From Rhodanobacteraceae bacterium (GTDB lineage: Bacteria > Pseudomonadota > Gammaproteobacteria > Xanthomonadales > SZUA-5), in assembly GCA_043754435.1 (NCBI GenBank), contig JAYUUS010000146.1, positions 14,400 through 78,399 on the forward strand: 64,000 nucleotides of DNA, in the 5' to 3' direction. The notes under the pieces are model-generated. The model had not been told where the DNA came from. It searched no databases and saw nothing but the letters and a program-made list of their open reading frames with translations. Positions 1 to 64,000 of the stretch are shown one piece after another. The first letter of the stretch is position 1; every line of letters begins with the position of its first letter. Made by a program: the position numbers and the translations under genes.

Positions 1-1033
1 GTGCCACTGGCTGTGCCGTATCTGCAAGCTCGATCCTTGTTACGGCCAGCCGGGCAGCAATTTGATCTGCACCAAACCAGCTGCCCACTACCACTAAGTC
101 AATTAAAACCAGAGAAATCAACAGCGCACCAAGCGCAGGTGGGCGTGTCGCCATAAAAAAATAAGCCAGTGTGCCAGTGCCTAATAGCGCAACAAAAAAC
201 GCGACATTGCCCATGCGCGAACCTGTTAATACCAGCGCAATGACCAAAAGCACCATGCAAATGCGAACCTGTGTTTTGCGCGCTAACAATAATGATACCC
301 AATCACGCGCAACTTGACGCCAGGACTGATCGCCTGCGCCATGAAAGCGCAGGCCAGCGACTAAAAGCCCAGCACCAATGGCTAGATGTAACTCCAAATA
401 GCCGGCAAAGCTGTTCTCATTAACGAATGCACTGCCACCGCCAATGCCAAACACAAAAAATTCAGAGACAAAACGTAAGCCCCAAAGCTTCACAATGCTG
501 GCAAATACCGCGTGCATTACCGCCGCCACAAACAAAACCATAAACACACGTTTTAGACGCCGATGCGTCTGAGCCAGAAGCAGAGTTTGCAAAAGAAGCT
601 GTAAGTACAAGCTAGTTTTTAGCAACGCACGAATACTGGCGGCGCGATCATCACTAAAATTACTGCCATTCCAGGCCCAACAATGGGCAAAATTTAGCAC
701 CAACCATAGTGCTAACAGAATAAGCAACCAAGGCCTACGCCGGTGAATACCGACTGTTGCTAGTCGTTCGGTCATGGGGACGGTCCAAATAAGCAGCACG
801 CTTACCGAGCACGTCAACGCTAGAAAACAGCCCCAAACCCAGTCGCGATTGCCGCCATAAAAAAAAGGCATCGCACTCAGCGTGATGAGTAGGGCAATAA
901 ACGCGATCTGTTCGCGACGTTGCCCCGTAAAAAAATCTAACGCAGGCGGCTGTTCAGAACGATGCGTGCTGCCAGACCGTCGGCTTCGCCTACCTTTAAA
1001 CGCATTATCACTTGTGTCTTCCCATGCACTCAT
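1..1033 (-). CDS. O-antigen ligase / Wzy_C-family polytopic membrane protein (partial, runs off left edge)
   Basis: The minus-strand frame is open from the ATG at 1033 to position 1. It is absent from the ORF track because it has no stop in the window. My translation is MSAWEDTSDN...PFFYGGNRDWVWG...VIALVLTGSRMGNVAFFVALLG... It shows many hydrophobic helices and a GSRMG-type motif typical of the Wzy_C/O-antigen ligase domain. The start overlaps the stop of the upstream gene (ATGA). Confidence 0.6.
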   Translation of the reverse strand, partial: MSAWEDTSDNAFKGRRSRRSGSTHRSEQPPALDFFTGQRREQIAFIALLITLSAMPFFYGGNRDWVWGCFLALTCSVSVLLIWTVPMTERLATVGIHRRRPWLLILLALWLVLNFAHCWAWNGSNFSDDRAASIRALLKTSLYLQLLLQTLLLAQTHRRLKRVFMVLFVAAVMHAVFASIVKLWGLRFVSEFFVFGIGGGSAFVNENSFAGYLELHLAIGAGLLVAGLRFHGAGDQSWRQVARDWVSLLLARKTQVRICMVLLVIALVLTGSRMGNVAFFVALLGTGTLAYFFMATRPPALGALLISLVLIDLVVVGSWFGADQIAARLAVTRIELADTAQPVA

Positions 1034-2100
1034 GCTTGGTCAAGACCATTTACCGTCAATGTCGAAAGTCGGCGGCCCAACCAATGTGCGCGCTTGATGG
1101 CGTGCATGATCCATAAGTGGTAAGAAATTGCCGCCACTAAAAATACCATCAGTTGGATTGAAGCGGGTAAATGAATCGCATGAAACAGCACGCCTATGGA
1201 CTGGAGTACTATGACGGTAAACAAAATCAAACTCAATGATTGCGGCACTGAAAAACCGACCCGCTGCAACAAATGATGTAGATGCTGCTGATCAGGCTTA
1301 AATGGCGAACTACCGTTTTGTACACGTCGAAGCATTAGTGAAACCGTATCAACAAGCGGAACCGCGAGCCAAAACAAGGCGCTTACGGGCATGAAAGTAT
1401 GTAGGGGCGCTTGGGAAGCATTGACCGTTAGCCAAGCGACCAAAAGCCCAGAAGACATGCTACCGGCATCGCCGAAAAAAACCTTCGCTTTGTTAAGCCA
1501 AGGCGTACGAACGTTAAGGCATAAAAAAGGAATGAGTGCCGCGACCGCAAGCCCGCACACCAGCGCCATATTGGCTTGCCAAAGGTGATGAAAAAATGTC
1601 AGCAATAGGCACAGTATGAGCAACAAAATTAGGCCCAACAAACCGTCCATGCCATCAATCATATTGGTCGCATTGATGACCCCGACACAGGCAAATACAG
1701 TGAGCGGCCAACTGAGGCTGGCGGCGTATACAGGGTGCCCTGGCCAAAATAACTCACCAAAATTTGCCAGCGGCGCGCTATGCCAAAAAGCCACAATGAC
1801 GGCTAGCGCCTGCACTAACAAGCGCAGCACTGAAGGCAAAGGAATACGATCATCAACCGCGCCTAAAACGCAAATAATGGTTAGGCCTACCATCAACCAC
1901 GGCAGTTGAGTTAATAGTCCCGATGCGGCCATGCCAGCAAAAAATGCCAACATCCACGCCAAACCACCCACAGCCGGAACCGGCTCGCGATGAAGTTTGC
2001 GCACATCAGGTTGATCTAACCAATTAAAGCGTATGGCGAGGGCGCGCAACGCCAGCAGCGCAATGGCCGCAAAAATAGCGGTAAAAAGCGCGTATTTCAC
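1030..2100 (-). CDS. Polyprenyl-phosphate N-acetylhexosamine-1-phosphate transferase (MraY/WecA/WbpL family, initiating glycosyltransferase)
   Basis: 356 aa polytopic membrane protein. Family motifs present: GAVDDRIPL, NATNMIDGMDGL, FFGDAGS. Confidence 0.85.
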   Translation of the reverse strand: MKYALFTAIFAAIALLALRALAIRFNWLDQPDVRKLHREPVPAVGGLAWMLAFFAGMAASGLLTQLPWLMVGLTIICVLGAVDDRIPLPSVLRLLVQALAVIVAFWHSAPLANFGELFWPGHPVYAASLSWPLTVFACVGVINATNMIDGMDGLLGLILLLILCLLLTFFHHLWQANMALVCGLAVAALIPFLCLNVRTPWLNKAKVFFGDAGSMSSGLLVAWLTVNASQAPLHTFMPVSALFWLAVPLVDTVSLMLRRVQNGSSPFKPDQQHLHHLLQRVGFSVPQSLSLILFTVIVLQSIGVLFHAIHLPASIQLMVFLVAAISYHLWIMHAIKRAHWLGRRLSTLTVNGLDQA

Positions 2101-2230
2101 GGCGACTCAGTTCGCGCAGGCGAATGGGTGATAAACAAACTTAAACGATCGCTTTTGCTCACTTACAGATTCCTGGGCATGAAGAATGTAGAAAGCAGTT
2201 TGGCTCAACTTTCCTGAACCAAGCTAGGCA

Positions 2231-3409
2231 TTACAACTTTGACAAAGCAAAAGATTGGTAAATTGCTAGCGTTTTAAGCGCGCACGCTTGCCAGCCTAAG
2301 GCACCATCCGCCCACTCCTGTCCGCGCTTACCACGTATTTTAGCCTCTTGCGGATCACAAAAAGCCGCTTCAATCGCGGCGCGAATGCTTGCAACCGTTG
2401 CTTCACAAATCCACCCCGCGTCGGCTGCGGACGCGGCTTTCGCTAATCCAACGCCGTTTGAAAGCACCACGGGTATGCCAAAGCACAGTGCTTCAGCTGC
2501 AGCGTTACCAAAATTTTCATTTTTCGACACGAGCGCTAAGACCTGGGCATGCTGAATCCACGCCCATTTTTCGTCACCTTTGAGCTCGCCTAAAAATATC
2601 ACGCGGCTTTGCGAATTCAATCGGTTAACGAGCATCTGCAACTCGCTCATGATTGAATCTTGCTGATCCACACCGCCTGCTAACACCAAATGAATATTCC
2701 TCAAGGTGCTACAGGCTTCAATCAGCAGATCCAAATTTTTTTTCCAAGACAAACGCCCTAAATACAGCACATACGGATCTTGCATGGGTGCCGGCCAGTC
2801 GCGTTGCGTCGGCAAGGTAACGCCGTTTTCAATTACACAAGGATTTTGCACAGGCACACCGAGCCGGTAGGCGTCATTTAGCTCTAAACTTGATGTCGCG
2901 TGAAAGCATGCCGCATGCGCGAGCGTTTGCCGCTCGAAAAGTCGAATCCAAGCCGTTTTCAAAAACCGGCGTTTTCCACTAATTAATTCCGGCACCAACA
3001 TTCCACGCGGTGCGATCACGTAGGGAATTCCTGCCGCGATACATACCCGCGCCGCCATATTGGTCGGAAATAAAAAAACTGAATGCAGATGCACAACATC
3101 AAATGCGGTGATATTTGCCTGCAGCCATTGCCGCATCGCCCACGAAAAATAGAGCCGACGTAACCATTTAGAGCGGAAATACCAAACCTTGACGCCGTCC
3201 AGCATGCACGCTTGACCATGCACCACATTGGAATCTAAGGGGCCATCGACGCTCGTGGTAAGCACCGATACATCGGCACCTAGCGCCGCTTGGGCACAGG
3301 CTAAACCATGCACTGAAAAAATCGGCCCGCCGTAGCGGGTAGCCGGTAGATAAGTTGGCACGACATGCAAAATTCGCAATGCGTGCGGCTTGGATGGCAA
3401 GCTGACCAT
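2231..3409 (-). CDS. Glycosyltransferase, GT4 (group 1) family
   Basis: 392 aa. N-terminus is ILHVVPTYLPATRYGGP. The C-terminal region ENFGNAAAEALCFGIPVV carries the E-x7-E type motif of retaining GT-B glycosyltransferases. Confidence 0.8.
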   Translation of the reverse strand: MVSLPSKPHALRILHVVPTYLPATRYGGPIFSVHGLACAQAALGADVSVLTTSVDGPLDSNVVHGQACMLDGVKVWYFRSKWLRRLYFSWAMRQWLQANITAFDVVHLHSVFLFPTNMAARVCIAAGIPYVIAPRGMLVPELISGKRRFLKTAWIRLFERQTLAHAACFHATSSLELNDAYRLGVPVQNPCVIENGVTLPTQRDWPAPMQDPYVLYLGRLSWKKNLDLLIEACSTLRNIHLVLAGGVDQQDSIMSELQMLVNRLNSQSRVIFLGELKGDEKWAWIQHAQVLALVSKNENFGNAAAEALCFGIPVVLSNGVGLAKAASAADAGWICEATVASIRAAIEAAFCDPQEAKIRGKRGQEWADGALGWQACALKTLAIYQSFALSKL

Positions 3410-3417
3410 TTCTTTAC

Positions 3418-5187
3418 CTAACTCAAACTTGTTCGTTCAAGCAACCAATCCCCGAGCACCAACACGTCCATTTTGGTGCGTAAAAAACATGCCAACGCCT
3501 CCGCTGGGCGACAAACCACCGGCTCGTTTTCATTGAATGACGTATTCAATAAAATAGGCACACCGGTTGCTAGCCGAAAAGTATCAATGAGCCGGTAATA
3601 GCGCGGGTTATCCGCCTGCTGCACGGTTTGCAAACGTCCGCTGCCATCAACATGCGTCACCGCAGGAATTTGCACGCGTTTATCTGCCCGTATCGGCAAT
3701 ACTTGCGCCATAAATGGCACCGACACATCTTCAGTAAACCAGTCACTCACGTATTCACGTAAAATGCTGGGTGCGAACGGGCGGAAGGATTCTCGGCGTT
3801 TGATTTTGGCGTTGAGGATATCTTTAATGTCCGTGCGACGTGGGTCCGCCAAAATGGAGCGGTTTCCCAATGCTCTGGGGCCAAATTCCATTCGACCTTG
3901 GAACCAGCCGATAATGTGGCCGCGTTGAATGCGCGCCACGACAACTTGGCAAAGTTCCGTTTCATCGGCCATTAAGCGTACCGACACATTTTCCCGCGCA
4001 ATGTCATCCGCGCACGCATCAATAGCCGCTTTGCATTGAGCGTTATCAAATTCAGGGCCTAAGTAGGCGTGCTCCAGCGCGTGCGTGCGCGGCTGACCGA
4101 GGGAACGCGCCCCGACGAGTGCGGCACCAATTGCGCCACCGGCGTCTGCGCCGCTGGCAGCAACATAAATCCTTTTAAACGGCGTATTTGCCGTAATTTT
4201 TCCATTCGCGACTGAATTTTGCGCGCAACCGCCCGCAAGCGCCAAATCATCAATCCCATATTTGGCATGCAGGGCATTTAACAGGGCAAACAGACTTTCC
4301 TCATAAACGCACTGAACGCTCGCAGCAAGATCTTTATCCGACTGCGTTAACGCACTATTTGGATCGCGCGCAGGACCTAAAAGTTCGACTATTTTTGCTG
4401 AGAACAAGGCATCAAATTTCGGCGCACCATCTTCCCATTGATAGTTCAGGCTGTCGGTATGGTGGCGAAAATAGTCTAAGTTCAGTTCGTAGCTGCCGTC
4501 GGCCTTATGTGCCAGCAACTTACGAACTTGCGCAACTAGAGTGGGTTTGCCGTATGGCGCTAAGCCCATTATTTTATATTCGTCGCCGTAATTCATAAAA
4601 CCCAAATACTGGGTCATGGCTTGATAAAAAATACCCAGCGAATGCGGAAAATAGGCGTGACCGTCGATACTCAATTTAACATCGAGTCCAGCACCTTCAC
4701 CGATACCATAGGCACCAGAAGCAAAATCGCCAAAACCATCAATTGAAACGGCCAGCGCGCGCTTGAACGGTGAACAGTCGAAAGCGCTGGCTAAATGCGC
4801 CAAATGGTGTTCAATAGACAAAAATTTACCAGCAAAGCGTTGTTCTGGAAAGGCACTCTGAAGATGTTCGAGTGCGCCCATGCGGGCGTGACGCGTTTTA
4901 AGCTTTTCGACAATTAAACTTAAACTCGGGCGTTTTTTGATTGCGTATAGCAAGCGTTGGCCGCGCGCCACAGACGGATCGGTATTGATTGCGATCGCAT
5001 TGACGGCATCAAGCGTCACACCTGCCTCTTGCAAACAAAATTTAATCGCTTCTGTAGGAAAACCCGCCCAATGTTTAATTCGGCGGAAACGCTCCTCTTC
5101 CGCTGCTGCCACCAAATTGCCATCAATGACCAATGCGGCCGCAGAGTCAGCATGGAAGGCATTTAGTCCAATGACAATATTGCGCAT
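3418..5187 (-). CDS. Carbamoyltransferase (NodU/CmcH family)
   Basis: 589 aa. N-terminus GLNAFHADSAAALVIDGNLVAAAEEERFRRIKHWAGFP and C-terminal NTSFNENEPVV are typical of NodU/CmcH O-carbamoyltransferases. Confidence 0.9.
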   Translation of the reverse strand: MRNIVIGLNAFHADSAAALVIDGNLVAAAEEERFRRIKHWAGFPTEAIKFCLQEAGVTLDAVNAIAINTDPSVARGQRLLYAIKKRPSLSLIVEKLKTRHARMGALEHLQSAFPEQRFAGKFLSIEHHLAHLASAFDCSPFKRALAVSIDGFGDFASGAYGIGEGAGLDVKLSIDGHAYFPHSLGIFYQAMTQYLGFMNYGDEYKIMGLAPYGKPTLVAQVRKLLAHKADGSYELNLDYFRHHTDSLNYQWEDGAPKFDALFSAKIVELLGPARDPNSALTQSDKDLAASVQCVYEESLFALLNALHAKYGIDDLALAGGCAQNSVANGKITANTPFKRIYVAASGADAGGAIGAALVGARSLGQPRTHALEHAYLGPEFDNAQCKAAIDACADDIARENVSVRLMADETELCQVVVARIQRGHIIGWFQGRMEFGPRALGNRSILADPRRTDIKDILNAKIKRRESFRPFAPSILREYVSDWFTEDVSVPFMAQVLPIRADKRVQIPAVTHVDGSGRLQTVQQADNPRYYRLIDTFRLATGVPILLNTSFNENEPVVCRPAEALACFLRTKMDVLVLGDWLLERTSLS

Positions 5188-5282
5188 CTAACGTCCTGTT
5201 ATTAACAATTTAATTGAAAAATCAATTTTTAAGATTGACCAAAATTTCACCAGCTAATTGATATGAGAAATTTATCATAGAA

Positions 5283-6602
5283 TTAATCGAAACCACGCGA
5301 TAGGCGTGTAGTGATGACTTGCAGCAAATAGCCTAAAATAATAAACGCTGCCACACCTGAAACGGTCTCAGAAAGCGCTCCTCCGACATTAGTTAGTGCG
5401 ATTCCTGGGATTACCCAACGAATCCACATCATTAAGTTGTTTTTCATAAGATATTCAGCTGCCATCAAATCGATTGAACGCAAAATCAAGCCTATTAAAA
5501 ACATTCCTATATACAGAGAAACGTCGCCAAAGTTACCGTAAAACTCAAGTATATGTCCGACCCCAACGCTAGTGTTGTCGGAAAAAGTTAGACCCGTCAG
5601 GCTGGCAGCGATATTACCACTGCCTGCAACGCTGGGTTTATTGATCCAAATGGCGCGTGGCACCCATGCAACTAGCGCAAATAGAAACGATTCACCCTGT
5701 AAAAATTCGGAGCGCCCAGAGCTTAGACTTTCAACTGCGGAACCAACTAACCAATTTTGGTTGAGGCGTTCATCAACCGCTTTTAAATGAAAAAAATTAT
5801 CCGGATCAAACCATTTGAAGTCGGTAAAAATAACTGAAGTAGCGTCCGCTCTCACGCTTAACGATTGATCGCCCCAAACTGCATCACGAATATCACTTCG
5901 CTGCGGTAAATAGTTAACAAAGAATGAAACTCCAACGTAAACAAGCACGGGGGCGGCGACAAAAATTATTTTTGGGAAATACTTTTGAGAAACACCAAAA
6001 CAAATAATAAAAACTAGATAGGTTATGCCAAACCCTAAAAAACCGAGAAGCATAATTGAGAGCGCTGGAAAACCGAGTGCGATGATATATACATGTAAAG
6101 GCATTTTTTTATTATTTAATATAAATGCGTGCATATAAATACAAAGGCCGGGAGCCCCTAATAACCAAATGGCACCTAATAATGCTGAGAGTGAAGGAAT
6201 TTGAAACAAAAAGTTGGCTTGACTCGTCAGAAAAGTAAAGCCTATTCCAATTGCAATAAGCAACGTGCCCAATCGCTTTGCGGCAATTGGATTGGGTTGT
6301 TTAGGATTAATGGTCGGTGTCGATAGTGCAAACCTTGCAACTAACGCTCCCATGACAAATGCCACTAAACCAAAGCAGGTCATCTGAAAACCTAGGAATG
6401 TCCATATTCTTGGATAATACTCATACCAGGGTACCAACAAAAGCATGCCGCCCGGCAGGTGAATGATGGATAGCTGGGCCGCATAGATAAGCGTTAACCC
6501 AGATGAGGGCTTGGTGCGCGCCTCCACAAACAAAACTGCCAGCAGTGCAAACCAGAGGATGCATAGCGAATAAGCTGCGTTATGATCTATGACAGTATGC
6601 AT
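5283..6602 (-). CDS. Polytopic membrane protein, O-antigen polymerase (Wzy)-like
   Basis: 439 aa with about 10 or more hydrophobic segments and one large hydrophilic loop (about residues 235-300). It is visibly AT-richer than its neighbours and is the first gene of the glycan cluster. I recognised no catalytic motif, so the call rests on topology and context. Confidence 0.45.
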   Translation of the reverse strand: MHTVIDHNAAYSLCILWFALLAVLFVEARTKPSSGLTLIYAAQLSIIHLPGGMLLLVPWYEYYPRIWTFLGFQMTCFGLVAFVMGALVARFALSTPTINPKQPNPIAAKRLGTLLIAIGIGFTFLTSQANFLFQIPSLSALLGAIWLLGAPGLCIYMHAFILNNKKMPLHVYIIALGFPALSIMLLGFLGFGITYLVFIICFGVSQKYFPKIIFVAAPVLVYVGVSFFVNYLPQRSDIRDAVWGDQSLSVRADATSVIFTDFKWFDPDNFFHLKAVDERLNQNWLVGSAVESLSSGRSEFLQGESFLFALVAWVPRAIWINKPSVAGSGNIAASLTGLTFSDNTSVGVGHILEFYGNFGDVSLYIGMFLIGLILRSIDLMAAEYLMKNNLMMWIRWVIPGIALTNVGGALSETVSGVAAFIILGYLLQVITTRLSRGFD

Positions 6603-6711
6603 ATCGGTTCAAGTTGGCGTGAATGGATTTAGCGAGCTGGACAGTGTAACGAACGACGCTGAATGTGGGCGGCTATGGTGAGTCAATCCAAGTCTTGGGG
6701 TGGAATGCTAG

Positions 6712-9700
6712 ATGCTCACTAAGAAGCGGCCCTATTTGATTCTTGATTCCGGTTTGGGTTTTTACATGGAAGAATTTGCAATACGTCGCAGACTTTTGGA
6801 GTTAGAGGCAAAGGTTTCCGGGCTTGAAGCGGACGCAGCGCGCTATCGCGCATTGTTGCGGGCACGCAATGATCTCATTGTAGAGCTTGATGAGCGCGGA
6901 CTTATTAGCGCGGTTTCGCCTGCGCTGTTGGAACGCTCCGGCTATTCGGCGAGCGAATGTTTGGGGCGCTCGACATTTGCTTTCACTACACCCGAATGCG
7001 CGCAGCGTTTACGCGCGCAAAGCCCGACGCTGTTTGATTGGGCCGCACGCAGGCACCCGTTTGAAATTTTGATGCTCTGTAAAAACGGCGCTGAGCTTTG
7101 GTTAGAGGGCAATATATATGCCTACAGCACCGACGCCTACAGCACGGAGGGTAGTATTTCTGGCATGTTTTGCTTATACCGCGACATTACCGAAAGCAAG
7201 GTTTTTGAAGACGAGAACCGTCGAATGGGCGAAGGTGCCATAAATGCTTTGGTACTTTCCGGGGTGGAGGCGTTTGAGTTTGATTTCGTTGAAGGATTAG
7301 TCTGGCAATCGCCGGGTTATGGGGAATTATTGGGCTTAAGCGAGAACGATGCGCGTTATTTTGGCGACTATGGATGGCTTGGCAAGGTGTGTACTCCCGA
7401 TCAGGGGCTTGCCGCTGGTCGCGTTGAATGGGCACGAAAAATGGCTGCCGATGCGCCACCCCTTATTGTTCGAGTACCGCAAACTGATGCTGAGATTCGT
7501 TATATAGAGTTTCACGATCACTATGATTTCAATGCAGATGAATCACTGAGGCGCATGCTAGTCACTGCGCGCGATGTCACCGTTGCGCATCGGGATAAGC
7601 TTGCGTTGCAGGCCGCGAGCCAATCGGCAATTCCGCATAGCGATGTCAATACCCAACATCAGCTTGAGCAAGCCCTGCATCGGCTTGAACTGGCGCTTCA
7701 GATCGGTGAAGTAGGTGTCGCAGAATGGTCACGCACCAAAGGCTGGTTTGGCGTTTCTGATCGTTACCGTGAGGCGTTGGGTTTACCGGCATCCGTTCAC
7801 CCGGAAAAGTTTGAACAGTTTGTCAAACGCATCCATAACGATGATCGAGATTCAGTGTTGCAAATTGCGCAAAGCTCGTTTGATTCAGGGGTGGCAAAAC
7901 TACAGCGGTATCGCTATCGGCGCCCAGATGGGCGCCTAGCACACCTTGAGTCTGGCGCACGCTACATCAAAAATTCTCAAGGTGAACTGGAAAGCGTGAT
8001 TTCCATTGTCCGCGATCAAACTGAGCTCCGTGCGGTTGAGCAAAGCCTGCGTTCATCCCTGGAACGCCTGAGCGTGGCGATGCAAATTGGCAGCGTGCAT
8101 TTTTTTGAACACAACATTAAGAACGATGTGTATCAAATTTCCGATGGTTTTCGCCAACTTTTCGGCTTGAGTCAAGAGCAGCCGCTCAGCACGGCGATTC
8201 TACTTAGCTGTATTGATCCAAAAGACCACGCGCGCTTAGCCAACCATCGCAGTGGCCTGCATGGAAAAGCGATTGGCCCGGTGCGGTTTCGCGTACGCAG
8301 TGGCGCAGGTGTGCGCTGGATTGAATCCATGACCGCCTTTTATTTTGATGATGCTGGAGTCGTCGAGCGCAGTGCGGGCGCAATGCGCGAGATCACCGAT
8401 CAGGTGTTGCTTGAGGAGGAAATCCGCACGCAAGCGAATTTGTTCGGCGCATTAGTGGAATATTCTCCAGACGGTGTGGTACGCATTGATGCGCAAGCAC
8501 GCTTTGTGTCAGCAAATCCGGCGGTGGCGACGCTGATTGGCTTCCCTATTGAGGAAATTATTGGGCGTACGCCCGAGGATTTACCCATTTCGCCTGGGCG
8601 AGCCCTTGAGTTTCGCCAACGTATTGAGCGATTTTTTGTTACCGGAGTAGGCGATGAGTTCGAACTGCAATTCAAAAAATTGCCGAATGCGCCTTGGCTA
8701 TTGGTGCGTTATGTGCCTGAACTGGACGCAAACGGCAAGCCTAAGCACTTATTAGCTTTTTTACGTGATGTCAGCCAACTCAAAAGCGCCGAGCAAGAAG
8801 CCCTCGCTAGCGCGCGTCAATTGGGGCAAATACTTGAAACCGCTGAAGAAGGCATTTTGGTTGCTGATGCCCACAACGTCATTATTTTTAATAATCCAAA
8901 ATTAGAGCAAATTTTTGGCTATGCGCCGAATGAGCTGCGGGGCAAACACGAAAGCCTATTGCAGCTTAATGATGCCGAAAAACAGTGGCAGCAGCGGTCT
9001 TTAGAGCGTGCGGCAGGGCTAAGCGAGTCGTATTCCCATCATTTCCGGCGCAAAGATGGCTCGCTCGTGCTTTGCTGGGTCAACGCAAAACCTCTGCAAG
9101 ACGAACTGGGTAAGTTCTCAGGCACGCTTGCCATGCTCACCGATGTCAGCGACATTGAGCGCTCGGAGCGCGAACTGCGCAAAGGCATCGAATGGCTGGA
9201 GTTTTCGATGGAAAGTGCGCAAATTGCCGGCATGGATATCGACGTTGAAAGCGGCTTCTCACGCACTACCGTGCTGTTTAGAGAGTGGTTTGGCATTCCC
9301 GAAGAGGGCACGGGTTCGCCGCTACTGAACTGGACAGCACAGGTTTATCACGAGGATCGGACGCGGATTCAAACGCACGTTCAAGCGATTTTAGAGCGCG
9401 GCAGCAGCGCCCGTTTAGATTTTCGGTTGGTTGATAGCGCGGGCGAATTACACTGGCTATATGCTGTGATCGTGACGGTGTGCAACGTTGTGGGTGCGGT
9501 GGCGCGGGTGGTATTTACCGTGCTTGATATTACGCCTAGACGCAAGTTAGAGGCGGAGCGGGAAGAGTTACAAAACCATATAGCACGCGCTCAGCGCGAA
9601 GAAAGTTTGGGAAATCTGGCGGCAGGTTTGGCGCATGATCTGAATAACCTGTTGACGACCGCCTTTGGACATATTGATTTAGCACGTCAATTAATCCATC

Positions 9701-10734
9701 AGTCAGATGCAGATCACAGCCTTCAGCACGTTGCGGAGTCGTTAACTCAAATGACCAAGCTGAGTGAGCAGCTGTTAACGTATTCGGGCAAAACTCCTCT
9801 GAACTCAAAGTCTTTTGAATTCAACGAATTATTACGTAAAATTCAGTCAATAATGACGGTTTCGGTCAGTAAGAAAGCGCATTTCACACTCCATTTAACG
9901 CCCGAGCACCTAGTTTTGCATGCTGAAGAATCCCAGCTTCAGCAGGTTGCGCTGAATCTTGTGTTGAATGCCTCAGAAGCGCTGGAAGGTCGTAGCGGTG
10001 ATATCGAAATCAGCACCACAAAAGTATCGCGCGCATCACTGAGCCCAGGCATGCAGCTCCAAATCGAACCCGATATCGTGCATTTATTAAAGTTAAGCGT
10101 GCGCGACACCGGTGTCGGCATACCGGAGCACGTATTAGCCCGACTGTTTGAGCCTTTTTTTTCCACCAAAGGCCAAGGCCGAGGTCTGGGAATGTCGGTG
10201 GTTGCCGGGATTGTGCGAGCACACCGGGGCGCTATTGAAGTGTTGAGTAGCCCGCAGTCGGGGACAACTGTATCGGTTTATCTTGCGCTTGAATCAGCCA
10301 CTCGGGTAGCAGCGATGCTCTCGCCCGAGCAGTCCGCGCTTGCACAGACAGCTCCTAAGTTGCCATTGAATTCTGGCTTGATTTTAGTTGTTGATGACGA
10401 ACCGACCTTACGCAACTTGATCTGTAGAACTCTTAACACCCAAGGCTTTGAAACCATGAGCGCCGCAAATGGGGACGAGGCTCTCGTTTTGATGGCAGCA
10501 CGGCCTGAAATAGTATTAGTTTTGCTGGATTTGACGATGCCTCAGCGCGATGGAATAGAGGTCTATGCTGAAATACTGGCCTTTTATCCGAAGCTGGCGG
10601 TGATGCTCATGAGTGGCTATAACGAGCAGTCGATCGCCTCGCGTTTAGGCCCAGATGCGCCTGTGCCCGCGTTTTTACATAAACCATTTCGTACTACCGA
10701 GTTACTATCAATGGTTCGGAAAACATTAGCGTAG
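6712..10734 (+). CDS. Hybrid sensor histidine kinase with multiple PAS/PAC domains and a C-terminal receiver
   Basis: 1340 aa with no obvious TM segment. It has repeated PAS-like blocks, an H-box LAAGLAHDLNNLL, an ATPase region (NLVLNASEAL ... DTGVGIP ... GLGMSVV) and a receiver (ILVVDDEPTLRNL ... LLDLTMP ... KPF). The start may be the internal Met at 6766. Confidence 0.85.
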   Translation: MLTKKRPYLILDSGLGFYMEEFAIRRRLLELEAKVSGLEADAARYRALLRARNDLIVELDERGLISAVSPALLERSGYSASECLGRSTFAFTTPECAQRLRAQSPTLFDWAARRHPFEILMLCKNGAELWLEGNIYAYSTDAYSTEGSISGMFCLYRDITESKVFEDENRRMGEGAINALVLSGVEAFEFDFVEGLVWQSPGYGELLGLSENDARYFGDYGWLGKVCTPDQGLAAGRVEWARKMAADAPPLIVRVPQTDAEIRYIEFHDHYDFNADESLRRMLVTARDVTVAHRDKLALQAASQSAIPHSDVNTQHQLEQALHRLELALQIGEVGVAEWSRTKGWFGVSDRYREALGLPASVHPEKFEQFVKRIHNDDRDSVLQIAQSSFDSGVAKLQRYRYRRPDGRLAHLESGARYIKNSQGELESVISIVRDQTELRAVEQSLRSSLERLSVAMQIGSVHFFEHNIKNDVYQISDGFRQLFGLSQEQPLSTAILLSCIDPKDHARLANHRSGLHGKAIGPVRFRVRSGAGVRWIESMTAFYFDDAGVVERSAGAMREITDQVLLEEEIRTQANLFGALVEYSPDGVVRIDAQARFVSANPAVATLIGFPIEEIIGRTPEDLPISPGRALEFRQRIERFFVTGVGDEFELQFKKLPNAPWLLVRYVPELDANGKPKHLLAFLRDVSQLKSAEQEALASARQLGQILETAEEGILVADAHNVIIFNNPKLEQIFGYAPNELRGKHESLLQLNDAEKQWQQRSLERAAGLSESYSHHFRRKDGSLVLCWVNAKPLQDELGKFSGTLAMLTDVSDIERSERELRKGIEWLEFSMESAQIAGMDIDVESGFSRTTVLFREWFGIPEEGTGSPLLNWTAQVYHEDRTRIQTHVQAILERGSSARLDFRLVDSAGELHWLYAVIVTVCNVVGAVARVVFTVLDITPRRKLEAEREELQNHIARAQREESLGNLAAGLAHDLNNLLTTAFGHIDLARQLIHQSDADHSLQHVAESLTQMTKLSEQLLTYSGKTPLNSKSFEFNELLRKIQSIMTVSVSKKAHFTLHLTPEHLVLHAEESQLQQVALNLVLNASEALEGRSGDIEISTTKVSRASLSPGMQLQIEPDIVHLLKLSVRDTGVGIPEHVLARLFEPFFSTKGQGRGLGMSVVAGIVRAHRGAIEVLSSPQSGTTVSVYLALESATRVAAMLSPEQSALAQTAPKLPLNSGLILVVDDEPTLRNLICRTLNTQGFETMSAANGDEALVLMAARPEIVLVLLDLTMPQRDGIEVYAEILAFYPKLAVMLMSGYNEQSIASRLGPDAPVPAFLHKPFRTTELLSMVRKTLA

Positions 10735-10800
10735 CAATTCCACGCAGCGGGATGAATTCCAAAGCGGAAACGAAGTTGATTCAAAGGAACCTAGCAAAAT

Positions 10801-11961
10801 ATGCGTGCCGCACTCGCGGAAATTAGCCTATCTGCAGTGCGCCACAATTTGGCGCTGGTGCAGGCAAAAGCACCTGAAAGCCGAGTCTTGGCGATTGTAA
10901 AAGCGGATGGCTATGGGCATGGGCTTGAGGCGATTGCGCAAACGCTTGCGCAGGCACCCCGCCCGGTCGATGCCTTTGGCGTTGCAAGTATTGATGATGC
11001 GGTGCGCTTGCGCGCGAACGGAATCATTGAGCGCATTGTTTTGCTCAGTGGTTTCGATGAAATTTCAGATTTAGTCGCGATCCAGGAGCTAAGGCTGGAC
11101 TGCGTAATTCATCATGACAGTCAAATTTCGATGTTGGAGCAAGCAGCCCGCATGGGAGGAGCGGAGCCAATCCGAGTTTGGCTAAAACTTGATTCTGGAA
11201 TGCGCAGACTGGGCTTTTTCAGTGATGAATTTGCGCTAGCGCTGCAGCGTCTACGCGCGCGGGACTTGGTTGATGCGGAAATTACTTTGATGAGTCACTT
11301 TGCGCACGCGGACGCAGTTGGCCGTAAGCGTTCGGACTCCGAACAAGTCGCTAGCTTACAAACCGAAGCTCAAATCAATACTTTTGATCAAGCGATCACG
11401 GTAGCGGCTACCAGCGTTTTCCTGGGGAATCTGAGGTATCCGCAGTCGCTGGCAAATTCTGGCGCGATTTTATCGGTGCCGCTTAGCCATCGGCAATGGA
11501 TACGTCCTGGCGGCGTGCTGTATGGCTTATCCACGCATGACCAGCTCACCGGGGCGGAACTGGGTTTTAAGCCTGTCATGCGGCTAAGCACGCGGCTGGT
11601 TTCGGTGAAGACTATCCAAGCCGGTGATGCCGTTGGCTATGGCGGCGCCTTTGTGACGCCCTGCGCCATGCGTATCGGTATTGCGGCCATTGGTTACGGT
11701 GATGGCTACCCACGCCATGCCGCAACCGGCACACCGGTGCGCGTGGCAGGCCACCTAACTCAAATTATTGGTCGGGTATCAATGGATTTATTGAGCGTGG
11801 ACTTAAGTAGTTTGCCGCATATCGAGGTGGGTGCCGAAGTTCTGCTTTGGGGCGAAGAATTGCCGGTTGAAATGATTGCGCGGGCCGCAGAAACGATTAG
11901 CTATGAGTTGACCTGCGGGGTTACCAAACGCGTGCGATTTAGTTATTCGAACCAGGTGTAA
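10801..11961 (+). CDS. alr: Alanine racemase
   Basis: 386 aa. Carries the PLP-lysine motif AIVKADGYGHG and the C-terminal GRVSMDLL ... ISYELTC. Confidence 0.9.
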   Translation: MRAALAEISLSAVRHNLALVQAKAPESRVLAIVKADGYGHGLEAIAQTLAQAPRPVDAFGVASIDDAVRLRANGIIERIVLLSGFDEISDLVAIQELRLDCVIHHDSQISMLEQAARMGGAEPIRVWLKLDSGMRRLGFFSDEFALALQRLRARDLVDAEITLMSHFAHADAVGRKRSDSEQVASLQTEAQINTFDQAITVAATSVFLGNLRYPQSLANSGAILSVPLSHRQWIRPGGVLYGLSTHDQLTGAELGFKPVMRLSTRLVSVKTIQAGDAVGYGGAFVTPCAMRIGIAAIGYGDGYPRHAATGTPVRVAGHLTQIIGRVSMDLLSVDLSSLPHIEVGAEVLLWGEELPVEMIARAAETISYELTCGVTKRVRFSYSNQV

Positions 11962-12104
11962 AGAGCCGTTAACAGCCTGATGAATGCGCGCTGTCACTCC
12001 CTTTCTTAGTGCTGTTCTGGGCGCAAAAATTGAACCTGCATTCAGGCAGCTAGCTCAAGCTTCATTCTGCATCTTGCGCTCAACCCTTACAAAGGAAGAA
12101 TTCC

Positions 12105-13634
12105 ATGGGTACCGTTGGTTCGATTGGTTCAGTAAATTTTTTAGGTCAAACTGTAGGCACCTTAGCGGTCGCAGTATCACTTGCATTGCTAAGCATAGGG
12201 TCATCCTCGGGCGTTGAAGCTGCGCAATATCAGCCCGTGCAAACCCGCACGACGGCAAGCTCACAGCAGCGCTACGTCAGCCGTACCACCCGAAGCGTTG
12301 CCATTCCGGTGCGCAATCAGCGCATTTATTCGGCGCCTCGCGGTGCCACTTTATTGCGCAGCCGTTATTGGGATCCACGCACTCGTTGGATGGTCGATTC
12401 GCGTACGCATTCAAGCTATTCCGTGCTCAGCAACGGCGAAGTTTGGTTCTTAGAGCCCTCCAGCGGCTGGGCTTACACAGTGGATCGTTACGGCCGTGTT
12501 TACGGTGCTGATCCTCGCCGTAACTCAATTTACGCGTTCAGCAGCTTAAATTCTTGGCGCGGCGATTTGTTTTACTTCTTTGACTTTTTCTCGCCTTATG
12601 ATGGCTATTACACGGTGCGCGACTACGACTGGTTTTACTCCAGCTATTACGGTCGACGTACGGCGCTGTTTGATTACGGCTATGCCTATAACTCGATGTG
12701 GGATGATTTCGACGATTTCTGGGGATCAAACCGATTCTATCGCTCGATCAATTTCCGCTACTACGAGCCGCAATACATTCGCTACGGTTCGGGCTGGAAT
12801 AGTGACTATTACCGTTCTGGATTGCCCGCAGTCTATATTGCACCGTGTTATTCCTACACAGTGGTTAACAACATAGTGATCGTCAATAACAACTATTACA
12901 CCAACAATAATATTGTAAACAACGGTGGCGGGGGCTTGCCCACTGCTCAACAAGCAGCTGTGCAACTATCGCAACAAGTTGCTGCGCCCGCCGTGTTCGC
13001 AGGCAATGAAATCAGCACGCAGCAAATTGCGGATGCAGGTATCACGGCACCCGTAGAAATGGTCAAGGAAGTCCCCGTTCAAGAAATGTTGCCAGTCGCC
13101 GCAAACGAACCGGTATTTGAGGTGCCCGGCTTGCCTCAGCCAACGCCAGGGGAAGCAATTACGCCAGTGGAGGCCCAACCCGTAGCACAGCAACCTGTTG
13201 ATAGCTCAGTTGAAAAAACCCCCGGCTTTTCCGAGCCGGTATCGGGGAGTCTCGATCCGGTGCAACCAATAGAGCCGATCGCCTCTGAAAACGAAGCGCA
13301 AAAAGAAGTGCAGCCGCTATATGCAGAGCCTGTAAATCAGGAAATACAGCCTACATATCAAGAGCCATATCAAGATCAAAAGGAGCCTAGCTACGAGCAA
13401 CCTGCGTATCAGGAGCAGGCACGCGAAGAGCAGCCTGCTTACGAAGCGCCGCAGGAGCAGCAGCGTGACGAGCAACCTGCTTATGAAGCGCCGCAGGAGC
13501 AAAGCTATGAGCAGCCTGCTTATGAAGCGCCGCAAGAGCAGCGCAACACGCAGCCGAGCAACGAGGAATCGCAGGACGAAAGTGATGCGCAACCAAGTTA
13601 TGAACTGCAACCCCAAGAGCCGCCACGCAATTAA
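12105..13634 (+). CDS. Secreted low-complexity repeat protein of unknown function
   Basis: 509 aa. The signal-peptide-like N-terminus is LAVAVSLALLSIGSSSGVEA|AQ. It has a Tyr/Trp/Phe/Arg/Asp-rich core, the stretch YTVVNNIVIVNNNYYTNNNIVNNGGGG, and then a Pro/Glu/Gln-rich tail with EQPAYEAPQEQ repeats. A terminator follows. Confidence 0.6.
   Translation: MGTVGSIGSVNFLGQTVGTLAVAVSLALLSIGSSSGVEAAQYQPVQTRTTASSQQRYVSRTTRSVAIPVRNQRIYSAPRGATLLRSRYWDPRTRWMVDSRTHSSYSVLSNGEVWFLEPSSGWAYTVDRYGRVYGADPRRNSIYAFSSLNSWRGDLFYFFDFFSPYDGYYTVRDYDWFYSSYYGRRTALFDYGYAYNSMWDDFDDFWGSNRFYRSINFRYYEPQYIRYGSGWNSDYYRSGLPAVYIAPCYSYTVVNNIVIVNNNYYTNNNIVNNGGGGLPTAQQAAVQLSQQVAAPAVFAGNEISTQQIADAGITAPVEMVKEVPVQEMLPVAANEPVFEVPGLPQPTPGEAITPVEAQPVAQQPVDSSVEKTPGFSEPVSGSLDPVQPIEPIASENEAQKEVQPLYAEPVNQEIQPTYQEPYQDQKEPSYEQPAYQEQAREEQPAYEAPQEQQRDEQPAYEAPQEQSYEQPAYEAPQEQRNTQPSNEESQDESDAQPSYELQPQEPPRN
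13428..13541 (+). repeat. Three near-identical 33-nt in-frame tandem repeat units (GAGCAGCCTGCTTAYGAAGCGCCGCARGAGCAR) with 9- and 6-nt spacers
   Basis: Units are read directly at 13428-13460, 13470-13502 and 13509-13541. Each encodes EQPAYEAPQEQ. More degenerate copies lie upstream. Confidence 0.8.
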
Positions 13635-13685
13635 TTGGCAAGGCCTTTAAGATATTTAGGCTGTTTTAGCTCAGTAAAATCATGC

Positions 13686-13721
13686 AAACCCTGCGAGTAA
13701 TCGCGGGGTTTGCTGTTTTTT
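13686..13721 (+). terminator. Rho-independent terminator
   Basis: 10-bp stem AAACCCTGCG / CGCGGGGTTT (one G-U pair), a 6-nt loop, then GCTG followed by a T-run. Confidence 0.7.
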
Positions 13722-13773
13722 GGCGTGCGCCCTAGGTACACTGCGCACCCCTGAACCCAGAAGTGATGAGTCT

Positions 13774-14157
13774 ATGAGCGACGTAAACGCCAACCTGCGC
13801 TATCTCAAGTCACATGAGTGGGCCAGATTAGAGTCGGACGGCAGTGTCACAATAGGCATTTCTGAACATGCGCAAGAAGCGTTGGGTGAGTTAGTTTTTG
13901 TTGAACTGCCGGCGGTTGGCAAAGTTTTAGCAGCGGGTACGGCGGCAGCTGTGGTAGAAAGTGTCAAAGCGGCGAGTGACGTCTACTCACCTATTGCTGG
14001 CACCGTAATTGCCGTGAACGCATCCTTGAGCGATGCACCGGAAACAATCAACTCTGATTGCTATGGCAAGGGGTGGATGTTCAAACTGCAACCCGAAGGC
14101 AGTGATCCATTAGCTAGATTAATGGATGCAGCAACGTACGCCGCTGCAATCGCTTAA
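13774..14157 (+). CDS. gcvH: Glycine cleavage system protein H
   Basis: Carries [10 protein letters not shown] and the lipoyl-lysine motif [18 protein letters not shown] place the start at the ATG at 13774 ([11 protein letters not shown]). The TTG-extended ORF start at 13720 overlaps the upstream terminator. Confidence 0.9.
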
Positions 14158-14367
14158 GACGCATCGCTGAAGAAGTTTAGATTTAAACATCGCTACCAAA
14201 ACTTTATTTTATTGATCTGCTAATTCGCTAGCCGCACGACGCTAAGCCAAGTAAGATTAGAGTCGATGCTCGCGTTTTGGAATACCTGAATTTTTTTACC
14301 CCTATTTTTTCCAGACGCATTTTTTTCAAACATATTCTAAATTGAACCGTACAAGGATTTCCGCTCA

Positions 14368-15411
14368 ATGCGTTCTTTGATTGAACTTCTCATAGCGTTG
14401 GCTATCTCTGCCCTCTTTTTTGTGTGCTTAGGTTTTGCGTTGCCCAGTAAAGGCATAATCGAGCGGCATATCGAAATTGAGCGTCCCGCGATCCACGTCT
14501 ATGACATGGTCAATTCGACGCGACGTTTTTCCGCTTGGCAACCCTGGACTTACAAAGACCCGGATGCTGCAATTGAGTTTTCCGAGCTACAGGATGGCGA
14601 AGGTTCAAAAGCCTACTGGACGTCAGCCGTTTTAGGAAATGGTTCACAAGAAATCATGGCGGGCGGTGAGCCGGAAAAGCTTGTCAGGCTAAAAATGGAT
14701 CTGGGCAAGCGTAAAGGCATAAGCACTATTAAAATCGAACCTATGGCTGTAGGTGTCAAAGTGTCCATGGCTTTCGAGACTGAATTCAATGGCCTATTGG
14801 AGCGATATAAGGGGCTCTACTTAGATTCAGAGCAAGGCGATAAACTCAATTTAGGTCTAGCGAGTTTGAAGGCGACGTTAGAAAACTCCCCCTATGCTGC
14901 AGATTATGCGGAAGCAGCCGTTGAAGAAAAGGTCGTGCTTCCTACGCCCGCATTGCAGTTGACCAGCACCGCAAAGGGTTATTCCACGCAGCCGTTGAAT
15001 GTTCCACGTGATCGTCAAGTTGCGTTTGAGACCATTGAAAAGGTCATTACCGCAAATAAGTTGACTGCTCAAACGCCACAGTTCGTGGAAATCTCGCGCG
15101 ACCCAGTGAATTATATCGTCGTGTTTGAAACCACTATCCCGGTCGACAAAATCGATGGCATCAAGCTTTCTGATGACGTCAAAGCAATTACCACTGCCGG
15201 CGGAAAGTATTTGGTGGCAAAGCACTTAGGCATTCGCGATAACTGGCATTTACCTGGGCAAACCAAAGACAAAATTTTAGCTTATGCAGCCGTACATGAT
15301 GTGCGTTTGTCACCTTTGGAAAGTGGCCGTCATATCTATGCTGAGTATTTAAGCCCAGCTGGCACGCCCGAAGCGCAGTTTGAAACCAACGTTTACGTGC
15401 CCACCGAATAG
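14368..15411 (+). CDS. Membrane-anchored protein with an SRPBCC-like N-terminal half and a GyrI-like (effector-binding) C-terminal half
   Basis: 347 aa. It has an N-terminal TM helix. The segment IERHIEIERPAIHVYDMVNSTRRFSAWQPW resembles polyketide-cyclase/SRPBCC family starts. The C-terminal half (GGKYLVAKHLG...YAEYL) resembles GyrI-like domains. Assignment is by resemblance only. Confidence 0.45.
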   Translation: MRSLIELLIALAISALFFVCLGFALPSKGIIERHIEIERPAIHVYDMVNSTRRFSAWQPWTYKDPDAAIEFSELQDGEGSKAYWTSAVLGNGSQEIMAGGEPEKLVRLKMDLGKRKGISTIKIEPMAVGVKVSMAFETEFNGLLERYKGLYLDSEQGDKLNLGLASLKATLENSPYAADYAEAAVEEKVVLPTPALQLTSTAKGYSTQPLNVPRDRQVAFETIEKVITANKLTAQTPQFVEISRDPVNYIVVFETTIPVDKIDGIKLSDDVKAITTAGGKYLVAKHLGIRDNWHLPGQTKDKILAYAAVHDVRLSPLESGRHIYAEYLSPAGTPEAQFETNVYVPTE

Positions 15412-15436
15412 TTTTTACGGTCAGCACCAATCTGAG

Positions 15437-15466
15437 AGCGGCGTCTTCGGACGCCGCTTTTTTTTC
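15437..15466 (+). terminator. Rho-independent terminator
   Basis: 9-bp GC-rich stem AGCGGCGTC / GACGCCGCT with a TTCG tetraloop, followed by a T-run. Confidence 0.8.
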
Positions 15467-15511
15467 ATTAGTCGTATCGTGGTAAACTATGTGCATGAAT
15501 GAGTCTAGCCT

Positions 15512-16705
15512 ATGAATTTTTCTGATCGTATTGACGCCGAGCTTGCAGAAATTGACGGTGCTGGTTTGTTCAAGCGCGAGCGCATCATCGTTTCAAGCCA
15601 AGCAACGGAAATTACTCTTAGCGATGGCACGCAGGTATTAAACTTTTGCGCGAATAATTACCTCGGCCTCAGTGACAACTCAGAAGTCATTCAGGCTGCC
15701 AAGGATGCGTTGGATAGTCATGGCTTCGGCATGGCCTCGGTGCGGTTTATTTGTGGCACCCAGGATTTGCATAAGCAGCTAGAAACAGCGATTGCGGATT
15801 ATTTTGGTACTGAAGATACGATTTTGTATGCGGCGTGCTTTGATGCTAATGGCGGCCTTTTTGAGCCGCTGCTAAATGAGCAAGACGCGGTTATTTCTGA
15901 TGCTCTGAACCACGCCTCAATTATTGATGGCGTGCGTTTGTGCAAAGCACAGCGATTTCGGTACGCGAATTGTGATATGGCGGATCTGGAAGCGCAGTTG
16001 ATTGCGGCACAAGGCTGTCGAACCCGGTTAATCACCACCGACGGTTCATTCAGCATGGATGGCTCCATTGCACCGTTAGATCAAATTACCCGCCTTGCCA
16101 AAAAATATGATGTGCTGGTGCATATAGATGAATGTCATGCCACCGGGTTTTTGGGCGCTAGCGGACGCGGAAGCGCTGAATTTCATGGTGTGCACGATCA
16201 AATCGATATTTTCACAGGCACCCTTGGAAAAGCCTTGGGGGGCGCACTCGGGGGTTTCACCACCGGCCGTAAGAATGTGATTGAATTGCTACGACAACGT
16301 TCCCGACCGTATCTTTTTTCGAATTCTTTGCCGCCTGCTGTGGTGGCAGCGAGCTTAAAAGTGTTTGAGCTGCTAAGTAATGATGAATTCGGCGGACAAG
16401 CACGTCAGCGCATTACCGAAAACACCGCCTATTTTCGCACGGCGATGACCGCTGCAGGCTTCGATCTTAAACCGGGCGTGCATCCAATCACGCCGGTGAT
16501 GCTGTATGACGCAAAACTCGCCCAACAATTCGCTGGCGAACTTCTCAAAGAAGGGATTTATGTCATCGGCTTTTTCTTCCCCGTTGTTGCCAAAGGCCAA
16601 GCGCGCATCCGCGTGCAAATCTCGGCGGCGCACTCGATTTCGCAACTTGAGCGTGCGGTCAGCGCGTTCGTGCGGGTTGGAAAACGGCTTAAAGTTTTAC
16701 CTTAA
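15512..16705 (+). CDS. kbl: Glycine C-acetyltransferase (2-amino-3-ketobutyrate CoA ligase)
   Basis: 397 aa. Carries [31 protein letters not shown] and the PLP-lysine motif GTLGKALGG. Confidence 0.9.
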
Positions 16706-16721
16706 CGTCATTAAAAATATC

Positions 16722-17195
16722 ATGTCAGAGCACTCAGCTTCTATCCGCTGGACGAATACCGGTGGCGACTTCTTGCAAAAAGAATACAGCCGTGATCATT
16801 CGATAGAATTTCCAAACGGTCGCAAAATCGAAGGATCTGCAGCGGCGGCTTACGGTGGTAATCCGGCGAATTTGGATCCCGAAGCCGCATTCACCGCATC
16901 GCTATCGTCTTGTCACATGTTGACCTTTCTAGCGATCTGCTCGGTTAGGGGCTTTATCGTTGAAAGCTATGATGATGATGCGGTCGGCTATCTAGATAAA
17001 AATCTTGAGGGCAAAGTTTGTATGACGCGCGTTGTACTGCGCCCACTCGTGCAGTTTTTTGCAGGCTCCGAAGCGGGCGTGCCGGATAGTGAACAACTGG
17101 CGATGCTGCATGAACGCGCTCATCGCGCCTGCTTCATCTCCACTTCGGTAAAAACTAGCGTAGAAATTGAACCACGCGAACAGGGTGAAAACTGA
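16722..17195 (+). CDS. OsmC/Ohr-family peroxiredoxin-like protein
   Basis: 157 aa from the ATG at 16722 (MSEHSASIRWT...). The segment LSSCHMLTFLAI and overall length fit the OsmC family. The longer track ORF (16506) merely overlaps the kbl 3' end. The stop overlaps the next gene's start (ATGA). Confidence 0.75.
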   Translation: MSEHSASIRWTNTGGDFLQKEYSRDHSIEFPNGRKIEGSAAAAYGGNPANLDPEAAFTASLSSCHMLTFLAICSVRGFIVESYDDDAVGYLDKNLEGKVCMTRVVLRPLVQFFAGSEAGVPDSEQLAMLHERAHRACFISTSVKTSVEIEPREQGEN

Positions 17196-18415
17196 TGTCA
17201 AACAATCCTATGGTTACCAATTCCACTACCCCTTCACCCGAGCAGGTGCTCGCGCATGTGCAACAGGCTGTTGATGATGCTGTACATTCTGTTGAAAAGA
17301 GCGTTTCACAGGCGAAGGAAATGGTTGGCGACTCCTTTAACAGCGCCTGTGATCGAGCTTCAATGGCAAAAACACAGATTGGTGCCAGCATGGCCCAACT
17401 CACTTCACAAATTTCCGCAAACTCCAAGCAAGGCCTGAGCAATACGGTTGACAGAACGCGCTCCGTTCGCCGCAGTTTGACTGTTGCATTCAAGCGTTGG
17501 TTTGATACGGCCGTTGATGAAGTGCCGGTTTCGATCACGGAAGACAAGATTGATTTAATCCGAACGCTGCCGTTTATTGGCGTGCATTTGATGTGTTTGG
17601 GAGTGTTTTTTGTCGGATTTAGCTGGGTTTCTGTCGGTGTTGCCGCACTGTTTTATGTGTTGCGTATGTTCGCGATCACCGGGTTTTATCACCGCTACTT
17701 TTCCCACAAGAGCTTTAAAACTTCCCGCGCTTTTCAGCTAGTGATGGGCCTATGGGGCGCATCTAGCGCGCAGCGTGGCCCGCTTTGGTGGGCCGCTAAT
17801 CACCGGCACCACCACAAAACCTCTGACCAGCCGCAAGATTTCCATTCGCCTGTGCAGCACGGGTTCTGGTGGAGTCACATGGGCTGGATCATGGGAAAAA
17901 GCGCTTTTCGTACCAATGAGGCGCAGATTCCCGACTTAGTTAAGTTCCCAGAGCTCAAACTACTGGATCGCTTTGATCTGATCATGCCTTTTGTGCTCGG
18001 TGGCTTCATGCTGGGCTTGGGGATTTTCCTTGAAAAATACGTACCAAGTCTTGGTACCAATGGCCCGCAGATGTTGATTTGGGGCTTTTTTGTGTCCACG
18101 GTGGCGCTGTTTCATGGCACGGTGACGATCAATTCGCTTTCCCATGTATGGGGTACTCGGCGCTACAAGACCAACGATGATTCCCGAAACAACTGGTTTT
18201 TAGCAATCATTACCTTAGGCGAGGGCTGGCACAATAATCACCACCATTATCCAGGCTCAGTGCGCCAGGGATTTTTTTGGTGGGAGTACGACTTAACCTT
18301 TTACGGCCTCAAGGTGCTGAGTTGGATGGGGCTGATTTGGGATTTGAAGAGCGTCCCGGAGAACTTCAAAAATGCGCATATTGCTGCGCGTGAAAAATCG
18401 AAGCTGGCCAAATAG
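17195..18415 (+). CDS. Membrane fatty-acid (acyl-CoA/acyl-lipid Delta9-type) desaturase with a hydrophilic N-terminal extension of about 120 aa
   Basis: Three histidine boxes are present: HRYFSH, HRHHH and GEGWHNNHHHYP. TM helices lie between the boxes. Confidence 0.85.
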   Translation: MSNNPMVTNSTTPSPEQVLAHVQQAVDDAVHSVEKSVSQAKEMVGDSFNSACDRASMAKTQIGASMAQLTSQISANSKQGLSNTVDRTRSVRRSLTVAFKRWFDTAVDEVPVSITEDKIDLIRTLPFIGVHLMCLGVFFVGFSWVSVGVAALFYVLRMFAITGFYHRYFSHKSFKTSRAFQLVMGLWGASSAQRGPLWWAANHRHHHKTSDQPQDFHSPVQHGFWWSHMGWIMGKSAFRTNEAQIPDLVKFPELKLLDRFDLIMPFVLGGFMLGLGIFLEKYVPSLGTNGPQMLIWGFFVSTVALFHGTVTINSLSHVWGTRRYKTNDDSRNNWFLAIITLGEGWHNNHHHYPGSVRQGFFWWEYDLTFYGLKVLSWMGLIWDLKSVPENFKNAHIAAREKSKLAK

Positions 18416-18482
18416 TTGATCTTAAAGCCATCTGGTTTGGGCTTAAATCCTACATTAATATGCACTGGTATATTTAAACCCA

Positions 18483-19772
18483 ATGGCAAAAATAGCGGTT
18501 ATTGGCAGCGGCATTTCTGGGCTGGGCTGCGCCTATCTATTGCAGCGCCGCCACGAGGTTTCGGCATTTGAAGCCAACGACTACGCAGGTGGCCATACAC
18601 ATACGCACAGCATCGCTGTGGGCACCCAGAGCTATCAGGTCGACACTGGCTTTATTGTGTTTAATCCGAATCACTACCCCAATTTCGTCCGCCTTTTGAG
18701 CGAGTTGGGTGTGGCGGATCAGCCGACACTGATGGGTTTTGGCGTGAAAAACGAACGCAGCGGTTTGGAATATAACGCCACCACAGTCAATCAGCTTTTT
18801 GCGCAGCGCAGTAACTTACTCAGCCCGCGTTTTTGGCAGCTTATCCGTGATTTAAAGCGATTTTATCGAACGCCACACCCATTATTGACAATGCCGGATC
18901 CTGGGCCAACGGTTGGCGAATATCTAAAGTCTGAAGGGTACAGCGAGATCTTCGCACAAGATCATTTGATCCCAATCGCCTCTGCACTGTGGTCATCCCC
19001 TGGCATTGGCATTGAAGCGTTTCCGGCGAAATATCTGGCGCAGTTTATGGCGAATCACCACATGCTCAATACCGACAGCACCCGCCCGCCCTGGCGCGTG
19101 GTGAAAGGTGGCTCGCAAAGCTACACCCGCGCGTTGTTGGCAAAATTGAAACAACCCGTTCGGTTAAACAGCCCGGTGCAGCAGGTGCAGCGTGATGCTA
19201 GTGGCGTAACGATTAAGGTCAATCAGGAAACTGAGCGTTTTGATCATGTGGTGTTCGCCTGCCACAGCGATCAAGCGCTCAAAATGCTGAGCGAACCCTC
19301 CAATGCGGAACGCGCAGTGCTGGGTGCGCTGCGTTTTCAGGCGAATGATGTGCTGCTGCATACCGACACCTCAATCATGCCCAAACGGCGCAAGGCCTGG
19401 GCCGCGTGGAATGCGCATATCGCTGCCGATGAAAATTCCAATCAGAAGTGCACGGTGACGTATTGGATGAATTTGTTGCAAAGCATTAATGCGCCGGTGG
19501 AGTTTTTGGTGAGCTTGAACTGTAATGACCGCATTGACCCCGCAAAAATCCTAAAGCGGCTGCGCTATGAACACCCGATTTACACGCATGAAACCGTGCA
19601 GGCACAAAAACGCCGCGCGGAAATTAACGGCGTCAACGCAAGTGCCCCGAATATACCGAACAGCTTAGGGCGCAGCTTTTATTGCGGTGCGTACTGGGGT
19701 TTTGGCTTTCACGAGGACGGCTTGCGCTCAGCGGTTGAAGTGGCTGAGATGCTAGATTCCGGCTGGGCTTAG
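18483..19772 (+). CDS. FAD/NAD(P)-binding amine-oxidase-like oxidoreductase
   Basis: 429 aa with the dinucleotide-binding N-terminus KIAVIGSGISGLGCAYLL. It has a conserved partnership with DUF1365 and Cfa-like genes. Confidence 0.8.
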   Translation: MAKIAVIGSGISGLGCAYLLQRRHEVSAFEANDYAGGHTHTHSIAVGTQSYQVDTGFIVFNPNHYPNFVRLLSELGVADQPTLMGFGVKNERSGLEYNATTVNQLFAQRSNLLSPRFWQLIRDLKRFYRTPHPLLTMPDPGPTVGEYLKSEGYSEIFAQDHLIPIASALWSSPGIGIEAFPAKYLAQFMANHHMLNTDSTRPPWRVVKGGSQSYTRALLAKLKQPVRLNSPVQQVQRDASGVTIKVNQETERFDHVVFACHSDQALKMLSEPSNAERAVLGALRFQANDVLLHTDTSIMPKRRKAWAAWNAHIAADENSNQKCTVTYWMNLLQSINAPVEFLVSLNCNDRIDPAKILKRLRYEHPIYTHETVQAQKRRAEINGVNASAPNIPNSLGRSFYCGAYWGFGFHEDGLRSAVEVAEMLDSGWA

Positions 19773-19775
19773 CCG

Positions 19776-20606
19776 GTGTTAACAGGCGCTCAAGTAGCGC
19801 GGGTAAGCGCCAGTAAGGAAGATTCTGGCACGTTAAATTCGTGCCTGTATGTCGGCACTATCCGCCACCGCCGCTATTTCCCGGTGCCGCACGGATTTAA
19901 CTACGCGATCTATATGAGCTATTTGGATCTAGACGAGCTGGATCAAATCTATCGTGGCCGGTGGTTTTGGTCGAGCAATCGGCGCAACTTGGTGGAATAT
20001 CGGCGTAGCGATTTTTTAGGCCCAGCGAATGTGCCACTGAAAACCGCTGTGTTGGATCGCGTTGAAGCCGCAACCGGCGAACGCCCAAACGGGCCCGTGC
20101 GCTTATTGGCGCATTTACGCTATTTCGGCTTAAGTTTTAATCCGGTTTGCTTCTACTATTGTTTTGAAGCTGATGGCGAAACGCTGCACAGTATTGTCGC
20201 GGAAATAACCAACACACCCTGGCGTGAACGCTTTGCCTATGTTTTGCCGGTGCGTACTGCGCGCCAGCACGGCAGCGTTTGGCGTTGGGAGTTCGACAAG
20301 AAGTTTCATGTGTCGCCGTTTTTACCGATGGGCCTAGGCTATGACTGGCGCTTTCAAAAACCCGATGCAAACCTTCGGGTGCATATGGACGTGCTTGCGC
20401 CGACTGACGATTCAGCCATTAAAACGTTAAGACAATTTGATACCACCCTAGTTTTAGGGCGCAAAGAATTGACCGGAGTGAATCTAGCCAGCGCGCTGTT
20501 GCGTTTCCCATTCATCACATTGGGCGTGCTCATAAAAATTTATTGGCACGCACTTTTGATACGTTGGAAAAAAAACCCGTTTTTCGATCACCCGAAATTG
20601 CCATAA
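19776..20606 (+). CDS. DUF1365 family protein
   Basis: The N-terminal block LYVGTIRHRRYFPVPHGFNYAIYMSYLDLDEL is typical of DUF1365. The start codon is uncertain (GTG at 19776). Confidence 0.7.
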   Translation: MLTGAQVARVSASKEDSGTLNSCLYVGTIRHRRYFPVPHGFNYAIYMSYLDLDELDQIYRGRWFWSSNRRNLVEYRRSDFLGPANVPLKTAVLDRVEAATGERPNGPVRLLAHLRYFGLSFNPVCFYYCFEADGETLHSIVAEITNTPWRERFAYVLPVRTARQHGSVWRWEFDKKFHVSPFLPMGLGYDWRFQKPDANLRVHMDVLAPTDDSAIKTLRQFDTTLVLGRKELTGVNLASALLRFPFITLGVLIKIYWHALLIRWKKNPFFDHPKLP

Positions 20607-20659
20607 AGCCTGTTACATATTTGCATCTGTCGATGTGTCGGTAATCTGTCAGTACTTTT

Positions 20660-20688
20660 TGTAAAACGGATGCGTTTTCTGTAAAACG
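20660..20688 (+). promoter_or_regulatory. Possible operator: direct repeat TGTAAAACG x2, exactly 20 bp apart, flanking an AAAACG/CGTTTT palindrome
   Basis: Read directly in the only sizeable intergenic gap (20607-20764) of the lipid cluster. No known consensus is assigned. Confidence 0.2.
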
Positions 20689-20764
20689 AACCGAGTGATT
20701 TAAATATGTTTGAATATGCAAGCCACCCTCAACTGTACGCTCCATCCATTTTTAAACGCCACCC

Positions 20765-22075
20765 ATGAATGAATCTAGTTTAGCCAAACCCTTCGATTTA
20801 CCCGGTAGCGAATTTGCCGCTGCGCGCTGCGAACTCAAGGTGGCCTCACAAAGTGCGTTGAAGCGCGCGCTATGCAAGAAACTGGTGCAAATTAAAGAAT
20901 GTGCGCTCAGTATCAGCGAAGGTCCCGAGACAATGAGTTTTGGCGATGGTGCGGGCACTGACGTATTGCGCGCGCATATCCGAATCTTAAATCCGCAAAT
21001 GTGGACCTCGGTTGCCACTAATGGCAGCGTAGGCGTCGCTGAAAGTTTTATGGACGGGCATTGGGTGGTCGACGATGTTGTCGCACTCGTGCGAATTTTC
21101 GTGCGCAATCGCGATATTTTAGATCGTATGGAGGGCGGTTTGGCGAAGTTTGGTCAATGGCTGCTGCGTGCTTGGCACCAAAAGCGCCGCAATACTCATA
21201 CCGGCAGCCAACGCAATATTTCTGAGCACTATGATTTATCGAACGCGCTGTTCAAAACGTTTTTAGATCCAACGATGATGTATTCGTGTGCGGTTTACGA
21301 GCGTGTTGACGACACTCTAGAAGTGGCAGCGGTGCGCAAGCTTGATCGAATCTGCCAAAAGCTAGCGCTTAAGCCCGGCGACCACCTGTTGGAAATTGGC
21401 ACCGGCTGGGGTGGCTTTGCGGTGTATGCAGCGCAAAATTATGGCTGCAAAATCACCACGACAACAATCAGCGAAGAACAATTTCAGCTTGCCACCGCGC
21501 GCGTCGCTGAGGCCGGTTTAACCGGGCAGATCAGTGTAATCAAACAGGACTATCGGGCGTTGACGGGTAGCTTTGATAAAGTCGTTTCGATTGAAATGAT
21601 TGAAGCGATCGGGCATCAATACCTTAATACCTATTTTGGCAAGATTGCTAGCTTGCTTAAACCCGATGGCTTGGCGCTGGTGCAAGCGATTACCATTGAA
21701 GACAGCCGCTACGCGCAAGCCTTGAAAGACGTTGATTTTATCAAGCGCTATATCTTTCCCGGCAGCTTTATTCCCTCTATCACCGCCATGCTAGGTGCTT
21801 GCACTGAGGCTAGCGACATGAAGCTAGTGCATTTAGAAGACATAGGCCCGAGCTATGCGTTAACGTTGTGCGCATGGCGGGAACGTTTCAACGCGCACCT
21901 TGCAAAAGTGCGCGAACTTGGCTTCGACGCGCGTTTCATTCGCATGTGGAACTATTATTTGGCGTATTGCGAAGGTGGCTTTATTGAGCGCTCGATTGGT
22001 GACGTGCAGTTGCTTTTTGCGCGGCCGCGCAATACCAGAACGCAGTACTTGCCAGACTTAAATTGTCAGATATAA
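20765..22075 (+). CDS. Cyclopropane-fatty-acyl-phospholipid synthase family SAM-dependent methyltransferase
   Basis: 436 aa. Carries the SAM motif LLEIGTGWGGFAVYAA, plus HYDLSNALF and YLAYCEGGF, which are typical of the Cfa/mycolic acid methyltransferase family. Confidence 0.85.
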   Translation: MNESSLAKPFDLPGSEFAAARCELKVASQSALKRALCKKLVQIKECALSISEGPETMSFGDGAGTDVLRAHIRILNPQMWTSVATNGSVGVAESFMDGHWVVDDVVALVRIFVRNRDILDRMEGGLAKFGQWLLRAWHQKRRNTHTGSQRNISEHYDLSNALFKTFLDPTMMYSCAVYERVDDTLEVAAVRKLDRICQKLALKPGDHLLEIGTGWGGFAVYAAQNYGCKITTTTISEEQFQLATARVAEAGLTGQISVIKQDYRALTGSFDKVVSIEMIEAIGHQYLNTYFGKIASLLKPDGLALVQAITIEDSRYAQALKDVDFIKRYIFPGSFIPSITAMLGACTEASDMKLVHLEDIGPSYALTLCAWRERFNAHLAKVRELGFDARFIRMWNYYLAYCEGGFIERSIGDVQLLFARPRNTRTQYLPDLNCQI

Positions 22076-22118
22076 CGCCAATTGCCGTAGCGCTGAACCA
22101 CAAGGACGTGAGGGTTAT

Positions 22119-22640
22119 TTGAAAACTTTGTTGAATGTTGTTTTTTTTCAGGCGGTTTGGCTAGCATCGGTCGGCGGCGCTGGACGCGGCTATTGGTGGT
22201 TAGGTTTGCCGGTGCTTGCGGTGTTCCTGATTTATCATTTCTCAATTTCGACCTGCCGAAAAGCCGATGCTCAGCTGCTTGTCATCAGTGTGATTCTGGG
22301 TTTTATTGCCGATAGCGTATTGTTGCAGCTGGGGCTTTTACGCTTTGAGCAGCCGGTGCCGTGGGTGAATTTCGCGCCCATTTGGATCTTGACGCTCTGG
22401 GCGAGTTTCGCCTTGACGCTTAATCATTCGATGGCATTTTTCCAAACGCGTCCTGTTTGGGCCGTGATTTTCGGGTTTTTTGGCGGGCCACTGGCGTATT
22501 ACGTCGCTGCAAACGTTTGGAAAGCCGCTGTTTTCACTGCGCCACCGCTGCATGTTTACGGCGCGTTAGCGTTAGTGTGGGCGATCATGACGCCGCTGTT
22601 ACTAAACATCGGGTTAAATTTGCAGCGCAAAGCCGCTTAG
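22119..22640 (+). CDS. DUF2878-like small polytopic membrane protein
   Basis: 173 aa with 4-5 TM helices. Its conserved position between Cfa-like and DUF1295 genes supports the call. The family assignment is from memory of this cluster type. Confidence 0.55.
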   Translation: MKTLLNVVFFQAVWLASVGGAGRGYWWLGLPVLAVFLIYHFSISTCRKADAQLLVISVILGFIADSVLLQLGLLRFEQPVPWVNFAPIWILTLWASFALTLNHSMAFFQTRPVWAVIFGFFGGPLAYYVAANVWKAAVFTAPPLHVYGALALVWAIMTPLLLNIGLNLQRKAA

Positions 22641-22690
22641 GCTTTACCCGCGTGAGTGCATAACTTGCGGAGTCTTTTTGAAGGATCGCT

Positions 22691-23494
22691 GTGGACTTAA
22701 CCGTATTTGTCAAAGATGCCGCCGTCGTCGCTGGCTTTACCAGTATTGCAATGATTGGCAGCTGGGCCTGGCAGCGCCAGCGCTTGAATGCCGGCATCGT
22801 GGATATTACTTGGGCATGCTGTTTAGCATTTGCTGCGCTTTATTACGGTGCCGTGGGGGAAGGCGCAATCGTGCCTAGAATGATGGTCGCTTTATTGGGC
22901 GCAATTTGGGGTTTTCGCCTAGCAAGCCATTTACTTGCGCGCGTTTTGAGCGAACCGGAAGATGGCAGGTACGCGTTTTTGCGTGCACATTGGAAAGGCT
23001 CGCAGTGGAAGTTTTTCCTTTTTTTTCAGGGGCAGGTTTTGTTGGTGTTACTGTTTTCTGTGCCGTTTCACGTTGCAGCGCAAAATCCCACCGCTGGGTT
23101 TACACCTTGGATATTGGCGGGAATTGCCGTATGGATGATCAGCATCGGCGGCGAGTCTTTAAGTGATGCGCAGCTTGCCAGTTTCCGCAAAAATTCTGCT
23201 AATCGCGGTAAGACTTGCCGCAGCGGCCTTTGGCGCTATTCGCGCCACCCGAATTATTTTTTTGAATGGCTACATTGGTTTAGCTACTGCTGTTTTGCCA
23301 TTGGCGCAGCGGGTGCGGCGTGGGCATTGATTGGGCCCATCACGATGTTAGTGACGCTCTGCTGGGTGACGGGCATTCCGTTCGTCGAAGCGCAATCGCT
23401 GCGTTCGCGGGGTGAGGATTATCGCAATTATCAGCGCACTACCAGCCCGCTGATTCCATGGTTTCCGAAAAAGCTTAATTCCCTAAAAAACTAG
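22691..23494 (+). CDS. DUF1295 / steroid-5-alpha-reductase-like membrane protein
   Basis: 267 aa polytopic protein. The motif GLWRYSRHPNYFFEWLHW is characteristic. Confidence 0.75.
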   Translation: MDLTVFVKDAAVVAGFTSIAMIGSWAWQRQRLNAGIVDITWACCLAFAALYYGAVGEGAIVPRMMVALLGAIWGFRLASHLLARVLSEPEDGRYAFLRAHWKGSQWKFFLFFQGQVLLVLLFSVPFHVAAQNPTAGFTPWILAGIAVWMISIGGESLSDAQLASFRKNSANRGKTCRSGLWRYSRHPNYFFEWLHWFSYCCFAIGAAGAAWALIGPITMLVTLCWVTGIPFVEAQSLRSRGEDYRNYQRTTSPLIPWFPKKLNSLKN

Positions 23495-24216
23495 TTTGAT
23501 GCAGCAATGATGGCTGAAATTGCGGACTCAACCGCCGCAATTGACGCCTCATTAGACTCAGCCTTCAGTTGTGTTAATGCTGCAGATAATGCAACCGCGC
23601 CGGTAAAGCCCGCAGCGCCCGCCAACTTGTGCCGCAGCTCGCTTAAAGCTACAGCATCGTTTTGTTCAAATGCTTGGCGCAGCATGTCGCCTTTACTTAT
23701 CAACTCCGTGACCAGCATCGCCCGCAGTTTTAGCATTAGCTTTTCATCGCCACCGGTGGTTTTTAGCGCGATAGCGCGATCAAATATGGCCTCGCTCGAA
23801 GCGTTTTGCTTATTCGCATCCAGTGCGGTGCTGATCGTGCCCGTCGCCTGCCGTACTGCAGCAATGATCGCGCTGGCCGACCAAGGTTTTGCAAAAACTT
23901 CCATAAACCCTGCTTGCAACAGGCTTGCCCTAAGCGCCGCACTCAGCTCGCCCGTCAGCGCAAACGCGGGGCTTGCAGTTGAAAGCGCCGTAGAATCTGC
24001 GCGCATTCGCTGGAGCAGCACGTCACCATTAAAATCGGGCAGTTGAATGTCAAGCAGCAGCAGCGCATAGTAATTTTTATGCGCGAGCGCTAAGCCTTCA
24101 CGCGCGCTCAAAGCAGTATCAACCTCAAAGCCAGCCGCGCTTAGTAGCTCGCTGAGCAGGGTTAAGTTCATCGCGACATCATCGACGGCGAGTATTCGAA
24201 TTGGGCTGTTTGACAT
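23491..24216 (-). CDS. Response-regulator receiver domain fused to a C-terminal Hpt (histidine phosphotransfer) domain
   Basis: The receiver reads RILAVDDVAMNL ... LLLLDIQLPDFNG. The C-terminal LSELRHKLAGAAGFTGA matches the Hpt H-x-x-K-G motif. I place the start at the ATG at 24216 (MSNSPIRIL). The stop codon overlaps the convergent DUF1295 stop (CTAG). Confidence 0.7.
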   Translation of the reverse strand: MSNSPIRILAVDDVAMNLTLLSELLSAAGFEVDTALSAREGLALAHKNYYALLLLDIQLPDFNGDVLLQRMRADSTALSTASPAFALTGELSAALRASLLQAGFMEVFAKPWSASAIIAAVRQATGTISTALDANKQNASSEAIFDRAIALKTTGGDEKLMLKLRAMLVTELISKGDMLRQAFEQNDAVALSELRHKLAGAAGFTGAVALSAALTQLKAESNEASIAAVESAISAIIAASN

Positions 24217-24321
24217 TGAACGATGAACTCCGCTGATACTGCAGTTTCGACTAAATCCACCCACTTAGGCCATACTCCGCGCTTAAATTTTTGGCACCCC
24301 TATGTGCCTTAAGGATTTGCC

Positions 24322-25623
24322 TTGCCAGCGTTTGAAATAGACATTGATGATTTGAGCCACGACGCGCGGGGTGTGGGGCGCTTAAACGATAAAGTTGCGT
24401 TTATCAGCGGTGCATTGCCGGGTGAACGGGTGCGCGGTGAGCATCTGCACCATGGAAAAAGCTTCGATCATGGCGTGGCTGCTGAAATTTTGCGTGCCAG
24501 CCCAGAACGTGTAATACCCAAGTGCGAGCATTTCGGTGGCTGCGCGGGCTGTAGCCTGCAGCATTTTTCACAGGCCGGGCAACTGGCGTTCAAGCAAAAC
24601 ATGCTGCTGCAGGATCTCAAAAAAATCGGCCGTGTGGAGCCAGAACGACTGCTGGCACCGCTTTTTGACGCGGAATTCGGCTATCGGCGCAAGGCGCGTT
24701 TAAGCGTTAAAGATGTGGCTAAGAAAGGCAAAGTGCTGGTCGGGTTTCGCGAGCTTGACGGGCGCTTCGTCGCAGACTTGCGCCGCTGCGAGACTTTGCA
24801 CCCAAAAATTGGCGATCGCATTGCCGATTTAGCGCGTTTGATCGAAAGCTTAAGCGTGCGCAAGCAAATCGCCCAAATCGAAGTGGCGATTGCGGAGGAA
24901 TCTGCCGCATTGGTGTTTCGCAACTTAAGCCCGCTCAGCCCGAGTGATGTGGAAAAGCTGCTCGCATTTGGCGCGCTGCACGACTTTCAAATGTGGCTAC
25001 AGCCCAAGGGCAACGACAGCATCTACCCACTGAATGACGCGAGCGCAGGATTGCATTACACCTTGCCCGAGTTTGACGTGCGCGTGAACTATCGCCCGCT
25101 GGATTTTACCCAAGTCAACTTTGGCCTGAATCGCAAAATGGTGCAACAAGCGCTCGGCTTGTTGGCACCCAGCGCTGGTGAGCGCGTGCTTGATTTATTT
25201 TGCGGTTTAGGAAATTTTACGCTGCCGCTGGCGCGCTCGGGTGCCGTGGTAACAGGCGTTGAAGGCGACGCTGGTTTGGTGGCGCGGGCACGTGAAAATG
25301 CTGAGGCGCACGGTCTGTTGGCGAATGTTGACTATGCTGTGGCGGATTTATTTTTGGAGCAAAGCCAAGCCAATTGGGCGCGCGCGAACTATGACAAAAT
25401 CTTGCTCGACCCACCGCGCGCGGGTGCTGAAGGCGTTCTAAAATATTTGCCCGGCCCCAGCGTGCAGCGCGTGGTTTATGTATCGTGCAACCCGGCGACC
25501 TTGGCACGCGACACCGAAGTTCTCGTCCACACACACGGCTTTAAGCTCAAAGCCGCTGGGATTATGGATATGTTTACGCACACCAGCCACGTCGAGTCGA
25601 TGGCACTGTTTGAGCGCGCATAA
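24322..25623 (+). CDS. rlmD: 23S rRNA (uracil-C5)-methyltransferase RlmD (RumA)
   Basis: 433 aa. It has a TRAM-like N-terminus, an Fe-S cysteine cluster CEHFGGCAGCSLQH, the SAM motif LDLFCGLGNFTLPLA, then DPPRAG and the catalytic region YVSCNP. Confidence 0.85.
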   Translation: MPAFEIDIDDLSHDARGVGRLNDKVAFISGALPGERVRGEHLHHGKSFDHGVAAEILRASPERVIPKCEHFGGCAGCSLQHFSQAGQLAFKQNMLLQDLKKIGRVEPERLLAPLFDAEFGYRRKARLSVKDVAKKGKVLVGFRELDGRFVADLRRCETLHPKIGDRIADLARLIESLSVRKQIAQIEVAIAEESAALVFRNLSPLSPSDVEKLLAFGALHDFQMWLQPKGNDSIYPLNDASAGLHYTLPEFDVRVNYRPLDFTQVNFGLNRKMVQQALGLLAPSAGERVLDLFCGLGNFTLPLARSGAVVTGVEGDAGLVARARENAEAHGLLANVDYAVADLFLEQSQANWARANYDKILLDPPRAGAEGVLKYLPGPSVQRVVYVSCNPATLARDTEVLVHTHGFKLKAAGIMDMFTHTSHVESMALFERA

Positions 25624-26132
25624 TGGGCATCGAAATTGAACGCAAATTTTTAGTTGTCAACGATGATTGGCGCGCATTGGTGCAAAAGTCGGAAAAAATG
25701 GCGCAGGGCTATTTGGGCGGCACGCATTGTTCTATACGTGTGCGCGTGGCGGAAAATTCCGCTTTTTTGAATATCAAAAGCCGCGAATTGGGTGCGGTGC
25801 GCCAGGAATTTGAATATCCAGTGCCGCTCAGCGATGCGGCCACGCTATTGAGCAATTTTGCCGACGGCTCAGCCATTGTTAAAACCCGGCATTACGTACG
25901 CCACACCGATATTAGCGGGGCGGAGTTAACCTTCGAAATTGATGTGTTTGAGGGCGACAACCTTGGCTTGACGGTCGCGGAAGTCGAGCTGAAATCGGTG
26001 GATCAAGAATTTGCACGGCCTGCTTGGCTGGGCGTGGAAGTCACTGACGATGCGCGCTATTACAACTCAAACTTAGTCACAGAGTCATTTTGCCGCTGGC
26101 AAAAGCAGGCTAACGAAGGGAGCGCAGCATGA
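25623..26132 (+). CDS. CYTH-domain protein (triphosphate tunnel metalloenzyme)
   Basis: 169 aa with the N-terminal EIERKFLV signature. Confidence 0.8.
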   Translation: MGIEIERKFLVVNDDWRALVQKSEKMAQGYLGGTHCSIRVRVAENSAFLNIKSRELGAVRQEFEYPVPLSDAATLLSNFADGSAIVKTRHYVRHTDISGAELTFEIDVFEGDNLGLTVAEVELKSVDQEFARPAWLGVEVTDDARYYNSNLVTESFCRWQKQANEGSAA

Positions 26133-27193
26133 GTTTAGTGATTGGGCTGGCTGGCTTGGCATTGCAGCCAAATGAAGCCGAATGGTTGGCGCGTAAAGAT
26201 GTCGCGGGGGTGATTTTGTTTAGTCGCAATTTTGCCAGCCGCGCGCAGATTATTGCGCTGGTGGCAGCGATTCGCACGGTACGCAAGAATTTGATTGTCT
26301 GTGTCGACCAAGAAGGCGGTCGGGTGCAACGCTTTCGCGAGGGCTTTGTCGCCCTGTCCGCATTGGCGCATATTGGCGCACTGCACGCACGCAAACCGGG
26401 CGCGGCGCGGCGCGCGTGCGTGCTGCATGCCAAACTGATGGCGCTGGATATTCTAAGCACCGGTATTGATCTTAGCTTTGCACCGGTGGCCGATCTTAAG
26501 CGCGGGAATTTAGCGATTGCGGATCGCGCGTTTTCGGATAAACCTGAAGTCTGCGCCGAACTCACGATGCTGTACGCCGCAACGCTACAAGCGCAGGGCA
26601 TGGCCGCCACACTCAAGCATTTTCCTGGGCACGGCACGGTCAAAGCCGACACTCATTTTGACTTGGCGAGCGATGAGCGCGCAGCACCAGAAATTTTCGC
26701 CGCCGACCTATTGCCCTTCGCCGCCGGCATTTTAGCCGGGGCCAAAGCCATTATGACCGCGCACGTAAGCTACCCGAAAGTCGATCTGGAAGCAGCGGGC
26801 TATTCGAAGCATTGGCTGAAAACCGTGTTGCGTGCGCAGCTGGAATTTAGCGGCGTCATTTTTTCTGATGACGTAGGCATGCTGGGTGGTGCAAACGTTG
26901 GGTCATTAAAAGATCGGATCGTGCGCCACTATCAAGCCGGATGCGATTTGATCCTGGTTTGCTCCGCGCAAGCAACTGCTGAGGTGATGGCATTGGGCAC
27001 AATCGGAAAACCCGCAAAACGGGGGCTGGTGAAAACCTTGCGCGCCAGCCGTGTTGCGCGCGCAAAACGCATGATTGACAGCGCAAAATTCGCCCTCATG
27101 CAGGAGCACTTAGCAAAACTTTTAAATCCGGTGCTACCTTTGGCAAATTCGGCGCTACCTTCGGCGTCGGCGCAACTTTTGGAAACCGCATGA
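26129..27193 (+). CDS. nagZ: Beta-N-acetylhexosaminidase NagZ
   Basis: Carries VDQEGGRVQRF, KHFPGHG and FSDD, the motifs of GH3 NagZ. Confidence 0.9.
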   Translation: MSLVIGLAGLALQPNEAEWLARKDVAGVILFSRNFASRAQIIALVAAIRTVRKNLIVCVDQEGGRVQRFREGFVALSALAHIGALHARKPGAARRACVLHAKLMALDILSTGIDLSFAPVADLKRGNLAIADRAFSDKPEVCAELTMLYAATLQAQGMAATLKHFPGHGTVKADTHFDLASDERAAPEIFAADLLPFAAGILAGAKAIMTAHVSYPKVDLEAAGYSKHWLKTVLRAQLEFSGVIFSDDVGMLGGANVGSLKDRIVRHYQAGCDLILVCSAQATAEVMALGTIGKPAKRGLVKTLRASRVARAKRMIDSAKFALMQEHLAKLLNPVLPLANSALPSASAQLLETA

Positions 27194-27732
27194 GCGATCA
27201 AGGCATTACCATTCCCACTGATCGTGAGTTGATTTTTGACTGGCTCGCCATTGATGCAGCGATGACCCGCATGGCGGCAGAAATCACCGCTGATTTAGCC
27301 GGAGAACGCCCGATTTACATGACGATTTTGACCGGCGGCCTGCTGATTGGCGGCTGTTTAGCGCCCAGGATTGATCTGGATCTGATTTTCGACTACGCAC
27401 ACGCCACGCGCTATCGCGGTGCCATTGAAGGCGGTAGCTTGCACTGGATCGCCAAGCCACGCTGCAATTTGAAAAACCGTATCGTCATTTTGGTCGACGA
27501 TATTTTGGATGAGGGCTATACCCTAGAAGAATTGCGCCGCTATTGCTTCGATGAAGGGGCACGTGATGTCAAAATTGCCGTACTGACCATCAAGCGGCAT
27601 GACCGCCGCGTGCCCGGTTTAAAAGCCGACTACATTGGCCTAGAAGTTCCAGACCGCTATGTTTTTGGCTTTGGTATGGACTATCGCGAGCTGGGGCGCA
27701 ATTTACCAGGTATATATGCGCTCAAGGAATAG
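27190..27732 (+). CDS. hpt: Hypoxanthine/guanine phosphoribosyltransferase
   Basis: Carries the PRPP-binding motif VILVDDILDEGYTL and the C-terminal FGFGMDY. Confidence 0.8.
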   Translation: MSDQGITIPTDRELIFDWLAIDAAMTRMAAEITADLAGERPIYMTILTGGLLIGGCLAPRIDLDLIFDYAHATRYRGAIEGGSLHWIAKPRCNLKNRIVILVDDILDEGYTLEELRRYCFDEGARDVKIAVLTIKRHDRRVPGLKADYIGLEVPDRYVFGFGMDYRELGRNLPGIYALKE

Positions 27733-27778
27733 CGAGTCCACATTCAGAAGTTTCAACACTGGCACTAAAATTAGAAAA

Positions 27779-28432
27779 TTAAGGTGCAACTCGATACAAA
27801 CGATGCTCGGCGATGTAATCCAATACTGAATCAGGCACCAAATACTTTGCCGATTGCCCGGATTTCAATATGGCGCGCACTTTCGTCGCTGAAATGGCTA
27901 ATTGGCTGACCTCGATGCCGACTAAAAACCCAGCAGGCGCGGTGTTTAAACTGCTTTTGGGCGCGCGGTGTGCGCGTAGGAAGGCATCGACATGATGCGG
28001 CGGTGTCGCAGAATTAGGGCGTGACAGCACCGCTATGTGCGCGAAATCAAGCAAGCGTTGCCACTCTTTCCAGGTATCCAAGCGCGCCAACTGGTCTGCA
28101 CCCATCAACCAAACTAATGGCCGCGTGGCACCAATCTCAGTGCGTAATTCGCGCAGCGTGTCGATCGTATAGCTGGGTTGGCCGGCTTGTTGGCGCAGCA
28201 GCTCACGCAAATCTGAGCGCATCAAGCTTTGCCCTTCAAGTGCACGCTCTAACATCTGCGCGCGTGGCGCAGCACCCACCTCGGGCTGGGCGCGATTCGG
28301 CGGCATCGCCGAAGGCAACAGCCAAACCTCGTCCGCCGCTAAAGCCTCGCCCGCTTCCAAACACACGCGCAAATGCCCCAAATGAATGGGATCAAAGGTG
28401 CCACCAAAAATTAGAACTGGGCCGTTAGTCAT
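27779..28432 (-). CDS. nadD: Nicotinate-nucleotide adenylyltransferase
   Basis: Carries FGGTFDPIHLGHL and ISATKVR. I place the start at the ATG at 28432 (MTNGPVLIFGG). Confidence 0.85.
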   Translation of the reverse strand: MTNGPVLIFGGTFDPIHLGHLRVCLEAGEALAADEVWLLPSAMPPNRAQPEVGAAPRAQMLERALEGQSLMRSDLRELLRQQAGQPSYTIDTLRELRTEIGATRPLVWLMGADQLARLDTWKEWQRLLDFAHIAVLSRPNSATPPHHVDAFLRAHRAPKSSLNTAPAGFLVGIEVSQLAISATKVRAILKSGQSAKYLVPDSVLDYIAEHRLYRVAP

Positions 28433-28481
28433 AGGGTGATTCTGCCCGCAGCTTTCGCCATAAGCGAGCATTTTGATGTAG

Positions 28482-29873
28482 CTAACCCTCGTCCACACCC
28501 ATACCCGCAGTGGACATGCCAAATTTCTCTAAGCGCCGATATAGCGCACTGCGCGACAGCCCTAAATGCTCGGCGGCCTGCATAATATTGCCGCTGTAAC
28601 GGTCCAGCGCTTGGCGCACCAGCAATTGTTCAGCATCCTCTAGCGTCATGTGATCCAGGACTCTGGCGGGCGGAGCGGTATTGGCACCGACCTGGAGCTG
28701 CAAGTCGCCAGCGGTAATATGATTGCCGCTGCACAAAAGTACGGCGCGTTCCAAGACGTGATTGAGCTCACGCACATTGCCCGGCCAGCTATAGCGCAGC
28801 AGCGCATCAAGCGCAGTTTGCTCAAGGCTTAAGCCCAATTTGCCATAGCGGCGCGCGTGCGAGCGAAGATAGCTTTCCGCCATCGGCACAATATCTTCGC
28901 GGCGATCACGCATCGGCGGCAGACAAATCTCGACCGTATTGATGCGAAACAATAAATCTTGGCGGAATAAACCCCCGGTCACGGCGCGCTCAAGCTCGGC
29001 GTTCGTGGCGCTAATCAAGCGAATATCCGCCTTTTGCGTGCGTGAAGAGCCGACTTTTTCGTATTCGCGCTCTTCTAGCACGCGCAATAATTTCGCCTGC
29101 TGTGCCAAGTTCATGTTCGCCACTTCATCTAAAAAAAGCGAGCCGCCTTCGGCCAACTCAAAGCGCCCGAGCCGGTCACCTTTGGCATCAGTAAACGCGC
29201 CTTTGACGTGCCCAAACATTTCGCTTTCAAACAAAGTCTCAGGAATTGCGCCCATATTGACCTTCACAAATGCCTTGTTTGAACGCCCTGAGCGCGCATG
29301 AATAAACTGCGCCAACATGCTTTTACCGGTGCCGTTTTCACCCGTTAGCAACACATTCGCGTCCGACGGTGCTACGCGCGTCACCATTTCTAAAACGTGC
29401 TTCATGGCCGGTGATTTGGCGATGAATTCGGCATCATCCCCACGCAAAATTTCGTTCTCGCGCTCAAGCTTTTTCGACTTGCGTTTCGCCTCGCCCAACG
29501 CTAACTGGCTGCGAATAATGGTCATCAGCCGGTAGTTATCCCAAGGCTTTTCGATAAAGTCATTGGCGCCCAAACGCATGGCCTGCACCGCCAAGTCCAC
29601 CGAACCCCACGCCGTCATCACCACTGCTGGGACGTCTGGATCGTGCAGACGAATTTTACCCAAAAGCTCCATACCTTCAGCGCCCGAGGTAGTGTCGCGG
29701 GTGTAATTTAAGTCCAAAATGACCAGTGAAAATGGCTGACGTTTCAGCGCTTCCAAAGCCGCCTCGGGGCTTTGCACCGGCACACATAAAAAACCTTCGC
29801 CCTTTAACAGCAGTTTGAGGGCATCCAAGACGTCTTTTTGGTCATCGCTAATCAGAATGGGGAGGCTAGACAT
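28482..29873 (-). CDS. Sigma-54-dependent (NtrC-family) response regulator
   Basis: It has a receiver (ILISDDQKDV ... VILDLNY), an AAA+ sigma-54 activation domain (GENGTGKS, GAFTDA, GSLFLDE) and a C-terminal Fis-type HTH. I place the start at the ATG at 29873. There is no adjacent kinase. Confidence 0.9.
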   Translation of the reverse strand: MSSLPILISDDQKDVLDALKLLLKGEGFLCVPVQSPEAALEALKRQPFSLVILDLNYTRDTTSGAEGMELLGKIRLHDPDVPAVVMTAWGSVDLAVQAMRLGANDFIEKPWDNYRLMTIIRSQLALGEAKRKSKKLERENEILRGDDAEFIAKSPAMKHVLEMVTRVAPSDANVLLTGENGTGKSMLAQFIHARSGRSNKAFVKVNMGAIPETLFESEMFGHVKGAFTDAKGDRLGRFELAEGGSLFLDEVANMNLAQQAKLLRVLEEREYEKVGSSRTQKADIRLISATNAELERAVTGGLFRQDLLFRINTVEICLPPMRDRREDIVPMAESYLRSHARRYGKLGLSLEQTALDALLRYSWPGNVRELNHVLERAVLLCSGNHITAGDLQLQVGANTAPPARVLDHMTLEDAEQLLVRQALDRYSGNIMQAAEHLGLSRSALYRRLEKFGMSTAGMGVDEG

Positions 29874-29965
29874 AAATGCGGCAGGTCTTAAATAAAGGCC
29901 GCTAGCATTGTGGCGAATGCGGGCAGAATGCAAGTGCTGCCAGGGTGGGTTAAATCAATAAACCG

Positions 29966-30496
29966 CTAGCCTTTTGCCTTGGAAACCTCCGCGTCAAATT
30001 CCGCTTGCGACATTGCGCCGTGCTTGATTGAACTGACTTTGCCGGCTGCGTCAAAAAACACCGAGTAGGGAATCGTGTCTGGCGTTTGCAATAAGCGATT
30101 GATGCCACCTGCATCAGCCTCCAAAACCACGGTCAAATCCAGCTGATGCGTGGCTTTGAACGCGCGCACCTCATCTGCATCATCACTGGCAATCGCCACG
30201 ACGTTGATAACTCCTTCCCGGTGCGCGCGATCCAGCATCGGCATTTCTTTGATGCACGGCGGGCACCACGTAGCCCAAAAATTCACCAGCAGCGGCTTGC
30301 CACGAAATTTTGTCAGCTGAAATGCCGTCCCGTTGAGATCACGCAGCGTGGTTGTGGGTGCGGGGCTGCCGATCAGTGCATCGTTGTTTGAAAAAAACGC
30401 GCTGGACAGCAAAAAGCCGCCTAAACCAAATAGCGACGCCAACATCAGAACCAATAGGTTCGGCCGCTCTTCCGCCATTTTACTAAACCAGTTCAT
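29966..30496 (-). CDS. TlpA/ResA-like periplasmic thiol:disulfide oxidoreductase
   Basis: 176 aa with an N-terminal anchor and the thioredoxin motif WATWCPPC. Confidence 0.8.
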   Translation of the reverse strand: MNWFSKMAEERPNLLVLMLASLFGLGGFLLSSAFFSNNDALIGSPAPTTTLRDLNGTAFQLTKFRGKPLLVNFWATWCPPCIKEMPMLDRAHREGVINVVAIASDDADEVRAFKATHQLDLTVVLEADAGGINRLLQTPDTIPYSVFFDAAGKVSSIKHGAMSQAEFDAEVSKAKG

Positions 30497-30578
30497 AATT
30501 AAAGCAGTTCACGCTAATTTGATTCCCAAGTGTGCCAGTCAAACTGATGTGGAGATATGCGTACGAGTAAGCTCGAAT

Positions 30579-30656
30579 TCGTCATTGCGAGCGCAGCGAA
30601 GCAATCTTAGGAATGCAGATTACGTGGAGATTGCTTCGCTGCGCTCGCAATGACGA
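30579..30656. repeat. Perfect 29-bp inverted repeat (TCGTCATTGCGAGCGCAGCGAAGCAATCT / reverse complement) with a 20-nt loop
   Basis: Read directly. It lies in the 172-nt gap between the dsbD stop and the tlpA-like start. Its arms resemble the widespread 'CATTGCGAGC...GAAGCAATC' palindromic intergenic element family. Confidence 0.9.
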
Positions 30657-30668
30657 GAAACCGGATGC

Positions 30669-33068
30669 CTAAGGCCCGCTATTGAGCGGGGCGCGCTTGG
30701 GATACATCACATACAGCGGCACGCCGACCGCGCCAAAACTTTTCAGATACTCGGTAATCGCCGGATCGCCATTGGTGTAGTCACCGACCATATACACCAT
30801 GCCCGCCTGCTGCATCGCCTGCCCTACTGCATAAGTGTTGATGGCATTTTTTTCGTTGACTTTGCAGGTTATGCACCAAGCGGCGGTCATATCGACAAAT
30901 ACGGGTGTGCCAGCGGCGCGTAATTGTGCAAGCGCGCTTGGGCTATACGCCACTTGACCTTCGGCAAGCTCGGTATGGGCGTCATTTTTAAGCCTTGTGG
31001 CGCTAAACAAAATTGCCAGCGCACCAGCGACCAGCGCGAGCGAGAAAGACTTGCCTAAAATAGTGCTATCGGCGGTCGAATAGCGCTGTTTGTCCCACCA
31101 CCATAGGCCCGCACTCATTACCACGGCACCGGCGAGCGCGTAGCTCATTCCGGCAATGCCGGTTTGATTGCCCAACACGCTCAATAGCCACACGGCGGTG
31201 ATGTAGAGCGGAAAAGCCAGCCACGATTTTAAGGTATCCATCCAAGCACCCGGCTTGGGTAGGCGTTGTGCTAACGCCGGGATAAAGCCGATCAGCAAAA
31301 ACGGCAGCGCCAAGCCTAGACCCAAAGCCAACAGCACCAACATCGCGACAAAATTAGACTGCGTAAAACCATAGCCCAACGCGGTGAACATGCCAGGGCC
31401 AGTGCAGGGCGTGGCGACGATGCAGGCCAGCACGCCATTGAAAAATGCGCTACGCGCCGGGTTTTGCGCGGTGGAATACCCTAAATTTGCGCCGACATTG
31501 CCAAAGCTGTGGCCGAAACTCACCACGCCCGACAGGTTTAAGCCCATGGCAATCAGTAAAAACGCCAATAAACCAACGATCAGCGGGTTTTGCAGTTGAA
31601 AGCCCCAGCCCAGCGCGGCACCGGCGGATTTAAAGCTGAGCAAAATCAAGCCCAGGACAAAAAAGGACGCTAATACGCCTATGGTGTACCAAATCGCTTG
31701 GGTTTTCGCGGTTTTTGCAGACGCGCCGCTTTCAACCAACCCTAGCACCTTGAGCGACAGCACCGGCAGCACGCAGGGCATCAAATTCAACAGTGCGCCG
31801 CCGCCTATGGCCAGCAGCAGCGCCAGTAATAGTCCGACGTTGGCATCTGGCTCAGACGCTTTTTGTGCCGTATTTGCCGTACCCGTGGCGCGTGCAATCG
31901 CCTCGATCACAATGCTGGATGTTAATAATTGCGGCAATACTTCAGCGTCCGCTTCGCGAATCGGGGCTGTAGCAATAGCGCCTGTGTTCAATGGCGCAAC
32001 CGCGCTTTGCGGCATTGTCGGCAATGGCGTGATGGTCGGTGCGGGCATATCGGCAGCATTGGTAGTCGCCGACGGCAGCGCGAGCGCGATGGTGCGATGC
32101 ATCACCGGATAGCAAATGCTGTCTTTTTTACAGCCTTGAAATTCCAAATCAAGCGTGGCATTGGCAGGTACCGCCGAAGTACGGGTTAGCTTGAGCGCAA
32201 TATCGACGCCGCCGAAATAGACGGCAACGTCGCCGAAATGCTCATCTTTAATAAGCTGTGAGGCCGGGAACATCGGCGTAGCGGACGCGCCATCGCTGCG
32301 CAGCACAAACTTGAACTGGTCACGATATAAATAATAGTCAGCTGGAGCCGTGATACGCACTAAGATCGTTTGCCCATCGGTTGCTAATGCCTCGGCGCGA
32401 AACGCTTGCGCTTCGGGTAATGCGTCCGACTGGGCGATGAGGCCAGGCTCAGCGCTTGCGCTCGGCGTTAGCCCGAGTGGATCGGCGGGCAAGCCCGGAG
32501 CAGCATCCATTTGCGGCGTAGCACTTGCCGGGTCAGTAATGCCCGACACCATACCTGGCGTTGCTTCGTTCGCACTTGCGCTTTCACTTTGCGCAGAAGC
32601 AGCAGCCGCTGCGCCGCCTAAATCCATCGCAAAGGTGCGAATTTGCGGCGGGTAACACACGCCTACGTCCGCGCATCCTTGATATTTCAACTTAAATGCA
32701 ACCAAAACCGGGCGCGCCGCAGGGAAAGTCAGTTTTGAAGTGCCAGCGAAGTCTTTGTGAAACACATGCATCTTGCCGAAGAAATCGTCGGTTTTTTCCT
32801 CCCCCGTCGGCATCTCCAGCGGCCCCATTACCACTTCTGCAGGCCGCGCTGCCTCTATGGAAATGCGCTCTTTATATAAATAATATCCAGGCGCAATTTT
32901 AAAATTGAGCGTAGCAATATCATCTGCCACGGTAACCGTTGGAATGTAGGCTTCTTCAACCGGCAATAGATCGCCGTCTTCAATCGCGTAGGCCTGACTG
33001 AACACCAAAAGTAATGGCAAGAGCAATAGTTTTGACAGCATCAGCGTGCGCTGAAGGGAATAAAGCAT
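30669..33068 (-). CDS. dsbD: Thiol:disulfide interchange protein DsbD with a duplicated N-terminal alpha domain
   Basis: Two alpha-like modules each carry a C-x5-C pair (QGCADVGVCYPP and QGCKKDSICYPV). The TM core has LMPCVLPV and ATPCTGP. The C-terminal thioredoxin-like motif is AAWCITCKVNE. The start is ambiguous (ATG at 33107, 33068 or 33041). Confidence 0.85.
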   Translation of the reverse strand: MLYSLQRTLMLSKLLLLPLLLVFSQAYAIEDGDLLPVEEAYIPTVTVADDIATLNFKIAPGYYLYKERISIEAARPAEVVMGPLEMPTGEEKTDDFFGKMHVFHKDFAGTSKLTFPAARPVLVAFKLKYQGCADVGVCYPPQIRTFAMDLGGAAAAASAQSESASANEATPGMVSGITDPASATPQMDAAPGLPADPLGLTPSASAEPGLIAQSDALPEAQAFRAEALATDGQTILVRITAPADYYLYRDQFKFVLRSDGASATPMFPASQLIKDEHFGDVAVYFGGVDIALKLTRTSAVPANATLDLEFQGCKKDSICYPVMHRTIALALPSATTNAADMPAPTITPLPTMPQSAVAPLNTGAIATAPIREADAEVLPQLLTSSIVIEAIARATGTANTAQKASEPDANVGLLLALLLAIGGGALLNLMPCVLPVLSLKVLGLVESGASAKTAKTQAIWYTIGVLASFFVLGLILLSFKSAGAALGWGFQLQNPLIVGLLAFLLIAMGLNLSGVVSFGHSFGNVGANLGYSTAQNPARSAFFNGVLACIVATPCTGPGMFTALGYGFTQSNFVAMLVLLALGLGLALPFLLIGFIPALAQRLPKPGAWMDTLKSWLAFPLYITAVWLLSVLGNQTGIAGMSYALAGAVVMSAGLWWWDKQRYSTADSTILGKSFSLALVAGALAILFSATRLKNDAHTELAEGQVAYSPSALAQLRAAGTPVFVDMTAAWCITCKVNEKNAINTYAVGQAMQQAGMVYMVGDYTNGDPAITEYLKSFGAVGVPLYVMYPKRAPLNSGP

Positions 33069-33399
33069 GGAAATGCACCCGAAGTAGCGGTTTTCGCTCA
33101 AAATCAATCAGGAGACGGAATTGTCACCCACAATTTTAAGTCAAATGGAGAATACAGTCCGGTGACCCTACTTCGCGTGATTAAGTTTCAATCGTGCGCC
33201 AGTAATGAAGCGACAGAGCATGACGTGGAATTTAAGGTGATGGGGTGCTAAACACTGCGATCTGCCTCGAACGGCTCCCTCTCCACGCCTTTTCAAAAAG
33301 CCAATTCGCCGTAAAAGTTGGTATGCACCACAAATACGAATCGGGGTGAGGGGCAATATCGCGCTAGCGACACGGCAGTTAAGTATCGAAGCATGCTGC

Positions 33400-33972
33400 C
33401 TATCTGTTTCGCAAATGTACTGAGCCAAAGGCCATAAGCGCTAAAACCATCAGGCTTGCAGTCCAAGGTGATAGAGGGACTGACACCGGCTCCGATGCGA
33501 TTGAAAGTATTGTTGTTGCTGTGTTGTTTGCCGGATTTGGGTCGCTAGATTGATTGTTAAAATGCGAAGCCACCCAAGTGGAAACGTTTGGAGCGTCGCG
33601 CTTTCGCACTGCGCGCAGTCTTGCAAAGCAAAACCGAGATTCCCCAGCCGGGATGTCGCCGACTAGATATTCAGTTATGCCGAATGGCAATCCTGAGCCA
33701 ACAAGTGAGCAGTTTTGTGCGAAGGAAACAAGTGTTTGAAATTCGTCACGCGTCGGGCCCGAATACGGCGGGCCTACAGGACCAATCTGCGCCCGCGCAG
33801 AAAGAGTCGGTGACAAGTTAGTCACTCTTAACCTGACCTCGCCTTCTTGCCCAACCACCCAAGGCATGGGCGGATCCGCCTCAAACGTTAATTGCAAGTC
33901 AATTTGCGGTTGTGTCTGGCTGAAAGCCTGAAATGAAAGTAACAAACTGCCTAGTAGTAGCCGGGTTTTCAT
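33400..33972 (-). CDS. Secreted DUF11-like protein with an IPTL-CTERM-type C-terminal sorting signal
   Basis: It has the signal peptide [18 protein letters not shown] and a DUF11-like end, [11 protein letters not shown]. The C-terminus is VPLSPW plus the TM helix [15 protein letters not shown] plus the basic tail HLRNR. Confidence 0.55.
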
Positions 33973-34031
33973 AGTGTACCTTGGTGATGCACAAAAGTGC
34001 TTCGGCTTCGTTAGTCAAGGCGCGGCTCTGC

Positions 34032-34054
34032 CCTTCAACAGGCTCAGGGCGAAC
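34032..34054. repeat. Solo copy of the 23-24 nt motif CTTC(A/G)ACAGGCTCAG..CGAACG
   Basis: Its reverse complement differs by 1 nt from the left arm at 57588-57611. It lies in the intergenic region upstream of cysS. Confidence 0.6.
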
Positions 34055-34186
34055 GTTTCTTTTGAATTGTGTTCAAAAAAAACTGATACGTCAAACATCA
34101 CTTTGGATCGCACCCGATTGGGGGCGCCCAAGCACTTGCTGCCAGATTCTCGGCTAAACTGGAGCACCAAGACCCGCAACCTCGCA

Positions 34187-35563
34187 ATGTCCAGCCTACA
34201 ACTTTATAACACCCGCACCCGCAAGACCGAGCTGTTTGTACCGATTGACCCAGCGCATGTGACGATGTATTGCTGCGGGCCCACTGTCTACAGCTTTGCC
34301 CACATTGGCAATGCCCGGCCACCGGTGCTGTTTGGTTTGCTGGCGCGCGTGCTCAAACAGCTTTACCCGAAGGTGACTTACGCGCGCAACATTACGGATG
34401 TGGACGATAAGATCAATCAAGCGGCGATCGAACTGGGTGTGCCAATTTCAGTGATTACCGAGCGCTACACCGAGGCTTATTTGACCGACGTGGGTGCGGT
34501 GGGTGCTGATTTGCCGGATGTGCAGCCGAAAGCCACCGCGCACATCGCTGAAATTATTGAAATGTGCGAGAGCTTGATTGCCAGCGGCCACGCTTATAAG
34601 GGTGCTGGGCATGTGTTGTTTGACGTGCTGAGCTTTCCCGACTACGGCAAATTGAGTCGGCGCAGCCTAAAAGAAATGATTGCCGGTGCGCGCGTGGAAG
34701 TGGCACCGTACAAGAAAAATGCTGCCGATTTCGTGCTGTGGAAGCCGTCAACGCCGGAGCTTCCGGGCTGGGAAAGCCCCTGGGGACGCGGCCGTCCGGG
34801 CTGGCACATTGAATGCTCGGCGATGGCCAAAGCGCATTTGGGCGAAACCATCGACATTCACGCTGGTGGCAATGATTTGCTGTTTCCGCATCATGAAAAC
34901 GAGGTTGCACAAAGCACCTGCGCGCACGGCGGCAAGATTTTCGCGAATTACTGGCTGCATAACGGCATGTTGACTGTCGATGGCGCGAAGATGAGCAAAT
35001 CGCTCGGCAACATCCATTTGATTAGTGATTTGCGCGAGAAATATCGGCCCGAAGCCCTGCGCTATTGGATGCTGAGCGGCCACTACCGGCAGCCGCTGGA
35101 TTTCTCCGATGCCACCATGCAGCAGGCGAAAACGACGCTGGATCGCGTTTATGCGGCTTTGGATGCTTGCAGTGATGTGACGGCAGCGAGTGACATCGGC
35201 GCGGATGCAGTGATGGCGGCGCTCTGCGATGATCTCAACACGCCGATGGCGTTAGCGGAACTGAATGCGCTAGCGAAAGAGGCGCAAAAAGCTGAAGGCG
35301 TAGCGGCAAAGGCGCTCGCTAAGGCGCGCCTGTTGGCGGCGGGGGAACTGCTGGGGCTACTGCAGAGCGATCCGCAAGTTTGGTTTCAAGGCGCGCAGCA
35401 GTCCGATAGCGACGCGGCCCGCTTTGATGCCTTGATCGCCGAGCGGGAAGCGGCGCGGGCCGCGAAAAATTACACACGCAGCGATGAAATTCGCAAGGAA
35501 TTTGCCGCTGCCGGGGTGGTGATTGAAGACACCGCCGCAGGCGCGCGCTGGCGGCGGATTTAG
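34187..35563 (+). CDS. cysS: Cysteine--tRNA ligase
   Basis: Carries [19 protein letters not shown] (HIGH region), the KMSKS motif, and WHIECSAM for zinc binding. I place the start at the ATG at 34187 (MSSLQLYN). Confidence 0.95.
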
Positions 35564-35567
35564 CGTG

Positions 35568-36542
35568 ATGAGTTCAATCATTGAGCCGGCGCAAATAATG
35601 CCGTGCTTCGCCGATGTGCAAAGTGCGCACACCTTGCTGACGGGGATCGCGCACCGCACGCCGGTCATGCGCTCCGACACGCTCGATCAACGCGTTAACG
35701 CACACGTGTTTTTAAAGTGCGAAAACTTTCAGCGCATGGGCGCGTTCAAGTTTCGCGGTGCCTACAATGCGATGGCGCGCTTAGATGCAGCGCAAAAGCT
35801 GCGCGGCGTGCTGACGCATTCTTCCGGCAATCACGCCCAGGCCATAGCGCTGTCCGGCCAGCTTTTGGATATTCAAACCACCATAGTGATGCCGCAAGAT
35901 GCGCCCGCCGTAAAGCTGGCGGCAACGCGCGGTTACGGCGGCAATATTGTGCTGTACGACCGCAGCCAAACCACGCGCGAGCAGATTTCCGCTGACCTAC
36001 TTGCAGCCCACGGCTATAGCTTTATTCCGCCTTTCGATCACGAGCACGTGATCGCCGGGCAAGGCACCGCAGGCTTAGAATTGCTTGAGGAAACCGCCAA
36101 TTTAGATGTATTGGTGGTTTGTTTGGGCGGCGGCGGCCTGCTTTCCGGCTGCGCCCTTGCCGCGCGTGCGTTAGCGCCGAACTGCAAAGTGATCGGCGTA
36201 GAACCCCAGGCCGGTAACGACGGCATGCAAAGCCTGCACACCGGCAAATTGATCCAGTTCAATAACCCCGACACGATTGCCGACGGCGCCCGCACCGCCC
36301 TGTGCGAGCGCACCTTCAAGCTGATTCAACAGCACGTCGATGACATTGTTTGCGTGACCGATCAAGAATTAATCGAGACGATGTTTTTTCTGTGGGAACG
36401 CCTGAAAATCGTTGTGGAACCCACCGGCGCGCTTGCCGTTGCCGCGATTTTGCACAATAAGATTGACGTGAAAGGCAAACGCGTGGGCGCGATTATTAGC
36501 GGTGGCAATGTGGATTTGAAGAATCTGCAAAATTTGTTTTAA
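35568..36542 (+). CDS. PLP-dependent threonine/serine dehydratase family protein (serine racemase / threo-3-hydroxyaspartate ammonia-lyase-like)
   Basis: 324 aa. Carries the PLP-lysine motif NFQRMGAFKFRGAYNA and the glycine-rich loop GGGGLLSG. It has no ACT regulatory domain. I place the start at the ATG at 35568. Confidence 0.8.
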   Translation: MSSIIEPAQIMPCFADVQSAHTLLTGIAHRTPVMRSDTLDQRVNAHVFLKCENFQRMGAFKFRGAYNAMARLDAAQKLRGVLTHSSGNHAQAIALSGQLLDIQTTIVMPQDAPAVKLAATRGYGGNIVLYDRSQTTREQISADLLAAHGYSFIPPFDHEHVIAGQGTAGLELLEETANLDVLVVCLGGGGLLSGCALAARALAPNCKVIGVEPQAGNDGMQSLHTGKLIQFNNPDTIADGARTALCERTFKLIQQHVDDIVCVTDQELIETMFFLWERLKIVVEPTGALAVAAILHNKIDVKGKRVGAIISGGNVDLKNLQNLF

Positions 36543-36593
36543 ACCGCAGATATCGAAACGGCGTTGACTATGGCCACAACATTGGAGCAATAA
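36543..36593 (+). pseudogene. Possible 3' relic of a RelE/HigB-type 'addiction module killer' gene
   Basis: The frame ending with a TAA directly abutting the antitoxin ATG reads ..TADIETALTMATTLEQ*. The pattern D-I-x-T-A-x3-A-x2-L resembles the C-terminus of toxins that pair with this antitoxin family. The frame is closed by a stop about 25 codons upstream, inside the dehydratase gene. Confidence 0.3.
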
Positions 36594-36887
36594 ATGAACA
36601 AAATCCCAGACGGCTATACTCGATACGACACAGCTGACACCTTAAAAACCGAAGAAGACATTGCGGATTATTTAGAAGCATGCAATGAATTTAATGATCC
36701 CGCTTTGATGATTAAGGCGATCATTGCAGTTGCCCGTGCGCGCAACATGACAGCACTTGCGCGCGATGCGGGCTTGACACGTCCGGGCTTGTACAAAGCC
36801 CTTTCGCCTGATGGTAATCCTAGCTTTGAAAATGTGCAGGCGGTTGCTAAGGCGCTAGGTTTGAAACTAACGCTGTCAGTGGCCTAA
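36594..36887 (+). CDS. Addiction-module antidote protein (HigA-family HTH antitoxin), orphan
   Basis: 97 aa. The segment DTADTLKTEEDIADYLEACNE...ARARNMTALARDAGLTRPGLYKALSPDGNPSFENVQAVAKALGLKL is typical of the 'putative addiction module antidote' family. Confidence 0.8.
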   Translation: MNKIPDGYTRYDTADTLKTEEDIADYLEACNEFNDPALMIKAIIAVARARNMTALARDAGLTRPGLYKALSPDGNPSFENVQAVAKALGLKLTLSVA

Positions 36888-36929
36888 TCCGCCGCCGCGC
36901 GACAGCAGTGATAAGTGCGAACTGGTCAT

Positions 36930-37184
36930 TTACCCACCTGAAAACGGCGGCAAAAACGCAATCACATCACCGTCTTGCAGCGTGTGTGTCCAGCTTACCA
37001 ACGCGTCATTGCAAACGGGTTTAAGCGCGCTTTGAGGGAAGCCAAAGCCGTGGCGCGCGTCTAAGCAGGCGTAAATTTCGCCTAGATCGGCGCTGGCGCT
37101 GTCGATGGTTTCCGCATCGCATCCGGCGCTTTCGCGTAAACGCGCAAAATAGTGCACGACGATTTTTATTGCTACTAATGTCAT
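36930..37184 (-). CDS. moaD: Molybdopterin synthase sulfur-carrier subunit MoaD
   Basis: 84 aa ending in ...FLPPFSGG (C-terminal Gly-Gly). The ATG at 37184 overlaps the moaC stop (ATGA). The longer 166-aa track ORF is a spurious upstream extension. Confidence 0.8.
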   Translation of the reverse strand: MTLVAIKIVVHYFARLRESAGCDAETIDSASADLGEIYACLDARHGFGFPQSALKPVCNDALVSWTHTLQDGDVIAFLPPFSGG

Positions 37185-37708
37185 GGTTTCCCTATATGCA
37201 TGCGTTTGCCGCCACTTTTTTGCAGCAAACGTACTTGGCTGATTTGAATGTCTAAGCTCAGCGCCTTGGTCATATCGTAAATGGTGAGGGCGGCAACACT
37301 GGCACCGGTTAGCGCCTCCATTTCCACGCCGGTTTTTGCGCTTAAAGAACATTCGCATTCGATGTCTAAATTGCCAGCCGGATCGGGCGTGATGCGGATT
37401 TCGCAGTGTTCTAGGCTGAGCGCATGGCAAAACGGTATCAGCTCGTGCGTGCGTTTGGCCGCCATCACGCCGGCAATGATTGCAGTGTGGAGGATTGCGC
37501 CCTTTTTACCGGTAAAGCCGGTGGCCAAAAGCTGCGCGCCGATGTCCGCCGGGAACTCAACCCGCGCCTGTGCAATGGCGCGGCGTGCAGTAACGACTTT
37601 GGCCGCCACATCGACCATAGTTGGGTTGCCCGCAGGGTCGATATGGCTTATCTGGCGTGTCGCCTGGTCGGCGAGACTGATGGATTGCTCTGATAATTTA
37701 GCCGCCAA
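37181..37708 (-). CDS. moaC: Cyclic pyranopterin monophosphate synthase MoaC
   Basis: Carries MVDVAAK, KGAILHTAIIAGVMAAKRTHELIPFCH and ALTIYDM. Confidence 0.9.
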   Translation of the reverse strand: MAAKLSEQSISLADQATRQISHIDPAGNPTMVDVAAKVVTARRAIAQARVEFPADIGAQLLATGFTGKKGAILHTAIIAGVMAAKRTHELIPFCHALSLEHCEIRITPDPAGNLDIECECSLSAKTGVEMEALTGASVAALTIYDMTKALSLDIQISQVRLLQKSGGKRMHIGKP

Positions 37709-38867
37709 GGTGATACATCTCCGATTTTTGCTCTGTTAGCGAGTCATGGATTGCGGGCGCGCTGTTGGCTAGGCGCTCGGCGCGCAATTCCGAATAGCGA
37801 TCCGCACGCGCCCGCCAAATAGCTTTGATGGTGTTGCTGACCAACATCGCATCGTGCGTTTTCAGCAGCGCCAATAAATCATGCCCGTGCGCACTAAATA
37901 GGCAGGTAAATAATTTGCCGTCTGCCGCCACGCGCGCGCGCGTGCAGCCTCTGCAAAATGGGCTGCTGATGGCGGAAATAAAGCCAATTTCGCCCGCGCC
38001 ATCCAAATAACGAAAGCGGGTTGCGACCTCGCCCATCGTCGCCTGCTGAATTTGCTCGATTGGATATTTTGCATGGATGCGCGCAATCAAGTCCGCGCTT
38101 GGAACCACATGCTCAGGCTGCCAACCGTTGCAGGTGCCGACGTCCATATATTCAATAAAACGCGGCACGTGCGCGCGGTGGCGAAAGTGTTTGCATAAAG
38201 GCAATACGTCGCATTCATTGACGTTTTTTTGCACCACGCAGTTCAATTTGATCGCGCTAAAGCCAGCACCTTCGGCAGCGTCGATGCCGCGCAAAACCGC
38301 TGATAGCTCGCCCCGGCCACCGCTTAGCGCTTTGAAGCGCTGTGGATCAAGGCTGTCTAAACTAATGGTCAAACGATCCAAACCGGCTGCGTGAAGTTCG
38401 GCCGCTTGGTTCGCCAACAGGCTGGCGTTGGTGGTGAGCGCGATTTCAATCGGCTGCGCCAGCTGCACGCTTAAACTGCGGGCGGCACGAATAATGCCGG
38501 GTAAGTCCTTGCGCATTAACGGCTCGCCGCCGGTGATGCGCAGTTTTTGCATGCCCAGGTGCAGCAGGGCGCTAACCAGCGTTTTTAGCTCGTCGGTGCC
38601 CATGCGCTGACTGGGTGTCAGAAATTTAAGCGGTGGCGCTACAAATTTGATCCGCGTTGGTTCGCTGCTCCCGTTTGCGGTGACCAACCGCGTTTGCTCA
38701 GCCTCCGGCATGCAATAGCCACAGCGGTAATTACAGCGATCCATCACCGAAACGCGCGCATCACGCAGGGCGCGTGCAAGCTGGTCGATGACCGGCTGCT
38801 GGCGCAAAAGTGCGCTCAAGCGTGCTGGCCCAGCGCAATGCGCGCGCCCGGCACCAGAACCCGCCAC
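37698..38867 (-). CDS. moaA: GTP 3',8-cyclase MoaA (radical SAM)
   Basis: Carries RVSVMDRCNYRCGYCMP (CxxxCxxC), GGEPLMR and the C-terminal cluster CRGCTRARV. The annotated ATG overlaps the upstream gene by 52 nt, so the true start may be an internal alternative codon. Confidence 0.9.
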   Translation of the reverse strand: MAGSGAGRAHCAGPARLSALLRQQPVIDQLARALRDARVSVMDRCNYRCGYCMPEAEQTRLVTANGSSEPTRIKFVAPPLKFLTPSQRMGTDELKTLVSALLHLGMQKLRITGGEPLMRKDLPGIIRAARSLSVQLAQPIEIALTTNASLLANQAAELHAAGLDRLTISLDSLDPQRFKALSGGRGELSAVLRGIDAAEGAGFSAIKLNCVVQKNVNECDVLPLCKHFRHRAHVPRFIEYMDVGTCNGWQPEHVVPSADLIARIHAKYPIEQIQQATMGEVATRFRYLDGAGEIGFISAISSPFCRGCTRARVAADGKLFTCLFSAHGHDLLALLKTHDAMLVSNTIKAIWRARADRYSELRAERLANSAPAIHDSLTEQKSEMYHLGG

Positions 38868-39541
38868 CCACGTTCGGCAATTTTATGGGCCTCAACTTGA
38901 TTGTGCTGATGGTACAGATACATGCGTTGGCGCAGCGCGTTTGCATACTCGCGCTCCAAATCTTCAATCCCGGTATGCGATGGGTTTGCGGTGAACGTGC
39001 AGTCGTGAAACAGGGTTTCATTGCCCGCGCCAAAATGCGCAAACACTTCCGGCACCGGTCGGGTGTCGCCGCTGTAGACAAATTGCCCGGCCAGCGCCAA
39101 GCCAAACGCACTATTCGGCGCGTGGTGGCGCACTGGAAACACTGAAAAAACTAAGCCGTCGTGGAAAAACGTGTTGCTGACCGGGATCAACTGAAACGCA
39201 TCCCAAAAGTTTTTGCCGCCTTCGGCTAAGCCGGGAAACTCGGCTAGACGCGCGTGCAGCATCGGCACTAGACTGACTGGCGCATACAGCTTGATTTGCG
39301 TCGGCTTGAAAGTGGCTTGATAGAAAAACGTCTCTAAACCGCCAATATGATCCAGATGTGCGTGCGTCAGGAAAATTGCGCCCGGTAATTCTCCATACGC
39401 GGCCCGGTAGCGGTCGGGCGTGCTGGGGCCGCAGTCGAGCAACAGCAACGGACGCGTGTGCCGCTCCAATACCGCGCTGGCGGAGCCTAACTCCATAGAG
39501 CTGGCACTGCCCGTGCCTAAAAAGTGCATCGCAAAACTCAT
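38816..39541 (-). CDS. MBL-fold metallo-hydrolase
   Basis: 241 aa with the motif THAHLDHIGG. Confidence 0.75.
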   Translation of the reverse strand: MSFAMHFLGTGSASSMELGSASAVLERHTRPLLLLDCGPSTPDRYRAAYGELPGAIFLTHAHLDHIGGLETFFYQATFKPTQIKLYAPVSLVPMLHARLAEFPGLAEGGKNFWDAFQLIPVSNTFFHDGLVFSVFPVRHHAPNSAFGLALAGQFVYSGDTRPVPEVFAHFGAGNETLFHDCTFTANPSHTGIEDLEREYANALRQRMYLYHQHNQVEAHKIAERGWRVLVPGARIALGQHA

Positions 39542-39549
39542 TATTAAAC

Positions 39550-40326
39550 CTATACGCCTTGATACGCGGCCAGCAGCGCAGGCCAGAGCTTATTGGAAAA
39601 ATCGGCGCGCGCGGCAAAGCCTAATTTGGTTAGCGAGCGCAGCAAGCGCGCCAAGTTTGCCTGCTGCCACACCCGCTTAGGCTTGCGCAACAGACAGCGA
39701 TCAAAATCTATTAACGCTGGGCCAGCATCGGTCAACAAAATATTGTGGGCGTTTAAATCCGCGTGCCAAAGTGCAGCACCGTTGATATTCGCCCCGTGAA
39801 AGCGCTGCAACATGTGCCCAATGGCGTGAAAATCCGCAACAGTCGCCGTCTGCACATGCGCCGAAAGTGGATTTGCCCCAGGCAACCACGCAGTCAAAAT
39901 ATCGGCGCGATAGCTCAAGCCTGAGCGCACAAAGCGCGCCGCCAGCGGTGCGGGTACGGGCAAATTGTGGCTGTGCAAAGTCGCCAGTAAGCGCAGCTCT
40001 CTAAAACAGCGCGTCGCTTGCGCGCCAATAAACACGTAACGATCTTGCCAAAGCGCGCCGGTCATGCCGCCCCGACGATAGTGCCGCAGCGCGCCGACAC
40101 CGAAAGAACCCAGCACTTGAAACGCTTGTCCACGGCCATCACGCAGCGCTTTTGCACTACTGCCGTAGCTGCTGGGGTCAAAAAGCTGCGCCAATGGCTC
40201 CGCCACGCGGGCGCGATCCACTAATGCCCAGCCGCGCTCAATGCGTTCAAGCACAAGCGCAGTGTCGGCGACTTTCAACAGTGTGGCAGGGTTGGATTTG
40301 GTTACCATGCGGCGAAGTTTATCCAA
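39550..40326 (-). CDS. kdkA: 3-deoxy-D-manno-octulosonic acid (Kdo) kinase
   Basis: 258 aa. Carries LRHYRRGG and WHADLNAHNILL, which are typical of KdkA. Confidence 0.8.
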   Translation of the reverse strand: MDKLRRMVTKSNPATLLKVADTALVLERIERGWALVDRARVAEPLAQLFDPSSYGSSAKALRDGRGQAFQVLGSFGVGALRHYRRGGMTGALWQDRYVFIGAQATRCFRELRLLATLHSHNLPVPAPLAARFVRSGLSYRADILTAWLPGANPLSAHVQTATVADFHAIGHMLQRFHGANINGAALWHADLNAHNILLTDAGPALIDFDRCLLRKPKRVWQQANLARLLRSLTKLGFAARADFSNKLWPALLAAYQGV

Positions 40327-40398
40327 TTTCCAGTTAGCCGCGCTTTAGATGATCTAAAGTAAGGGAAGATGAAGATAATTAACCACCATGGTTGAAAA

Positions 40399-40722
40399 GT
40401 GTCCCATATAAGCCCATTCTATCCGATAGACGAAGTTCGCGCGGCAGCGGCAGCAGGTCGGCTCATCGCTGAGTCTGGGGCTGATACGCACTCACGCGAA
40501 TTGGGTTACAGCAGGGAAGCTGTGCTCAAGGTTCTTAAAAATTTGGACATCAAACAGTTTCACAAGACATACCTTTATCCGCAGCGCAATTTTCCGCTTG
40601 ATTCGTACAAGCTGAAAGCCCTGTCCGACACCAAGCAATTCGATGACCTCTACATCAAATTTGCATTGCGGGGCGAAGGTAGGTCACGAATTCTCTTGGT
40701 GTCCTTTCATTTGAATAGGTAG
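40399..40722 (+). CDS. mqsR: Type II toxin, MqsR family
   Basis: 107 aa with a GTG start. The N-terminal P-x-Y-x-I..V....AG pattern, the ELG block, F.K and the C-terminal ILLVSFHLNR align by eye with E. coli MqsR (...VLIVSFKEK). Confidence 0.75.
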   Translation: MSHISPFYPIDEVRAAAAAGRLIAESGADTHSRELGYSREAVLKVLKNLDIKQFHKTYLYPQRNFPLDSYKLKALSDTKQFDDLYIKFALRGEGRSRILLVSFHLNR

Positions 40723-40737
40723 TTGGAAGAAGCCACC

Positions 40738-41265
40738 ATGAAGTGCCTGATTTGCGAGACTGGAAATTTGACCGCTGCAAGCCGTACCGAACCGTTGCGG
40801 TACAAAAACCGGGTGTTGCATGTGCACGGGTATTTGGTGTCGAACTGCGATGCTTGCGGAGCAAGCTTGGTGTTGACAGCGCAAATGAAAGTCAATCAAC
40901 GCCTGATGGCCGACGCTGAACGCCGTGCCGATGGGCTGCTGACGAGTAATGAGATCAAAAAAGTACGCGAGTTGCTGAACTTGAACCGAGGTCAAGCGTC
41001 CAAGGTGTTTGGTGGGGGTCCCAATGCTTTTAGCAAGTACGAGCGGGGCGAAATCCATCCTTCCGAGGCAGTGAATAAGCTTATGGTTTTAGTGCGGGAC
41101 GTACCCGAAGCCCGTAAAAAACTTCTACAAACAGCAGGCTTTGCTGTTTCCCAATGGGTTGATGACAAAATCGGGGTGCCCATTGAACAAGTAGGATCAA
41201 CCGATTGGCTCAATGCTTTGACGCAGGGGCAGCCCTCGACACGAGCAAGCTATGAAGTCCAATAA
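40738..41265 (+). CDS. mqsA: Type II antitoxin, MqsA family (zinc ribbon + XRE HTH) with a C-terminal extension of about 44 aa
   Basis: Carries MKCLICETG...CDACG (CxxC...CxxC) and the HTH block SKVFGGGPNAFSKYERGE, comparable to E. coli MqsA IFGGGVNAFSRYEKG. It is 175 aa versus about 131 in E. coli. The extra tail contains SQWVDD and STDWLNAL. Confidence 0.85.
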   Translation: MKCLICETGNLTAASRTEPLRYKNRVLHVHGYLVSNCDACGASLVLTAQMKVNQRLMADAERRADGLLTSNEIKKVRELLNLNRGQASKVFGGGPNAFSKYERGEIHPSEAVNKLMVLVRDVPEARKKLLQTAGFAVSQWVDDKIGVPIEQVGSTDWLNALTQGQPSTRASYEVQ

Positions 41266-41704
41266 AGCGGTTGCCGCAGAAGTCCGTAACCAAATCGAGC
41301 TACAAGATATTGTCTTACTAGACGCACATTCCCAACAAAGCTTCGAAGCGCAGGCCCCACTGGTGCAGCAATCACGCCATTGGGTTGATTCGGCCTTGGT
41401 CGATGTAGACGGTAAAAAGTGCGTCCAGGCGGTAGTGGACTTAGGTGTTCGATTAGTGGATGCCAAGAACGTCTTGCGTTGTGAAGTTGCTGCACGGTTT
41501 TTATTGAGCTATCAGTGCAAACAGGGCTTGAGCAAGGAGCAACTAGAAGCGCTCAGCGATAATTTTGTGCACAACGCTTGGCCGTTTTGGCGCCAACATG
41601 TGTTTGATTTGGTGCAGCGAAGCCGACTCCCACGCATTGAAGTTCCTCTATTCGGCGGCCTACGTAAGAAGATCGCGGCGGCGGCAAGGACGCAAAAAAA
41701 ATGA
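41252..41704 (+). CDS. SecB-like chaperone (putative third component of a toxin-antitoxin-chaperone module)
   Basis: 150 aa. IELQDIVLLDAHSQ parallels SecB FQIQRIYTKDISFE. NAWPFWRQHVFDLVQRSRLPRIEVP parallels SecB [27 protein letters not shown] and the mycobacterial Rv1957 segment ALYPYIREYVYDLTGRLALPPLTLE. The start overlaps the mqsA 3' end by 14 nt. Confidence 0.65.
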   Translation: MKSNKAVAAEVRNQIELQDIVLLDAHSQQSFEAQAPLVQQSRHWVDSALVDVDGKKCVQAVVDLGVRLVDAKNVLRCEVAARFLLSYQCKQGLSKEQLEALSDNFVHNAWPFWRQHVFDLVQRSRLPRIEVPLFGGLRKKIAAAARTQKK

Positions 41705-41777
41705 TTTATAGACCGTTATCGCACTATTTTTGCCGTCGTTCGGCAAGGCTAGTTAGCGTTACTCAGGGCGAGTCTAA

Positions 41778-42833
41778 ATGAATGTGTGCATTTTTCGTCT
41801 TTCTGCGCTGGGCGACGCGACCCATGTGTTAGCGCTGATTGATGCCATACAACGCGACCCAGTCAGCCAACATTGGCGCTTAATCTGGGTACTTGGGCCG
41901 GGTGAAGCCAAGCTTGTGGCAGGTTTGCCGGGTGTGGAGTTGGTCGTCTATAACAAGCGCAGCGGTCTAAAAGGCGCGTGGGAGTTGCGTAAAAGAGTGT
42001 TACGGCTGCTCAATGGCGGTGCATTTGATGTGCTGTTACAGCTACAGCTCGCGCTGCGGGCGAATTTGATTTCCAGGCTAATTCCGGCCAAACGCCGGAT
42101 TGGTTTTGATGTAGCGCGCAGCAAAGAGCTACACAGTCTCGTTATCAACGAACGCATCGCCAGCGATGCTGGCCCACACGTATTGGACGCGATGCTGGGT
42201 TTTTTGACGCCGCTGGGCATTGCGCGCCCGGCGCAGCTGCATTGGCCGCTGGTGATTCCAGCGGATGCCCACGCATTCGCCGAAACCCATCTGCCAGCAG
42301 GCCAGCGGTATTTAGTGCTCAGCCCGTGCTCCTCACACGCGTTGCGCAATTGGCTACCAGAACGCTATGCCGCTGTCGCCAATTTTGCCTCGGAAAAATT
42401 AGGCTTGACACCAGTTTTGGTCGGCGGCAAAAGTGCCATAGAAGTCGCAATGGCGGCCGCGATTCGTGCGCCGTTACGTGTGCCATACATTGATTTGGTT
42501 GGCAAAGACACGCTCAAACAGTTGCTAGCGGTGCTGGCGCGCGCTACGGTGGTGTTGAGCCCCGATTCTGGCCCCGCACATATGGCACAAGCTTTGGGCA
42601 CGCCGGTTGTGGGCCTCTACGCCGCCACCGACGCCAAGCGCAGCGGCCCGTATCGCGCACAGCATTTATGCACCCAGCACTATGCCCATGCAGCACAGCA
42701 ATTCTTAGGCAAACCGGCAGAAAATTTGCGCTGGGGCCAAAAAATCGAGCGCGAGGGCGTAATGGCTTTGATTACCGTGGACGAAGTTTGTTTGCTGCTG
42801 GAGCGTGCAGCGTCAGGAAATCGCCTGAGTTAG
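41778..42833 (+). CDS. Glycosyltransferase family 9 (LPS heptosyltransferase-like)
   Basis: 351 aa. The N-terminus is IFRLSALGDATHVLALI and the C-terminal region is DSGPAHMAQALGTPVVGLY, both typical of GT9. Confidence 0.8.
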   Translation: MNVCIFRLSALGDATHVLALIDAIQRDPVSQHWRLIWVLGPGEAKLVAGLPGVELVVYNKRSGLKGAWELRKRVLRLLNGGAFDVLLQLQLALRANLISRLIPAKRRIGFDVARSKELHSLVINERIASDAGPHVLDAMLGFLTPLGIARPAQLHWPLVIPADAHAFAETHLPAGQRYLVLSPCSSHALRNWLPERYAAVANFASEKLGLTPVLVGGKSAIEVAMAAAIRAPLRVPYIDLVGKDTLKQLLAVLARATVVLSPDSGPAHMAQALGTPVVGLYAATDAKRSGPYRAQHLCTQHYAHAAQQFLGKPAENLRWGQKIEREGVMALITVDEVCLLLERAASGNRLS

Positions 42834-43056
42834 GGCGTGGCATGTGGGTCGCAAGTGAATCTGCAATTTGCTGCATCAAGCTTTTATTTTGTAGCACATG
42901 CAGCGTTTCCTGCTCTCGCTCCCAATCATCGGCACTGACCACTACAAATGCCTCGCCCGCACGGCGGGTTACTTTTATCGGCGTGTGATTGCTAACGACC
43001 TGTTCTACGTAGGTTTTTAGCTTGTCTCTGAATTGGTTGACGCTGACGGTTTCCAT
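42772..43056 (-). CDS. yefM: Phd/YefM-family antitoxin with its 3' end truncated and read through into repeat copy 1; no toxin gene present
   Basis: METVSVNQFRDKLKTYVEQVVSNHTPIKVTRRAGEAFVVVSADDWEREQETLHVLQN aligns by eye with E. coli YefM. After residue 72 the frame enters the antisense of the GT9 3' end. I place the start at the ATG at 43056. Confidence 0.7.
   Translation of the reverse strand: METVSVNQFRDKLKTYVEQVVSNHTPIKVTRRAGEAFVVVSADDWEREQETLHVLQNKSLMQQIADSLATHMPRPNSGDFLTLHAPAANKLRPR
42801..42840. repeat. 40-bp direct repeat, copy 1 (forms the current 3' end and stop of the GT9 gene)
   Basis: GAGCGTGCAGCGTCAGGAAATCGCCTGAGTTAGGGCGTGG. It matches 43104-43143 at 37 of 40 positions. Confidence 0.85.
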
Positions 43057-43103
43057 AATGATTGCCAAATGTACGGGGTTTCCGTACAAATTAGCATAGC
43101 GAT

Positions 43104-43143
43104 GAACGTGCAGCGTCAGGGAATCGCCTGAGTTAGTGCGTGG
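43104..43143. repeat. 40-bp direct repeat, copy 2 (displaced duplicate of the GT9 3' end)
   Basis: GAACGTGCAGCGTCAGGGAATCGCCTGAGTTAGTGCGTGG. It would encode the same peptide, ERAASGNRLS*. Both in-frame differences are synonymous. Confidence 0.85.
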
Positions 43144-43295
43144 TTTGCGCTAGCTGGCGTGGCAAACTGGGGTTCGCTTTCCTTGGAGATTTATGTGGCA
43201 GTCCTGACATCAACGTTTGAACGCCTAAGGCATGAAAAGTGCATTGTTGATTTGTTTAGGGATCACCTTTCAGATGAATCTTTGCCAGGAATAGC

Positions 43296-43715
43296 ATGAC
43301 AGGCTCTCGTCATTTCCTGCTGCGAAGTTCCGAGACTTCAGACTGGATTGAGTTCACGTCACTCGATGAGCTCTCAGACTGGTCTTTCGACATACGGGCT
43401 TTCTTTCGGGGCTACGCCGTAAAAGAAACGTCAGTGACGCTGGGAGACTTATCAATCTTCGCCAACGATTTGGTTACCTTCGAACGCACAAGAAAGGGCA
43501 AAGCATGTATTGCAGGAACCTACGACTTTGAATTTGCTGTGGAGGCCTTCGAGCGCCGGGGCAGTGCGCTGGTGACTTTTTCCTTAACTAATCTCCTGCA
43601 CCTTCCCAACAACAAGTACGGGCGGTGCCTTCTAGAGGCCGCATTTGTCGTCAATGGCGAGTACGTTGCAAGTATGTGTCGGGGCTTGGCAGCGCTGGCG
43701 GCTCCAATTAATTAA
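43296..43715 (+). CDS. Hypothetical cytoplasmic protein
   Basis: 139 aa ORF with no signal peptide and no motif I recognise. It ends 6 nt before the kinase gene. Confidence 0.4.
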   Translation: MTGSRHFLLRSSETSDWIEFTSLDELSDWSFDIRAFFRGYAVKETSVTLGDLSIFANDLVTFERTRKGKACIAGTYDFEFAVEAFERRGSALVTFSLTNLLHLPNNKYGRCLLEAAFVVNGEYVASMCRGLAALAAPIN

Positions 43716-43721
43716 GCCTCC

Positions 43722-45764
43722 ATGCGACTTCGACTCAAACTCCTCCTAATAGCGCTCGTCGCTGCGGTTTTCCCCATTGGCGGTTTGCGTTTTGTTTCGC
43801 AAATGGAAGATACGCTGCGGCAAGGCGAAGAAAGCGCACTGTTTGCGCAAGCGCAGGCTCTGGCACGCGCTTGCGCTGCCCTAGATAGCGAACTTTTAGC
43901 CAGCGCGGGTGCGCCGGGGCGTATCTATGCGCAAGCGATTGATTTTGAGCTGAGCATTGATGGCTATGTGGAAGACTGGGCGCGCCTAGTCGCGGAGCCG
44001 CAGCGTTTTGGCACGAAATCACGTCTGCCGGTGGATTTCTTAGCCGCACGCAGCAAAGGCGCGCTGTATTTATGGTTTTCTATTGGCGATTTGACACCGG
44101 TTTGGTTGGATGCGTTTACCGCTTACCCGGAACGTACGGATCATTTGATGATTGATTTGGATGGTGCCAGCTATCGCATCGCGTGCTCGGGCAGCGGCTT
44201 AACGCCGGTCTTGGCGCTCAAGTCATCCAGCCCGCCAATCCCTGCGGCGGCCTGTCAAAAACGTCAGCGGGGCTACAATATTGAGCTGCGCATTCCCACG
44301 CTCGCTAAACAAAATTCCTTGGGTTTTCGGGTGCTGGACTTTCCCGTGGCGGGCGCTGATTTACCGCAGGCAATGACCGGCACTTTGGACGCGGCGCAGG
44401 CGCTGGTGCGTTGGCCTATCGTTGCGGCAAGCTTAGATAGCGCCACGCTCGCCGCACTGTTGCCGCCGGGTGTGCGCTTGCGCATAATTTCGCCAGACCG
44501 CATAGTGCTGCGAAAATCCGGCTCGCTAGACGCGCGTGACACGCTGACCGATTCCGAGCTGAGCTTCCGACGTTGGCTGCGCGCGTGGGTGTATCGCGCC
44601 TTGCTGGCACCTCCGCTGGCCGACCCCAATGAGTATCGCTTTGATGCGCTCAAGCTGGAAACGGCGGCGACTGATGCGGCTTTGCAAGGCAATCTTAGCG
44701 CCGTATGGCGGCCTGCTGGCTCGCGCGCCTCGGTGGTGCTCGCCGCTGCCGTGCCGCTGCGTGCTGACGCGCCCGCGAACGGTGCACTGATGCTGGAAAA
44801 AACCTCCGATGCCCTGCTGATTTGGAGCAATCGCGCTTTGGGCGGCCTCATTTTTGGCGGCGTGCTCACCATGATTTTGGCGGCGGCGGTGCTATTTGGT
44901 TACGCTGGCTGGCTGAGTTTTCGCATCCGCAAGCTGAAAACTGCCACCGAAAACGCGCTAACGCCGGAAGGCCTGCTGCGCGGCAATTTTCCCAAAAGCC
45001 GCACCGTAGACGAAGTCGGGGACTTATCCCGCAGCTTTGGCAAGCTTCTTGAACAGCTCGGTGAATACAACGACTACTTGCGCACCTTAGCCAGCAAGCT
45101 TAGCCATGAGCTGTCCACGCCGCTGGCGGTGGTGCGCTCAAGTTTGGAAAACCTGGAGCATGAAAATATTAGCGCGGGTGCCAGAACCTATGCCCAGCGC
45201 GCGCGCAGCGGGGCGGAACGGCTGGTGCAAATTTTGCGCGCGATGAGCGAAGCCACGCGGATGGAACGTGCGATTACCTCTGCCGAAGGCGAACGCTTCG
45301 ATTTGCGCGCCGTCATCACCGGCGCTACTGCGGCCTATCGGGATATCGCTGGCAGTCGACAGATTGTTTGCGAGGTGCCGAAAGAGCCAGTGCTACTGTT
45401 CGGCGCGCCTGAGTTGATCCATCAAGCCTTGGATAAGTTGGTCGATAACGCCCTAAGCTTCACGGCTGAAGGTGGTCAAATTACTATTGTGCTGCGCCAC
45501 CTTGAGGGCGCAATCAATCTGGACGTCATTAATCCCGGCCCGCGCCTGCCGGAAAAAATGCGCGGTCGATTGTTTGATTCGCTGGTGTCCATGCGCGATG
45601 GCAAAGCCGGTAGCCCGCATTTGGGCCTAGGCCTCTACATTGTGCGGCTGATCGCCGAACTGCACAGCGGTTACGCCAAAGCGCAGGATTTGCCAGATGA
45701 CTCCGGCGTAGTGGTAACGCTGCATTTAGTGGGTATTCGGCAAGTGGGGGTAACGGCGCTTTGA
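43722..45764 (+). CDS. Sensor histidine kinase with a large periplasmic sensor domain; orphan
   Basis: 680 aa. It has an N-terminal TM helix, a periplasmic region of about 340 aa, a second TM helix and a HAMP-like linker. The H-box is LSHELSTPL and the ATPase blocks are DNALSF and GLGLYIV. No adjacent response regulator. Confidence 0.85.
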   Translation: MRLRLKLLLIALVAAVFPIGGLRFVSQMEDTLRQGEESALFAQAQALARACAALDSELLASAGAPGRIYAQAIDFELSIDGYVEDWARLVAEPQRFGTKSRLPVDFLAARSKGALYLWFSIGDLTPVWLDAFTAYPERTDHLMIDLDGASYRIACSGSGLTPVLALKSSSPPIPAAACQKRQRGYNIELRIPTLAKQNSLGFRVLDFPVAGADLPQAMTGTLDAAQALVRWPIVAASLDSATLAALLPPGVRLRIISPDRIVLRKSGSLDARDTLTDSELSFRRWLRAWVYRALLAPPLADPNEYRFDALKLETAATDAALQGNLSAVWRPAGSRASVVLAAAVPLRADAPANGALMLEKTSDALLIWSNRALGGLIFGGVLTMILAAAVLFGYAGWLSFRIRKLKTATENALTPEGLLRGNFPKSRTVDEVGDLSRSFGKLLEQLGEYNDYLRTLASKLSHELSTPLAVVRSSLENLEHENISAGARTYAQRARSGAERLVQILRAMSEATRMERAITSAEGERFDLRAVITGATAAYRDIAGSRQIVCEVPKEPVLLFGAPELIHQALDKLVDNALSFTAEGGQITIVLRHLEGAINLDVINPGPRLPEKMRGRLFDSLVSMRDGKAGSPHLGLGLYIVRLIAELHSGYAKAQDLPDDSGVVVTLHLVGIRQVGVTAL

Positions 45765-45800
45765 GTGCGCCGTCAACGCAGCTGGGCAGGTTTGGGTAAA

Positions 45801-47195
45801 TTACCGGCCAAAACCGGACTCATTCCCCAGCATTTTCGTTGCATCCACCCACAAATCAAATTGCTCTCCACTCACTTCTGTCAATGCCAGCGCCGCCTCG
45901 CGCAAGCTGAGACCGTTTACGTGCGCGTGCTTGGCAATTTTGGCGGCGCGCGCATAGCCGATATGCGGCGCAAGTGCGGTTACCAACATCAACGAGCTTT
46001 GCACCAGCGCCGCGACGCGCTGTGCATTCACCGTGATTCCGGCTAGGCAATGCTGGCTAAAACTGCGCATCGCATCGCTCAATAAGCGGCTGCTATCCAG
46101 CACATTCATCACGATCAGCGGTTTATAGACGTTGAGCTCAAATTGCCCTTGGCTAGCGGCAAAGCTTATCGCCGCGTCGTGACCAAAAACTTGCGCGCAC
46201 ACCATCGTGAGCGCCTCAATTTGGGTAGGGTTGACCTTACCCGGCATGATTGAGCTGCCCGGCTCGTTTTCCGGTAGCTGCAGCTCGCCTAAGCCTGCAC
46301 GCGGGCCGCTGCCCATCAAACGGATATCGTTCGCCATTTTAGTCAACGCAATCGCCAGCATTTTAAAGCCACTGTGCAGGCCCACAATCGCCTCATGCCC
46401 GGCCATTGCGGCGAAAAGATTGCCCGCTTGAGTCAGCGGTAAATCGAGTTTGTCGGCCAACAGTGCCGCAACACGTGCGCCGAATTTCGGATGCGTGTTT
46501 AAGCCGGTGCCGACCGCAGTGCCGCCAATTGCCAGGCTGTGCACCGCGCTCAGCGCATGCCGGATCGCGCTGTCGCACAGTTCTAATTGCGCCGTGTACC
46601 CGCCAAATTCTTGGCCCAAAGTAATCGGTGTGGCGTCTTGTAAATGCGTGCGGCCGATTTTTATCACGGTTTCGAACTTTTGCGCTTTGGCCTGCAGCAT
46701 CGCTCTCAAATCATTCAATGCGGGCAGCAAGGATTGTTTGACAGCAATTGCAATGGCGATGTGCATCGCAGTGGGAAACACATCATTTGAGGATTGGCCT
46801 AAATTGACCTCGTCATTCGGGTGAATTTTTAGCGGCGCGGCATTTGATGCCATCGCCAAATTGGCAATCACCTCATTCACATTCATATTGCTTTGCGTGC
46901 CCGAGCCGGTTTGAAAGACCGAAAGCGGAAATTCGGGATCAAAAGCCCCGGTCGCCACCTGCTGCGCCGCTTCAATAATGGCATGCGCTTTTGCCGCATC
47001 AAGCAATCCCAGATCGCGATTGACGTGCGCCGCCGCCCATTTAATCCAGGCGAGTGCATGGATTACTGCCAGTGGCATACGCGCCTCGCCAATGGCAAAA
47101 AAATGCAGACTGCGCGCCGTTTGCGCACCCCACCGGGCGCTTATCGGCACTTCGATAGCGCCAAAACTGTCGGATTCGGTGCGGGTGGCTGCCAT
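45801..47195 (-). CDS. fumC: Class II fumarate hydratase
   Basis: 464 aa with the signature GSSIMPGKVNPTQ. Confidence 0.95.
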   Translation of the reverse strand: MAATRTESDSFGAIEVPISARWGAQTARSLHFFAIGEARMPLAVIHALAWIKWAAAHVNRDLGLLDAAKAHAIIEAAQQVATGAFDPEFPLSVFQTGSGTQSNMNVNEVIANLAMASNAAPLKIHPNDEVNLGQSSNDVFPTAMHIAIAIAVKQSLLPALNDLRAMLQAKAQKFETVIKIGRTHLQDATPITLGQEFGGYTAQLELCDSAIRHALSAVHSLAIGGTAVGTGLNTHPKFGARVAALLADKLDLPLTQAGNLFAAMAGHEAIVGLHSGFKMLAIALTKMANDIRLMGSGPRAGLGELQLPENEPGSSIMPGKVNPTQIEALTMVCAQVFGHDAAISFAASQGQFELNVYKPLIVMNVLDSSRLLSDAMRSFSQHCLAGITVNAQRVAALVQSSLMLVTALAPHIGYARAAKIAKHAHVNGLSLREAALALTEVSGEQFDLWVDATKMLGNESGFGR

Positions 47196-47403
47196 AGTGG
47201 ATCCTTTTGTGAACTAGGTTTCTGTTTAGCAATGCGCCCCGCTGGCGGAGTGCTACGCTGCATTCATTAGCTTAGCTCAACCCCTTATTCGCTTAAGCCG
47301 GTTGCTTAAAGTTGCCTAAAGCCGGTAGGGACGATACAAAAGTTCGCCAACACACCGAAGTGCCTCAGAATAGGCACAATAATATAAGTTATAGGAAAAC
47401 ATA

Positions 47404-47841
47404 ATGCCTAACGACACCACCCGCAGTAGGGGAGTCCGCAAATCAAGTGACTCCAGCAAAGCACTACCGCCTGACACCGGCGTGGAAAAGCGCTTCGCTG
47501 TTGTGGGTATGGGTGCTTCAGCGGGTGGAGTTGCGGCATTTAGTGCATTTTTCGCCGGCATGCCCAGTGATAGAGAGCCAGGTATGGCTTTTGTATTGGT
47601 ACAGCACTTAGCGCCCGATCATGAAAGCCTTTTAACCGAGCTGATCCAGCGCAATACGCGGATGCAGGTGTTTGAGGTGGAGGACGGCATGACGGTGCAA
47701 GTGAATTGCATCTACATTATTCCGCCGAATCGCGACATGGCTTTTCTAAATGGCACCTTGCAGCTATTTGAACCTAGCGCCGCGCGTGGCTTTAATGCCA
47801 TTGCCACCACCGAACGCGTATATAGAACGCCCATGCCATGA
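47404..47841 (+). pseudogene. Truncated CheB-type methylesterase domain (N-terminal fragment of a CheB/CheR-fusion sensory protein)
   Basis: FAVVGMGASAGGVAAFSAFFAGMP...FVLVQHLAPDHESLLTELI...IYIIPPN matches the start of CheB-like domains in large CheBR-PAS-kinase proteins. The frame ends after about 130 homologous residues with unrelated tail sequence. Confidence 0.6.
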
Positions 47842-47922
47842 AAGAAACTGTCCTTGATCTTTATCAGCAAGACCCGCCTAGACTCCATTGGCGTTCACCA
47901 AGCAAAGACAGATCCGCACCCC

Positions 47923-48327
47923 ATGAATAGCACGACTGAAATTTTAGCTGCGCGTATTTTGATCGTTGACGATCAGGAATCAAATATTTTATTGCTTGAA
48001 ACCCTGCTGAGCAACTTTGGCTATACGCATGTACACAGCACAATGAACCCCGTCGAGGTGTCTAGCCTGCACCGCGATCATCCTTTCGATTTAATTTTGC
48101 TAGATTTGCAGATGCCGCTAATGGACGGTTTTCAAGTGCTAGCGGAACTAAAAGCTAACGTGAAAGTACCGCAGGTTCCGGTCATGGTGCTGACTGCCCA
48201 ACCTGCGCATAAACTCCAAGCATTCCTCTCTGGCGCGCAAGACTTCATTAGCAAACCCTTTGATTTAATGGATCTTAAAAACCGCATCCGCACGGTGTTA
48301 GAAATGTCGAAAGCACGATTTCTCTGA
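47923..48327 (+). CDS. Single-domain response regulator (receiver only)
   Basis: Carries RILIVDDQESN ... LILLDLQMPLMDG ... SKPF. I place the start at the ATG at 47923 (MNSTTEIL). Confidence 0.85.
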   Translation: MNSTTEILAARILIVDDQESNILLLETLLSNFGYTHVHSTMNPVEVSSLHRDHPFDLILLDLQMPLMDGFQVLAELKANVKVPQVPVMVLTAQPAHKLQAFLSGAQDFISKPFDLMDLKNRIRTVLEMSKARFL

Positions 48328-48328
48328 G

Positions 48329-49438
48329 TTAGCGCGAAATGACACAACCCAGCACCCGCAAGCCGCGCGCACCCGTCACTTCTGGGCGGTTTCCCGCTCG
48401 GTTTTCCAACGTTTCACGGGCCAGCCAAGCAAATGCAGCGGCTTCAACAAAGTCCGGATCAATGCCGTAAGCCGCAGTCGAGCGCACTGGCACGCCGCAG
48501 TGATGCGCCAAACGTGCCAGTAACGGCCGGCAATGCACGCCGCCACCGCAGACCAGTATTTCGCGCGCGGCAAACGGCTTTAGAGCGTTGCGGACTGTGA
48601 TAGCGGTTAATTCCATCAGCGTTGCTTGCAAATCTGCCGGGCTAATATCGCTATAGCTGTTGCCTGCTCGGGCGCGCACCCAGGCTAGATTAAAATATTC
48701 GCGCCCAGTACTTTTCGGGGGTGGTGCGGCAAAATAAGGATCTGTAAGCAAACATTCCAGCAAAGCGGAATTCATGCAGCCGCGTGCAGCGATTTGACCG
48801 CCCGCATCGTGCGTCAAACCAAAAGCGGCCAGCGCCTGCGCATCCATCAAACAATTCGCCGGCCCGGTGTCAAAACCCAGCACTTTCTCCGCTAAAACAT
48901 CTGCAAGAATCGTCACGTTGGCGATCCCGCCTAGGTTCAAAACCACGCTGCCCTTAGGAAATAACGCCGCGTGAAACGCAGGAACTAACGGCGCACCTTG
49001 CCCACCGGCGGCGATATCTCGACGGCGAAAATCTGCCACCACTTTGATACCCGTGCGCTCGGCGATAACGTGTGGGCAGCCCAGTTGCAGCGTGAATGGG
49101 TTCGCTAAATGCGGTCGGTGTCGTACCGTCTGACCGTGGCTGCCGATCGCGCTGACTTGGCGGGCATCAACACCCGCTTCCTCTAACAAACGTAACGCCG
49201 CGTCGCTAAAAGCCACTCCTAGCGCCACGTCAAGCTGACCGAGTTCGTCAAGATTGACGAATTCTTGACCCTGCCCGAGCGCCAACGCCAAATCACGCCA
49301 TTGCGCTGGAAAAGGAAATGTTTTTGCTTGATGGACGCGCAGCGGCGCAAAGCTCATCAGCGCTGCATCAATGCCGTCGCAGCTGGTGCCAGAAATCAGG
49401 CCTAGATAAAGTTCATTGACCTGATTGAGCAGAGCCAT
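48329..49438 (-). CDS. anmK: Anhydro-N-acetylmuramic acid kinase
   Basis: 369 aa with the N-terminus YLGLISGTSCDGIDAAL. Confidence 0.9.
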   Translation of the reverse strand: MALLNQVNELYLGLISGTSCDGIDAALMSFAPLRVHQAKTFPFPAQWRDLALALGQGQEFVNLDELGQLDVALGVAFSDAALRLLEEAGVDARQVSAIGSHGQTVRHRPHLANPFTLQLGCPHVIAERTGIKVVADFRRRDIAAGGQGAPLVPAFHAALFPKGSVVLNLGGIANVTILADVLAEKVLGFDTGPANCLMDAQALAAFGLTHDAGGQIAARGCMNSALLECLLTDPYFAAPPPKSTGREYFNLAWVRARAGNSYSDISPADLQATLMELTAITVRNALKPFAAREILVCGGGVHCRPLLARLAHHCGVPVRSTAAYGIDPDFVEAAAFAWLARETLENRAGNRPEVTGARGLRVLGCVISR

Positions 49439-49447
49439 CGGCTTAGG

Positions 49448-50974
49448 CTAGCGCCCGACCGAAACACCCCGATTCAAGGCCAGCGCCTGCTGCATTTGAC
49501 TCAATTGCGCCAAAAGCGGTGCGGTGCTTGCCTTAAATCGCGCCATTTCCGCGCCGCTTAACGGGTCAGCGACGGGCAAATCCACGCTGAGCGGATCTTT
49601 GTGTACACCGCCAATCCGAAATTCATAGTGTAAATGCGGGCCCGTGGCCATGCCGGTCATCCCAACATAGCCAATGACTTCGTTTTGCGCAACCCGATCA
49701 CCTTGATGCAAGCCCTTGGCGAAGCGGGATTGATGCCCGTACACCGTTTCGATACCGCCTGGATGCTTTAGATAGATCACATTACCGTAACCGTTTTGTA
49801 CGCCAATAAACTCAACCACCGCGTTGCCCGTGGCCAAAATCGGCGTGCCCGTGGGGGCGGCGTAGTCCACGCCCATGTGGCGCATCATGCGTCCCATAAT
49901 CGGGTGTAGCCGATTCGGCGAAAACTTAGAGGTAATGCGCGTGAACTCAACCGGAGTTCGGATAAAGGCTTTTTTACGGCTGCGGCCATCGGCGCTTAAA
50001 TAGTCCGGGCGACCTGCATCACCAACAAAACGATAGACCTCATAGCGCTTGCCCTGCGTCATGAAGGTCGCCGCGATAATTTCGCCATCGCGCAACTTTT
50101 CACCATCCCGATAAATTTGCTCATAGACCAGGGCAAAGCTATCGCCCGGCTGTAAATCTTGTGCAAAATCAATGTCGTAATTGAAAATACCCGCTAAACG
50201 CACGATCAGGGCGTCACTCATATCAGCATTCATAGCCGCACCAAACAATGAAGTTTTGATACTGGCACTGGCATAACTGACATGCGTTTCCATTTTACGT
50301 TCGATCAAACGCTGAGAAACCTTATCCCCGTCGACGGTCAACAAGACGCGATGCGCCTCATCCCCATCAAATTGCAGGCCGGTGAGCTTGCCAGATTCCA
50401 TCCGAAACGCGATTTGCTCGCCTGGGAATACGCGCGCTAATTCTTGTGTTTGTGCGCTGAAATTAACGATCCGGTATACATCGCCCTGACCTAAATTTAA
50501 GCGGCCAAACATATCGCCGACAGTTTCATTGCGGCGCACGGTTTCAACCCGCCACTGGTCGTCATTGACGCCAGCGACGTATAAATCTGAGGCTAAATTG
50601 GGTACTGAAGTGGCGGCCTCGCGTGAGAGCGTTTCCGAAATGGGCGGTAAGGCCAAGGTAAGGCGAAGGGTGCGCACCGAAGAATTCGGCAAAATATTGG
50701 CAGACAGCGGCAAAACCACCGCCGCTGCGGCAATGGCAACGCTGGCAAGCACGGCTGAGTGCGGAATTTTCGCCGCCTGCAAGGCGAACGCTTTTACTCC
50801 CGCTGCGGTGCGCGCCACGCCGTGGCTAATTGCACGGGTCAAGCGCTTAAGCAGTGGCGTGTGGGTTGGACGCTCCTGCCAGTGGCGTTCTTGGTTAAAA
50901 TCTGTGTGCGCCCGGCGCACGGCTTGGCGCCGGTTTGACTTTGAATGTTGCTCTGAATTAGATTGATAAATCAT
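49448..50974 (-). CDS. M23-family murein endopeptidase (MepM/YebA-like)
   Basis: Carries HMGVDYAAPTGTPI and GMTGMATGPHLHYEF. It has an N-terminal membrane anchor. Confidence 0.85.
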   Translation of the reverse strand: MIYQSNSEQHSKSNRRQAVRRAHTDFNQERHWQERPTHTPLLKRLTRAISHGVARTAAGVKAFALQAAKIPHSAVLASVAIAAAAVVLPLSANILPNSSVRTLRLTLALPPISETLSREAATSVPNLASDLYVAGVNDDQWRVETVRRNETVGDMFGRLNLGQGDVYRIVNFSAQTQELARVFPGEQIAFRMESGKLTGLQFDGDEAHRVLLTVDGDKVSQRLIERKMETHVSYASASIKTSLFGAAMNADMSDALIVRLAGIFNYDIDFAQDLQPGDSFALVYEQIYRDGEKLRDGEIIAATFMTQGKRYEVYRFVGDAGRPDYLSADGRSRKKAFIRTPVEFTRITSKFSPNRLHPIMGRMMRHMGVDYAAPTGTPILATGNAVVEFIGVQNGYGNVIYLKHPGGIETVYGHQSRFAKGLHQGDRVAQNEVIGYVGMTGMATGPHLHYEFRIGGVHKDPLSVDLPVADPLSGAEMARFKASTAPLLAQLSQMQQALALNRGVSVGR

Positions 50975-51098
50975 GCGGAAACCTCAGGCATCAAAGCGAA
51001 AACGTGGGCTAAGATAGCTGTATGTGTACGATTCGTCAAAAATTAAGAAAAAGTTAAGGCAAAACGCGGGCGACGTTGTGCTCGCACACTGACAATAT

Positions 51099-52538
51099 CT
51101 ATTGAACCAGTCGCAACACCGCTTTAATTCCATGCGGCACGCGCGGCTCCAGCTCCACACTCCAGCCATACAGCGTACACAGCCTGCGCACAATAGACAG
51201 CCCAAGCCCGGCACCACTGCCGCCGCCGGTACTGCCGCGAAAATGCCGGTCAAACACTTGCTCGCGCTCGGATTCCGGGATGCCGGGCCCGGTATCTTCA
51301 ACCGTTACCCGATCGGCATGCACGATAATGCGCACCGAGCCTTCGCGCGTATATTTAAAAGCATTGCCGACTAAATTTCCAAGCACCACCGAAAGCACCG
51401 ATTCGGGTGCTGCAACATCTAGCTTGTGTGAGGCATCTAGCTCCACTTGTACGGGCCTGCCAATCAAGTGATAGCGGTTGTTATCAACGACTGCGCCAAT
51501 CATGGCGCTCAACTCGGTATATTCGCCATCATTGGGCGCTTGCTTTTCACCGCGTGAAAGATGCAGCAAGGCGGTAATCAATTCTGTTGATTGCTTCGCA
51601 GCGCGGTCGATTCGGGCCAATCGCTCGCGTATTTTGTCAGCCAAATTTGGCATGCTCAGCATCAGCTCGGTCGTGCTTTGGATCACCGCCAGCGGCGTAC
51701 GTAGCTCGTGGCTGACGTCGGAATTGAATTCGCGATCACGCTCAACCAGTTCGGTCAGCTTTTGCGCATAATCATCCAGCGCTTGTGCCAGTTGCCCGAC
51801 TTCATCATTGGCAAAATGCGGTGCCAGTGCTTCAACTTTGCCTTTGCGACTCAGGCGGGTCAGGCGGCGCAGCAAATCAGCGACGGGCGACATAACTCGG
51901 CTTGAGGCATAAAACCCAAGCAATAGCGCCAAGCCGGAAAAAGCGATCACAGCAAACACGATTGCATAGGTCACTACGCGCCGCGTGCGCTCCTCGGCCG
52001 TGATGTCATAGCGAACAAAAAACCACAGCGGTTTGCGATACAAGATTGCTAATTTATAGGCAATGCGAGTGCCGCCGGTTTCTTCAATCACCCGATGCAC
52101 GCCCGGCTTTAAGCCTTTCCAGGCTTTTGGCAAAATGTGGTATTTATTATCGCTCACCACCCGCGCACGAATCACCGAGTATTCAAAGCCCGTGCTTGGA
52201 TCCAATTTATATTGATCGGCAAAGCTGACGACTTCGGTTTCGATGCGCCGATCAATCATGCGGTCTTCAAGATTTTCCCGCAAAAATAGCGCAAACACCG
52301 CGAACAGCACACTCAGCAGTGTGCCAATCGCTAAGACTGACCAAATGATGCGGGTGCGTAAACGCTTTCGATGCCGCTTAGACGGAAGCGGTGGGATCAA
52401 CGAGTCGGTAGCCAATGCCGTGCCGTGTTTGTAAATATTGACTATTAAACGGCTTGTCAATTGCTGCGCGCAAGCTGTGAATATGAACACGCAAACTGTC
52501 GCTATCGGGCAATTCTTCACCCCAAACGCGGCGCTCAA
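51099..52538 (-). CDS. Two-component sensor histidine kinase
   Basis: It has two TM segments and a HAMP domain. The H-box is VSHELRTPL and the ATPase blocks are GNAFKY, DTGPGIP and GLGLSIV. The annotated ATG overlaps the upstream regulator gene by 161 nt. A TTG at about 52400 is a more plausible start. Confidence 0.85.
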   Translation of the reverse strand: MSAAFGVKNCPIATVCVFIFTACAQQLTSRLIVNIYKHGTALATDSLIPPLPSKRHRKRLRTRIIWSVLAIGTLLSVLFAVFALFLRENLEDRMIDRRIETEVVSFADQYKLDPSTGFEYSVIRARVVSDNKYHILPKAWKGLKPGVHRVIEETGGTRIAYKLAILYRKPLWFFVRYDITAEERTRRVVTYAIVFAVIAFSGLALLLGFYASSRVMSPVADLLRRLTRLSRKGKVEALAPHFANDEVGQLAQALDDYAQKLTELVERDREFNSDVSHELRTPLAVIQSTTELMLSMPNLADKIRERLARIDRAAKQSTELITALLHLSRGEKQAPNDGEYTELSAMIGAVVDNNRYHLIGRPVQVELDASHKLDVAAPESVLSVVLGNLVGNAFKYTREGSVRIIVHADRVTVEDTGPGIPESEREQVFDRHFRGSTGGGSGAGLGLSIVRRLCTLYGWSVELEPRVPHGIKAVLRLVQ

Positions 52539-53067
52539 GCTCTTGGCGCGTAACGACCGAGGGTGATGCCTCCATCAAACACTGCAGTAATTTCAGCGCG
52601 ATCGGGTTCAGCGTAATTTGCTGCTCCTGACGGGTTACCACGAGCGTGTCTAAATTGAAACTCAGCTCCGACACATCCAGGATTCGGGCCACCGGCGGCT
52701 TAGAGCGACGCACCAGCACCAAAAGCCGCGCCTCAAGCTCTTGCAGCGCAAAGGGCTTGACCATGTAGTCATCCGTGCCGGTGGCAAAACCTGCCAGCTT
52801 TTGCTGCAAGGAATCGCGCGCGGTCAACATCAACACCGGCGTCGGTTTACGCGCTTCGGTGCGCAACTTCTTGCACACATCCAGCCCGTCCATAACCGGC
52901 AGCATTAAGTCCAGCACGATCACATCGAACTCATTGGCCGCAGCCATCGTATAACCGCTGCCGCCGTCACGGGCAAAATCGACCACATGGCCGCGATCTT
53001 CTAAATAATCGCCAATGTTGGCGGCGATATCGGGGTTGTCTTCAATCACGAGGACGCGCATAGACAT
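52378..53067 (-). CDS. OmpR/PhoB-family response regulator
   Basis: The receiver reads RVLVIEDNPDI ... VIVLDLMLPVMDG, followed by a winged-helix output domain (LTRQELERRVWG ... GIGYRL). Confidence 0.9.
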   Translation of the reverse strand: MSMRVLVIEDNPDIAANIGDYLEDRGHVVDFARDGGSGYTMAAANEFDVIVLDLMLPVMDGLDVCKKLRTEARKPTPVLMLTARDSLQQKLAGFATGTDDYMVKPFALQELEARLLVLVRRSKPPVARILDVSELSFNLDTLVVTRQEQQITLNPIALKLLQCLMEASPSVVTRQELERRVWGEELPDSDSLRVHIHSLRAAIDKPFNSQYLQTRHGIGYRLVDPTASV

Positions 53068-53088
53068 TTGATGTCTCCTTTGCCTGAT

Positions 53089-53120
53089 TTAATGAAATTA
53101 ACACTTTTAACGAATTTAAC
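53089..53120. promoter_or_regulatory. Four TTAA(C/T) pentamers at exact 9-bp spacing upstream of the regulator/kinase operon
   Basis: Read directly at 53089, 53098, 53107 and 53116. Function is speculative (possible autoregulatory site or simply AT-rich leader). Confidence 0.15.
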
Positions 53121-53220
53121 AAGTGGACTTAAGATAGTGTTTAGCGCGATAAATTCCAGTTAAGGTGGTGTGCATGGGCATCACTAAAGGGCTTTCATTC
53201 AGTTTCATTTTGCGACAACT

Positions 53221-53811
53221 TTGCTTATGCGCCCGACTCTTTCGCTTAAACCGCTAGAAACTATCCCTGTTGAAGGCATTGCAAGATTTTGCTTGCGATC
53301 CTTTACTGCTACTGATGCCGCGCGCTTGGCGAAACTAGCGGGCGTAACTTCAGTGGTGCGCTACACGCTGGGCATCCCCTTGCCCTACAGCGTAGAGGCT
53401 GCTGCAGAATGGATTGCCGGGCTAGATGCACGTTTTGAGAACGGCATCGAGCGCATTTATGCGCTCAGTTTGCGCGGGCATCTGGTCGGCTCAATCGGTT
53501 TAATTTTCGAGCCAGAACATCAGCGCGCCGAGATTGGCTATTGGCTGGGCGAGCCGTATCGCGGCCGTGGCTTGATGCGCGCGGCCGTGCAGGCTTTGTC
53601 TGATCACATTTTTGCTACATGCAAAGTCAATCGTCTATACGGCCTTTGCTTTCCAGAAAATAGCGCAAGCCACGCGGTATTGTGTGGCGCTGGCTTTCGC
53701 CGTGAAGGCAAATTACGTGCACACATTGTCAAAGATGAGCGGGCGCAAGATGTTGTTGTGTTTGGCCGCACGCTGCCTAAGCCGAAGCGTAAACGCCCGC
53801 TAGTTGAGTGA
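53221..53811 (+). CDS. GNAT-family N-acetyltransferase (RimJ/RimL-like)
   Basis: IGYWLGEPYRGRGLMRAAVQAL is the typical acetyl-CoA binding region. Confidence 0.8.
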   Translation: MLMRPTLSLKPLETIPVEGIARFCLRSFTATDAARLAKLAGVTSVVRYTLGIPLPYSVEAAAEWIAGLDARFENGIERIYALSLRGHLVGSIGLIFEPEHQRAEIGYWLGEPYRGRGLMRAAVQALSDHIFATCKVNRLYGLCFPENSASHAVLCGAGFRREGKLRAHIVKDERAQDVVVFGRTLPKPKRKRPLVE

Positions 53812-54552
53812 ACTGGCGTCAGACGCATCCGTTTTGCCAGTGCGCACCAAGGCAGCTGCGATAATGCCAATTTCATACAGTAAGCACATGGGAATGGCCA
53901 TCATCAACATCGAAACCGCATCCGGCGGCGTCATTATGGCGGCAATGACAAACGCCCCAACAATCACATAGCTGCGCGCTTCGCGAAGCTGTGCGATGCT
54001 AACCCAGCCAAGCGCCACTAAAATCACCACCGCGACGGGCACCTCGAAGGCAACCCCAAAAGCAATAAAAGTGACGATTACAAAATCAAGATATTTGCCG
54101 ATATCGGTCATCACCGCGACCCCTTCGGGGGCAACGGCGTTGGTAAACTTAAATACTGCGGGCAGCACTAAAAAGTACGCAAACGCGCAGCCGATATAAA
54201 ACAGCGCGGTTGCCGACACCAACAGCGGCACGGCTAAGCGCTTTTCTTTGTGATACAGCCCCGGTGCCACGAACGCCCAAAGCTGGTAAAGCACCCAAGG
54301 TGCAGCCAAAACTAACGCCGACATCAACGCCAACTTGAGGGGCGTCAAAAACGGCGAGATTGGGTCGGTAGCAATCATCTGCCCGCCTGCCGGCAACATT
54401 TTTAAAACCGGTAGCGCCAGCCAGCCATACAGCTTATTGGCAATCGGCATCAACAAAACCAAGCAAACCAGCACACCCGCAATCGCGCGCAATAGCCGTG
54501 TACGCAATTCCAGTAAATGCGCAATGAGCGGCTGCTCAGTGTCGGTGCTCAT
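53800..54552 (-). CDS. tatC: Twin-arginine translocase subunit TatC
   Basis: 250 aa with six TM helices and the N-terminus PLIAHLLELRTRLL. Confidence 0.95.
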   Translation of the reverse strand: MSTDTEQPLIAHLLELRTRLLRAIAGVLVCLVLLMPIANKLYGWLALPVLKMLPAGGQMIATDPISPFLTPLKLALMSALVLAAPWVLYQLWAFVAPGLYHKEKRLAVPLLVSATALFYIGCAFAYFLVLPAVFKFTNAVAPEGVAVMTDIGKYLDFVIVTFIAFGVAFEVPVAVVILVALGWVSIAQLREARSYVIVGAFVIAAIMTPPDAVSMLMMAIPMCLLYEIGIIAAALVRTGKTDASDASSLN

Positions 54553-54995
54553 GGTGCTGAGCTGGGTGCAGGCGTAGGCGTTGCAATACCTTCCTGTGGC
54601 ACTTCCACCTTTGCGTCTGCGTGGGCATTTGGACGGGCGTCTGAGCTTAGCGGCACCGGCAAATCACCGGGTTTAGATACATCCGGCAAAGGCGCTTTTG
54701 CCGACTGCATAATGGCATCTACATTGTGCTCAAGGGCTGCTTTCGCTTCGGCAAAAGGCTGTTGCAGTGTATTTGACAAGGCCGCTGGCGCAGCGGCAAT
54801 TTGCGCAAACTGCTTTTTGAGCTCGTCTGCTTCTAATTCGCGTTCGACTTCAAGTTTAAGGCTCTCAAAACTTTGCCTAGCTTTACGCAAAAAAGTCCCC
54901 GCCATACGCGCCGCTTTGGGCAAACGCTCGGGGCCAAGCACAATCAGCGCAATGACCGCGATGACCGCAATTTCACTAAAGCCAACCTCAAACAT
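54549..54995 (-). CDS. tatB: Twin-arginine translocase subunit TatB
   Basis: N-terminus is MFEVGFSEIAVIAVIALIVLGPERLP. It is followed by an amphipathic helix and an acidic/Pro-rich tail. Confidence 0.85.
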   Translation of the reverse strand: MFEVGFSEIAVIAVIALIVLGPERLPKAARMAGTFLRKARQSFESLKLEVERELEADELKKQFAQIAAAPAALSNTLQQPFAEAKAALEHNVDAIMQSAKAPLPDVSKPGDLPVPLSSDARPNAHADAKVEVPQEGIATPTPAPSSAP

Positions 54996-55017
54996 ACCCG
55001 ACCTTAAACATACTAAG

Positions 55018-55239
55018 TTACGCTTTGTGCTCGTCTTTCACGATATTGCTGCCTGCCTGCAAAGGCGGGTCGGCTTCCAGCTTTGCCTGCGGCGGATCGC
55101 TCGCCATGCCGTCTTTAAAGCCTTTGACGGCTGCGCCCAAGTCCTTGCCCGCATTGCTGAGCTTTTTGGTGCCGAAAATGAGCACGACAATCCCCAGCAC
55201 GATTAACCAATGCACGATACCAAAACTACCCATAGCCAT
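55018..55239 (-). CDS. tatA: Twin-arginine translocase subunit TatA
   Basis: 73 aa, with the segment [17 protein letters not shown]. Confidence 0.9.
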
Positions 55240-55403
55240 TGCTCCGTTTTAGGAAAATCGGTTTAAAAAAGTCAAACTTGACTGTTGAGCGCAAGACTCA
55301 GTCGCCACAAAATAAACCATAACGCAAGTAATGTGCGTGCGTTGACAATGAACGACCTACCCCAGCTAAAGCAAGCGCAGACAAAGTTGCTTGTCAAACA
55401 TAA

Positions 55404-55694
55404 TTAGTCGACGTCTTTACCCAAATCGTCATCGACCACTTGCGTCGCAGCCCACTCCATCGCTTCGCGCTCGGCGCGTTCGCGCTCGAATTTCTCGACA
55501 GTCGCTAACAATTCATCGGTGACTTTATTAGCGGCAATTTCGCGCAACGCCAATACGGTTGGCTTATCGTCCGCAGGCGGCAACATAGGATCAGCGCCTT
55601 TGGCGAGCTGACGCGAGCGCTTGCTGGCCATTAAGACCAGATCAAAGCGATTAGGAATAACGAATAAGCAGTCTTCGACGGTAATGCGTGCCAT
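55404..55694 (-). CDS. rpoZ: DNA-directed RNA polymerase subunit omega
   Basis: [31 protein letters not shown] place the start at the ATG at 55694. Confidence 0.9.
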
Positions 55695-55800
55695 GCAACG
55701 GCCCCGATTAGCAGATAAGGGCGCGGAGTGTAGCGTTTTCGTACCCCACCATTCCAGTTTTTCGCTGAACGCACAGCACTTGACACTGCTCAAGCGATTT

Positions 55801-57567
55801 TCAGTCCTCAGATTGCGAAGCCTGAAGAGAAACATCGTCAGCACTGGCATCACAGTCTGGCTTTAATGCGTTTACCCTGACCAACCACCACACTCGGCGA
55901 TTAGCTTGGCCTAAATTGACGCTTTGATTTCGCGCGACACAGAGGCCTAGCGCGTCATCCAAGATAAACAGCGCACGCTCGTTTGGCTTTTGCCGCAACC
56001 AATTAAATGCAGCGAGGCGTTGTGTTCCCGGTAACGCCAAAAAGCCAAAATCAGTTTTAGGCCCCGCTAGCTGCAGATAGTTCTGCTCCTTCCAAGCCAC
56101 CAAACCAATCGTAACCTCCGGTCCGACCGCCGCACGTGCGCGCTGCATCACCGCACGCGCGCTGGCCGTTGCGTCAAAAATAGGATAGCCAAAAAACCCA
56201 AAAATCAGTGTCCAAACCAGCGTTAATGTAGTGCAGTAAGCGGCAAAGCCGCCGCGGCTGCGTCGCCAATAAAACGCTAAGGCGCACGCCAGAAGACCCA
56301 GCGCACCCACGCTGGCAAAGAGTATCCAGATCGCATCATGGCTGCCCATCAGCTCATAGTTAGCTTCAAAATTGCGCTCGAACTTAGGCTCAGCCAACAG
56401 CGCCACCAAGCCACCGCACAAAAGTGCGCTAGCAAGCAAAGCCGTAAAGCTGTAGCAAAGCGTGTGAAAGCCGGTTTTACGCATCGCTAAAACCAGCGCC
56501 GGGCCGCCGATAACCGCTAGCATCGGTAGTGCGGGCAATATATACATATCGCGCTTGCCTTTAGACAGGCTAAAAAATATGAATACGCACAGCACCCAAC
56601 CTAATAAAACGAGATAGCGTGCATCCGGCTTCCTACAGCCAGCGACACTGTTGACACCACGCAAACGCCGCCACCAGCCCCGCAGCGCCCAGGGCAACAC
56701 GAAAATCACTGGCATCCAGGTGCTCAGTGCCACTTGCGGGAAATACAGCGGCCCCTGTTGATGGTGCCAAGCTGCGGCAAAGCGCTGCGCAGTTTGTTTG
56801 AATAAAATATTTTGCAAATACGCCAGCCGCTCTGGGCTGGGCGCACTATGAACCTGCCAAAGCAGCGGCCCTAACCACAGCGCAATCGGTAGCAAAAAGC
56901 CACCGACTACCAACAATGTTGCTTGGCCTGCTTTTCGCGGCGGTGCCAAACCCCTAGCTTGGAGGCGCTTTGCAAATAAATACGGTAAAAAAATCAACAG
57001 CGCAATCACCCCCACACCCTTGGTAATCACGCCCACGCCTGCGAAAAAGGCACCGATAAAAAGCCAGCGCTGCCTATCACACAACAACAAGTGGCGCACC
57101 AGCGCATAAACGCTCAAGGTCACAAAAAAAACCAGCAGTGGGTCGATCTGCGCTTTTTTAAATTGATAGCTAAAGTGCACGCTTAAGAGCAATGCTAGGG
57201 TGCTTATGCGTGCCGAGCGCGCGCCAAATAGCCGCAGGGTCAGATCAAATACCAGCAGCAGCGTGCCCAAACCCGCCAATAACGAGGGCAATAAGAATGC
57301 GGCGTCCCAATTGCCGGTCAACTGATACAGACCTGCCTGTAGCCACATTAATACCGGCGGCTTATCGGGGTAAATCTCAATACCGCGATGCGGAAACCAA
57401 TAGTCCCCGCTCGCAACCATTTGTTGCGCAACTAAGGCAAACCTGGGTTCGTCTGCGGGCCACGGGCCACGCTGCAAAAAACCGCTAAATAAAATAATTA
57501 CTGCAAGCAGCCAGAGCCAGCTATTTGGCGACACGACTTTTTTAATCGTAGCCCAGGTGCCAGTCAT
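55801..57567 (-). CDS. ArnT/PMT-like (GT39/GT83) polyprenyl-phosphate-sugar-dependent glycosyltransferase
   Basis: Polytopic protein of about 588 aa. The N-terminal loop [24 protein letters not shown]...[11 protein letters not shown] is typical of the family. I place the start at the ATG at 57567, because the longer ORF reads into the repeat element. Confidence 0.8.
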
Positions 57568-57587
57568 TTTTCGAACCCCTGAGAGAA

Positions 57588-57701
57588 CCGTTCGCCCTGA
57601 GCCTGTCGAAGGGCAGAGCCGCACAAATACTGACGCAGCCACAGCATTTTGCGCATCACGAAGATTATGGCTACATGCTTCGACAGGCTCAGCACGAACG
57701 G
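57588..57701. repeat. Palindromic element: 24-nt inverted repeats (CCGTTCGCCCTGAGCCTGTCGAAG ... CTTCGACAGGCTCAGCACGAACGG, 22/24 complementary) around a 66-nt spacer
   Basis: Read directly. It lies in the 167-nt gap between sspB and the GT39 gene. It belongs to the 'LSLSKG / LRQAQHER'-translating repeat type seen in many proteobacterial intergenic regions. A third half-site is at 34032-34054. Confidence 0.8.
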
Positions 57702-57734
57702 ATTTCTTTCAGCGCCACGCCAAAATTAGAAGGG

Positions 57735-58160
57735 TCACTTCACCACGCGCAGATTCGCGCGGCCTTTGCGTTCTGGCTTGGCGGGTTCTTCTGCAACCAC
57801 CTCATCTTCCGGCGGCAAGTCCCCTTCCACTTCGTCCTCAGCGCCAAAAACAATGCCATGTTGGATGTCTTCACGCGAGTAAATGGCCAACACAGAAGCT
57901 AATGGGAAACTAACTTCCCGTTGTGCACCGCCAAAAGAGGCCTTGAGTGACACTAAATCATTGCCTAAATTGAGACCAAAAACAGCGCGTGGCGCAATAT
58001 TGAGCAGTATACGGTCGTCTTTAATCGCACTTGGCGGCACAAAGACACCCTTCGCAGTCGCATCAACCAACAAATGCGGCGTCAGATTGTTATCGACAAT
58101 CCATTCGTACATTGCACGCAGCAAATACGGCTTTTTGGATGTGGGGCCACGTTTGGTCAC
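57735..58160 (-). CDS. sspB: ClpXP adaptor SspB (stringent starvation protein B)
   Basis: Carries KPYLLRAMYEWIVDNNLTPHLLVDA, an acidic linker and the C-terminal ClpX-binding tail LRVVK. The start is GTG, 29 nt after the petC stop. Confidence 0.9.
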   Translation of the reverse strand: MTKRGPTSKKPYLLRAMYEWIVDNNLTPHLLVDATAKGVFVPPSAIKDDRILLNIAPRAVFGLNLGNDLVSLKASFGGAQREVSFPLASVLAIYSREDIQHGIVFGAEDEVEGDLPPEDEVVAEEPAKPERKGRANLRVVK

Positions 58161-58189
58161 TTAACTATGCTCTTCAATGGCTATGCGCT

Positions 58190-58996
58190 TCAATGGACGT
58201 CTTTCCAGAATTCGTTTTTAAGCAACCAAAGCAAGAATGTCAGGCCCGCTAAATACAGCAGCACCCAAACGCCCATGCTTTCACGCTGAATAATCCCGGG
58301 TTCGCCGACATATTCCAGGAAGCTAGTCAATGCTTGAATATCTTCATCATATTGCTGGGCGGTGCGCAATCCAGGAGTTTTAAGCGATAGCGCGGCCGGG
58401 CTGCAGGCAGCGTCGCCGTGCCCTTCGGCAGCAACACCCTCCGGCTTTGCTTCATGCACAATGTGCTCTTGTAAACCTTGCAGTTCCCAAAGCGGGTTTG
58501 GCATGGACGCATTTGGAAATGTTACGTTATTCCAGCCAATCGGCCGACTAGGGTCGGGGTAAAAGCCCTTGAGATAGTTATAAATCCAATCCACACCGCG
58601 CGAGCGTGCGGTCACGGATAAATCGGGTGGCGCGCCACCAAACCATTCCGTGGCACCCGGTGCCATGCCACGCCCACCTTTAGGCATGTTATTAGTAATG
58701 TAGTCACCAAATTTCGCTTCGGTATAAGCAAAATTCTGCATGACCTGCGCTTCAGTCAAATGCAGATCCTTGGCGATCCGGGAATAGCGCATGTATTGAA
58801 TCGAATGGCAGGCGGAGCAATAGTTAAAATACAGCTTTGCCCCACGTTGTAATGTTGCGGCGTCCGTTGGGCTGGTCTGCGCTTCCCCAAAAGGCAAGCA
58901 CGCTTCCCCAGAAGCAAATGCTGGGGTAGCGGCAATTCCTGTCGCAATCACGACGCCAAAGAGAATTTTTGACAAGGTTTGGGCGAACTTAGTCAT
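58190..58996 (-). CDS. petC: Cytochrome c1 (bc1 complex)
   Basis: It has a signal peptide, the heme motif CSACHSI and a C-terminal TM anchor. Confidence 0.9.
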   Translation of the reverse strand: MTKFAQTLSKILFGVVIATGIAATPAFASGEACLPFGEAQTSPTDAATLQRGAKLYFNYCSACHSIQYMRYSRIAKDLHLTEAQVMQNFAYTEAKFGDYITNNMPKGGRGMAPGATEWFGGAPPDLSVTARSRGVDWIYNYLKGFYPDPSRPIGWNNVTFPNASMPNPLWELQGLQEHIVHEAKPEGVAAEGHGDAACSPAALSLKTPGLRTAQQYDEDIQALTSFLEYVGEPGIIQRESMGVWVLLYLAGLTFLLWLLKNEFWKDVH

Positions 58997-60230
58997 GCAT
59001 AGTCACTCGGTCAGGAACGGGCTTAACTTTGTCATAGGCACTCACAAAGTACAGAGCAGGAAAAAATCCAAAGTAAATTGCTGTGCAGATTCGCGCTACC
59101 CATGTTTGCGTGTCGCTACCGGCTTGCGAACCTAACCAACCCAAAATCACAAACACAAGGGCAAAAGTAAACAGCAAAATTTTAGACCAGATGCCACGAT
59201 AGCGAATGGACTTCACCGGCGAACGATCAAGCCACGGCAACGTGAACAAAATCATCGTCGCCGAACCCATCACAATAACGCCGCCCAGCTTGTCTGGTAT
59301 CGCCCGCAACATCGCATAATAAGGCGTGAAATACCAAACTGGCTTAATATGTAGCGGCGTTACCAGTGCATTGGCTTGAATAAAGTTGTCGTGCTCTAAG
59401 AACAAACCGCCGAAGGTTGGATTAAAAAAGATTACGCTAGCGAAGATAATCAAAAAGAAACTCGCACCAAACATATCTTTCACCGTGTAATACGGGTGAA
59501 AAGGGATGCCATCAAGCGGCTTGCCCGCTGCGTCTTTATACTTTTTAATTTCCACACCATCCGGGTTATTTGAGCCGACTTCATGCAGCGCACCTAGATG
59601 AAGCACGACTAAACCTAAAATAGCCAGCGGCATGGCGATCACGTGCAGCGCAAAGAAGCGATTGATAGTCGCACCTGAGGGTAAATAATCCCCCTGAATC
59701 CATTGAACCAATGTCGGGCCAATTTTGGGAACAGCGCCAAATAAGCTAACAATCACCTGGGCACCCCAAAAACTCATTTGGCCCCAAGGCAAAACATATC
59801 CTAAAAATGCTTCAGCCATCAGTAAAAGCATAATCACTACACCTAAAACCCACAGTAATTCGCGTGGCTTTTTGTAAGAGCCATACATAAAAGCGCGAAA
59901 CATATGCAGATAAATCACGGCGAAGAAAAATGACGCACCCGTCGAGTGCATATAGCGAATAAGGTTCCCATAAGGAACGTCTCGCATAATATATTCCACC
60001 GATGCGAACGCACCCTCTTCAGTGGGCACATAATGCATTGTCAAAAAGATGCCAGTAACAATTTGATTGACCAGCATTAATAGTGCGAGTGAACCAAAGT
60101 AGTACCAAAGATTGAAATTTTTCGGTGCGTAATACTGTGCGACATGCTTATTCCAAAAGTCGACCACGGGCAGCCGTTGATCAACCCAGCCTAAAATTCC
60201 AGTTGCTTGAGAAGGAGTTGCGCGCGCCAT
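58989..60230 (-). CDS. petB: Cytochrome b (bc1 complex)
   Basis: 413 aa. Carries NLWYYFGSL and PEWYF-like VWYFTPYY, with conserved His-containing helices. Confidence 0.95.
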   Translation of the reverse strand: MARATPSQATGILGWVDQRLPVVDFWNKHVAQYYAPKNFNLWYYFGSLALLMLVNQIVTGIFLTMHYVPTEEGAFASVEYIMRDVPYGNLIRYMHSTGASFFFAVIYLHMFRAFMYGSYKKPRELLWVLGVVIMLLLMAEAFLGYVLPWGQMSFWGAQVIVSLFGAVPKIGPTLVQWIQGDYLPSGATINRFFALHVIAMPLAILGLVVLHLGALHEVGSNNPDGVEIKKYKDAAGKPLDGIPFHPYYTVKDMFGASFFLIIFASVIFFNPTFGGLFLEHDNFIQANALVTPLHIKPVWYFTPYYAMLRAIPDKLGGVIVMGSATMILFTLPWLDRSPVKSIRYRGIWSKILLFTFALVFVILGWLGSQAGSDTQTWVARICTAIYFGFFPALYFVSAYDKVKPVPDRVTMHD

Positions 60231-60824
60231 TTATGCTGCCTCTTGATCTTCGCCGATGATAATCGTGCCATCGTCAACAAAGCGATAAGGTGGAACTACT
60301 AAATTAGTTGGCGCAGGTGAGCCGTTATACACACGCCCTGCCATGTCAAACTTGGAATTGTGACAAGGGCAGTAAAAACCACCTTTCCACTGTGAATCCC
60401 AACTTTCTGGCTGTAGGTCTGGGTGATATTTCGGTGAACAGCCCAAGTGTGTGCAGCTGCCCACTAACACCAAAAGCTCAGGTTTGATTGAGCGATACGG
60501 GTTATTTGCGTATTTGGGCTGCTGATCCGTATTTTCATTTTTTGGATCTTTCAAACGCCCATCTTCACCGGCAAGTGCCGCTAAGGTTTCTTTGCTGCGG
60601 CGAATAATCCAAACCGGACGTTTGCGCCATACTTCGATCAATTGCGCGCCCTCAGCAATTTTGCTGACATCAGATAACGTCGGGGCACCCGCCGACAGCG
60701 CTTTTGCGCTGGGTTGAAATGTACTTAAAAACGGTATTGCCGCAACTGCAACACCGGAACCGCCGACGACCGCACAAGTGGCGGTTAAAAAGCGTCGCCG
60801 ACCTAAATCAGTCTGCTCTGCCAT
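60231..60824 (-). CDS. petA: Ubiquinol-cytochrome c reductase Rieske iron-sulfur subunit
   Basis: It has the Tat signal GRRRFLT and the Rieske motifs CTHLGCSP and CPCHNSKF. I place the start at the ATG at 60824. Confidence 0.95.
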   Translation of the reverse strand: MAEQTDLGRRRFLTATCAVVGGSGVAVAAIPFLSTFQPSAKALSAGAPTLSDVSKIAEGAQLIEVWRKRPVWIIRRSKETLAALAGEDGRLKDPKNENTDQQPKYANNPYRSIKPELLVLVGSCTHLGCSPKYHPDLQPESWDSQWKGGFYCPCHNSKFDMAGRVYNGSPAPTNLVVPPYRFVDDGTIIIGEDQEAA

Positions 60825-61036
60825 GGTAAACCTCAAGCTAATAAGAAGAAATTTGATATTTTGATGCCGCGAAACTACAGCAGCCGACACGACGCGCCAG
60901 CTTAACGCTGGATCGAGGCGTTACACATTCAGTTTACAGGAACGTCTAGGAGCCAGACAATCAAAACCTAGCTTCTTTCACACTATTGTTTTGCGGTGGC
61001 AAAACGATTCAGCAAAAACTACAACTGCGGACAGCC

Positions 61037-62158
61037 ATGCACGCTTCTAAAAATCCGGTTCTGATGCCCAACCGTTGGTTCAATTTGAACTTTTTGTTCA
61101 TGTGTACACTGGCTGGCCTTGCCCTTGCGTTTATTGTAACGCAGCTGCGTCCCCCTGCCAAAGTCGCTGCGGTAAACCGAGGCTTTGCGACCGCTGTTCA
61201 GCGCGCTAGCCCAGCCGTGGTAAGTATTTTTGCCGACAAAATTGTCACGGAACAAGCGCTGGGCACGGTACAGGACCCCACTTTGCGTCGGTTTTTAGGC
61301 GTATCGCCCGTAGGCCCAGCACGTCAACGCTTGGAACAAAACTTAGGTTCGGCCGTTTTGGTGCGTAGCGATGGCACGATGATTACCAACGATCATGTTA
61401 TCGCTGGCTATGACAATATCCGTGCGGTGCTTTGGGACGGCCGTATCACCCGAGCAAGTGTCGTAGGGCGCGATGCCGAAAGTGATTTAGCGGTGCTGAA
61501 AGTGGATTTAGATGGCTTACCAGCGGCACAATTTGCCACGCCAGGGGCTTTGCAGGTGGGTGATATCGTGCTGGCAATTGGCAATCCTTATGGCTATAGC
61601 CAAACGGTCACCAGCGGCATTATTAGCGCCTTGCAGCGGCCAGATCGCAATTTGAGCACCTTTATTCAAACCGATGCGGCCATTAATGTGGGTAATTCTG
61701 GCGGCGCTCTGGTCAATGTGGACGGCGAACTGGTGGGCATTAACACCGCCGCACTCGATCGCGTGGATGCCGGTATTGCCGTCCCCGGCATCAGCTTTGC
61801 GATCCCGGCTGATGTCGTACACAGTGTATTAGAAGCGATTTTGCAAGACGGCGAGGTCATTCGCGGCTGGATGGGGGCGCTTTACACCGAACGCGGGGGG
61901 ATTGGTGCTGGGGGCATCCCAGTGCGCGTGGTGCTGGTACAGGATTTGTACCAAAGCACACCCGGCCTTGCTGCGGGCATGCTGCCTGGGGATGTGATCG
62001 AACGCTTTAACGGCACGCTCATCAATAGCGCCAATCAACTCAATGCATTAGAAGCGGCCACCGCGCCCGGAAGCTCGGTGTTGGTGATTGGCCGACGTGC
62101 TGGCGTACCGATTGAGTTTAATTTGATTTTGACGAAGCGGCCCCGATTGCGGGGGTGA
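61037..62158 (+). CDS. DegS/AlgW-like periplasmic serine endoprotease (trypsin domain + single PDZ)
   Basis: It has an N-terminal anchor and the catalytic blocks TNDHV, DLAVLKV and GNSGGALVN. One PDZ-like C-terminal domain follows. I place the start at the ATG at 61037. Confidence 0.85.
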   Translation: MHASKNPVLMPNRWFNLNFLFMCTLAGLALAFIVTQLRPPAKVAAVNRGFATAVQRASPAVVSIFADKIVTEQALGTVQDPTLRRFLGVSPVGPARQRLEQNLGSAVLVRSDGTMITNDHVIAGYDNIRAVLWDGRITRASVVGRDAESDLAVLKVDLDGLPAAQFATPGALQVGDIVLAIGNPYGYSQTVTSGIISALQRPDRNLSTFIQTDAAINVGNSGGALVNVDGELVGINTAALDRVDAGIAVPGISFAIPADVVHSVLEAILQDGEVIRGWMGALYTERGGIGAGGIPVRVVLVQDLYQSTPGLAAGMLPGDVIERFNGTLINSANQLNALEAATAPGSSVLVIGRRAGVPIEFNLILTKRPRLRG

Positions 62159-62257
62159 AGCTAGCGCCGCGTGCGTCGAATCGCGCTTTGTATTTTTAGC
62201 ACAGCAAAAACGTAGCCCTATTGAGCTACAATTGCCCGATATGCTAGGAGGCTAATC

Positions 62258-62518
62258 ATGGCTGCAACAGCATTTGTCCGGGCTCGGATTGATGAAACGC
62301 TGAAAAACGAAGCGGCCGCCGTACTGGCTGGCATGGGCCTTACGGTGTCCGACGTGGTGCGTATCGCACTGACCAAAATTGCGAAGGAAAAGGCGCTTCC
62401 GTTCGAGATGCGCGTTCCAAACGCGCTGACGGCGGAAACACTGGCAAAGAGCGACCGGGGCGAGGACGTGCACCACGCGAAAGACGCAAAAGATCTGTTT
62501 GGGCAGCTTGGAATCTGA
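62258..62518 (+). CDS. RelB/DinJ-family antitoxin, no intact toxin downstream
   Basis: 86 aa. The segment VRARIDETLKNEAAAVLAGMGLTVSDVVRIALTKIAKEKALPFE is a typical RHH DinJ/RelB N-terminus. Confidence 0.8.
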   Translation: MAATAFVRARIDETLKNEAAAVLAGMGLTVSDVVRIALTKIAKEKALPFEMRVPNALTAETLAKSDRGEDVHHAKDAKDLFGQLGI

Positions 62519-62726
62519 TGCGCCAGCCAGGGCGATTTTGCTGGCGATGGAGCATCGAAATTCGACGGAGGTTTTTGCTTTAAAGGCGTTGCATCGGGAG
62601 TTGCTAGGTTGATTAACTACGGCTTCATGCTCATATATTTCTAAGTTTCGCTCAAATTTGCGTCGCCCAAATCGCAGGCTTACCACACTTCAAAAACTAG
62701 AAAGCTACGCAAGTGTTTGCAGTAAA

Positions 62727-62933
62727 ATGTTGAAACTTGGCTGGAAGCCTTATCACGCAAAGGATGCAGATACTTGTTTAGAAGGCGATGCGCGCTGCGA
62801 AGGCAGACCTGAAATGGAAGCTTGTGCAGGTACAGGTCTTGGAAATTGCCGATTCCTATGGAAAAAACGGGGAAAAACGATTGCAATTTGTACTGTAGGT
62901 GATGAAGGTAGCTATGATGGCATTTGCAATTAA
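62727..62933 (+). CDS. Hypothetical small Cys-rich protein
   Basis: 68 aa from the ATG at 62727 with 7 Cys. It sits in an AT-richer segment and I recognise no motif. It may not be a real gene. Confidence 0.3.
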   Translation: MLKLGWKPYHAKDADTCLEGDARCEGRPEMEACAGTGLGNCRFLWKKRGKTIAICTVGDEGSYDGICN

Positions 62934-63009
62934 TACCCGTAACAGCTCATTCAACTGGGATGCTTAACAGCGTTCCATAATTCAAATATTGGTCGCCACA
63001 GGAATCGTC

Positions 63010-63591
63010 ATGCCCCATCACTCCACCAGCGGAGCATTCGTCCTAGTATGTCTTTTGCTTGTCAGTTGCGAGAAAGATGTGCCCGCTTCACCAACCGCAA
63101 GCGATGCGCAACCACCCTCTGTGTCAGTGGCAGATCTCGAGAAGCTCAGTACCCAAATCGATTCGCTGCAGAAGAGAGTTATGGCTCTTGAATCAGGGGA
63201 AGCTACCGTGAGCTCGGAGAAAGAGGGTTATGACATTGCGCGAACCAAATTTGGCCCGTTTACCGTAGCTGTGGGTAATGCGACCCCATATCTTGACGGA
63301 TACAAGGTGACGCTTCGTGTCGGAAACTTGACCAACGCGAACTTCAACGGCGTGAAGTTGAATATTGCCTGGGGGATACCCCGGCTTTTTGAAACTTTGA
63401 ACGATCACAGTTTCAAAGAGTGGGCCAAATGGGACCGGTTGCTGAAGAAAAAAGAATTCGCTGTGACCACGACGCTCGAGTCAGGTGCGTATACCGATAT
63501 CGAAGTGAACCTGACGCCCGCGAAGCCCGAAGAGATCAAATCCTTTAAGGTCAGTTTTGAGCTAGACCAACTGGAACTAAGGGTACGGTGA
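63010..63591 (+). CDS. Hypothetical lipoprotein
   Basis: It has a signal peptide with the lipobox LLLVSC and a short coiled-coil-like segment (LEKLSTQIDSLQKRVMALE). I place the start at the ATG at 63010. Confidence 0.55.
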   Translation: MPHHSTSGAFVLVCLLLVSCEKDVPASPTASDAQPPSVSVADLEKLSTQIDSLQKRVMALESGEATVSSEKEGYDIARTKFGPFTVAVGNATPYLDGYKVTLRVGNLTNANFNGVKLNIAWGIPRLFETLNDHSFKEWAKWDRLLKKKEFAVTTTLESGAYTDIEVNLTPAKPEEIKSFKVSFELDQLELRVR

Positions 63592-63675
63592 TACCTACCC
63601 TTCGCTCAGGTGGCGCTGCGAAAACAGCTGAATTGTCCGCTCGACTCGAAATAGGTTTCAATTAAAGGACGCATC

Positions 63676-64000
63676 ATGGCATACGACGGAAGGTATGTAG
63701 CTTCCGAGGGAAAGTTCAAGAATCACGCGTTTGCTGCGCTTTCATCGCGCTTCAATGATCGCCAAGAATTTGAGAAGTTCTACGCGACGCTCAGTACTCC
63801 TGAGCAAAAGGACGGGTTCCTGCGCGTAAGTAGCTTCTACCTCTTTCTTGTAAAGGAGGGCGATTGGCGCATAAAGGTGCCGGGGTATGACGAAGTCATC
63901 GACTACATGACTAATTCCATTAAGCTGGTCGCGCTGTTTTCACTGATCGAATCACTCAACGATCTAAAGTATCAAGAGTTCTCCGACTGGCTGTCGTCAC
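63676..64000 (+). CDS. Hypothetical protein (partial, runs off right edge)
   Basis: The frame is open from the ATG at 63676 to the window end (108 codons by my translation: MAYDGRYVASEGKFKNHAFAALSSRFNDRQEFEKFY...). It is absent from the ORF track because it has no stop. I recognise no motif. Confidence 0.4.
   Translation, partial: MAYDGRYVASEGKFKNHAFAALSSRFNDRQEFEKFYATLSTPEQKDGFLRVSSFYLFLVKEGDWRIKVPGYDEVIDYMTNSIKLVALFSLIESLNDLKYQEFSDWLSS

Follow-up and report, generated by a model that had tools for sequence, protein, structure and literature searches.

In Rhodobacter sphaeroides, three enzymes of methylated furan fatty acid (FuFA) synthesis have been assigned to genes: the flavoprotein UfaD (RSP1091), UfaO (RSP1090, RPA2570 in R. 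palustris), which is defined as a DUF1365 protein, and the Cfa-like protein UfaM (RSP2144) (PMC7380195). In the characterized UfaO reaction, 11Me-10t,12t-18:2 and O2 yield 9M5-FuFA. A Halomonas UfaM, encoded contiguously with ufaD and ufaO, led to production of 11-methyloctadec-12-enoate in E. coli (PMC12089945). Singlet oxygen co-induces DUF1365, DUF1295, and CFA genes in Chlamydomonas, and the P. syringae protein PSPTO_1118 is 39% identical to RSP1091.

We analyzed a 64,000-nucleotide stretch of DNA from a Rhodanobacteraceae bacterium (hereafter the window), in which a flavoprotein, a DUF1365 protein, and a Cfa-like methyltransferase are encoded within a cluster of seven genes. By domain content and gene order, this trio matches UfaD, UfaO, and UfaM of the FuFA pathway. 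The original prediction had placed it in the singlet-oxygen (RpoE-ChrR) regulon module without settling which protein corresponds to which enzyme; the module assignment holds, and the mapping can now be made (PMC7380195, PMC12089945). We consider it probable, with moderate confidence, that the operon remodels phospholipid-esterified acyl chains into methylated FuFAs.

Gene layout and extent of the transcription unit

ORF calling recovered all seven predicted genes at their expected positions on the plus strand, and every Pfam match exceeded its gathering score, in agreement with the earlier domain assignments and the claim of co-directionality (Table 1). The junctions measure, in order, −1, 67, 3, 158, 43, and 50 nt. 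The gene order is not a chance arrangement, as it recurs in dozens of genomes at protein identities of 45–75%. At the 3′ end of the cluster, the DUF1295 gene overlaps a convergent response-regulator/Hpt gene by 4 nt.

Table 1. Features of the cluster and its upstream region, in window coordinates
Feature	Position	Strand	Details
SRPBCC-like gene upstream of terminator	14368-15411		
Intrinsic terminator	15434-15461	+	Ends SRPBCC-like gene; 12-bp stem, 7 GC pairs, T8 run
Candidate extended -10 element TGGTAAACT	15480-15488	+	~20 nt 5′ of kbl ATG
kbl (glycine C-acetyltransferase)	15512-16705	+	TIGR01822 676.7 bits (cutoff 493)
OsmC	16722-17195	+	Pfam OsmC (PF02566) 39.9 bits
Desaturase	17195-18415	+	Pfam FA_desaturase 74.1 bits
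UfaD-type flavoprotein (putative)	18483-19772	+	Pfam Amino_oxidase 88.3 bits; NAD_binding_8 53.2 bits
UfaO-type protein	19776-20606	+	DUF1365 (PF07103) 252.7 bits, profile positions 1-234 of 235
Intergenic gap UfaO/methyltransferase	20607-20764	+	158 nt
UfaM-type methyltransferase (putative)	20765-22075	+	CMAS 283.9 bits
DUF2878 membrane protein	22119-22640	+	Pfam DUF2878 138.3 bits
DUF1295 membrane protein	22691-23494	+	DUF1295 233.9 bits; Steroid_dh 38.8 bits

The transcription unit probably starts one gene earlier than first proposed, at kbl. Because a strong, conserved terminator precedes kbl and only 16 nt separate kbl from OsmC, transcription from upstream of kbl is probable in the window lineage, with kbl probably co-transcribed and the terminator the likely 5′ boundary. 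The hairpin and its T-run are kept in L008, a ~90%-identical relative. The spacer between terminator and kbl has otherwise diverged between the window and L008, except for a conserved block, CATCGTGGTAAACT, that holds TGGTAAACT, which may be a sigma70-type promoter serving the unit. The kbl gene also adjoins the cluster in L002-L008 and L090/91. We regard it as a conserved neighbor and, at most, a putative pathway member.

The single internal gap noted earlier is indeed present, and a gap of ~160–180 nt occupies the same place in L008 and L090/91; in the other genomes compared, outside this lineage, the UfaO and methyltransferase genes abut or overlap. This lineage-specific spacer may contain an internal promoter or regulatory site and could divide the cluster into two transcripts, which counts against a single-operon reading. 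Neither a stable RNA fold (z=+1.24) nor a match in Rfam was found for it.

The first gene of the cluster encodes a protein with the OsmC/Ohr fold that aligns with V. cholerae VCA0330 (PDB 2d7v, E=8e-35) and keeps the two catalytic cysteines in motifs conserved with that structure, SSCHML and HRACFIS. It falls outside the SACOL1771 subfamily (29 bits against an NCBIfam cutoff of 166). We describe it as a member of the VCA0330-like subgroup and a putative thiol-dependent organic or lipid hydroperoxide reductase. Its gene had been said to share an ATGA overlap with the desaturase gene; the junction actually reads TGATG, a 1-nt overlap at 17195. The stop/start overlap recurs in L008 and L090/91 and implies the translational coupling that had been proposed.

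Operon membership of OsmC differs between genomes, and the functional unit might instead begin at the desaturase and end at DUF1295, five or six genes in all, leaving OsmC, like kbl, as a neighbor kept by synteny in this lineage and engaged in general peroxide defense. OsmC adjoins the desaturase in only ~15 of ~72 related loci and is absent from most related clusters, and in Silanimonas and Chiayiivirga an opposite-strand gene stands between kbl and the cluster. In L029, moreover, an ECF-like motif lies within the 3′ end of OsmC, so that transcription would begin past it; OsmC is probably outside the unit in L011, L016, and L058 as well. The stop/start overlaps argue the other way, as do L039 and L050, where an ECF-type motif lies 5′ of OsmC, so that the unit begins with OsmC. 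The adjacency also survives in relatives whose desaturase is only 55–70% identical, unlike the upstream contexts, which differ. We treat OsmC as part of the unit in the window, and its exclusion as a minority possibility.

The promoter motif itself is widespread among relatives. TGCATCC-N16-CGTA occurs just upstream of the desaturase in 43 of 72 related loci, ~48-fold over background, and is near-identical to the RpoE-ChrR consensus (TGATCC-N16-CGTA, from the R. sphaeroides operon). In most Xanthomonadales, expression of the cluster appears to start from an RpoE-ChrR-like ECF promoter. No such motif was found on the plus strand near the window cluster, and tblastn, together with Pfam searches of the tested ORFs, detected no RpoE, ChrR, or RskA-type homologue in the 64 kb. 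The absence of an adjacent ECF sigma/anti-sigma pair, as noted earlier, extends in these searches to the entire window, which shows neither mark of RpoE-ChrR regulon membership, although a sigma factor gene may lie elsewhere in the genome. The window lineage has lost the ECF promoter and appears to transcribe the cluster with kbl, which suggests that expression has been uncoupled from the stress sigma factor.

The desaturase and the two DUF membrane proteins

The second gene encodes an SCD/DesB-type membrane di-iron desaturase with a four-TM membrane domain and three His boxes of the HxxxxH / HxxHH / HxxHH pattern (HRYFSH166, HRHHH203, HNNHH346). It aligns with the SCD1 structure 4ymk (E=8e-24) and falls below the NCBIfam DesA equivalog cutoff (87.7 bits against 400). 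The designation Delta9 derives from source annotation only, as regiochemistry is not readable from sequence. SCD-type desaturases require an electron donor, and no obvious one is encoded within the cluster.

A hydrophilic N-terminal extension of ~120 aa had been noted. The length of the region is correct, but it is not all extension: because short-form homologues already carry ~40 aa before TM1, the true extension is, judged against them, ~80 aa. The first His box accordingly lies at residue 166, compared with residues 80–99 in 56 of the best 120 homologues. The extension (residues ~15–100) keeps its character across long-form homologues, is modeled by AF2 as one long helix at low pLDDT (residues 15–100), and gives sub-threshold matches to Apolipoprotein/ApoLp-III.

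Rather than being a local upstream addition to the trio, as had been supposed, the desaturase gene lies directly 5′ of the UfaD gene in 70 of 80 related genome loci. The order Des-UfaD-UfaO-MT-DUF2878-DUF1295 is conserved in these 70 loci, nearly all from Xanthomonadales/Lysobacterales, and is usually followed on its 3′ side by a second CMAS methyltransferase of 340 aa (MT2). This Des-UfaD-UfaO-MT1-DUF2878-DUF1295-MT2 arrangement, found here by comparison, is undescribed in the literature searched. The window contains no second methyltransferase.

DUF2878 is modeled by AF2 as a six-helix bundle (pLDDT 97) with no significant fold match in the PDB; the top hit is the Insig homologue MvINS (TM 0.41, E~1). 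The gene is also found in the Salinivibrio and Pseudoalteromonas clusters, and DUF2878 is thus a conserved module partner in both Xanthomonadales and ChrR-linked clusters. [quoted passage not shown] DUF1295 had been said to accompany the trio often. It does so in Xanthomonadales-type clusters, but not in the three ChrR-linked clusters inspected, those of Azospirillum, Salinivibrio, and Pseudoalteromonas, which carry SDR, NTF2, and DUF3833 genes instead.

The UfaD-, UfaO-, and UfaM-type core

The flavoprotein carries a GSGISG dinucleotide motif at residues 8–13 within an NAD/FAD-binding amine-oxidase/phytoene-desaturase-like fold, and among solved structures it comes nearest to LkcE (E=2.4e-38). 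We assign it as a putative UfaD-type FAD-dependent acyl-chain desaturase. The next protein spans the full-length DUF1365 domain and is of the UfaO type, for which O2-dependent furan-ring formation is known from characterized homologues; no solved structure was found for it. The two genes lie 3 nt apart, and their pairing is kept, tightly coupled, in every related locus. The third protein is a putative UfaM-type SAM-dependent fatty-acyl methyltransferase of the CMAS family, contiguous with the ufaD- and ufaO-type genes as in R. palustris and Halomonas. Identities to proteins of the Pseudoalteromonas ChrR/RpoE-adjacent cluster are 42% (UfaD), 32% (UfaO), and 45% (methyltransferase).

The active site of the methyltransferase differs from that of E. 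coli Cfa, whose complete bicarbonate-binding set is C139, E239, H266, I268, and Y317. The C, E, I, and Y ligands are kept, and H266 is replaced by Q307, which is invariant in 79 of 79 orthologues. This Gln, within a QAITI signature, recurs in the methyltransferases encoded next to UfaO in Azospirillum, Salinivibrio, and Pseudoalteromonas, and all UfaO-linked methyltransferases that were examined carry the signature. The cyclopropane synthases of E. coli and Lactobacillus, by contrast, retain the His, as does the MT2 paralogue.

The pathway might instead lead to a different product. Delta9 desaturation and Cfa-like methylation, with the DUF1295 protein then reducing the double bond in its shifted position, would yield a nonfuran lipid, such as a saturated mid-chain methyl-branched acid, and the flavoprotein and DUF1365 protein would have diverged in role. 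The superfamily of DUF1295 and the ene-reductase activity of its relative fit this scheme, and only the Xanthomonadales version of the cluster has DUF1295 and the desaturase, both of which the three inspected ChrR-type clusters lack. Fatty-acid profiles of Xanthomonadales routinely report a “summed feature” that does not separate iso-17:1 w9c from 10-methyl-16:0. In actinobacteria, a Cfa-like methyltransferase and a reductase (BfaB/BfaA) together produce 10-methyl acids; both points lend the scheme plausibility. The characterized 10-methyl pathway, however, employs another reductase family, the methyltransferase shares the active-site signature of UfaO-linked enzymes elsewhere, and, with idle diene and furan steps, the strict retention of UfaD and UfaO would be surprising. 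We consider a nonfuran end product unlikely.

An ordinary cyclopropane fatty acid synthase, in a general membrane-stress operon devoid of furan chemistry, is a highly improbable reading of the Cfa-like enzyme. Cyclopropane synthases head its matches in PDB and NCBIfam (6bqc, E=4e-58; NF053839/NF008686, ~290 bits) and four of five bicarbonate ligands are kept, but its scores fall far under every equivalog cutoff (290.8 against 600, 285.8 against 400, and 234.1 against 650), the ligand His is Gln in all orthologues and UfaO-linked enzymes examined, and two experimentally tested methyltransferases in a like gene context are UfaM, not Cfa. The low scores and the H266 replacement likewise set the protein apart from E. 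coli Cfa, P. putida CfaB, and the Brucella enzyme.

Proposed pathway and comparison with known systems

In the FuFA pathway that we favor, the SCD-type desaturase would act on a saturated acyl chain and create a cis double bond. The UfaM-type enzyme would then methylate this bond from SAM, and the accompanying allylic shift would leave a methyl-branched trans-monoene, as demonstrated for the R. sphaeroides, R. palustris, and Halomonas homologues. Removal of two hydrogens by UfaD would give a conjugated methyl-diene, and UfaO would add O2-derived oxygen and close the furan ring, both steps demonstrated in homologues. The two-Cys OsmC would reduce lipid hydroperoxides arising on or beside these oxidation-prone chains, and DUF2878 and DUF1295 would act as conserved membrane accessories. 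Since the FufM-like second methyltransferase of related clusters is missing here, the predicted product is a monomethyl FuFA. Furan fatty acids act as antioxidants. The earlier suggestion of a pathway that both produces an oxidation-sensitive acyl chain and shields it is plausible.

For four of the seven window genes (desaturase, OsmC, DUF2878, and DUF1295) the roles given here are putative. FuFA synthesis in R. sphaeroides and R. palustris requires no dedicated desaturase, DUF2878, or DUF1295, which counts against the proposal, and the literature searched holds no lipid data for the host organism or any Xanthomonadales. A bolder proposal, which we regard as speculative and decidedly unlikely, is that the Xanthomonadales-type cluster forms a self-sufficient aerobic route from saturated phospholipid chains to FuFA, of which the window would carry a stripped-down, de-regulated form. 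The desaturase and UfaD would form a redox couple, in which FADH2 from diene formation by UfaD would supply the two electrons of the desaturase, so that using up one furan precursor would cover the cost of one new cis-monoene. The desaturase would be held at the membrane surface, where remodeling takes place, by its amphipathic-helix extension, and OsmC would remove the resulting lipid peroxides. The product could then be a regioisomer or an iso-branched FuFA, neither yet described in bacteria.

Among known systems, R. palustris RPA2571-RPA2570-RPA2569 (ufaD-ufaO-ufaM) has the trio contiguous and in the same order as the window. Descriptions of that pathway include no desaturase, OsmC, DUF2878, or DUF1295, and R. 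palustris makes a dimethyl FuFA through FufM (RPA0924, encoded elsewhere), whereas the window lacks such an enzyme. In R. sphaeroides (Cereibacter), where the pathway acts on phospholipid-bound chains, the UfaD and UfaO genes are adjacent, but that for UfaM is unlinked and lies beside phrB. RSP1089-1087 are dispensable and encode a GPH symporter, a lipoprotein, and an SDR rather than Cfa, DUF2878, and DUF1295 proteins. RSP1091-1087 are driven by RpoE, of which the window shows neither the sigma/anti-sigma genes nor the promoter motif.

The ChrR-linked loci of Pseudoalteromonas, Salinivibrio, and Azospirillum, on plasmids or chromids, share the UfaD-UfaO-methyltransferase order and the QAITI signature with the window, and the first two share DUF2878 as well. 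Their flanks hold phrB (two of three), NTF2 and SDR genes, and DUF3833; no desaturase, OsmC, or DUF1295 was seen in the three. We group with them P. syringae PSPTO_1121-1114 and Halomonas YLGW01, whose UfaM is functionally verified (PMC12089945).

The window desaturase shares its His-box spacing with SCD1 and the Pseudomonas DesB-type acyl-CoA Delta9 desaturases (mouse and human SCD1 structures match at E~1e-23), but adds the N-terminal amphipathic helix and lacks an adjoining reductase partner. The cluster of Xanthomonas, Lysobacter, Thermomonas, Rhodanobacter, and other Xanthomonadales has the same order as the window from desaturase to DUF1295, at 45–75% identity. Most of these clusters have a short-form desaturase and MT2 and no OsmC, with the ECF-type promoter distributed as above, whereas the low-GC window lineage, without MT2, the ECF motif, or ECF/ChrR genes, combines a long-form desaturase with a coupled OsmC and the 158-nt gap.

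Gene layout and limits of the transcription unit

The best-supported reading of this cluster, and one that we consider reasonably probable, is a Xanthomonadales-type furan fatty acid (FuFA) operon. The seven-gene lipid-modification cluster of the original prediction is real and its interpretation was mostly correct. All seven open reading frames lie on the forward strand with the predicted boundaries and Pfam families, and the short junctions and single 158-nt gap (20607-20764) are as described. OsmC and the desaturase (Des) do overlap, but by one base within TGATG rather than through the ATGA originally proposed.

Genes of the cluster in the window, with second methyltransferases (MT2) and promoter-like motifs of related genome and metagenome loci (L numbers)
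Feature	Position	Strand	Match or context
OsmC	16722-17195	+	Pfam match above gathering score
FA_desaturase (Des)	17195-18415	+	Pfam match above gathering score
Amino_oxidase/NAD_binding_8 (UfaD-type)	18483-19772	+	Pfam match above gathering score
DUF1365 (UfaO-type)	19776-20606	+	Pfam match above gathering score
CMAS (UfaM-type; MT1)	20765-22075	+	Pfam match above gathering score
DUF2878	22119-22640	+	Pfam match above gathering score
DUF1295	22691-23494	+	Pfam match above gathering score
MT2, L005	15618-16649		CMAS family
MT2, L088	15673-16716		CMAS family
TGCATCC-N16-CGTA, L009-L089	55-190 nt upstream of Des		e.g. L089 (~9930), L078, L049
TGCATCC-N16-CGTA, L039	6984		upstream of OsmC
TGCATCC-N16-CGTA, L050	809		upstream of OsmC

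The predicted extent holds for the seven genes but not for the start, as the transcription unit probably begins one gene earlier, at kbl (TIGR01822 equivalog, 677 bits). The 3' end of kbl lies only 16 nt before OsmC, and kbl is preceded by a strong terminator (15434-15461) that is conserved, together with the following TGGTAAACT block, in the closest relative (L008); the start is placed at kbl on these grounds. In a sigma70/terminator scan, the only convincing terminators were those at 13684 and 15434, and a promoter-like match at 16696-16723 was dropped because it overlaps the OsmC start codon. A role for kbl as a lipid-pathway alpha-oxoamine synthase was judged unlikely given the strong Kbl equivalog match, and is also disfavored by tdh-like genes nearby and an intervening opposite-strand gene (Silanimonas, Chiayiivirga). 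At the far end, DUF1295 meets a convergent response-regulator/Hpt gene, and a 4-nt overlap closes the cluster. This neighbor (23491-24264, reverse strand) encodes a stand-alone receiver and Hpt protein, and the overlap leaves no terminator space between the two genes.

The 158-nt gap is specific to the window's lineage; elsewhere the UfaO and MT1 genes abut or overlap. Its RNA structure is not significant (MFE z = +1.24) and no Rfam family was found in 13000-25000, which speaks against a structured RNA. The gap may contain an internal promoter.

Other genes in the window include one for a hybrid histidine kinase of 1340 aa (6712-10734, forward), which has several PAS domains and ends in a receiver domain, and a 509-aa reading frame without a Pfam match at E ≤ 1e-5 (12105-13634, forward), followed by a strong terminator (13684-13713). 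A metallo-beta-lactamase-fold protein (38816-39541, reverse) barely reaches the gathering score of Anti-Pycsar Apyc1 (51.2 against 50). An MqsA-type antitoxin (40723-41265, forward; 83.6 bits) directly follows an abutting 107-aa reading frame (40399-40722), making 40399-41265 a possible toxin-antitoxin pair.

Enzymes of the cluster

The furan pathway is defined on phospholipid-bound chains. In Rhodobacter sphaeroides, the Cfa-like SAM methylase UfaM (RSP2144) converts cis-vaccenate to 11Me-12t-18:1, the flavoprotein UfaD (RSP1091) gives 11Me-10t,12t-18:2, and the DUF1365 protein UfaO (RSP1090) then forms 9M5-FuFA in an O2-dependent step (Lemke et al. 2020, PMC7380195). Rhodopseudomonas palustris carries all three genes side by side (RPA2571-2570-2569), where they are necessary and sufficient; FufM, a distant UfaM paralogue (26% identical), adds a second methyl group (PMC7380195). 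In R. sphaeroides, RSP1089-1087 (symporter, lipoprotein, and SDR) are dispensable, and none is a counterpart of the downstream genes of the window. A Halomonas Cfa-like gene contiguous with ufaD/ufaO produces 11-methyloctadec-12-enoate in E. coli (PMC12089945). Using plasmid-borne ChrR-linked clusters as proxies for the validated proteins, we found the window's UfaD, UfaO, and MT1 to be 42, 32, and 45% identical to a Pseudoalteromonas trio whose immediate upstream neighbors are rpoE-chrR and phrB.

The closest solved protein to OsmC is Vibrio cholerae VCA0330 (2d7v, E = 8e-35); OsmC retains the two cysteine motifs. OsmC adjoins Des in about 15 of the related loci listed. Two of these loci (L039 and L050) have an ECF-type motif upstream of OsmC, L029 has one within the 3' end of OsmC, and a weaker variant falls between OsmC and Des in L011, L016, and L058; because the position of OsmC relative to the motif varies, its membership in the unit is lineage-dependent. 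OsmC could be a mere neighbor of the unit, which we regard as unlikely here: the stop/start overlap with Des speaks for coupling in the window's lineage. Upstream of kbl, gcvH (13720-14157) is followed by a gene for a 347-aa protein that weakly matches SRPBCC/Polyketide_cyc2, a lipid-binding fold (14368-15411); the pair is conserved in L002, L008, and L090/91. Lipoyl donors are known for Ohr/OsmC peroxidases, and GcvH itself is a lipoyl protein, a link that may be coincidence.

The desaturase carries SCD-type His boxes and matches SCD1 structures. Among its 120 best homologues, about 45 are long forms (first His box at residues 140-203) and 56 are short forms (80-99). The extension consists of amphipathic A-K/R-E-x-V-type repeats that vary in number, and AF2 models it with low confidence as one long helix over residues 15-100. 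Because the extension is conserved, the ATG at 17195 is confirmed as the start codon. Comparison with apolipoprotein, LEA, and perilipin-type families gave only sub-threshold matches; all were far below gathering score, ruling out a true apolipoprotein domain, so that the similarity is one of composition and structure only. Long forms are almost confined to loci in which OsmC adjoins, probably through common descent within a single clade.

DUF2878 is predicted very confidently as a six-helix membrane protein, and its model has no significant relative among solved structures. The DUF1295 protein belongs to the steroid-reductase/ICMT superfamily, a fungal relative being an ene-reductase (PMC8597850); a saturated methyl-branched product made via DUF1295 is nevertheless quite improbable in our estimation. 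In Chlamydomonas, singlet oxygen co-induces DUF1365, DUF1295, and two CFA genes, which supports a conserved functional association and does not give its mechanism.

MT1 scores far below all NCBIfam equivalog cutoffs for cyclopropane synthases. Compared with E. coli Cfa (6bqc), it keeps four of the five bicarbonate ligands and has Gln307 in place of His266. This Gln is present in all 79 MT1 orthologues among the loci listed and is shared by the UfaO-adjacent enzymes of Azospirillum, Salinivibrio, and Pseudoalteromonas; the His is kept in the E. coli and Lactobacillus enzymes. Judged from sequence, MT1 is not an ordinary cyclopropane synthase, and the substitution is established as a signature of UfaO-linked enzymes as a class, not of the validated UfaM. 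That MT1 is a plain cyclopropane synthase, as its family and conserved ligands might imply, is hardly credible against the equivalog scores and Gln307.

Conservation and promoters across Xanthomonadales

We scanned one genome per species and compared the 80 closest loci, nearly all labeled Xanthomonadales/Lysobacterales. Loci of 66-71% GC were analyzed by querying them with the window proteins (tblastn) and from precomputed gene calls, as longest-ORF calling gave spurious reading frames. The window has a GC content of 52.5%, compared to 66-71% in typical relatives. Its nearest record, L008, is a MAG labeled Rhodanobacteraceae with 88-95% protein identity over eight genes; all other loci among the 80 reach at most ~75%. 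The source belongs to the Xanthomonadales/Lysobacterales as a divergent member of low GC content.

The usual order in these loci is Des-UfaD-UfaO-MT1-DUF2878-DUF1295-MT2. Des lies immediately upstream of UfaD in 70 of the 80; in nine others the contig ends at that position, and only L086 truly lacks it. Des therefore belongs to the module throughout the order and is not the local upstream addition first supposed. In L090 (10522-11681), DUF1295 is not called after DUF2878 and is present in the near-identical sister metagenome contig L091, so that a frameshift, deletion, or assembly problem could be responsible. MT2, a ~340-aa CMAS protein directly downstream of DUF1295, retains the canonical His. 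Most Xanthomonadales clusters contain it; the window, L002, L008, and L091 have none. At 23-30% identity to MT1, MT2 is a plausible FufM analogue, possibly for dimethyl furan acids.

The motif TGCATCC-N16(17)-CGTA, almost identical to the RpoE-ChrR consensus TGATCC-N16-CGTA, occurs on the coding strand upstream of Des in 43 of the 72 related loci listed. Its density there is 1.7 per kb, against a background of 0.036 per kb over the rest of these loci (~48-fold). In the complete genome L089, a 3.8-Mb JGI metagenome contig, Des is directly preceded by genes for an ECF sigma factor (Sigma70_r2/r4_2) and an anti-sigma factor (8339-9723); the latter is of the RskA_C type, not the ChrR cupin type.

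No TGCATCC-type motif was found in the window, L008, L090/91, L003, L004, or L007. Within the window, GATC-N16-20-CGTA gave 8 matches (4.3 expected), none in a promoter position; ATCC-N15-18-CGTA gave only two, both on the minus strand; and [TG]CATCC-N15-17-CGT gave zero. On these scans, a ChrR-type promoter in the window was rejected. An adjacent ECF sigma/anti-sigma pair is missing, as originally noted, and none is detectable across the 64 kb, nor are homologues of RpoE, ChrR, RskA, phrB, SDR, DUF3833, or MT2. With the ECF promoter missing in this lineage, the cluster is probably expressed together with kbl and not under a stress sigma factor.

Proposed pathway and relation to known systems

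In the furan fatty acid reading, the desaturase would supply a cis-monoene substrate, the UfaM, UfaD, and UfaO steps would proceed as in the characterized homologues, and OsmC would remove lipid peroxides. A monomethyl FuFA is predicted in the window's lineage because MT2 is missing. Furan fatty acids scavenge radicals and singlet oxygen potently and are of interest to nutrition and industry. To our knowledge, the bacterial pathway is defined in only two alphaproteobacteria and one Halomonas enzyme; the literature searched held nothing relevant on FuFAs in Xanthomonas and relatives.

By the present comparison, a whole order of Gammaproteobacteria that includes Xanthomonas, Lysobacter, and Rhodanobacter appears to carry the pathway in a distinct package, in which the core enzymes are joined by a dedicated desaturase, by DUF2878 and DUF1295, and in most cases by a second methyltransferase, preceded by a ChrR-like ECF promoter. 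This package offers candidates for substrate supply, for DUF1295/DUF2878 function, and for the electron donor, and heterologous FuFA production could become simpler with a cluster that brings its own desaturase. The window's lineage, with a coupled OsmC and no ECF promoter, represents a naturally occurring variant whose pathway may be constitutive.

The three ChrR-linked clusters compared from other orders (Azospirillum, Salinivibrio, and Pseudoalteromonas) differ from the Xanthomonadales type: they contain SDR, NTF2, and DUF3833 genes, with phrB and DUF2878 each in two of the three, and have no desaturase, OsmC, or DUF1295. The proposed association of DUF1295 with the core trio thus holds for the usual Xanthomonadales order but not for these clusters. 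Current understanding is not overturned by these results; rather, a known system is extended.

Follow-up and report, generated by a model that had tools for sequence, protein, structure and literature searches.

In three-part systems of toxin, antitoxin and chaperone (TAC systems) a proteostasis factor can gate a toxin. The system of Mycobacterium tuberculosis has been described as stress-responsive. In Vibrio cholerae RC385, chaperone dependence of the MqsRA-SecB(TA) system and a transferable chaperone-addiction segment (ChAD) have been shown in Escherichia coli (Bordes et al. 2016, PMC5105189). Also built on an MqsRA pair, E. coli MqsRAC is a proven anti-phage system that defends against T2 and raises cell viability about 10^5-fold under attack (2022/2023; PMC9519451, PMC10783111). 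These experiments overtake a preliminary description of the locus studied here, according to which MqsRA-linked TAC systems had been noted bioinformatically but far less studied.

Here, we analyze three genes within a stretch of 64,000 nucleotides (the window). They very probably form an intact tripartite MqsRAC-type TAC module that was acquired horizontally between kdkA and a gene of the GT9 family.

Three genes between kdkA and a GT9 gene

The module consists of three co-directional open reading frames on the plus strand in the order toxin-antitoxin-chaperone: mqsR (40399-40722; 107 aa, GTG start), mqsA (40738-41265; 175 aa) and a gene for a SecB-like TA chaperone, here 'MqsC' (41252-41704; 150 aa). 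The length of MqsA is counted from the ATG at 40738, while the mechanical ORF list begins at a TTG at 40723. Read from the sequence, a gap of 15 nt (40723-40737) separates mqsR from mqsA, and mqsA and the chaperone gene overlap by 14 nt (41252-41265). The genes are thus arranged as one operon-like block, whose order is the same in 46 of 51 related loci, and the overlap suggests that translation of the chaperone gene may be coupled to that of mqsA. Outside the module lie kdkA, encoding Kdo kinase (39550-40308, minus strand; NF002475, 222 bits), and a GT9 heptosyltransferase-like gene (41778-42833, plus strand; PF01075, 133 bits), which shares the strand of the chaperone gene and follows 73 nt 3' of it. 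The gap, the overlap and the position between kdkA and GT9 had been reported in the preliminary description, and all its coordinates match.

The first product scores 29.4 bits against Pfam MqsR_toxin (PF15723; cut-off 26.2 bits), covering model positions 2-94 of 95, and a profile made from 25 MqsR orthologues aligns over the full length with E. coli MqsR (3hi2_B, E=4e-11). The family profile was required for this match; a PDB search with the single MqsR sequence returned only beta-trefoil matches, which were judged spurious. Six residues are invariant in the family: D68, Y85, K87, S102, F103 and H104. At the position aligned with K96 of E. coli K-12 MqsR, the window protein and its family instead carry an invariant His, which we count against the TAC reading. 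Gene 1 is a predicted RNase toxin of the MqsR family.

The second product matches Pfam MqsA_antitoxin (PF15731) with 83.7 bits and TIGR03830 with 114 bits (residues 3-129), and E. coli MqsA (2kz8, 131 aa) aligns with its residues 1-124 (E=3e-12). For both proteins, the homology first proposed by inspection is borne out by Pfam and PDB matches. The cysteines C6, C37 and C40 of MqsA are invariant and C3 is nearly so, and in the AF2 model pLDDT is at least 94 in the ten-residue blocks spanning residues 1-130. By its sequence, gene 2 is an MqsA antitoxin in which a zinc-ribbon N-domain and an HTH domain are followed by a C-terminal tail of about 45 residues.

The antitoxin tail and the SecB-like chaperone

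The MqsA models end around residues 125-129. The tail (41131-41262, plus strand; residues ~132-175, ending ...SQWVDDKIGVPIEQVGSTDWLNALTQGQPSTRASYEVQ) lies outside every one of them and past the end of E. coli MqsA, in agreement with the roughly 44 extra residues noticed at the outset. It contains the stretches SQWVDD and STDWLNAL and thus two Trp, together with a C-terminal Tyr. With a pLDDT of about 53-56 and a single short helix (156-162) in the AF2 model, the tail is probably disordered. The neighbours of its aromatic residues are acidic (QWVDD, TDWLN, SYEVQ), whereas classical SecB-binding motifs and the M. tuberculosis ChAD combine aromatic with basic residues and disfavour acidic ones (PMC5105189). 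ChADs have no significant similarity to one another (PMC5105189). Chaperone-linked MqsAs all carry a variable tail of 45-60 aa, and these tails cannot be aligned between clades.

Searched as a single sequence, the third product had no match in Pfam, NCBIfam, PADLOC or the PDB, nor did it match Pfam SecB (PF02556) even at E<=1; its relatives reach 14-21 bits against this model, below the cut-off of 26 bits. The chaperone family profile has its best PDB match in 5mtw_C, the M. tuberculosis protein Rv1957 (E=0.0065; query 16-146 against chain 26-164), and in this alignment HMMER gives again the pairing of WPFWRQHVFDLVQRSRLP with YPYIREYVYDLTGRLALP that had been made by eye. The AF2 model (pLDDT 83.9, pTM 0.78) comprises four strands and a long helix. 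Its top Foldseek match is likewise 5mtw (E=4e-8, TM 0.71-0.77), and the top 19 matches consist of Rv1957 followed by canonical SecB structures, among them SecB of Haemophilus influenzae and E. coli. Contacts of Rv1957 with the ChAD peptide involve D27, L154 and P155 (PMC6377645), which in the profile-to-5mtw alignment correspond to D19, L126 and P127 of the family, all invariant or nearly invariant. As modelled, gene 3 encodes a SecB fold that is closest to the TA-dedicated Rv1957. Because a Pfam SecB score is lacking altogether, this assignment rests on the profile-to-PDB match and the fold, and not on family-model membership; the original designation as SecB-like stands in the former respect and not in the latter. 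MqsRA-linked SecB-like chaperones that Pfam SecB does not capture amount to 2413 clusters at 50% identity. A search of the three module proteins with PADLOC gave no match save a weak, unrelated one of MqsA to RmrA, and this is also counted against the TAC reading. The MqsA tail and the chaperone share a 13-nt repeat that encodes WVD; as the chaperone family does not conserve this Trp, we take the repeat to be a chance event.

The genomic neighbourhood of the chaperone speaks for a link with the antitoxin. Among 51 loci with relatives of gene 3, each from a distinct GTDB species, in 46 the chaperone is directly preceded, on the same strand, by an MqsA homologue with a long tail, one further locus has a truncated MqsA upstream of the chaperone, and the remaining four are contig-edge cuts or fragments. 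This arrangement is far beyond chance. One locus (L053) carries a natural fusion of MqsA and chaperone.

A finer comparison is offered by the closest MqsA clade, with 61-81% core identity. The window and one relative (L146) possess a chaperone and a long tail ending in YE(V/I) (SYEVQ and CYEIH, respectively), and a decayed locus (L018), with mqsR truncated and the chaperone frameshifted, keeps YEVH in its MqsA. In four others (L143, L144, L147 and L148) the tails are short and unrelated and the chaperone is missing, with an MqsR-coding stretch still recognisable (77-108 residues aligned). Among these nearest relatives of MqsA, the tail is hence absent in all four loci without a chaperone. This pattern indicates that tail and chaperone are lost together and lends natural-history support to the chaperone-addiction model. 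Three other metagenome contigs contain an identical chaperone gene and near-identical mqsR and mqsA with 3 differing codons each; the changes, 3 synonymous and 3 non-synonymous in total, have no statistical power.

Insertion site and putative regulatory sequences

A cassette-free relative (L063) preserves the empty site. By blastn, window positions 36932-40323 correspond to 956-4343 of its reverse complement and positions 41754-42836 to 4349-5431, with 82% nucleotide identity, and five bases take the place of 1430 in the window. Compared with this closest relative, the cassette (40324-41753) represents a clean 1430-bp insertion, and the proposed insertion into the LPS-core locus holds across both junctions. 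In about 70 further kdkA loci, GT9 adjoins kdkA with no TAC between them. The GC content of the cassette is about 0.50 compared with 0.55-0.60 in the flanks. In the cassette-free relative, kdkA and GT9 are divergent and about 44 nt apart; in the window, the junction alignment leaves about 15 nt of ancestral upstream sequence to kdkA and about 24 nt to GT9. Around the insert, the only candidate target-site duplication is a 7-nt AGTTAGC repeat (40332 and 41751), with about 0.8 expected by chance, and no terminal inverted repeats were found. Judged from these alignments, the cassette is a horizontally acquired unit of 1.43 kb, and the base-precise empty-site comparison indicates that it moves as such without a recombinase of its own. 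Near the cassette lies a second small insertion that bears an antitoxin, which suggests a hotspot for selfish elements.

Upstream of mqsR, the window carries the palindrome TAACCACCATGGTTG (40381-40395), which stops 4 nt before the start codon. It belongs to the type AACC-N5-GGTT, which 38 of the 46 related TAC loci contain in a narrow range just 5' of mqsR, always 310-391 nt upstream of mqsA; only 3 other matches occur in 474 kb. Its half-sites and spacing agree with the E. coli mqsRA operator ACCT TTT AGGT (PMC13409141). The palindrome is thus a predicted site resembling the E. coli MqsA operator, and an operator of this type appears to be conserved across the MqsRA-chaperone family. A perfect 8-1-8 palindrome, CTTTAGAT g ATCTAAAG (40343-40359), in the 5' region of the cassette might serve as a second operator or overlap the -35 region. 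Within 40330-40400, TAACCACCATGGTTG and CTTTAGATGATCTAAAG are candidate MqsA-binding sites. A relative without chaperone (L144) has a different palindrome, TGATCTAGATCA, at a comparable place, and GGTTGAAAA with its start-codon layout is common to L146, L148, L048 and L052. Counted against the TAC reading are the GTG start of mqsR, which has no visible Shine-Dalgarno sequence, and a promoter/terminator scan that found no consensus sigma-70 promoter for this gene. The same scan found no plus-strand terminator after 41704.

The insertion might also bear on the genes around it. Because only about 15 nt of ancestral upstream DNA remain, kdkA would be transcribed from cassette DNA that contains both palindromes; and because no terminator is found in the 73 nt after the chaperone gene, transcription from the TAC promoter might continue into GT9. 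That LPS-core expression has been rewired in this manner, with the state of MqsA tuning Kdo phosphorylation and heptosylation, is nevertheless improbable. If true, it would couple a TA or defence switch to surface remodelling: loss of MqsA on stress or phage attack would bring derepression, and the LPS core is a common phage receptor.

Proposed mechanism and function, and relation to known systems

By analogy with M. tuberculosis HigBA1-SecB(TA) and V. cholerae MqsRA-SecB(TA), the tail would act as a ChAD that makes MqsA prone to aggregation and sensitive to proteases as long as no SecB-like tetramer binds it. Chaperone-bound MqsA would then neutralise MqsR and repress the operon at the palindrome. 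Should the chaperone be titrated away, destroyed or in short supply, for instance through phage infection or proteotoxic stress, MqsA would be lost, and MqsR would cleave mRNA and arrest growth. The least certain step concerns the purpose of such a switch, and following the example of E. coli MqsRAC, to which the published evidence for defence is confined, it is most likely anti-phage defence or persistence.

Several other explanations have to be weighed. Least probable among them is that only a two-component MqsRA system is present, with gene 3 as a passenger, for example a paralogue of the export SecB, and with a tail irrelevant to it. The missing matches of gene 3 in Pfam, NCBIfam and PADLOC would agree with such a passenger, as would a tail that is poorly conserved and acidic near its Trp residues, and bipartite relatives do exist in the same MqsA clade. 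However, members of the chaperone family are almost never found unless an MqsA with a long tail lies directly upstream, mostly in an overlapping gene (46/51), tail and chaperone are both gone in all four bipartite relatives, and in structure the protein is matched best by the TA-dedicated Rv1957, not by an export SecB. It is also very unlikely that the module is decaying and has lost its function: the three full-length ORFs retain all family-invariant residues, the operator is kept, the layout of GGTTGAAAA and start codon recurs in four relatives, and three metagenome contigs carry the chaperone gene unchanged and mqsR and mqsA nearly so. These observations stand against the degraded state of the closest GTDB copy (L018) and the weak signals for expression of mqsR, namely its GTG start, the missing Shine-Dalgarno sequence and the lack of a consensus promoter, which would point to decay.

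A TAC mechanism could also operate without serving phage defence, the cassette being either a selfish element of addiction or stabilisation or a switch for stress and persistence. We regard this as unlikely, though it deserves more credit than the passenger or the remnant. In its favour, the window copy is solitary between housekeeping LPS genes and, unlike many of its relatives, lies outside defence islands, a point that we also count against the TAC reading; the antitoxin-bearing insertion nearby and the stress response ascribed to the M. tuberculosis system likewise favour an element or switch of this sort. On the other side, E. coli MqsRAC protects against T2 (PMC9519451, PMC10783111), the trio is flanked by a large DNA methyltransferase on one side and a ResIII protein on the other in at least 13 related loci (duplicate contigs counted once), and other relatives are carried by small plasmids and, beside cI, by a lambdoid phage.

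Among described systems, the V. cholerae RC385 TAC combines the three families of the intact MqsRAC-type module favoured here, and their order is identical. MqsA of that system has 176 aa with the ChAD at 136-176 (PMC5105189), the window MqsA 175 aa with the tail at ~132-175; the two proteins end differently (...ELEACYV and ...ASYEVQ), and the published V. cholerae primers had no match in the related loci that were retrieved. E. coli MqsRAC (C496_10) is likewise a tripartite system of MqsR, MqsA and a SecB-type chaperone. The chaperone of a phage-borne E. coli trio (PhiR70_1), which may not be the C496_10 system, shows homology to the window family (hhalign probability 98.7%, E=2e-16) and is only about 39% identical to that of the window over 57 residues; the MqsA of the trio is 36% identical to the window MqsA, and Pfam MqsR does not match the product of its first gene (136 aa). 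PGAP annotates this trio as MqsA antitoxin and SecB chaperone, and it is also carried by 18 E. coli genomes out of 5426 complete ones. The E. coli copies lie in prophage, the window copy between LPS-core genes.

The M. tuberculosis system HigB1-HigA1-SecB(TA) (Rv1955-1957) provides the best structural and profile match to the chaperone of the window, although identity to Rv1957 is only about 15% and its toxin and antitoxin are HigBA instead of MqsRA. Its ChAD of about 45 residues has two Trp-centred stretches with basic motifs (WHRLSSYR), where the window tail has two Trp and a C-terminal Tyr in acidic surroundings. E. coli K-12 MqsR and MqsA have folds homologous to the window toxin and antitoxin, and ACC-N5-GGT palindromes at their promoter, as in the window family, but the K-12 system has neither tail nor chaperone and its MqsA ends at 131 aa. 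Canonical SecB (PF02556) shares the four-stranded sheet and long helix (TM ~0.6 to 1fx3, 1ozb and 1qyn), at an identity of 11-15% to the window protein, whose gene is tied to a TA pair. TAC systems of this kind have already been validated experimentally, and the known picture of them is unchanged by our findings. To this kind the system in the window adds a member, an intact and divergent MqsRAC on the chromosome of an uncultured gammaproteobacterium-like organism.

A three-gene cassette between kdkA and a glycosyltransferase gene

The cassette consists of mqsR (40399-40722, 107 aa, GTG start), mqsA (40738-41265, 175 aa counted from its ATG; the mechanical ORF opens at TTG 40723) and the gene of a SecB-like chaperone (41252-41704, 150 aa). 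The 15-nt gap and 14-nt overlap separating and joining them, as given in the preliminary description, are exact on the ORF list and the sequence. On either side lie kdkA (39550-40308, minus strand; NF002475, 222 bits) and a family-9 glycosyltransferase (GT9) gene (41778-42833, plus strand; PF01075, 133 bits).

That the module was inserted in this LPS-core locus is borne out by comparison with 80 metagenomic kdkA loci, about 70 of which carry GT9 directly divergent from kdkA with no toxin-antitoxin-chaperone (TAC) system between them. The closest, L063, whose KdkA and GT9 proteins are 90% and 89% identical to those of the window, aligns collinearly with it (~82% nucleotide identity) but for two places: 40324-41753, the 1430 bp that hold the entire module, corresponds to 5 nt, and 42837-43719 is mostly without counterpart. 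The GC content of the cassette is ~0.50 against 0.55-0.60 in the flanks; it is accompanied by neither an integrase nor terminal inverted repeats, and no target duplication was convincing. The nearest GTDB copy, in the Rhodanobacteraceae MAG locus L018, encodes a chaperone with 73% identity in the best-matching segment and lies in another context, adjoining neither kdkA nor GT9. Both comparisons identify a lineage-specific insertion. The L018 copy (5250-6419) looks decayed, with mqsR cut to ~72 aa and the chaperone frameshifted at 6171. Because almost no ancestral upstream DNA is left for either kdkA or GT9, control of both genes from within the cassette was considered, although we regard it as rather improbable.

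Several smaller features surround the locus. On the minus strand, an ORF at 42772-43089 encodes a Phd/YefM-type antitoxin (PF02604, 65 bits) without a toxin partner and overlaps the end of GT9 with its own 3' end. The 3' end of GT9 is duplicated as a 40-nt direct repeat (copies at 42801-42840 and 43104-43143, 93% identical), and the inserted 42837-43103 between the two copies holds most of the Phd/YefM ORF, which is missing from L063. Likewise missing there is a 139-aa ORF (43296-43715), divergent from the Phd gene in a stretch of GC 0.48 and without match in Pfam or PADLOC. Judged by alignment, the kdkA-GT9-histidine-kinase region holds two or three small lineage-specific insertions. Downstream of kdkA, a metallo-beta-lactamase-fold gene (38816-39541) has a precomputed Pfam match to Anti-Pycsar_Apyc1; nearly all 80 relatives keep this gene in synteny with kdkA, which makes it look like one with a housekeeping function and not an anti-defence one.

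The toxin and the SecB-like chaperone

The first product is an MqsR homologue, as proposed, passing Pfam MqsR_toxin narrowly with the full model covered (29.4 bits, cut-off 26.2, E=1e-6). As a single-sequence query it retrieved no MqsR from the PDB. When 25 orthologues from related loci were combined into a profile, E. coli MqsR (3hi2_B) matched along its entire length (E=4e-11). Among the invariant residues of this profile are Y85 and K87, aligned to E. coli "VYLK", and the C-terminal S-F-H, with His at what we take to be the position of E. coli K96. For all these positions we assume the catalytic roles known from the MqsR literature.

The third product matched nothing in Pfam, NCBIfam or PADLOC, permissive thresholds included. 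Its family, marked by the nearly invariant motif VHNAWPFWRQHV...LP...P, comprises 2413 clusters (50% identity, E<=1e-3; 550 at E<=1e-10). The top match of the family profile in the whole PDB, almost end to end, is 5mtw_C (E=0.0065), the TA-associated SecB-like chaperone Rv1957 of M. tuberculosis, and the HMMER alignment of profile to 5mtw reproduces the block previously aligned by eye. A confident AlphaFold model (pLDDT 83.9, pTM 0.78) predicts four long antiparallel strands followed by a long helix. With Foldseek, four 5mtw chains rank first in the PDB (E=4e-8 to 2e-7, TM 0.66-0.77), followed by H. influenzae and E. coli SecB (E~1e-6, TM ~0.6); nothing else there was close. The assignment to SecB thus stands for the fold, by Foldseek and by the profile match to Rv1957, and fails for the Pfam SecB model: relatives score 14-21 bits, below the 26-bit cut-off, always on the same C-terminal part. 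Given these scores and the fold matches, the protein is, by predicted structure, a SecB fold outside the Pfam SecB family. In Rv1957, residues D27, L154 and P155 contact the peptide of the chaperone-addiction segment (ChAD) at the antitoxin C-terminus (Guillet et al., PMC6377645). They align in HMMER with D19, L126 and P127 of our protein, which are invariant or nearly so across the family.

The MqsA tail, its linkage to the chaperone and a putative operator

The second gene unambiguously encodes MqsA (PF15731, 83.7 bits; TIGR03830, 114 bits; E. coli MqsA 2kz8, E=3e-12), and the C-terminal extension noted earlier is real: all matches end at about residue 125-129, with ~45 residues beyond. In an AlphaFold model built with 65 homologues, mean pLDDT is at least 94 in each ten-residue block of residues 1-130 and 53-56 in the blocks of 141-175, and the only helix in the tail is a short one (156-162, STDWLNAL). 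A 13-nt direct repeat, CCA(A/T)TGGGTTGAT (41151-41163 and 41377-41389), encodes 'WVD' in both tail and chaperone; it is probably due to chance, the Trp not being conserved in the chaperone family.

Searching one genome per GTDB species gave 51 loci encoding a chaperone relative, mostly in Gammaproteobacteria (Xanthomonadales/Lysobacterales, Alcanivoracaceae, Chromatiaceae, Methylococcales, Vibrio, Pseudoalteromonas). In 46 a long-tailed MqsA homologue (longest ORFs 176-266 aa) lies directly upstream of the chaperone, usually overlapping it, with MqsR upstream of MqsA; one locus (L050) has a truncated MqsA of 117 aa, and the other four are contig-edge cuts or fragments. In a Synechococcaceae MAG (L053, 595-1593), MqsA and chaperone share one 332-aa frame, which may be a natural fusion or, with a contig coverage of only ~2x, an error of sequencing. 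All chaperone-linked MqsA proteins run 45-60 residues beyond the end of E. coli MqsA, whose sequence, as we assumed it here, is consistent with the PDB alignment (2kz8). In sequence these tails differ widely, most of them having an aromatic residue close to the C-terminus, as in the TAC antitoxins of Bordes et al. (PMC5105189).

The closest MqsA relatives share 61-81% core identity with that of the window. Two intact loci, the window and L146, combine a long tail, a C-terminal YE(V/I) and a chaperone with the identical 14-nt overlap, while their tails have in common only a W-x-VD patch and the C-terminal motif (SYEVQ and CYEIH, respectively); the decayed L018 copy retains YEVH. Four further loci (L143, L144, L147, L148) have short, unrelated tails (MqsA total 152-164 aa) and no chaperone, and each retains a recognisable MqsR-coding stretch, with 77-108 residues aligning to the window MqsR. 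A chaperone gene can be removed without physically forcing the loss of a 45-codon tail. Losing both together is the outcome expected under the chaperone-addiction model, in which a ChAD without chaperone should be lethal.

Directly 5' of mqsR, 38 of the 46 loci carry a palindrome with the core AACC-N5-GGTT (consensus TAACCAT-N-ATGGTTA), which matches just three times elsewhere in 474 kb. The window copy, TAACCACCATGGTTG (40381-40395), stands 4 nt ahead of the GTG start, and the layout GGTTGAAAA plus start codon is common to the window, L146, L148, L048 and L052. The E. coli mqsRA operator, ACCT TTT AGGT (PMC13409141), has identical ACC-N5-GGT half-sites and spacing, so autoregulation of the operon by MqsA is a natural inference. 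About 20 nt upstream of this site the cassette holds a perfect 8-1-8 palindrome, CTTTAGAT g ATCTAAAG (40343-40359); L144 has another, TGATCTAGATCA, at a similar position. Scans found neither a consensus sigma-70 promoter nor a terminator after the chaperone gene.

Relation to possible defence loci and known TAC systems

The window chaperone has relatives both on small Acinetobacter plasmids and in a phage. In the lambdoid Escherichia phage PhiR70_1 (L062, 1185-2707), genes for 136-aa, 195-aa (MqsA) and 167-aa (SecB-like) proteins lie directly beside cI; the first has no Pfam MqsR match. Of 5426 complete E. coli genomes, 18 carry this trio at >=99% identity, and the PGAP labels there are MqsA antitoxin and protein-export chaperone SecB. 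A ~1000-aa N6/N4 DNA methyltransferase and a ~930-aa helicase/nuclease-like ResIII protein flank the trio on the same strand in 13 or more related loci (counted from 16 fetched entries, of which several are the same contig); these include L006-L009, L013, L014, L017, L019, L020, L028, L029, L031, L032 and L034. There the TAC appears embedded in a restriction-modification-like operon, a setting compatible with a defence role of the family.

Overall, the preliminary description was right in both observation and interpretation. By homology and comparative genomics, a ChAD-like MqsA tail would be stabilised by the dedicated SecB-like chaperone, MqsA would repress the operon and neutralise MqsR, and a loss of chaperone capacity would free the MqsR RNase. 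MqsRA-type TACs are already experimentally established, and the window module is a divergent further member. The MqsRAC system (MqsR, MqsA and SecB-like chaperone) of E. coli C496_10 guards against phage T2 (Vassallo et al. 2022; Fernandez-Garcia et al. 2023; PMC9519451, PMC10783111). Bordes et al. (2016, PMC5105189) found MqsRA of V. cholerae RC385 to depend on the SecB-like chaperone that belongs to it; they also showed the pairing of ChAD and chaperone to be specific and the pairs to be transferable. The MqsA of that system has 176 aa with its ChAD at 136-176, compared with 175 aa and a tail of ~45 residues in the window.
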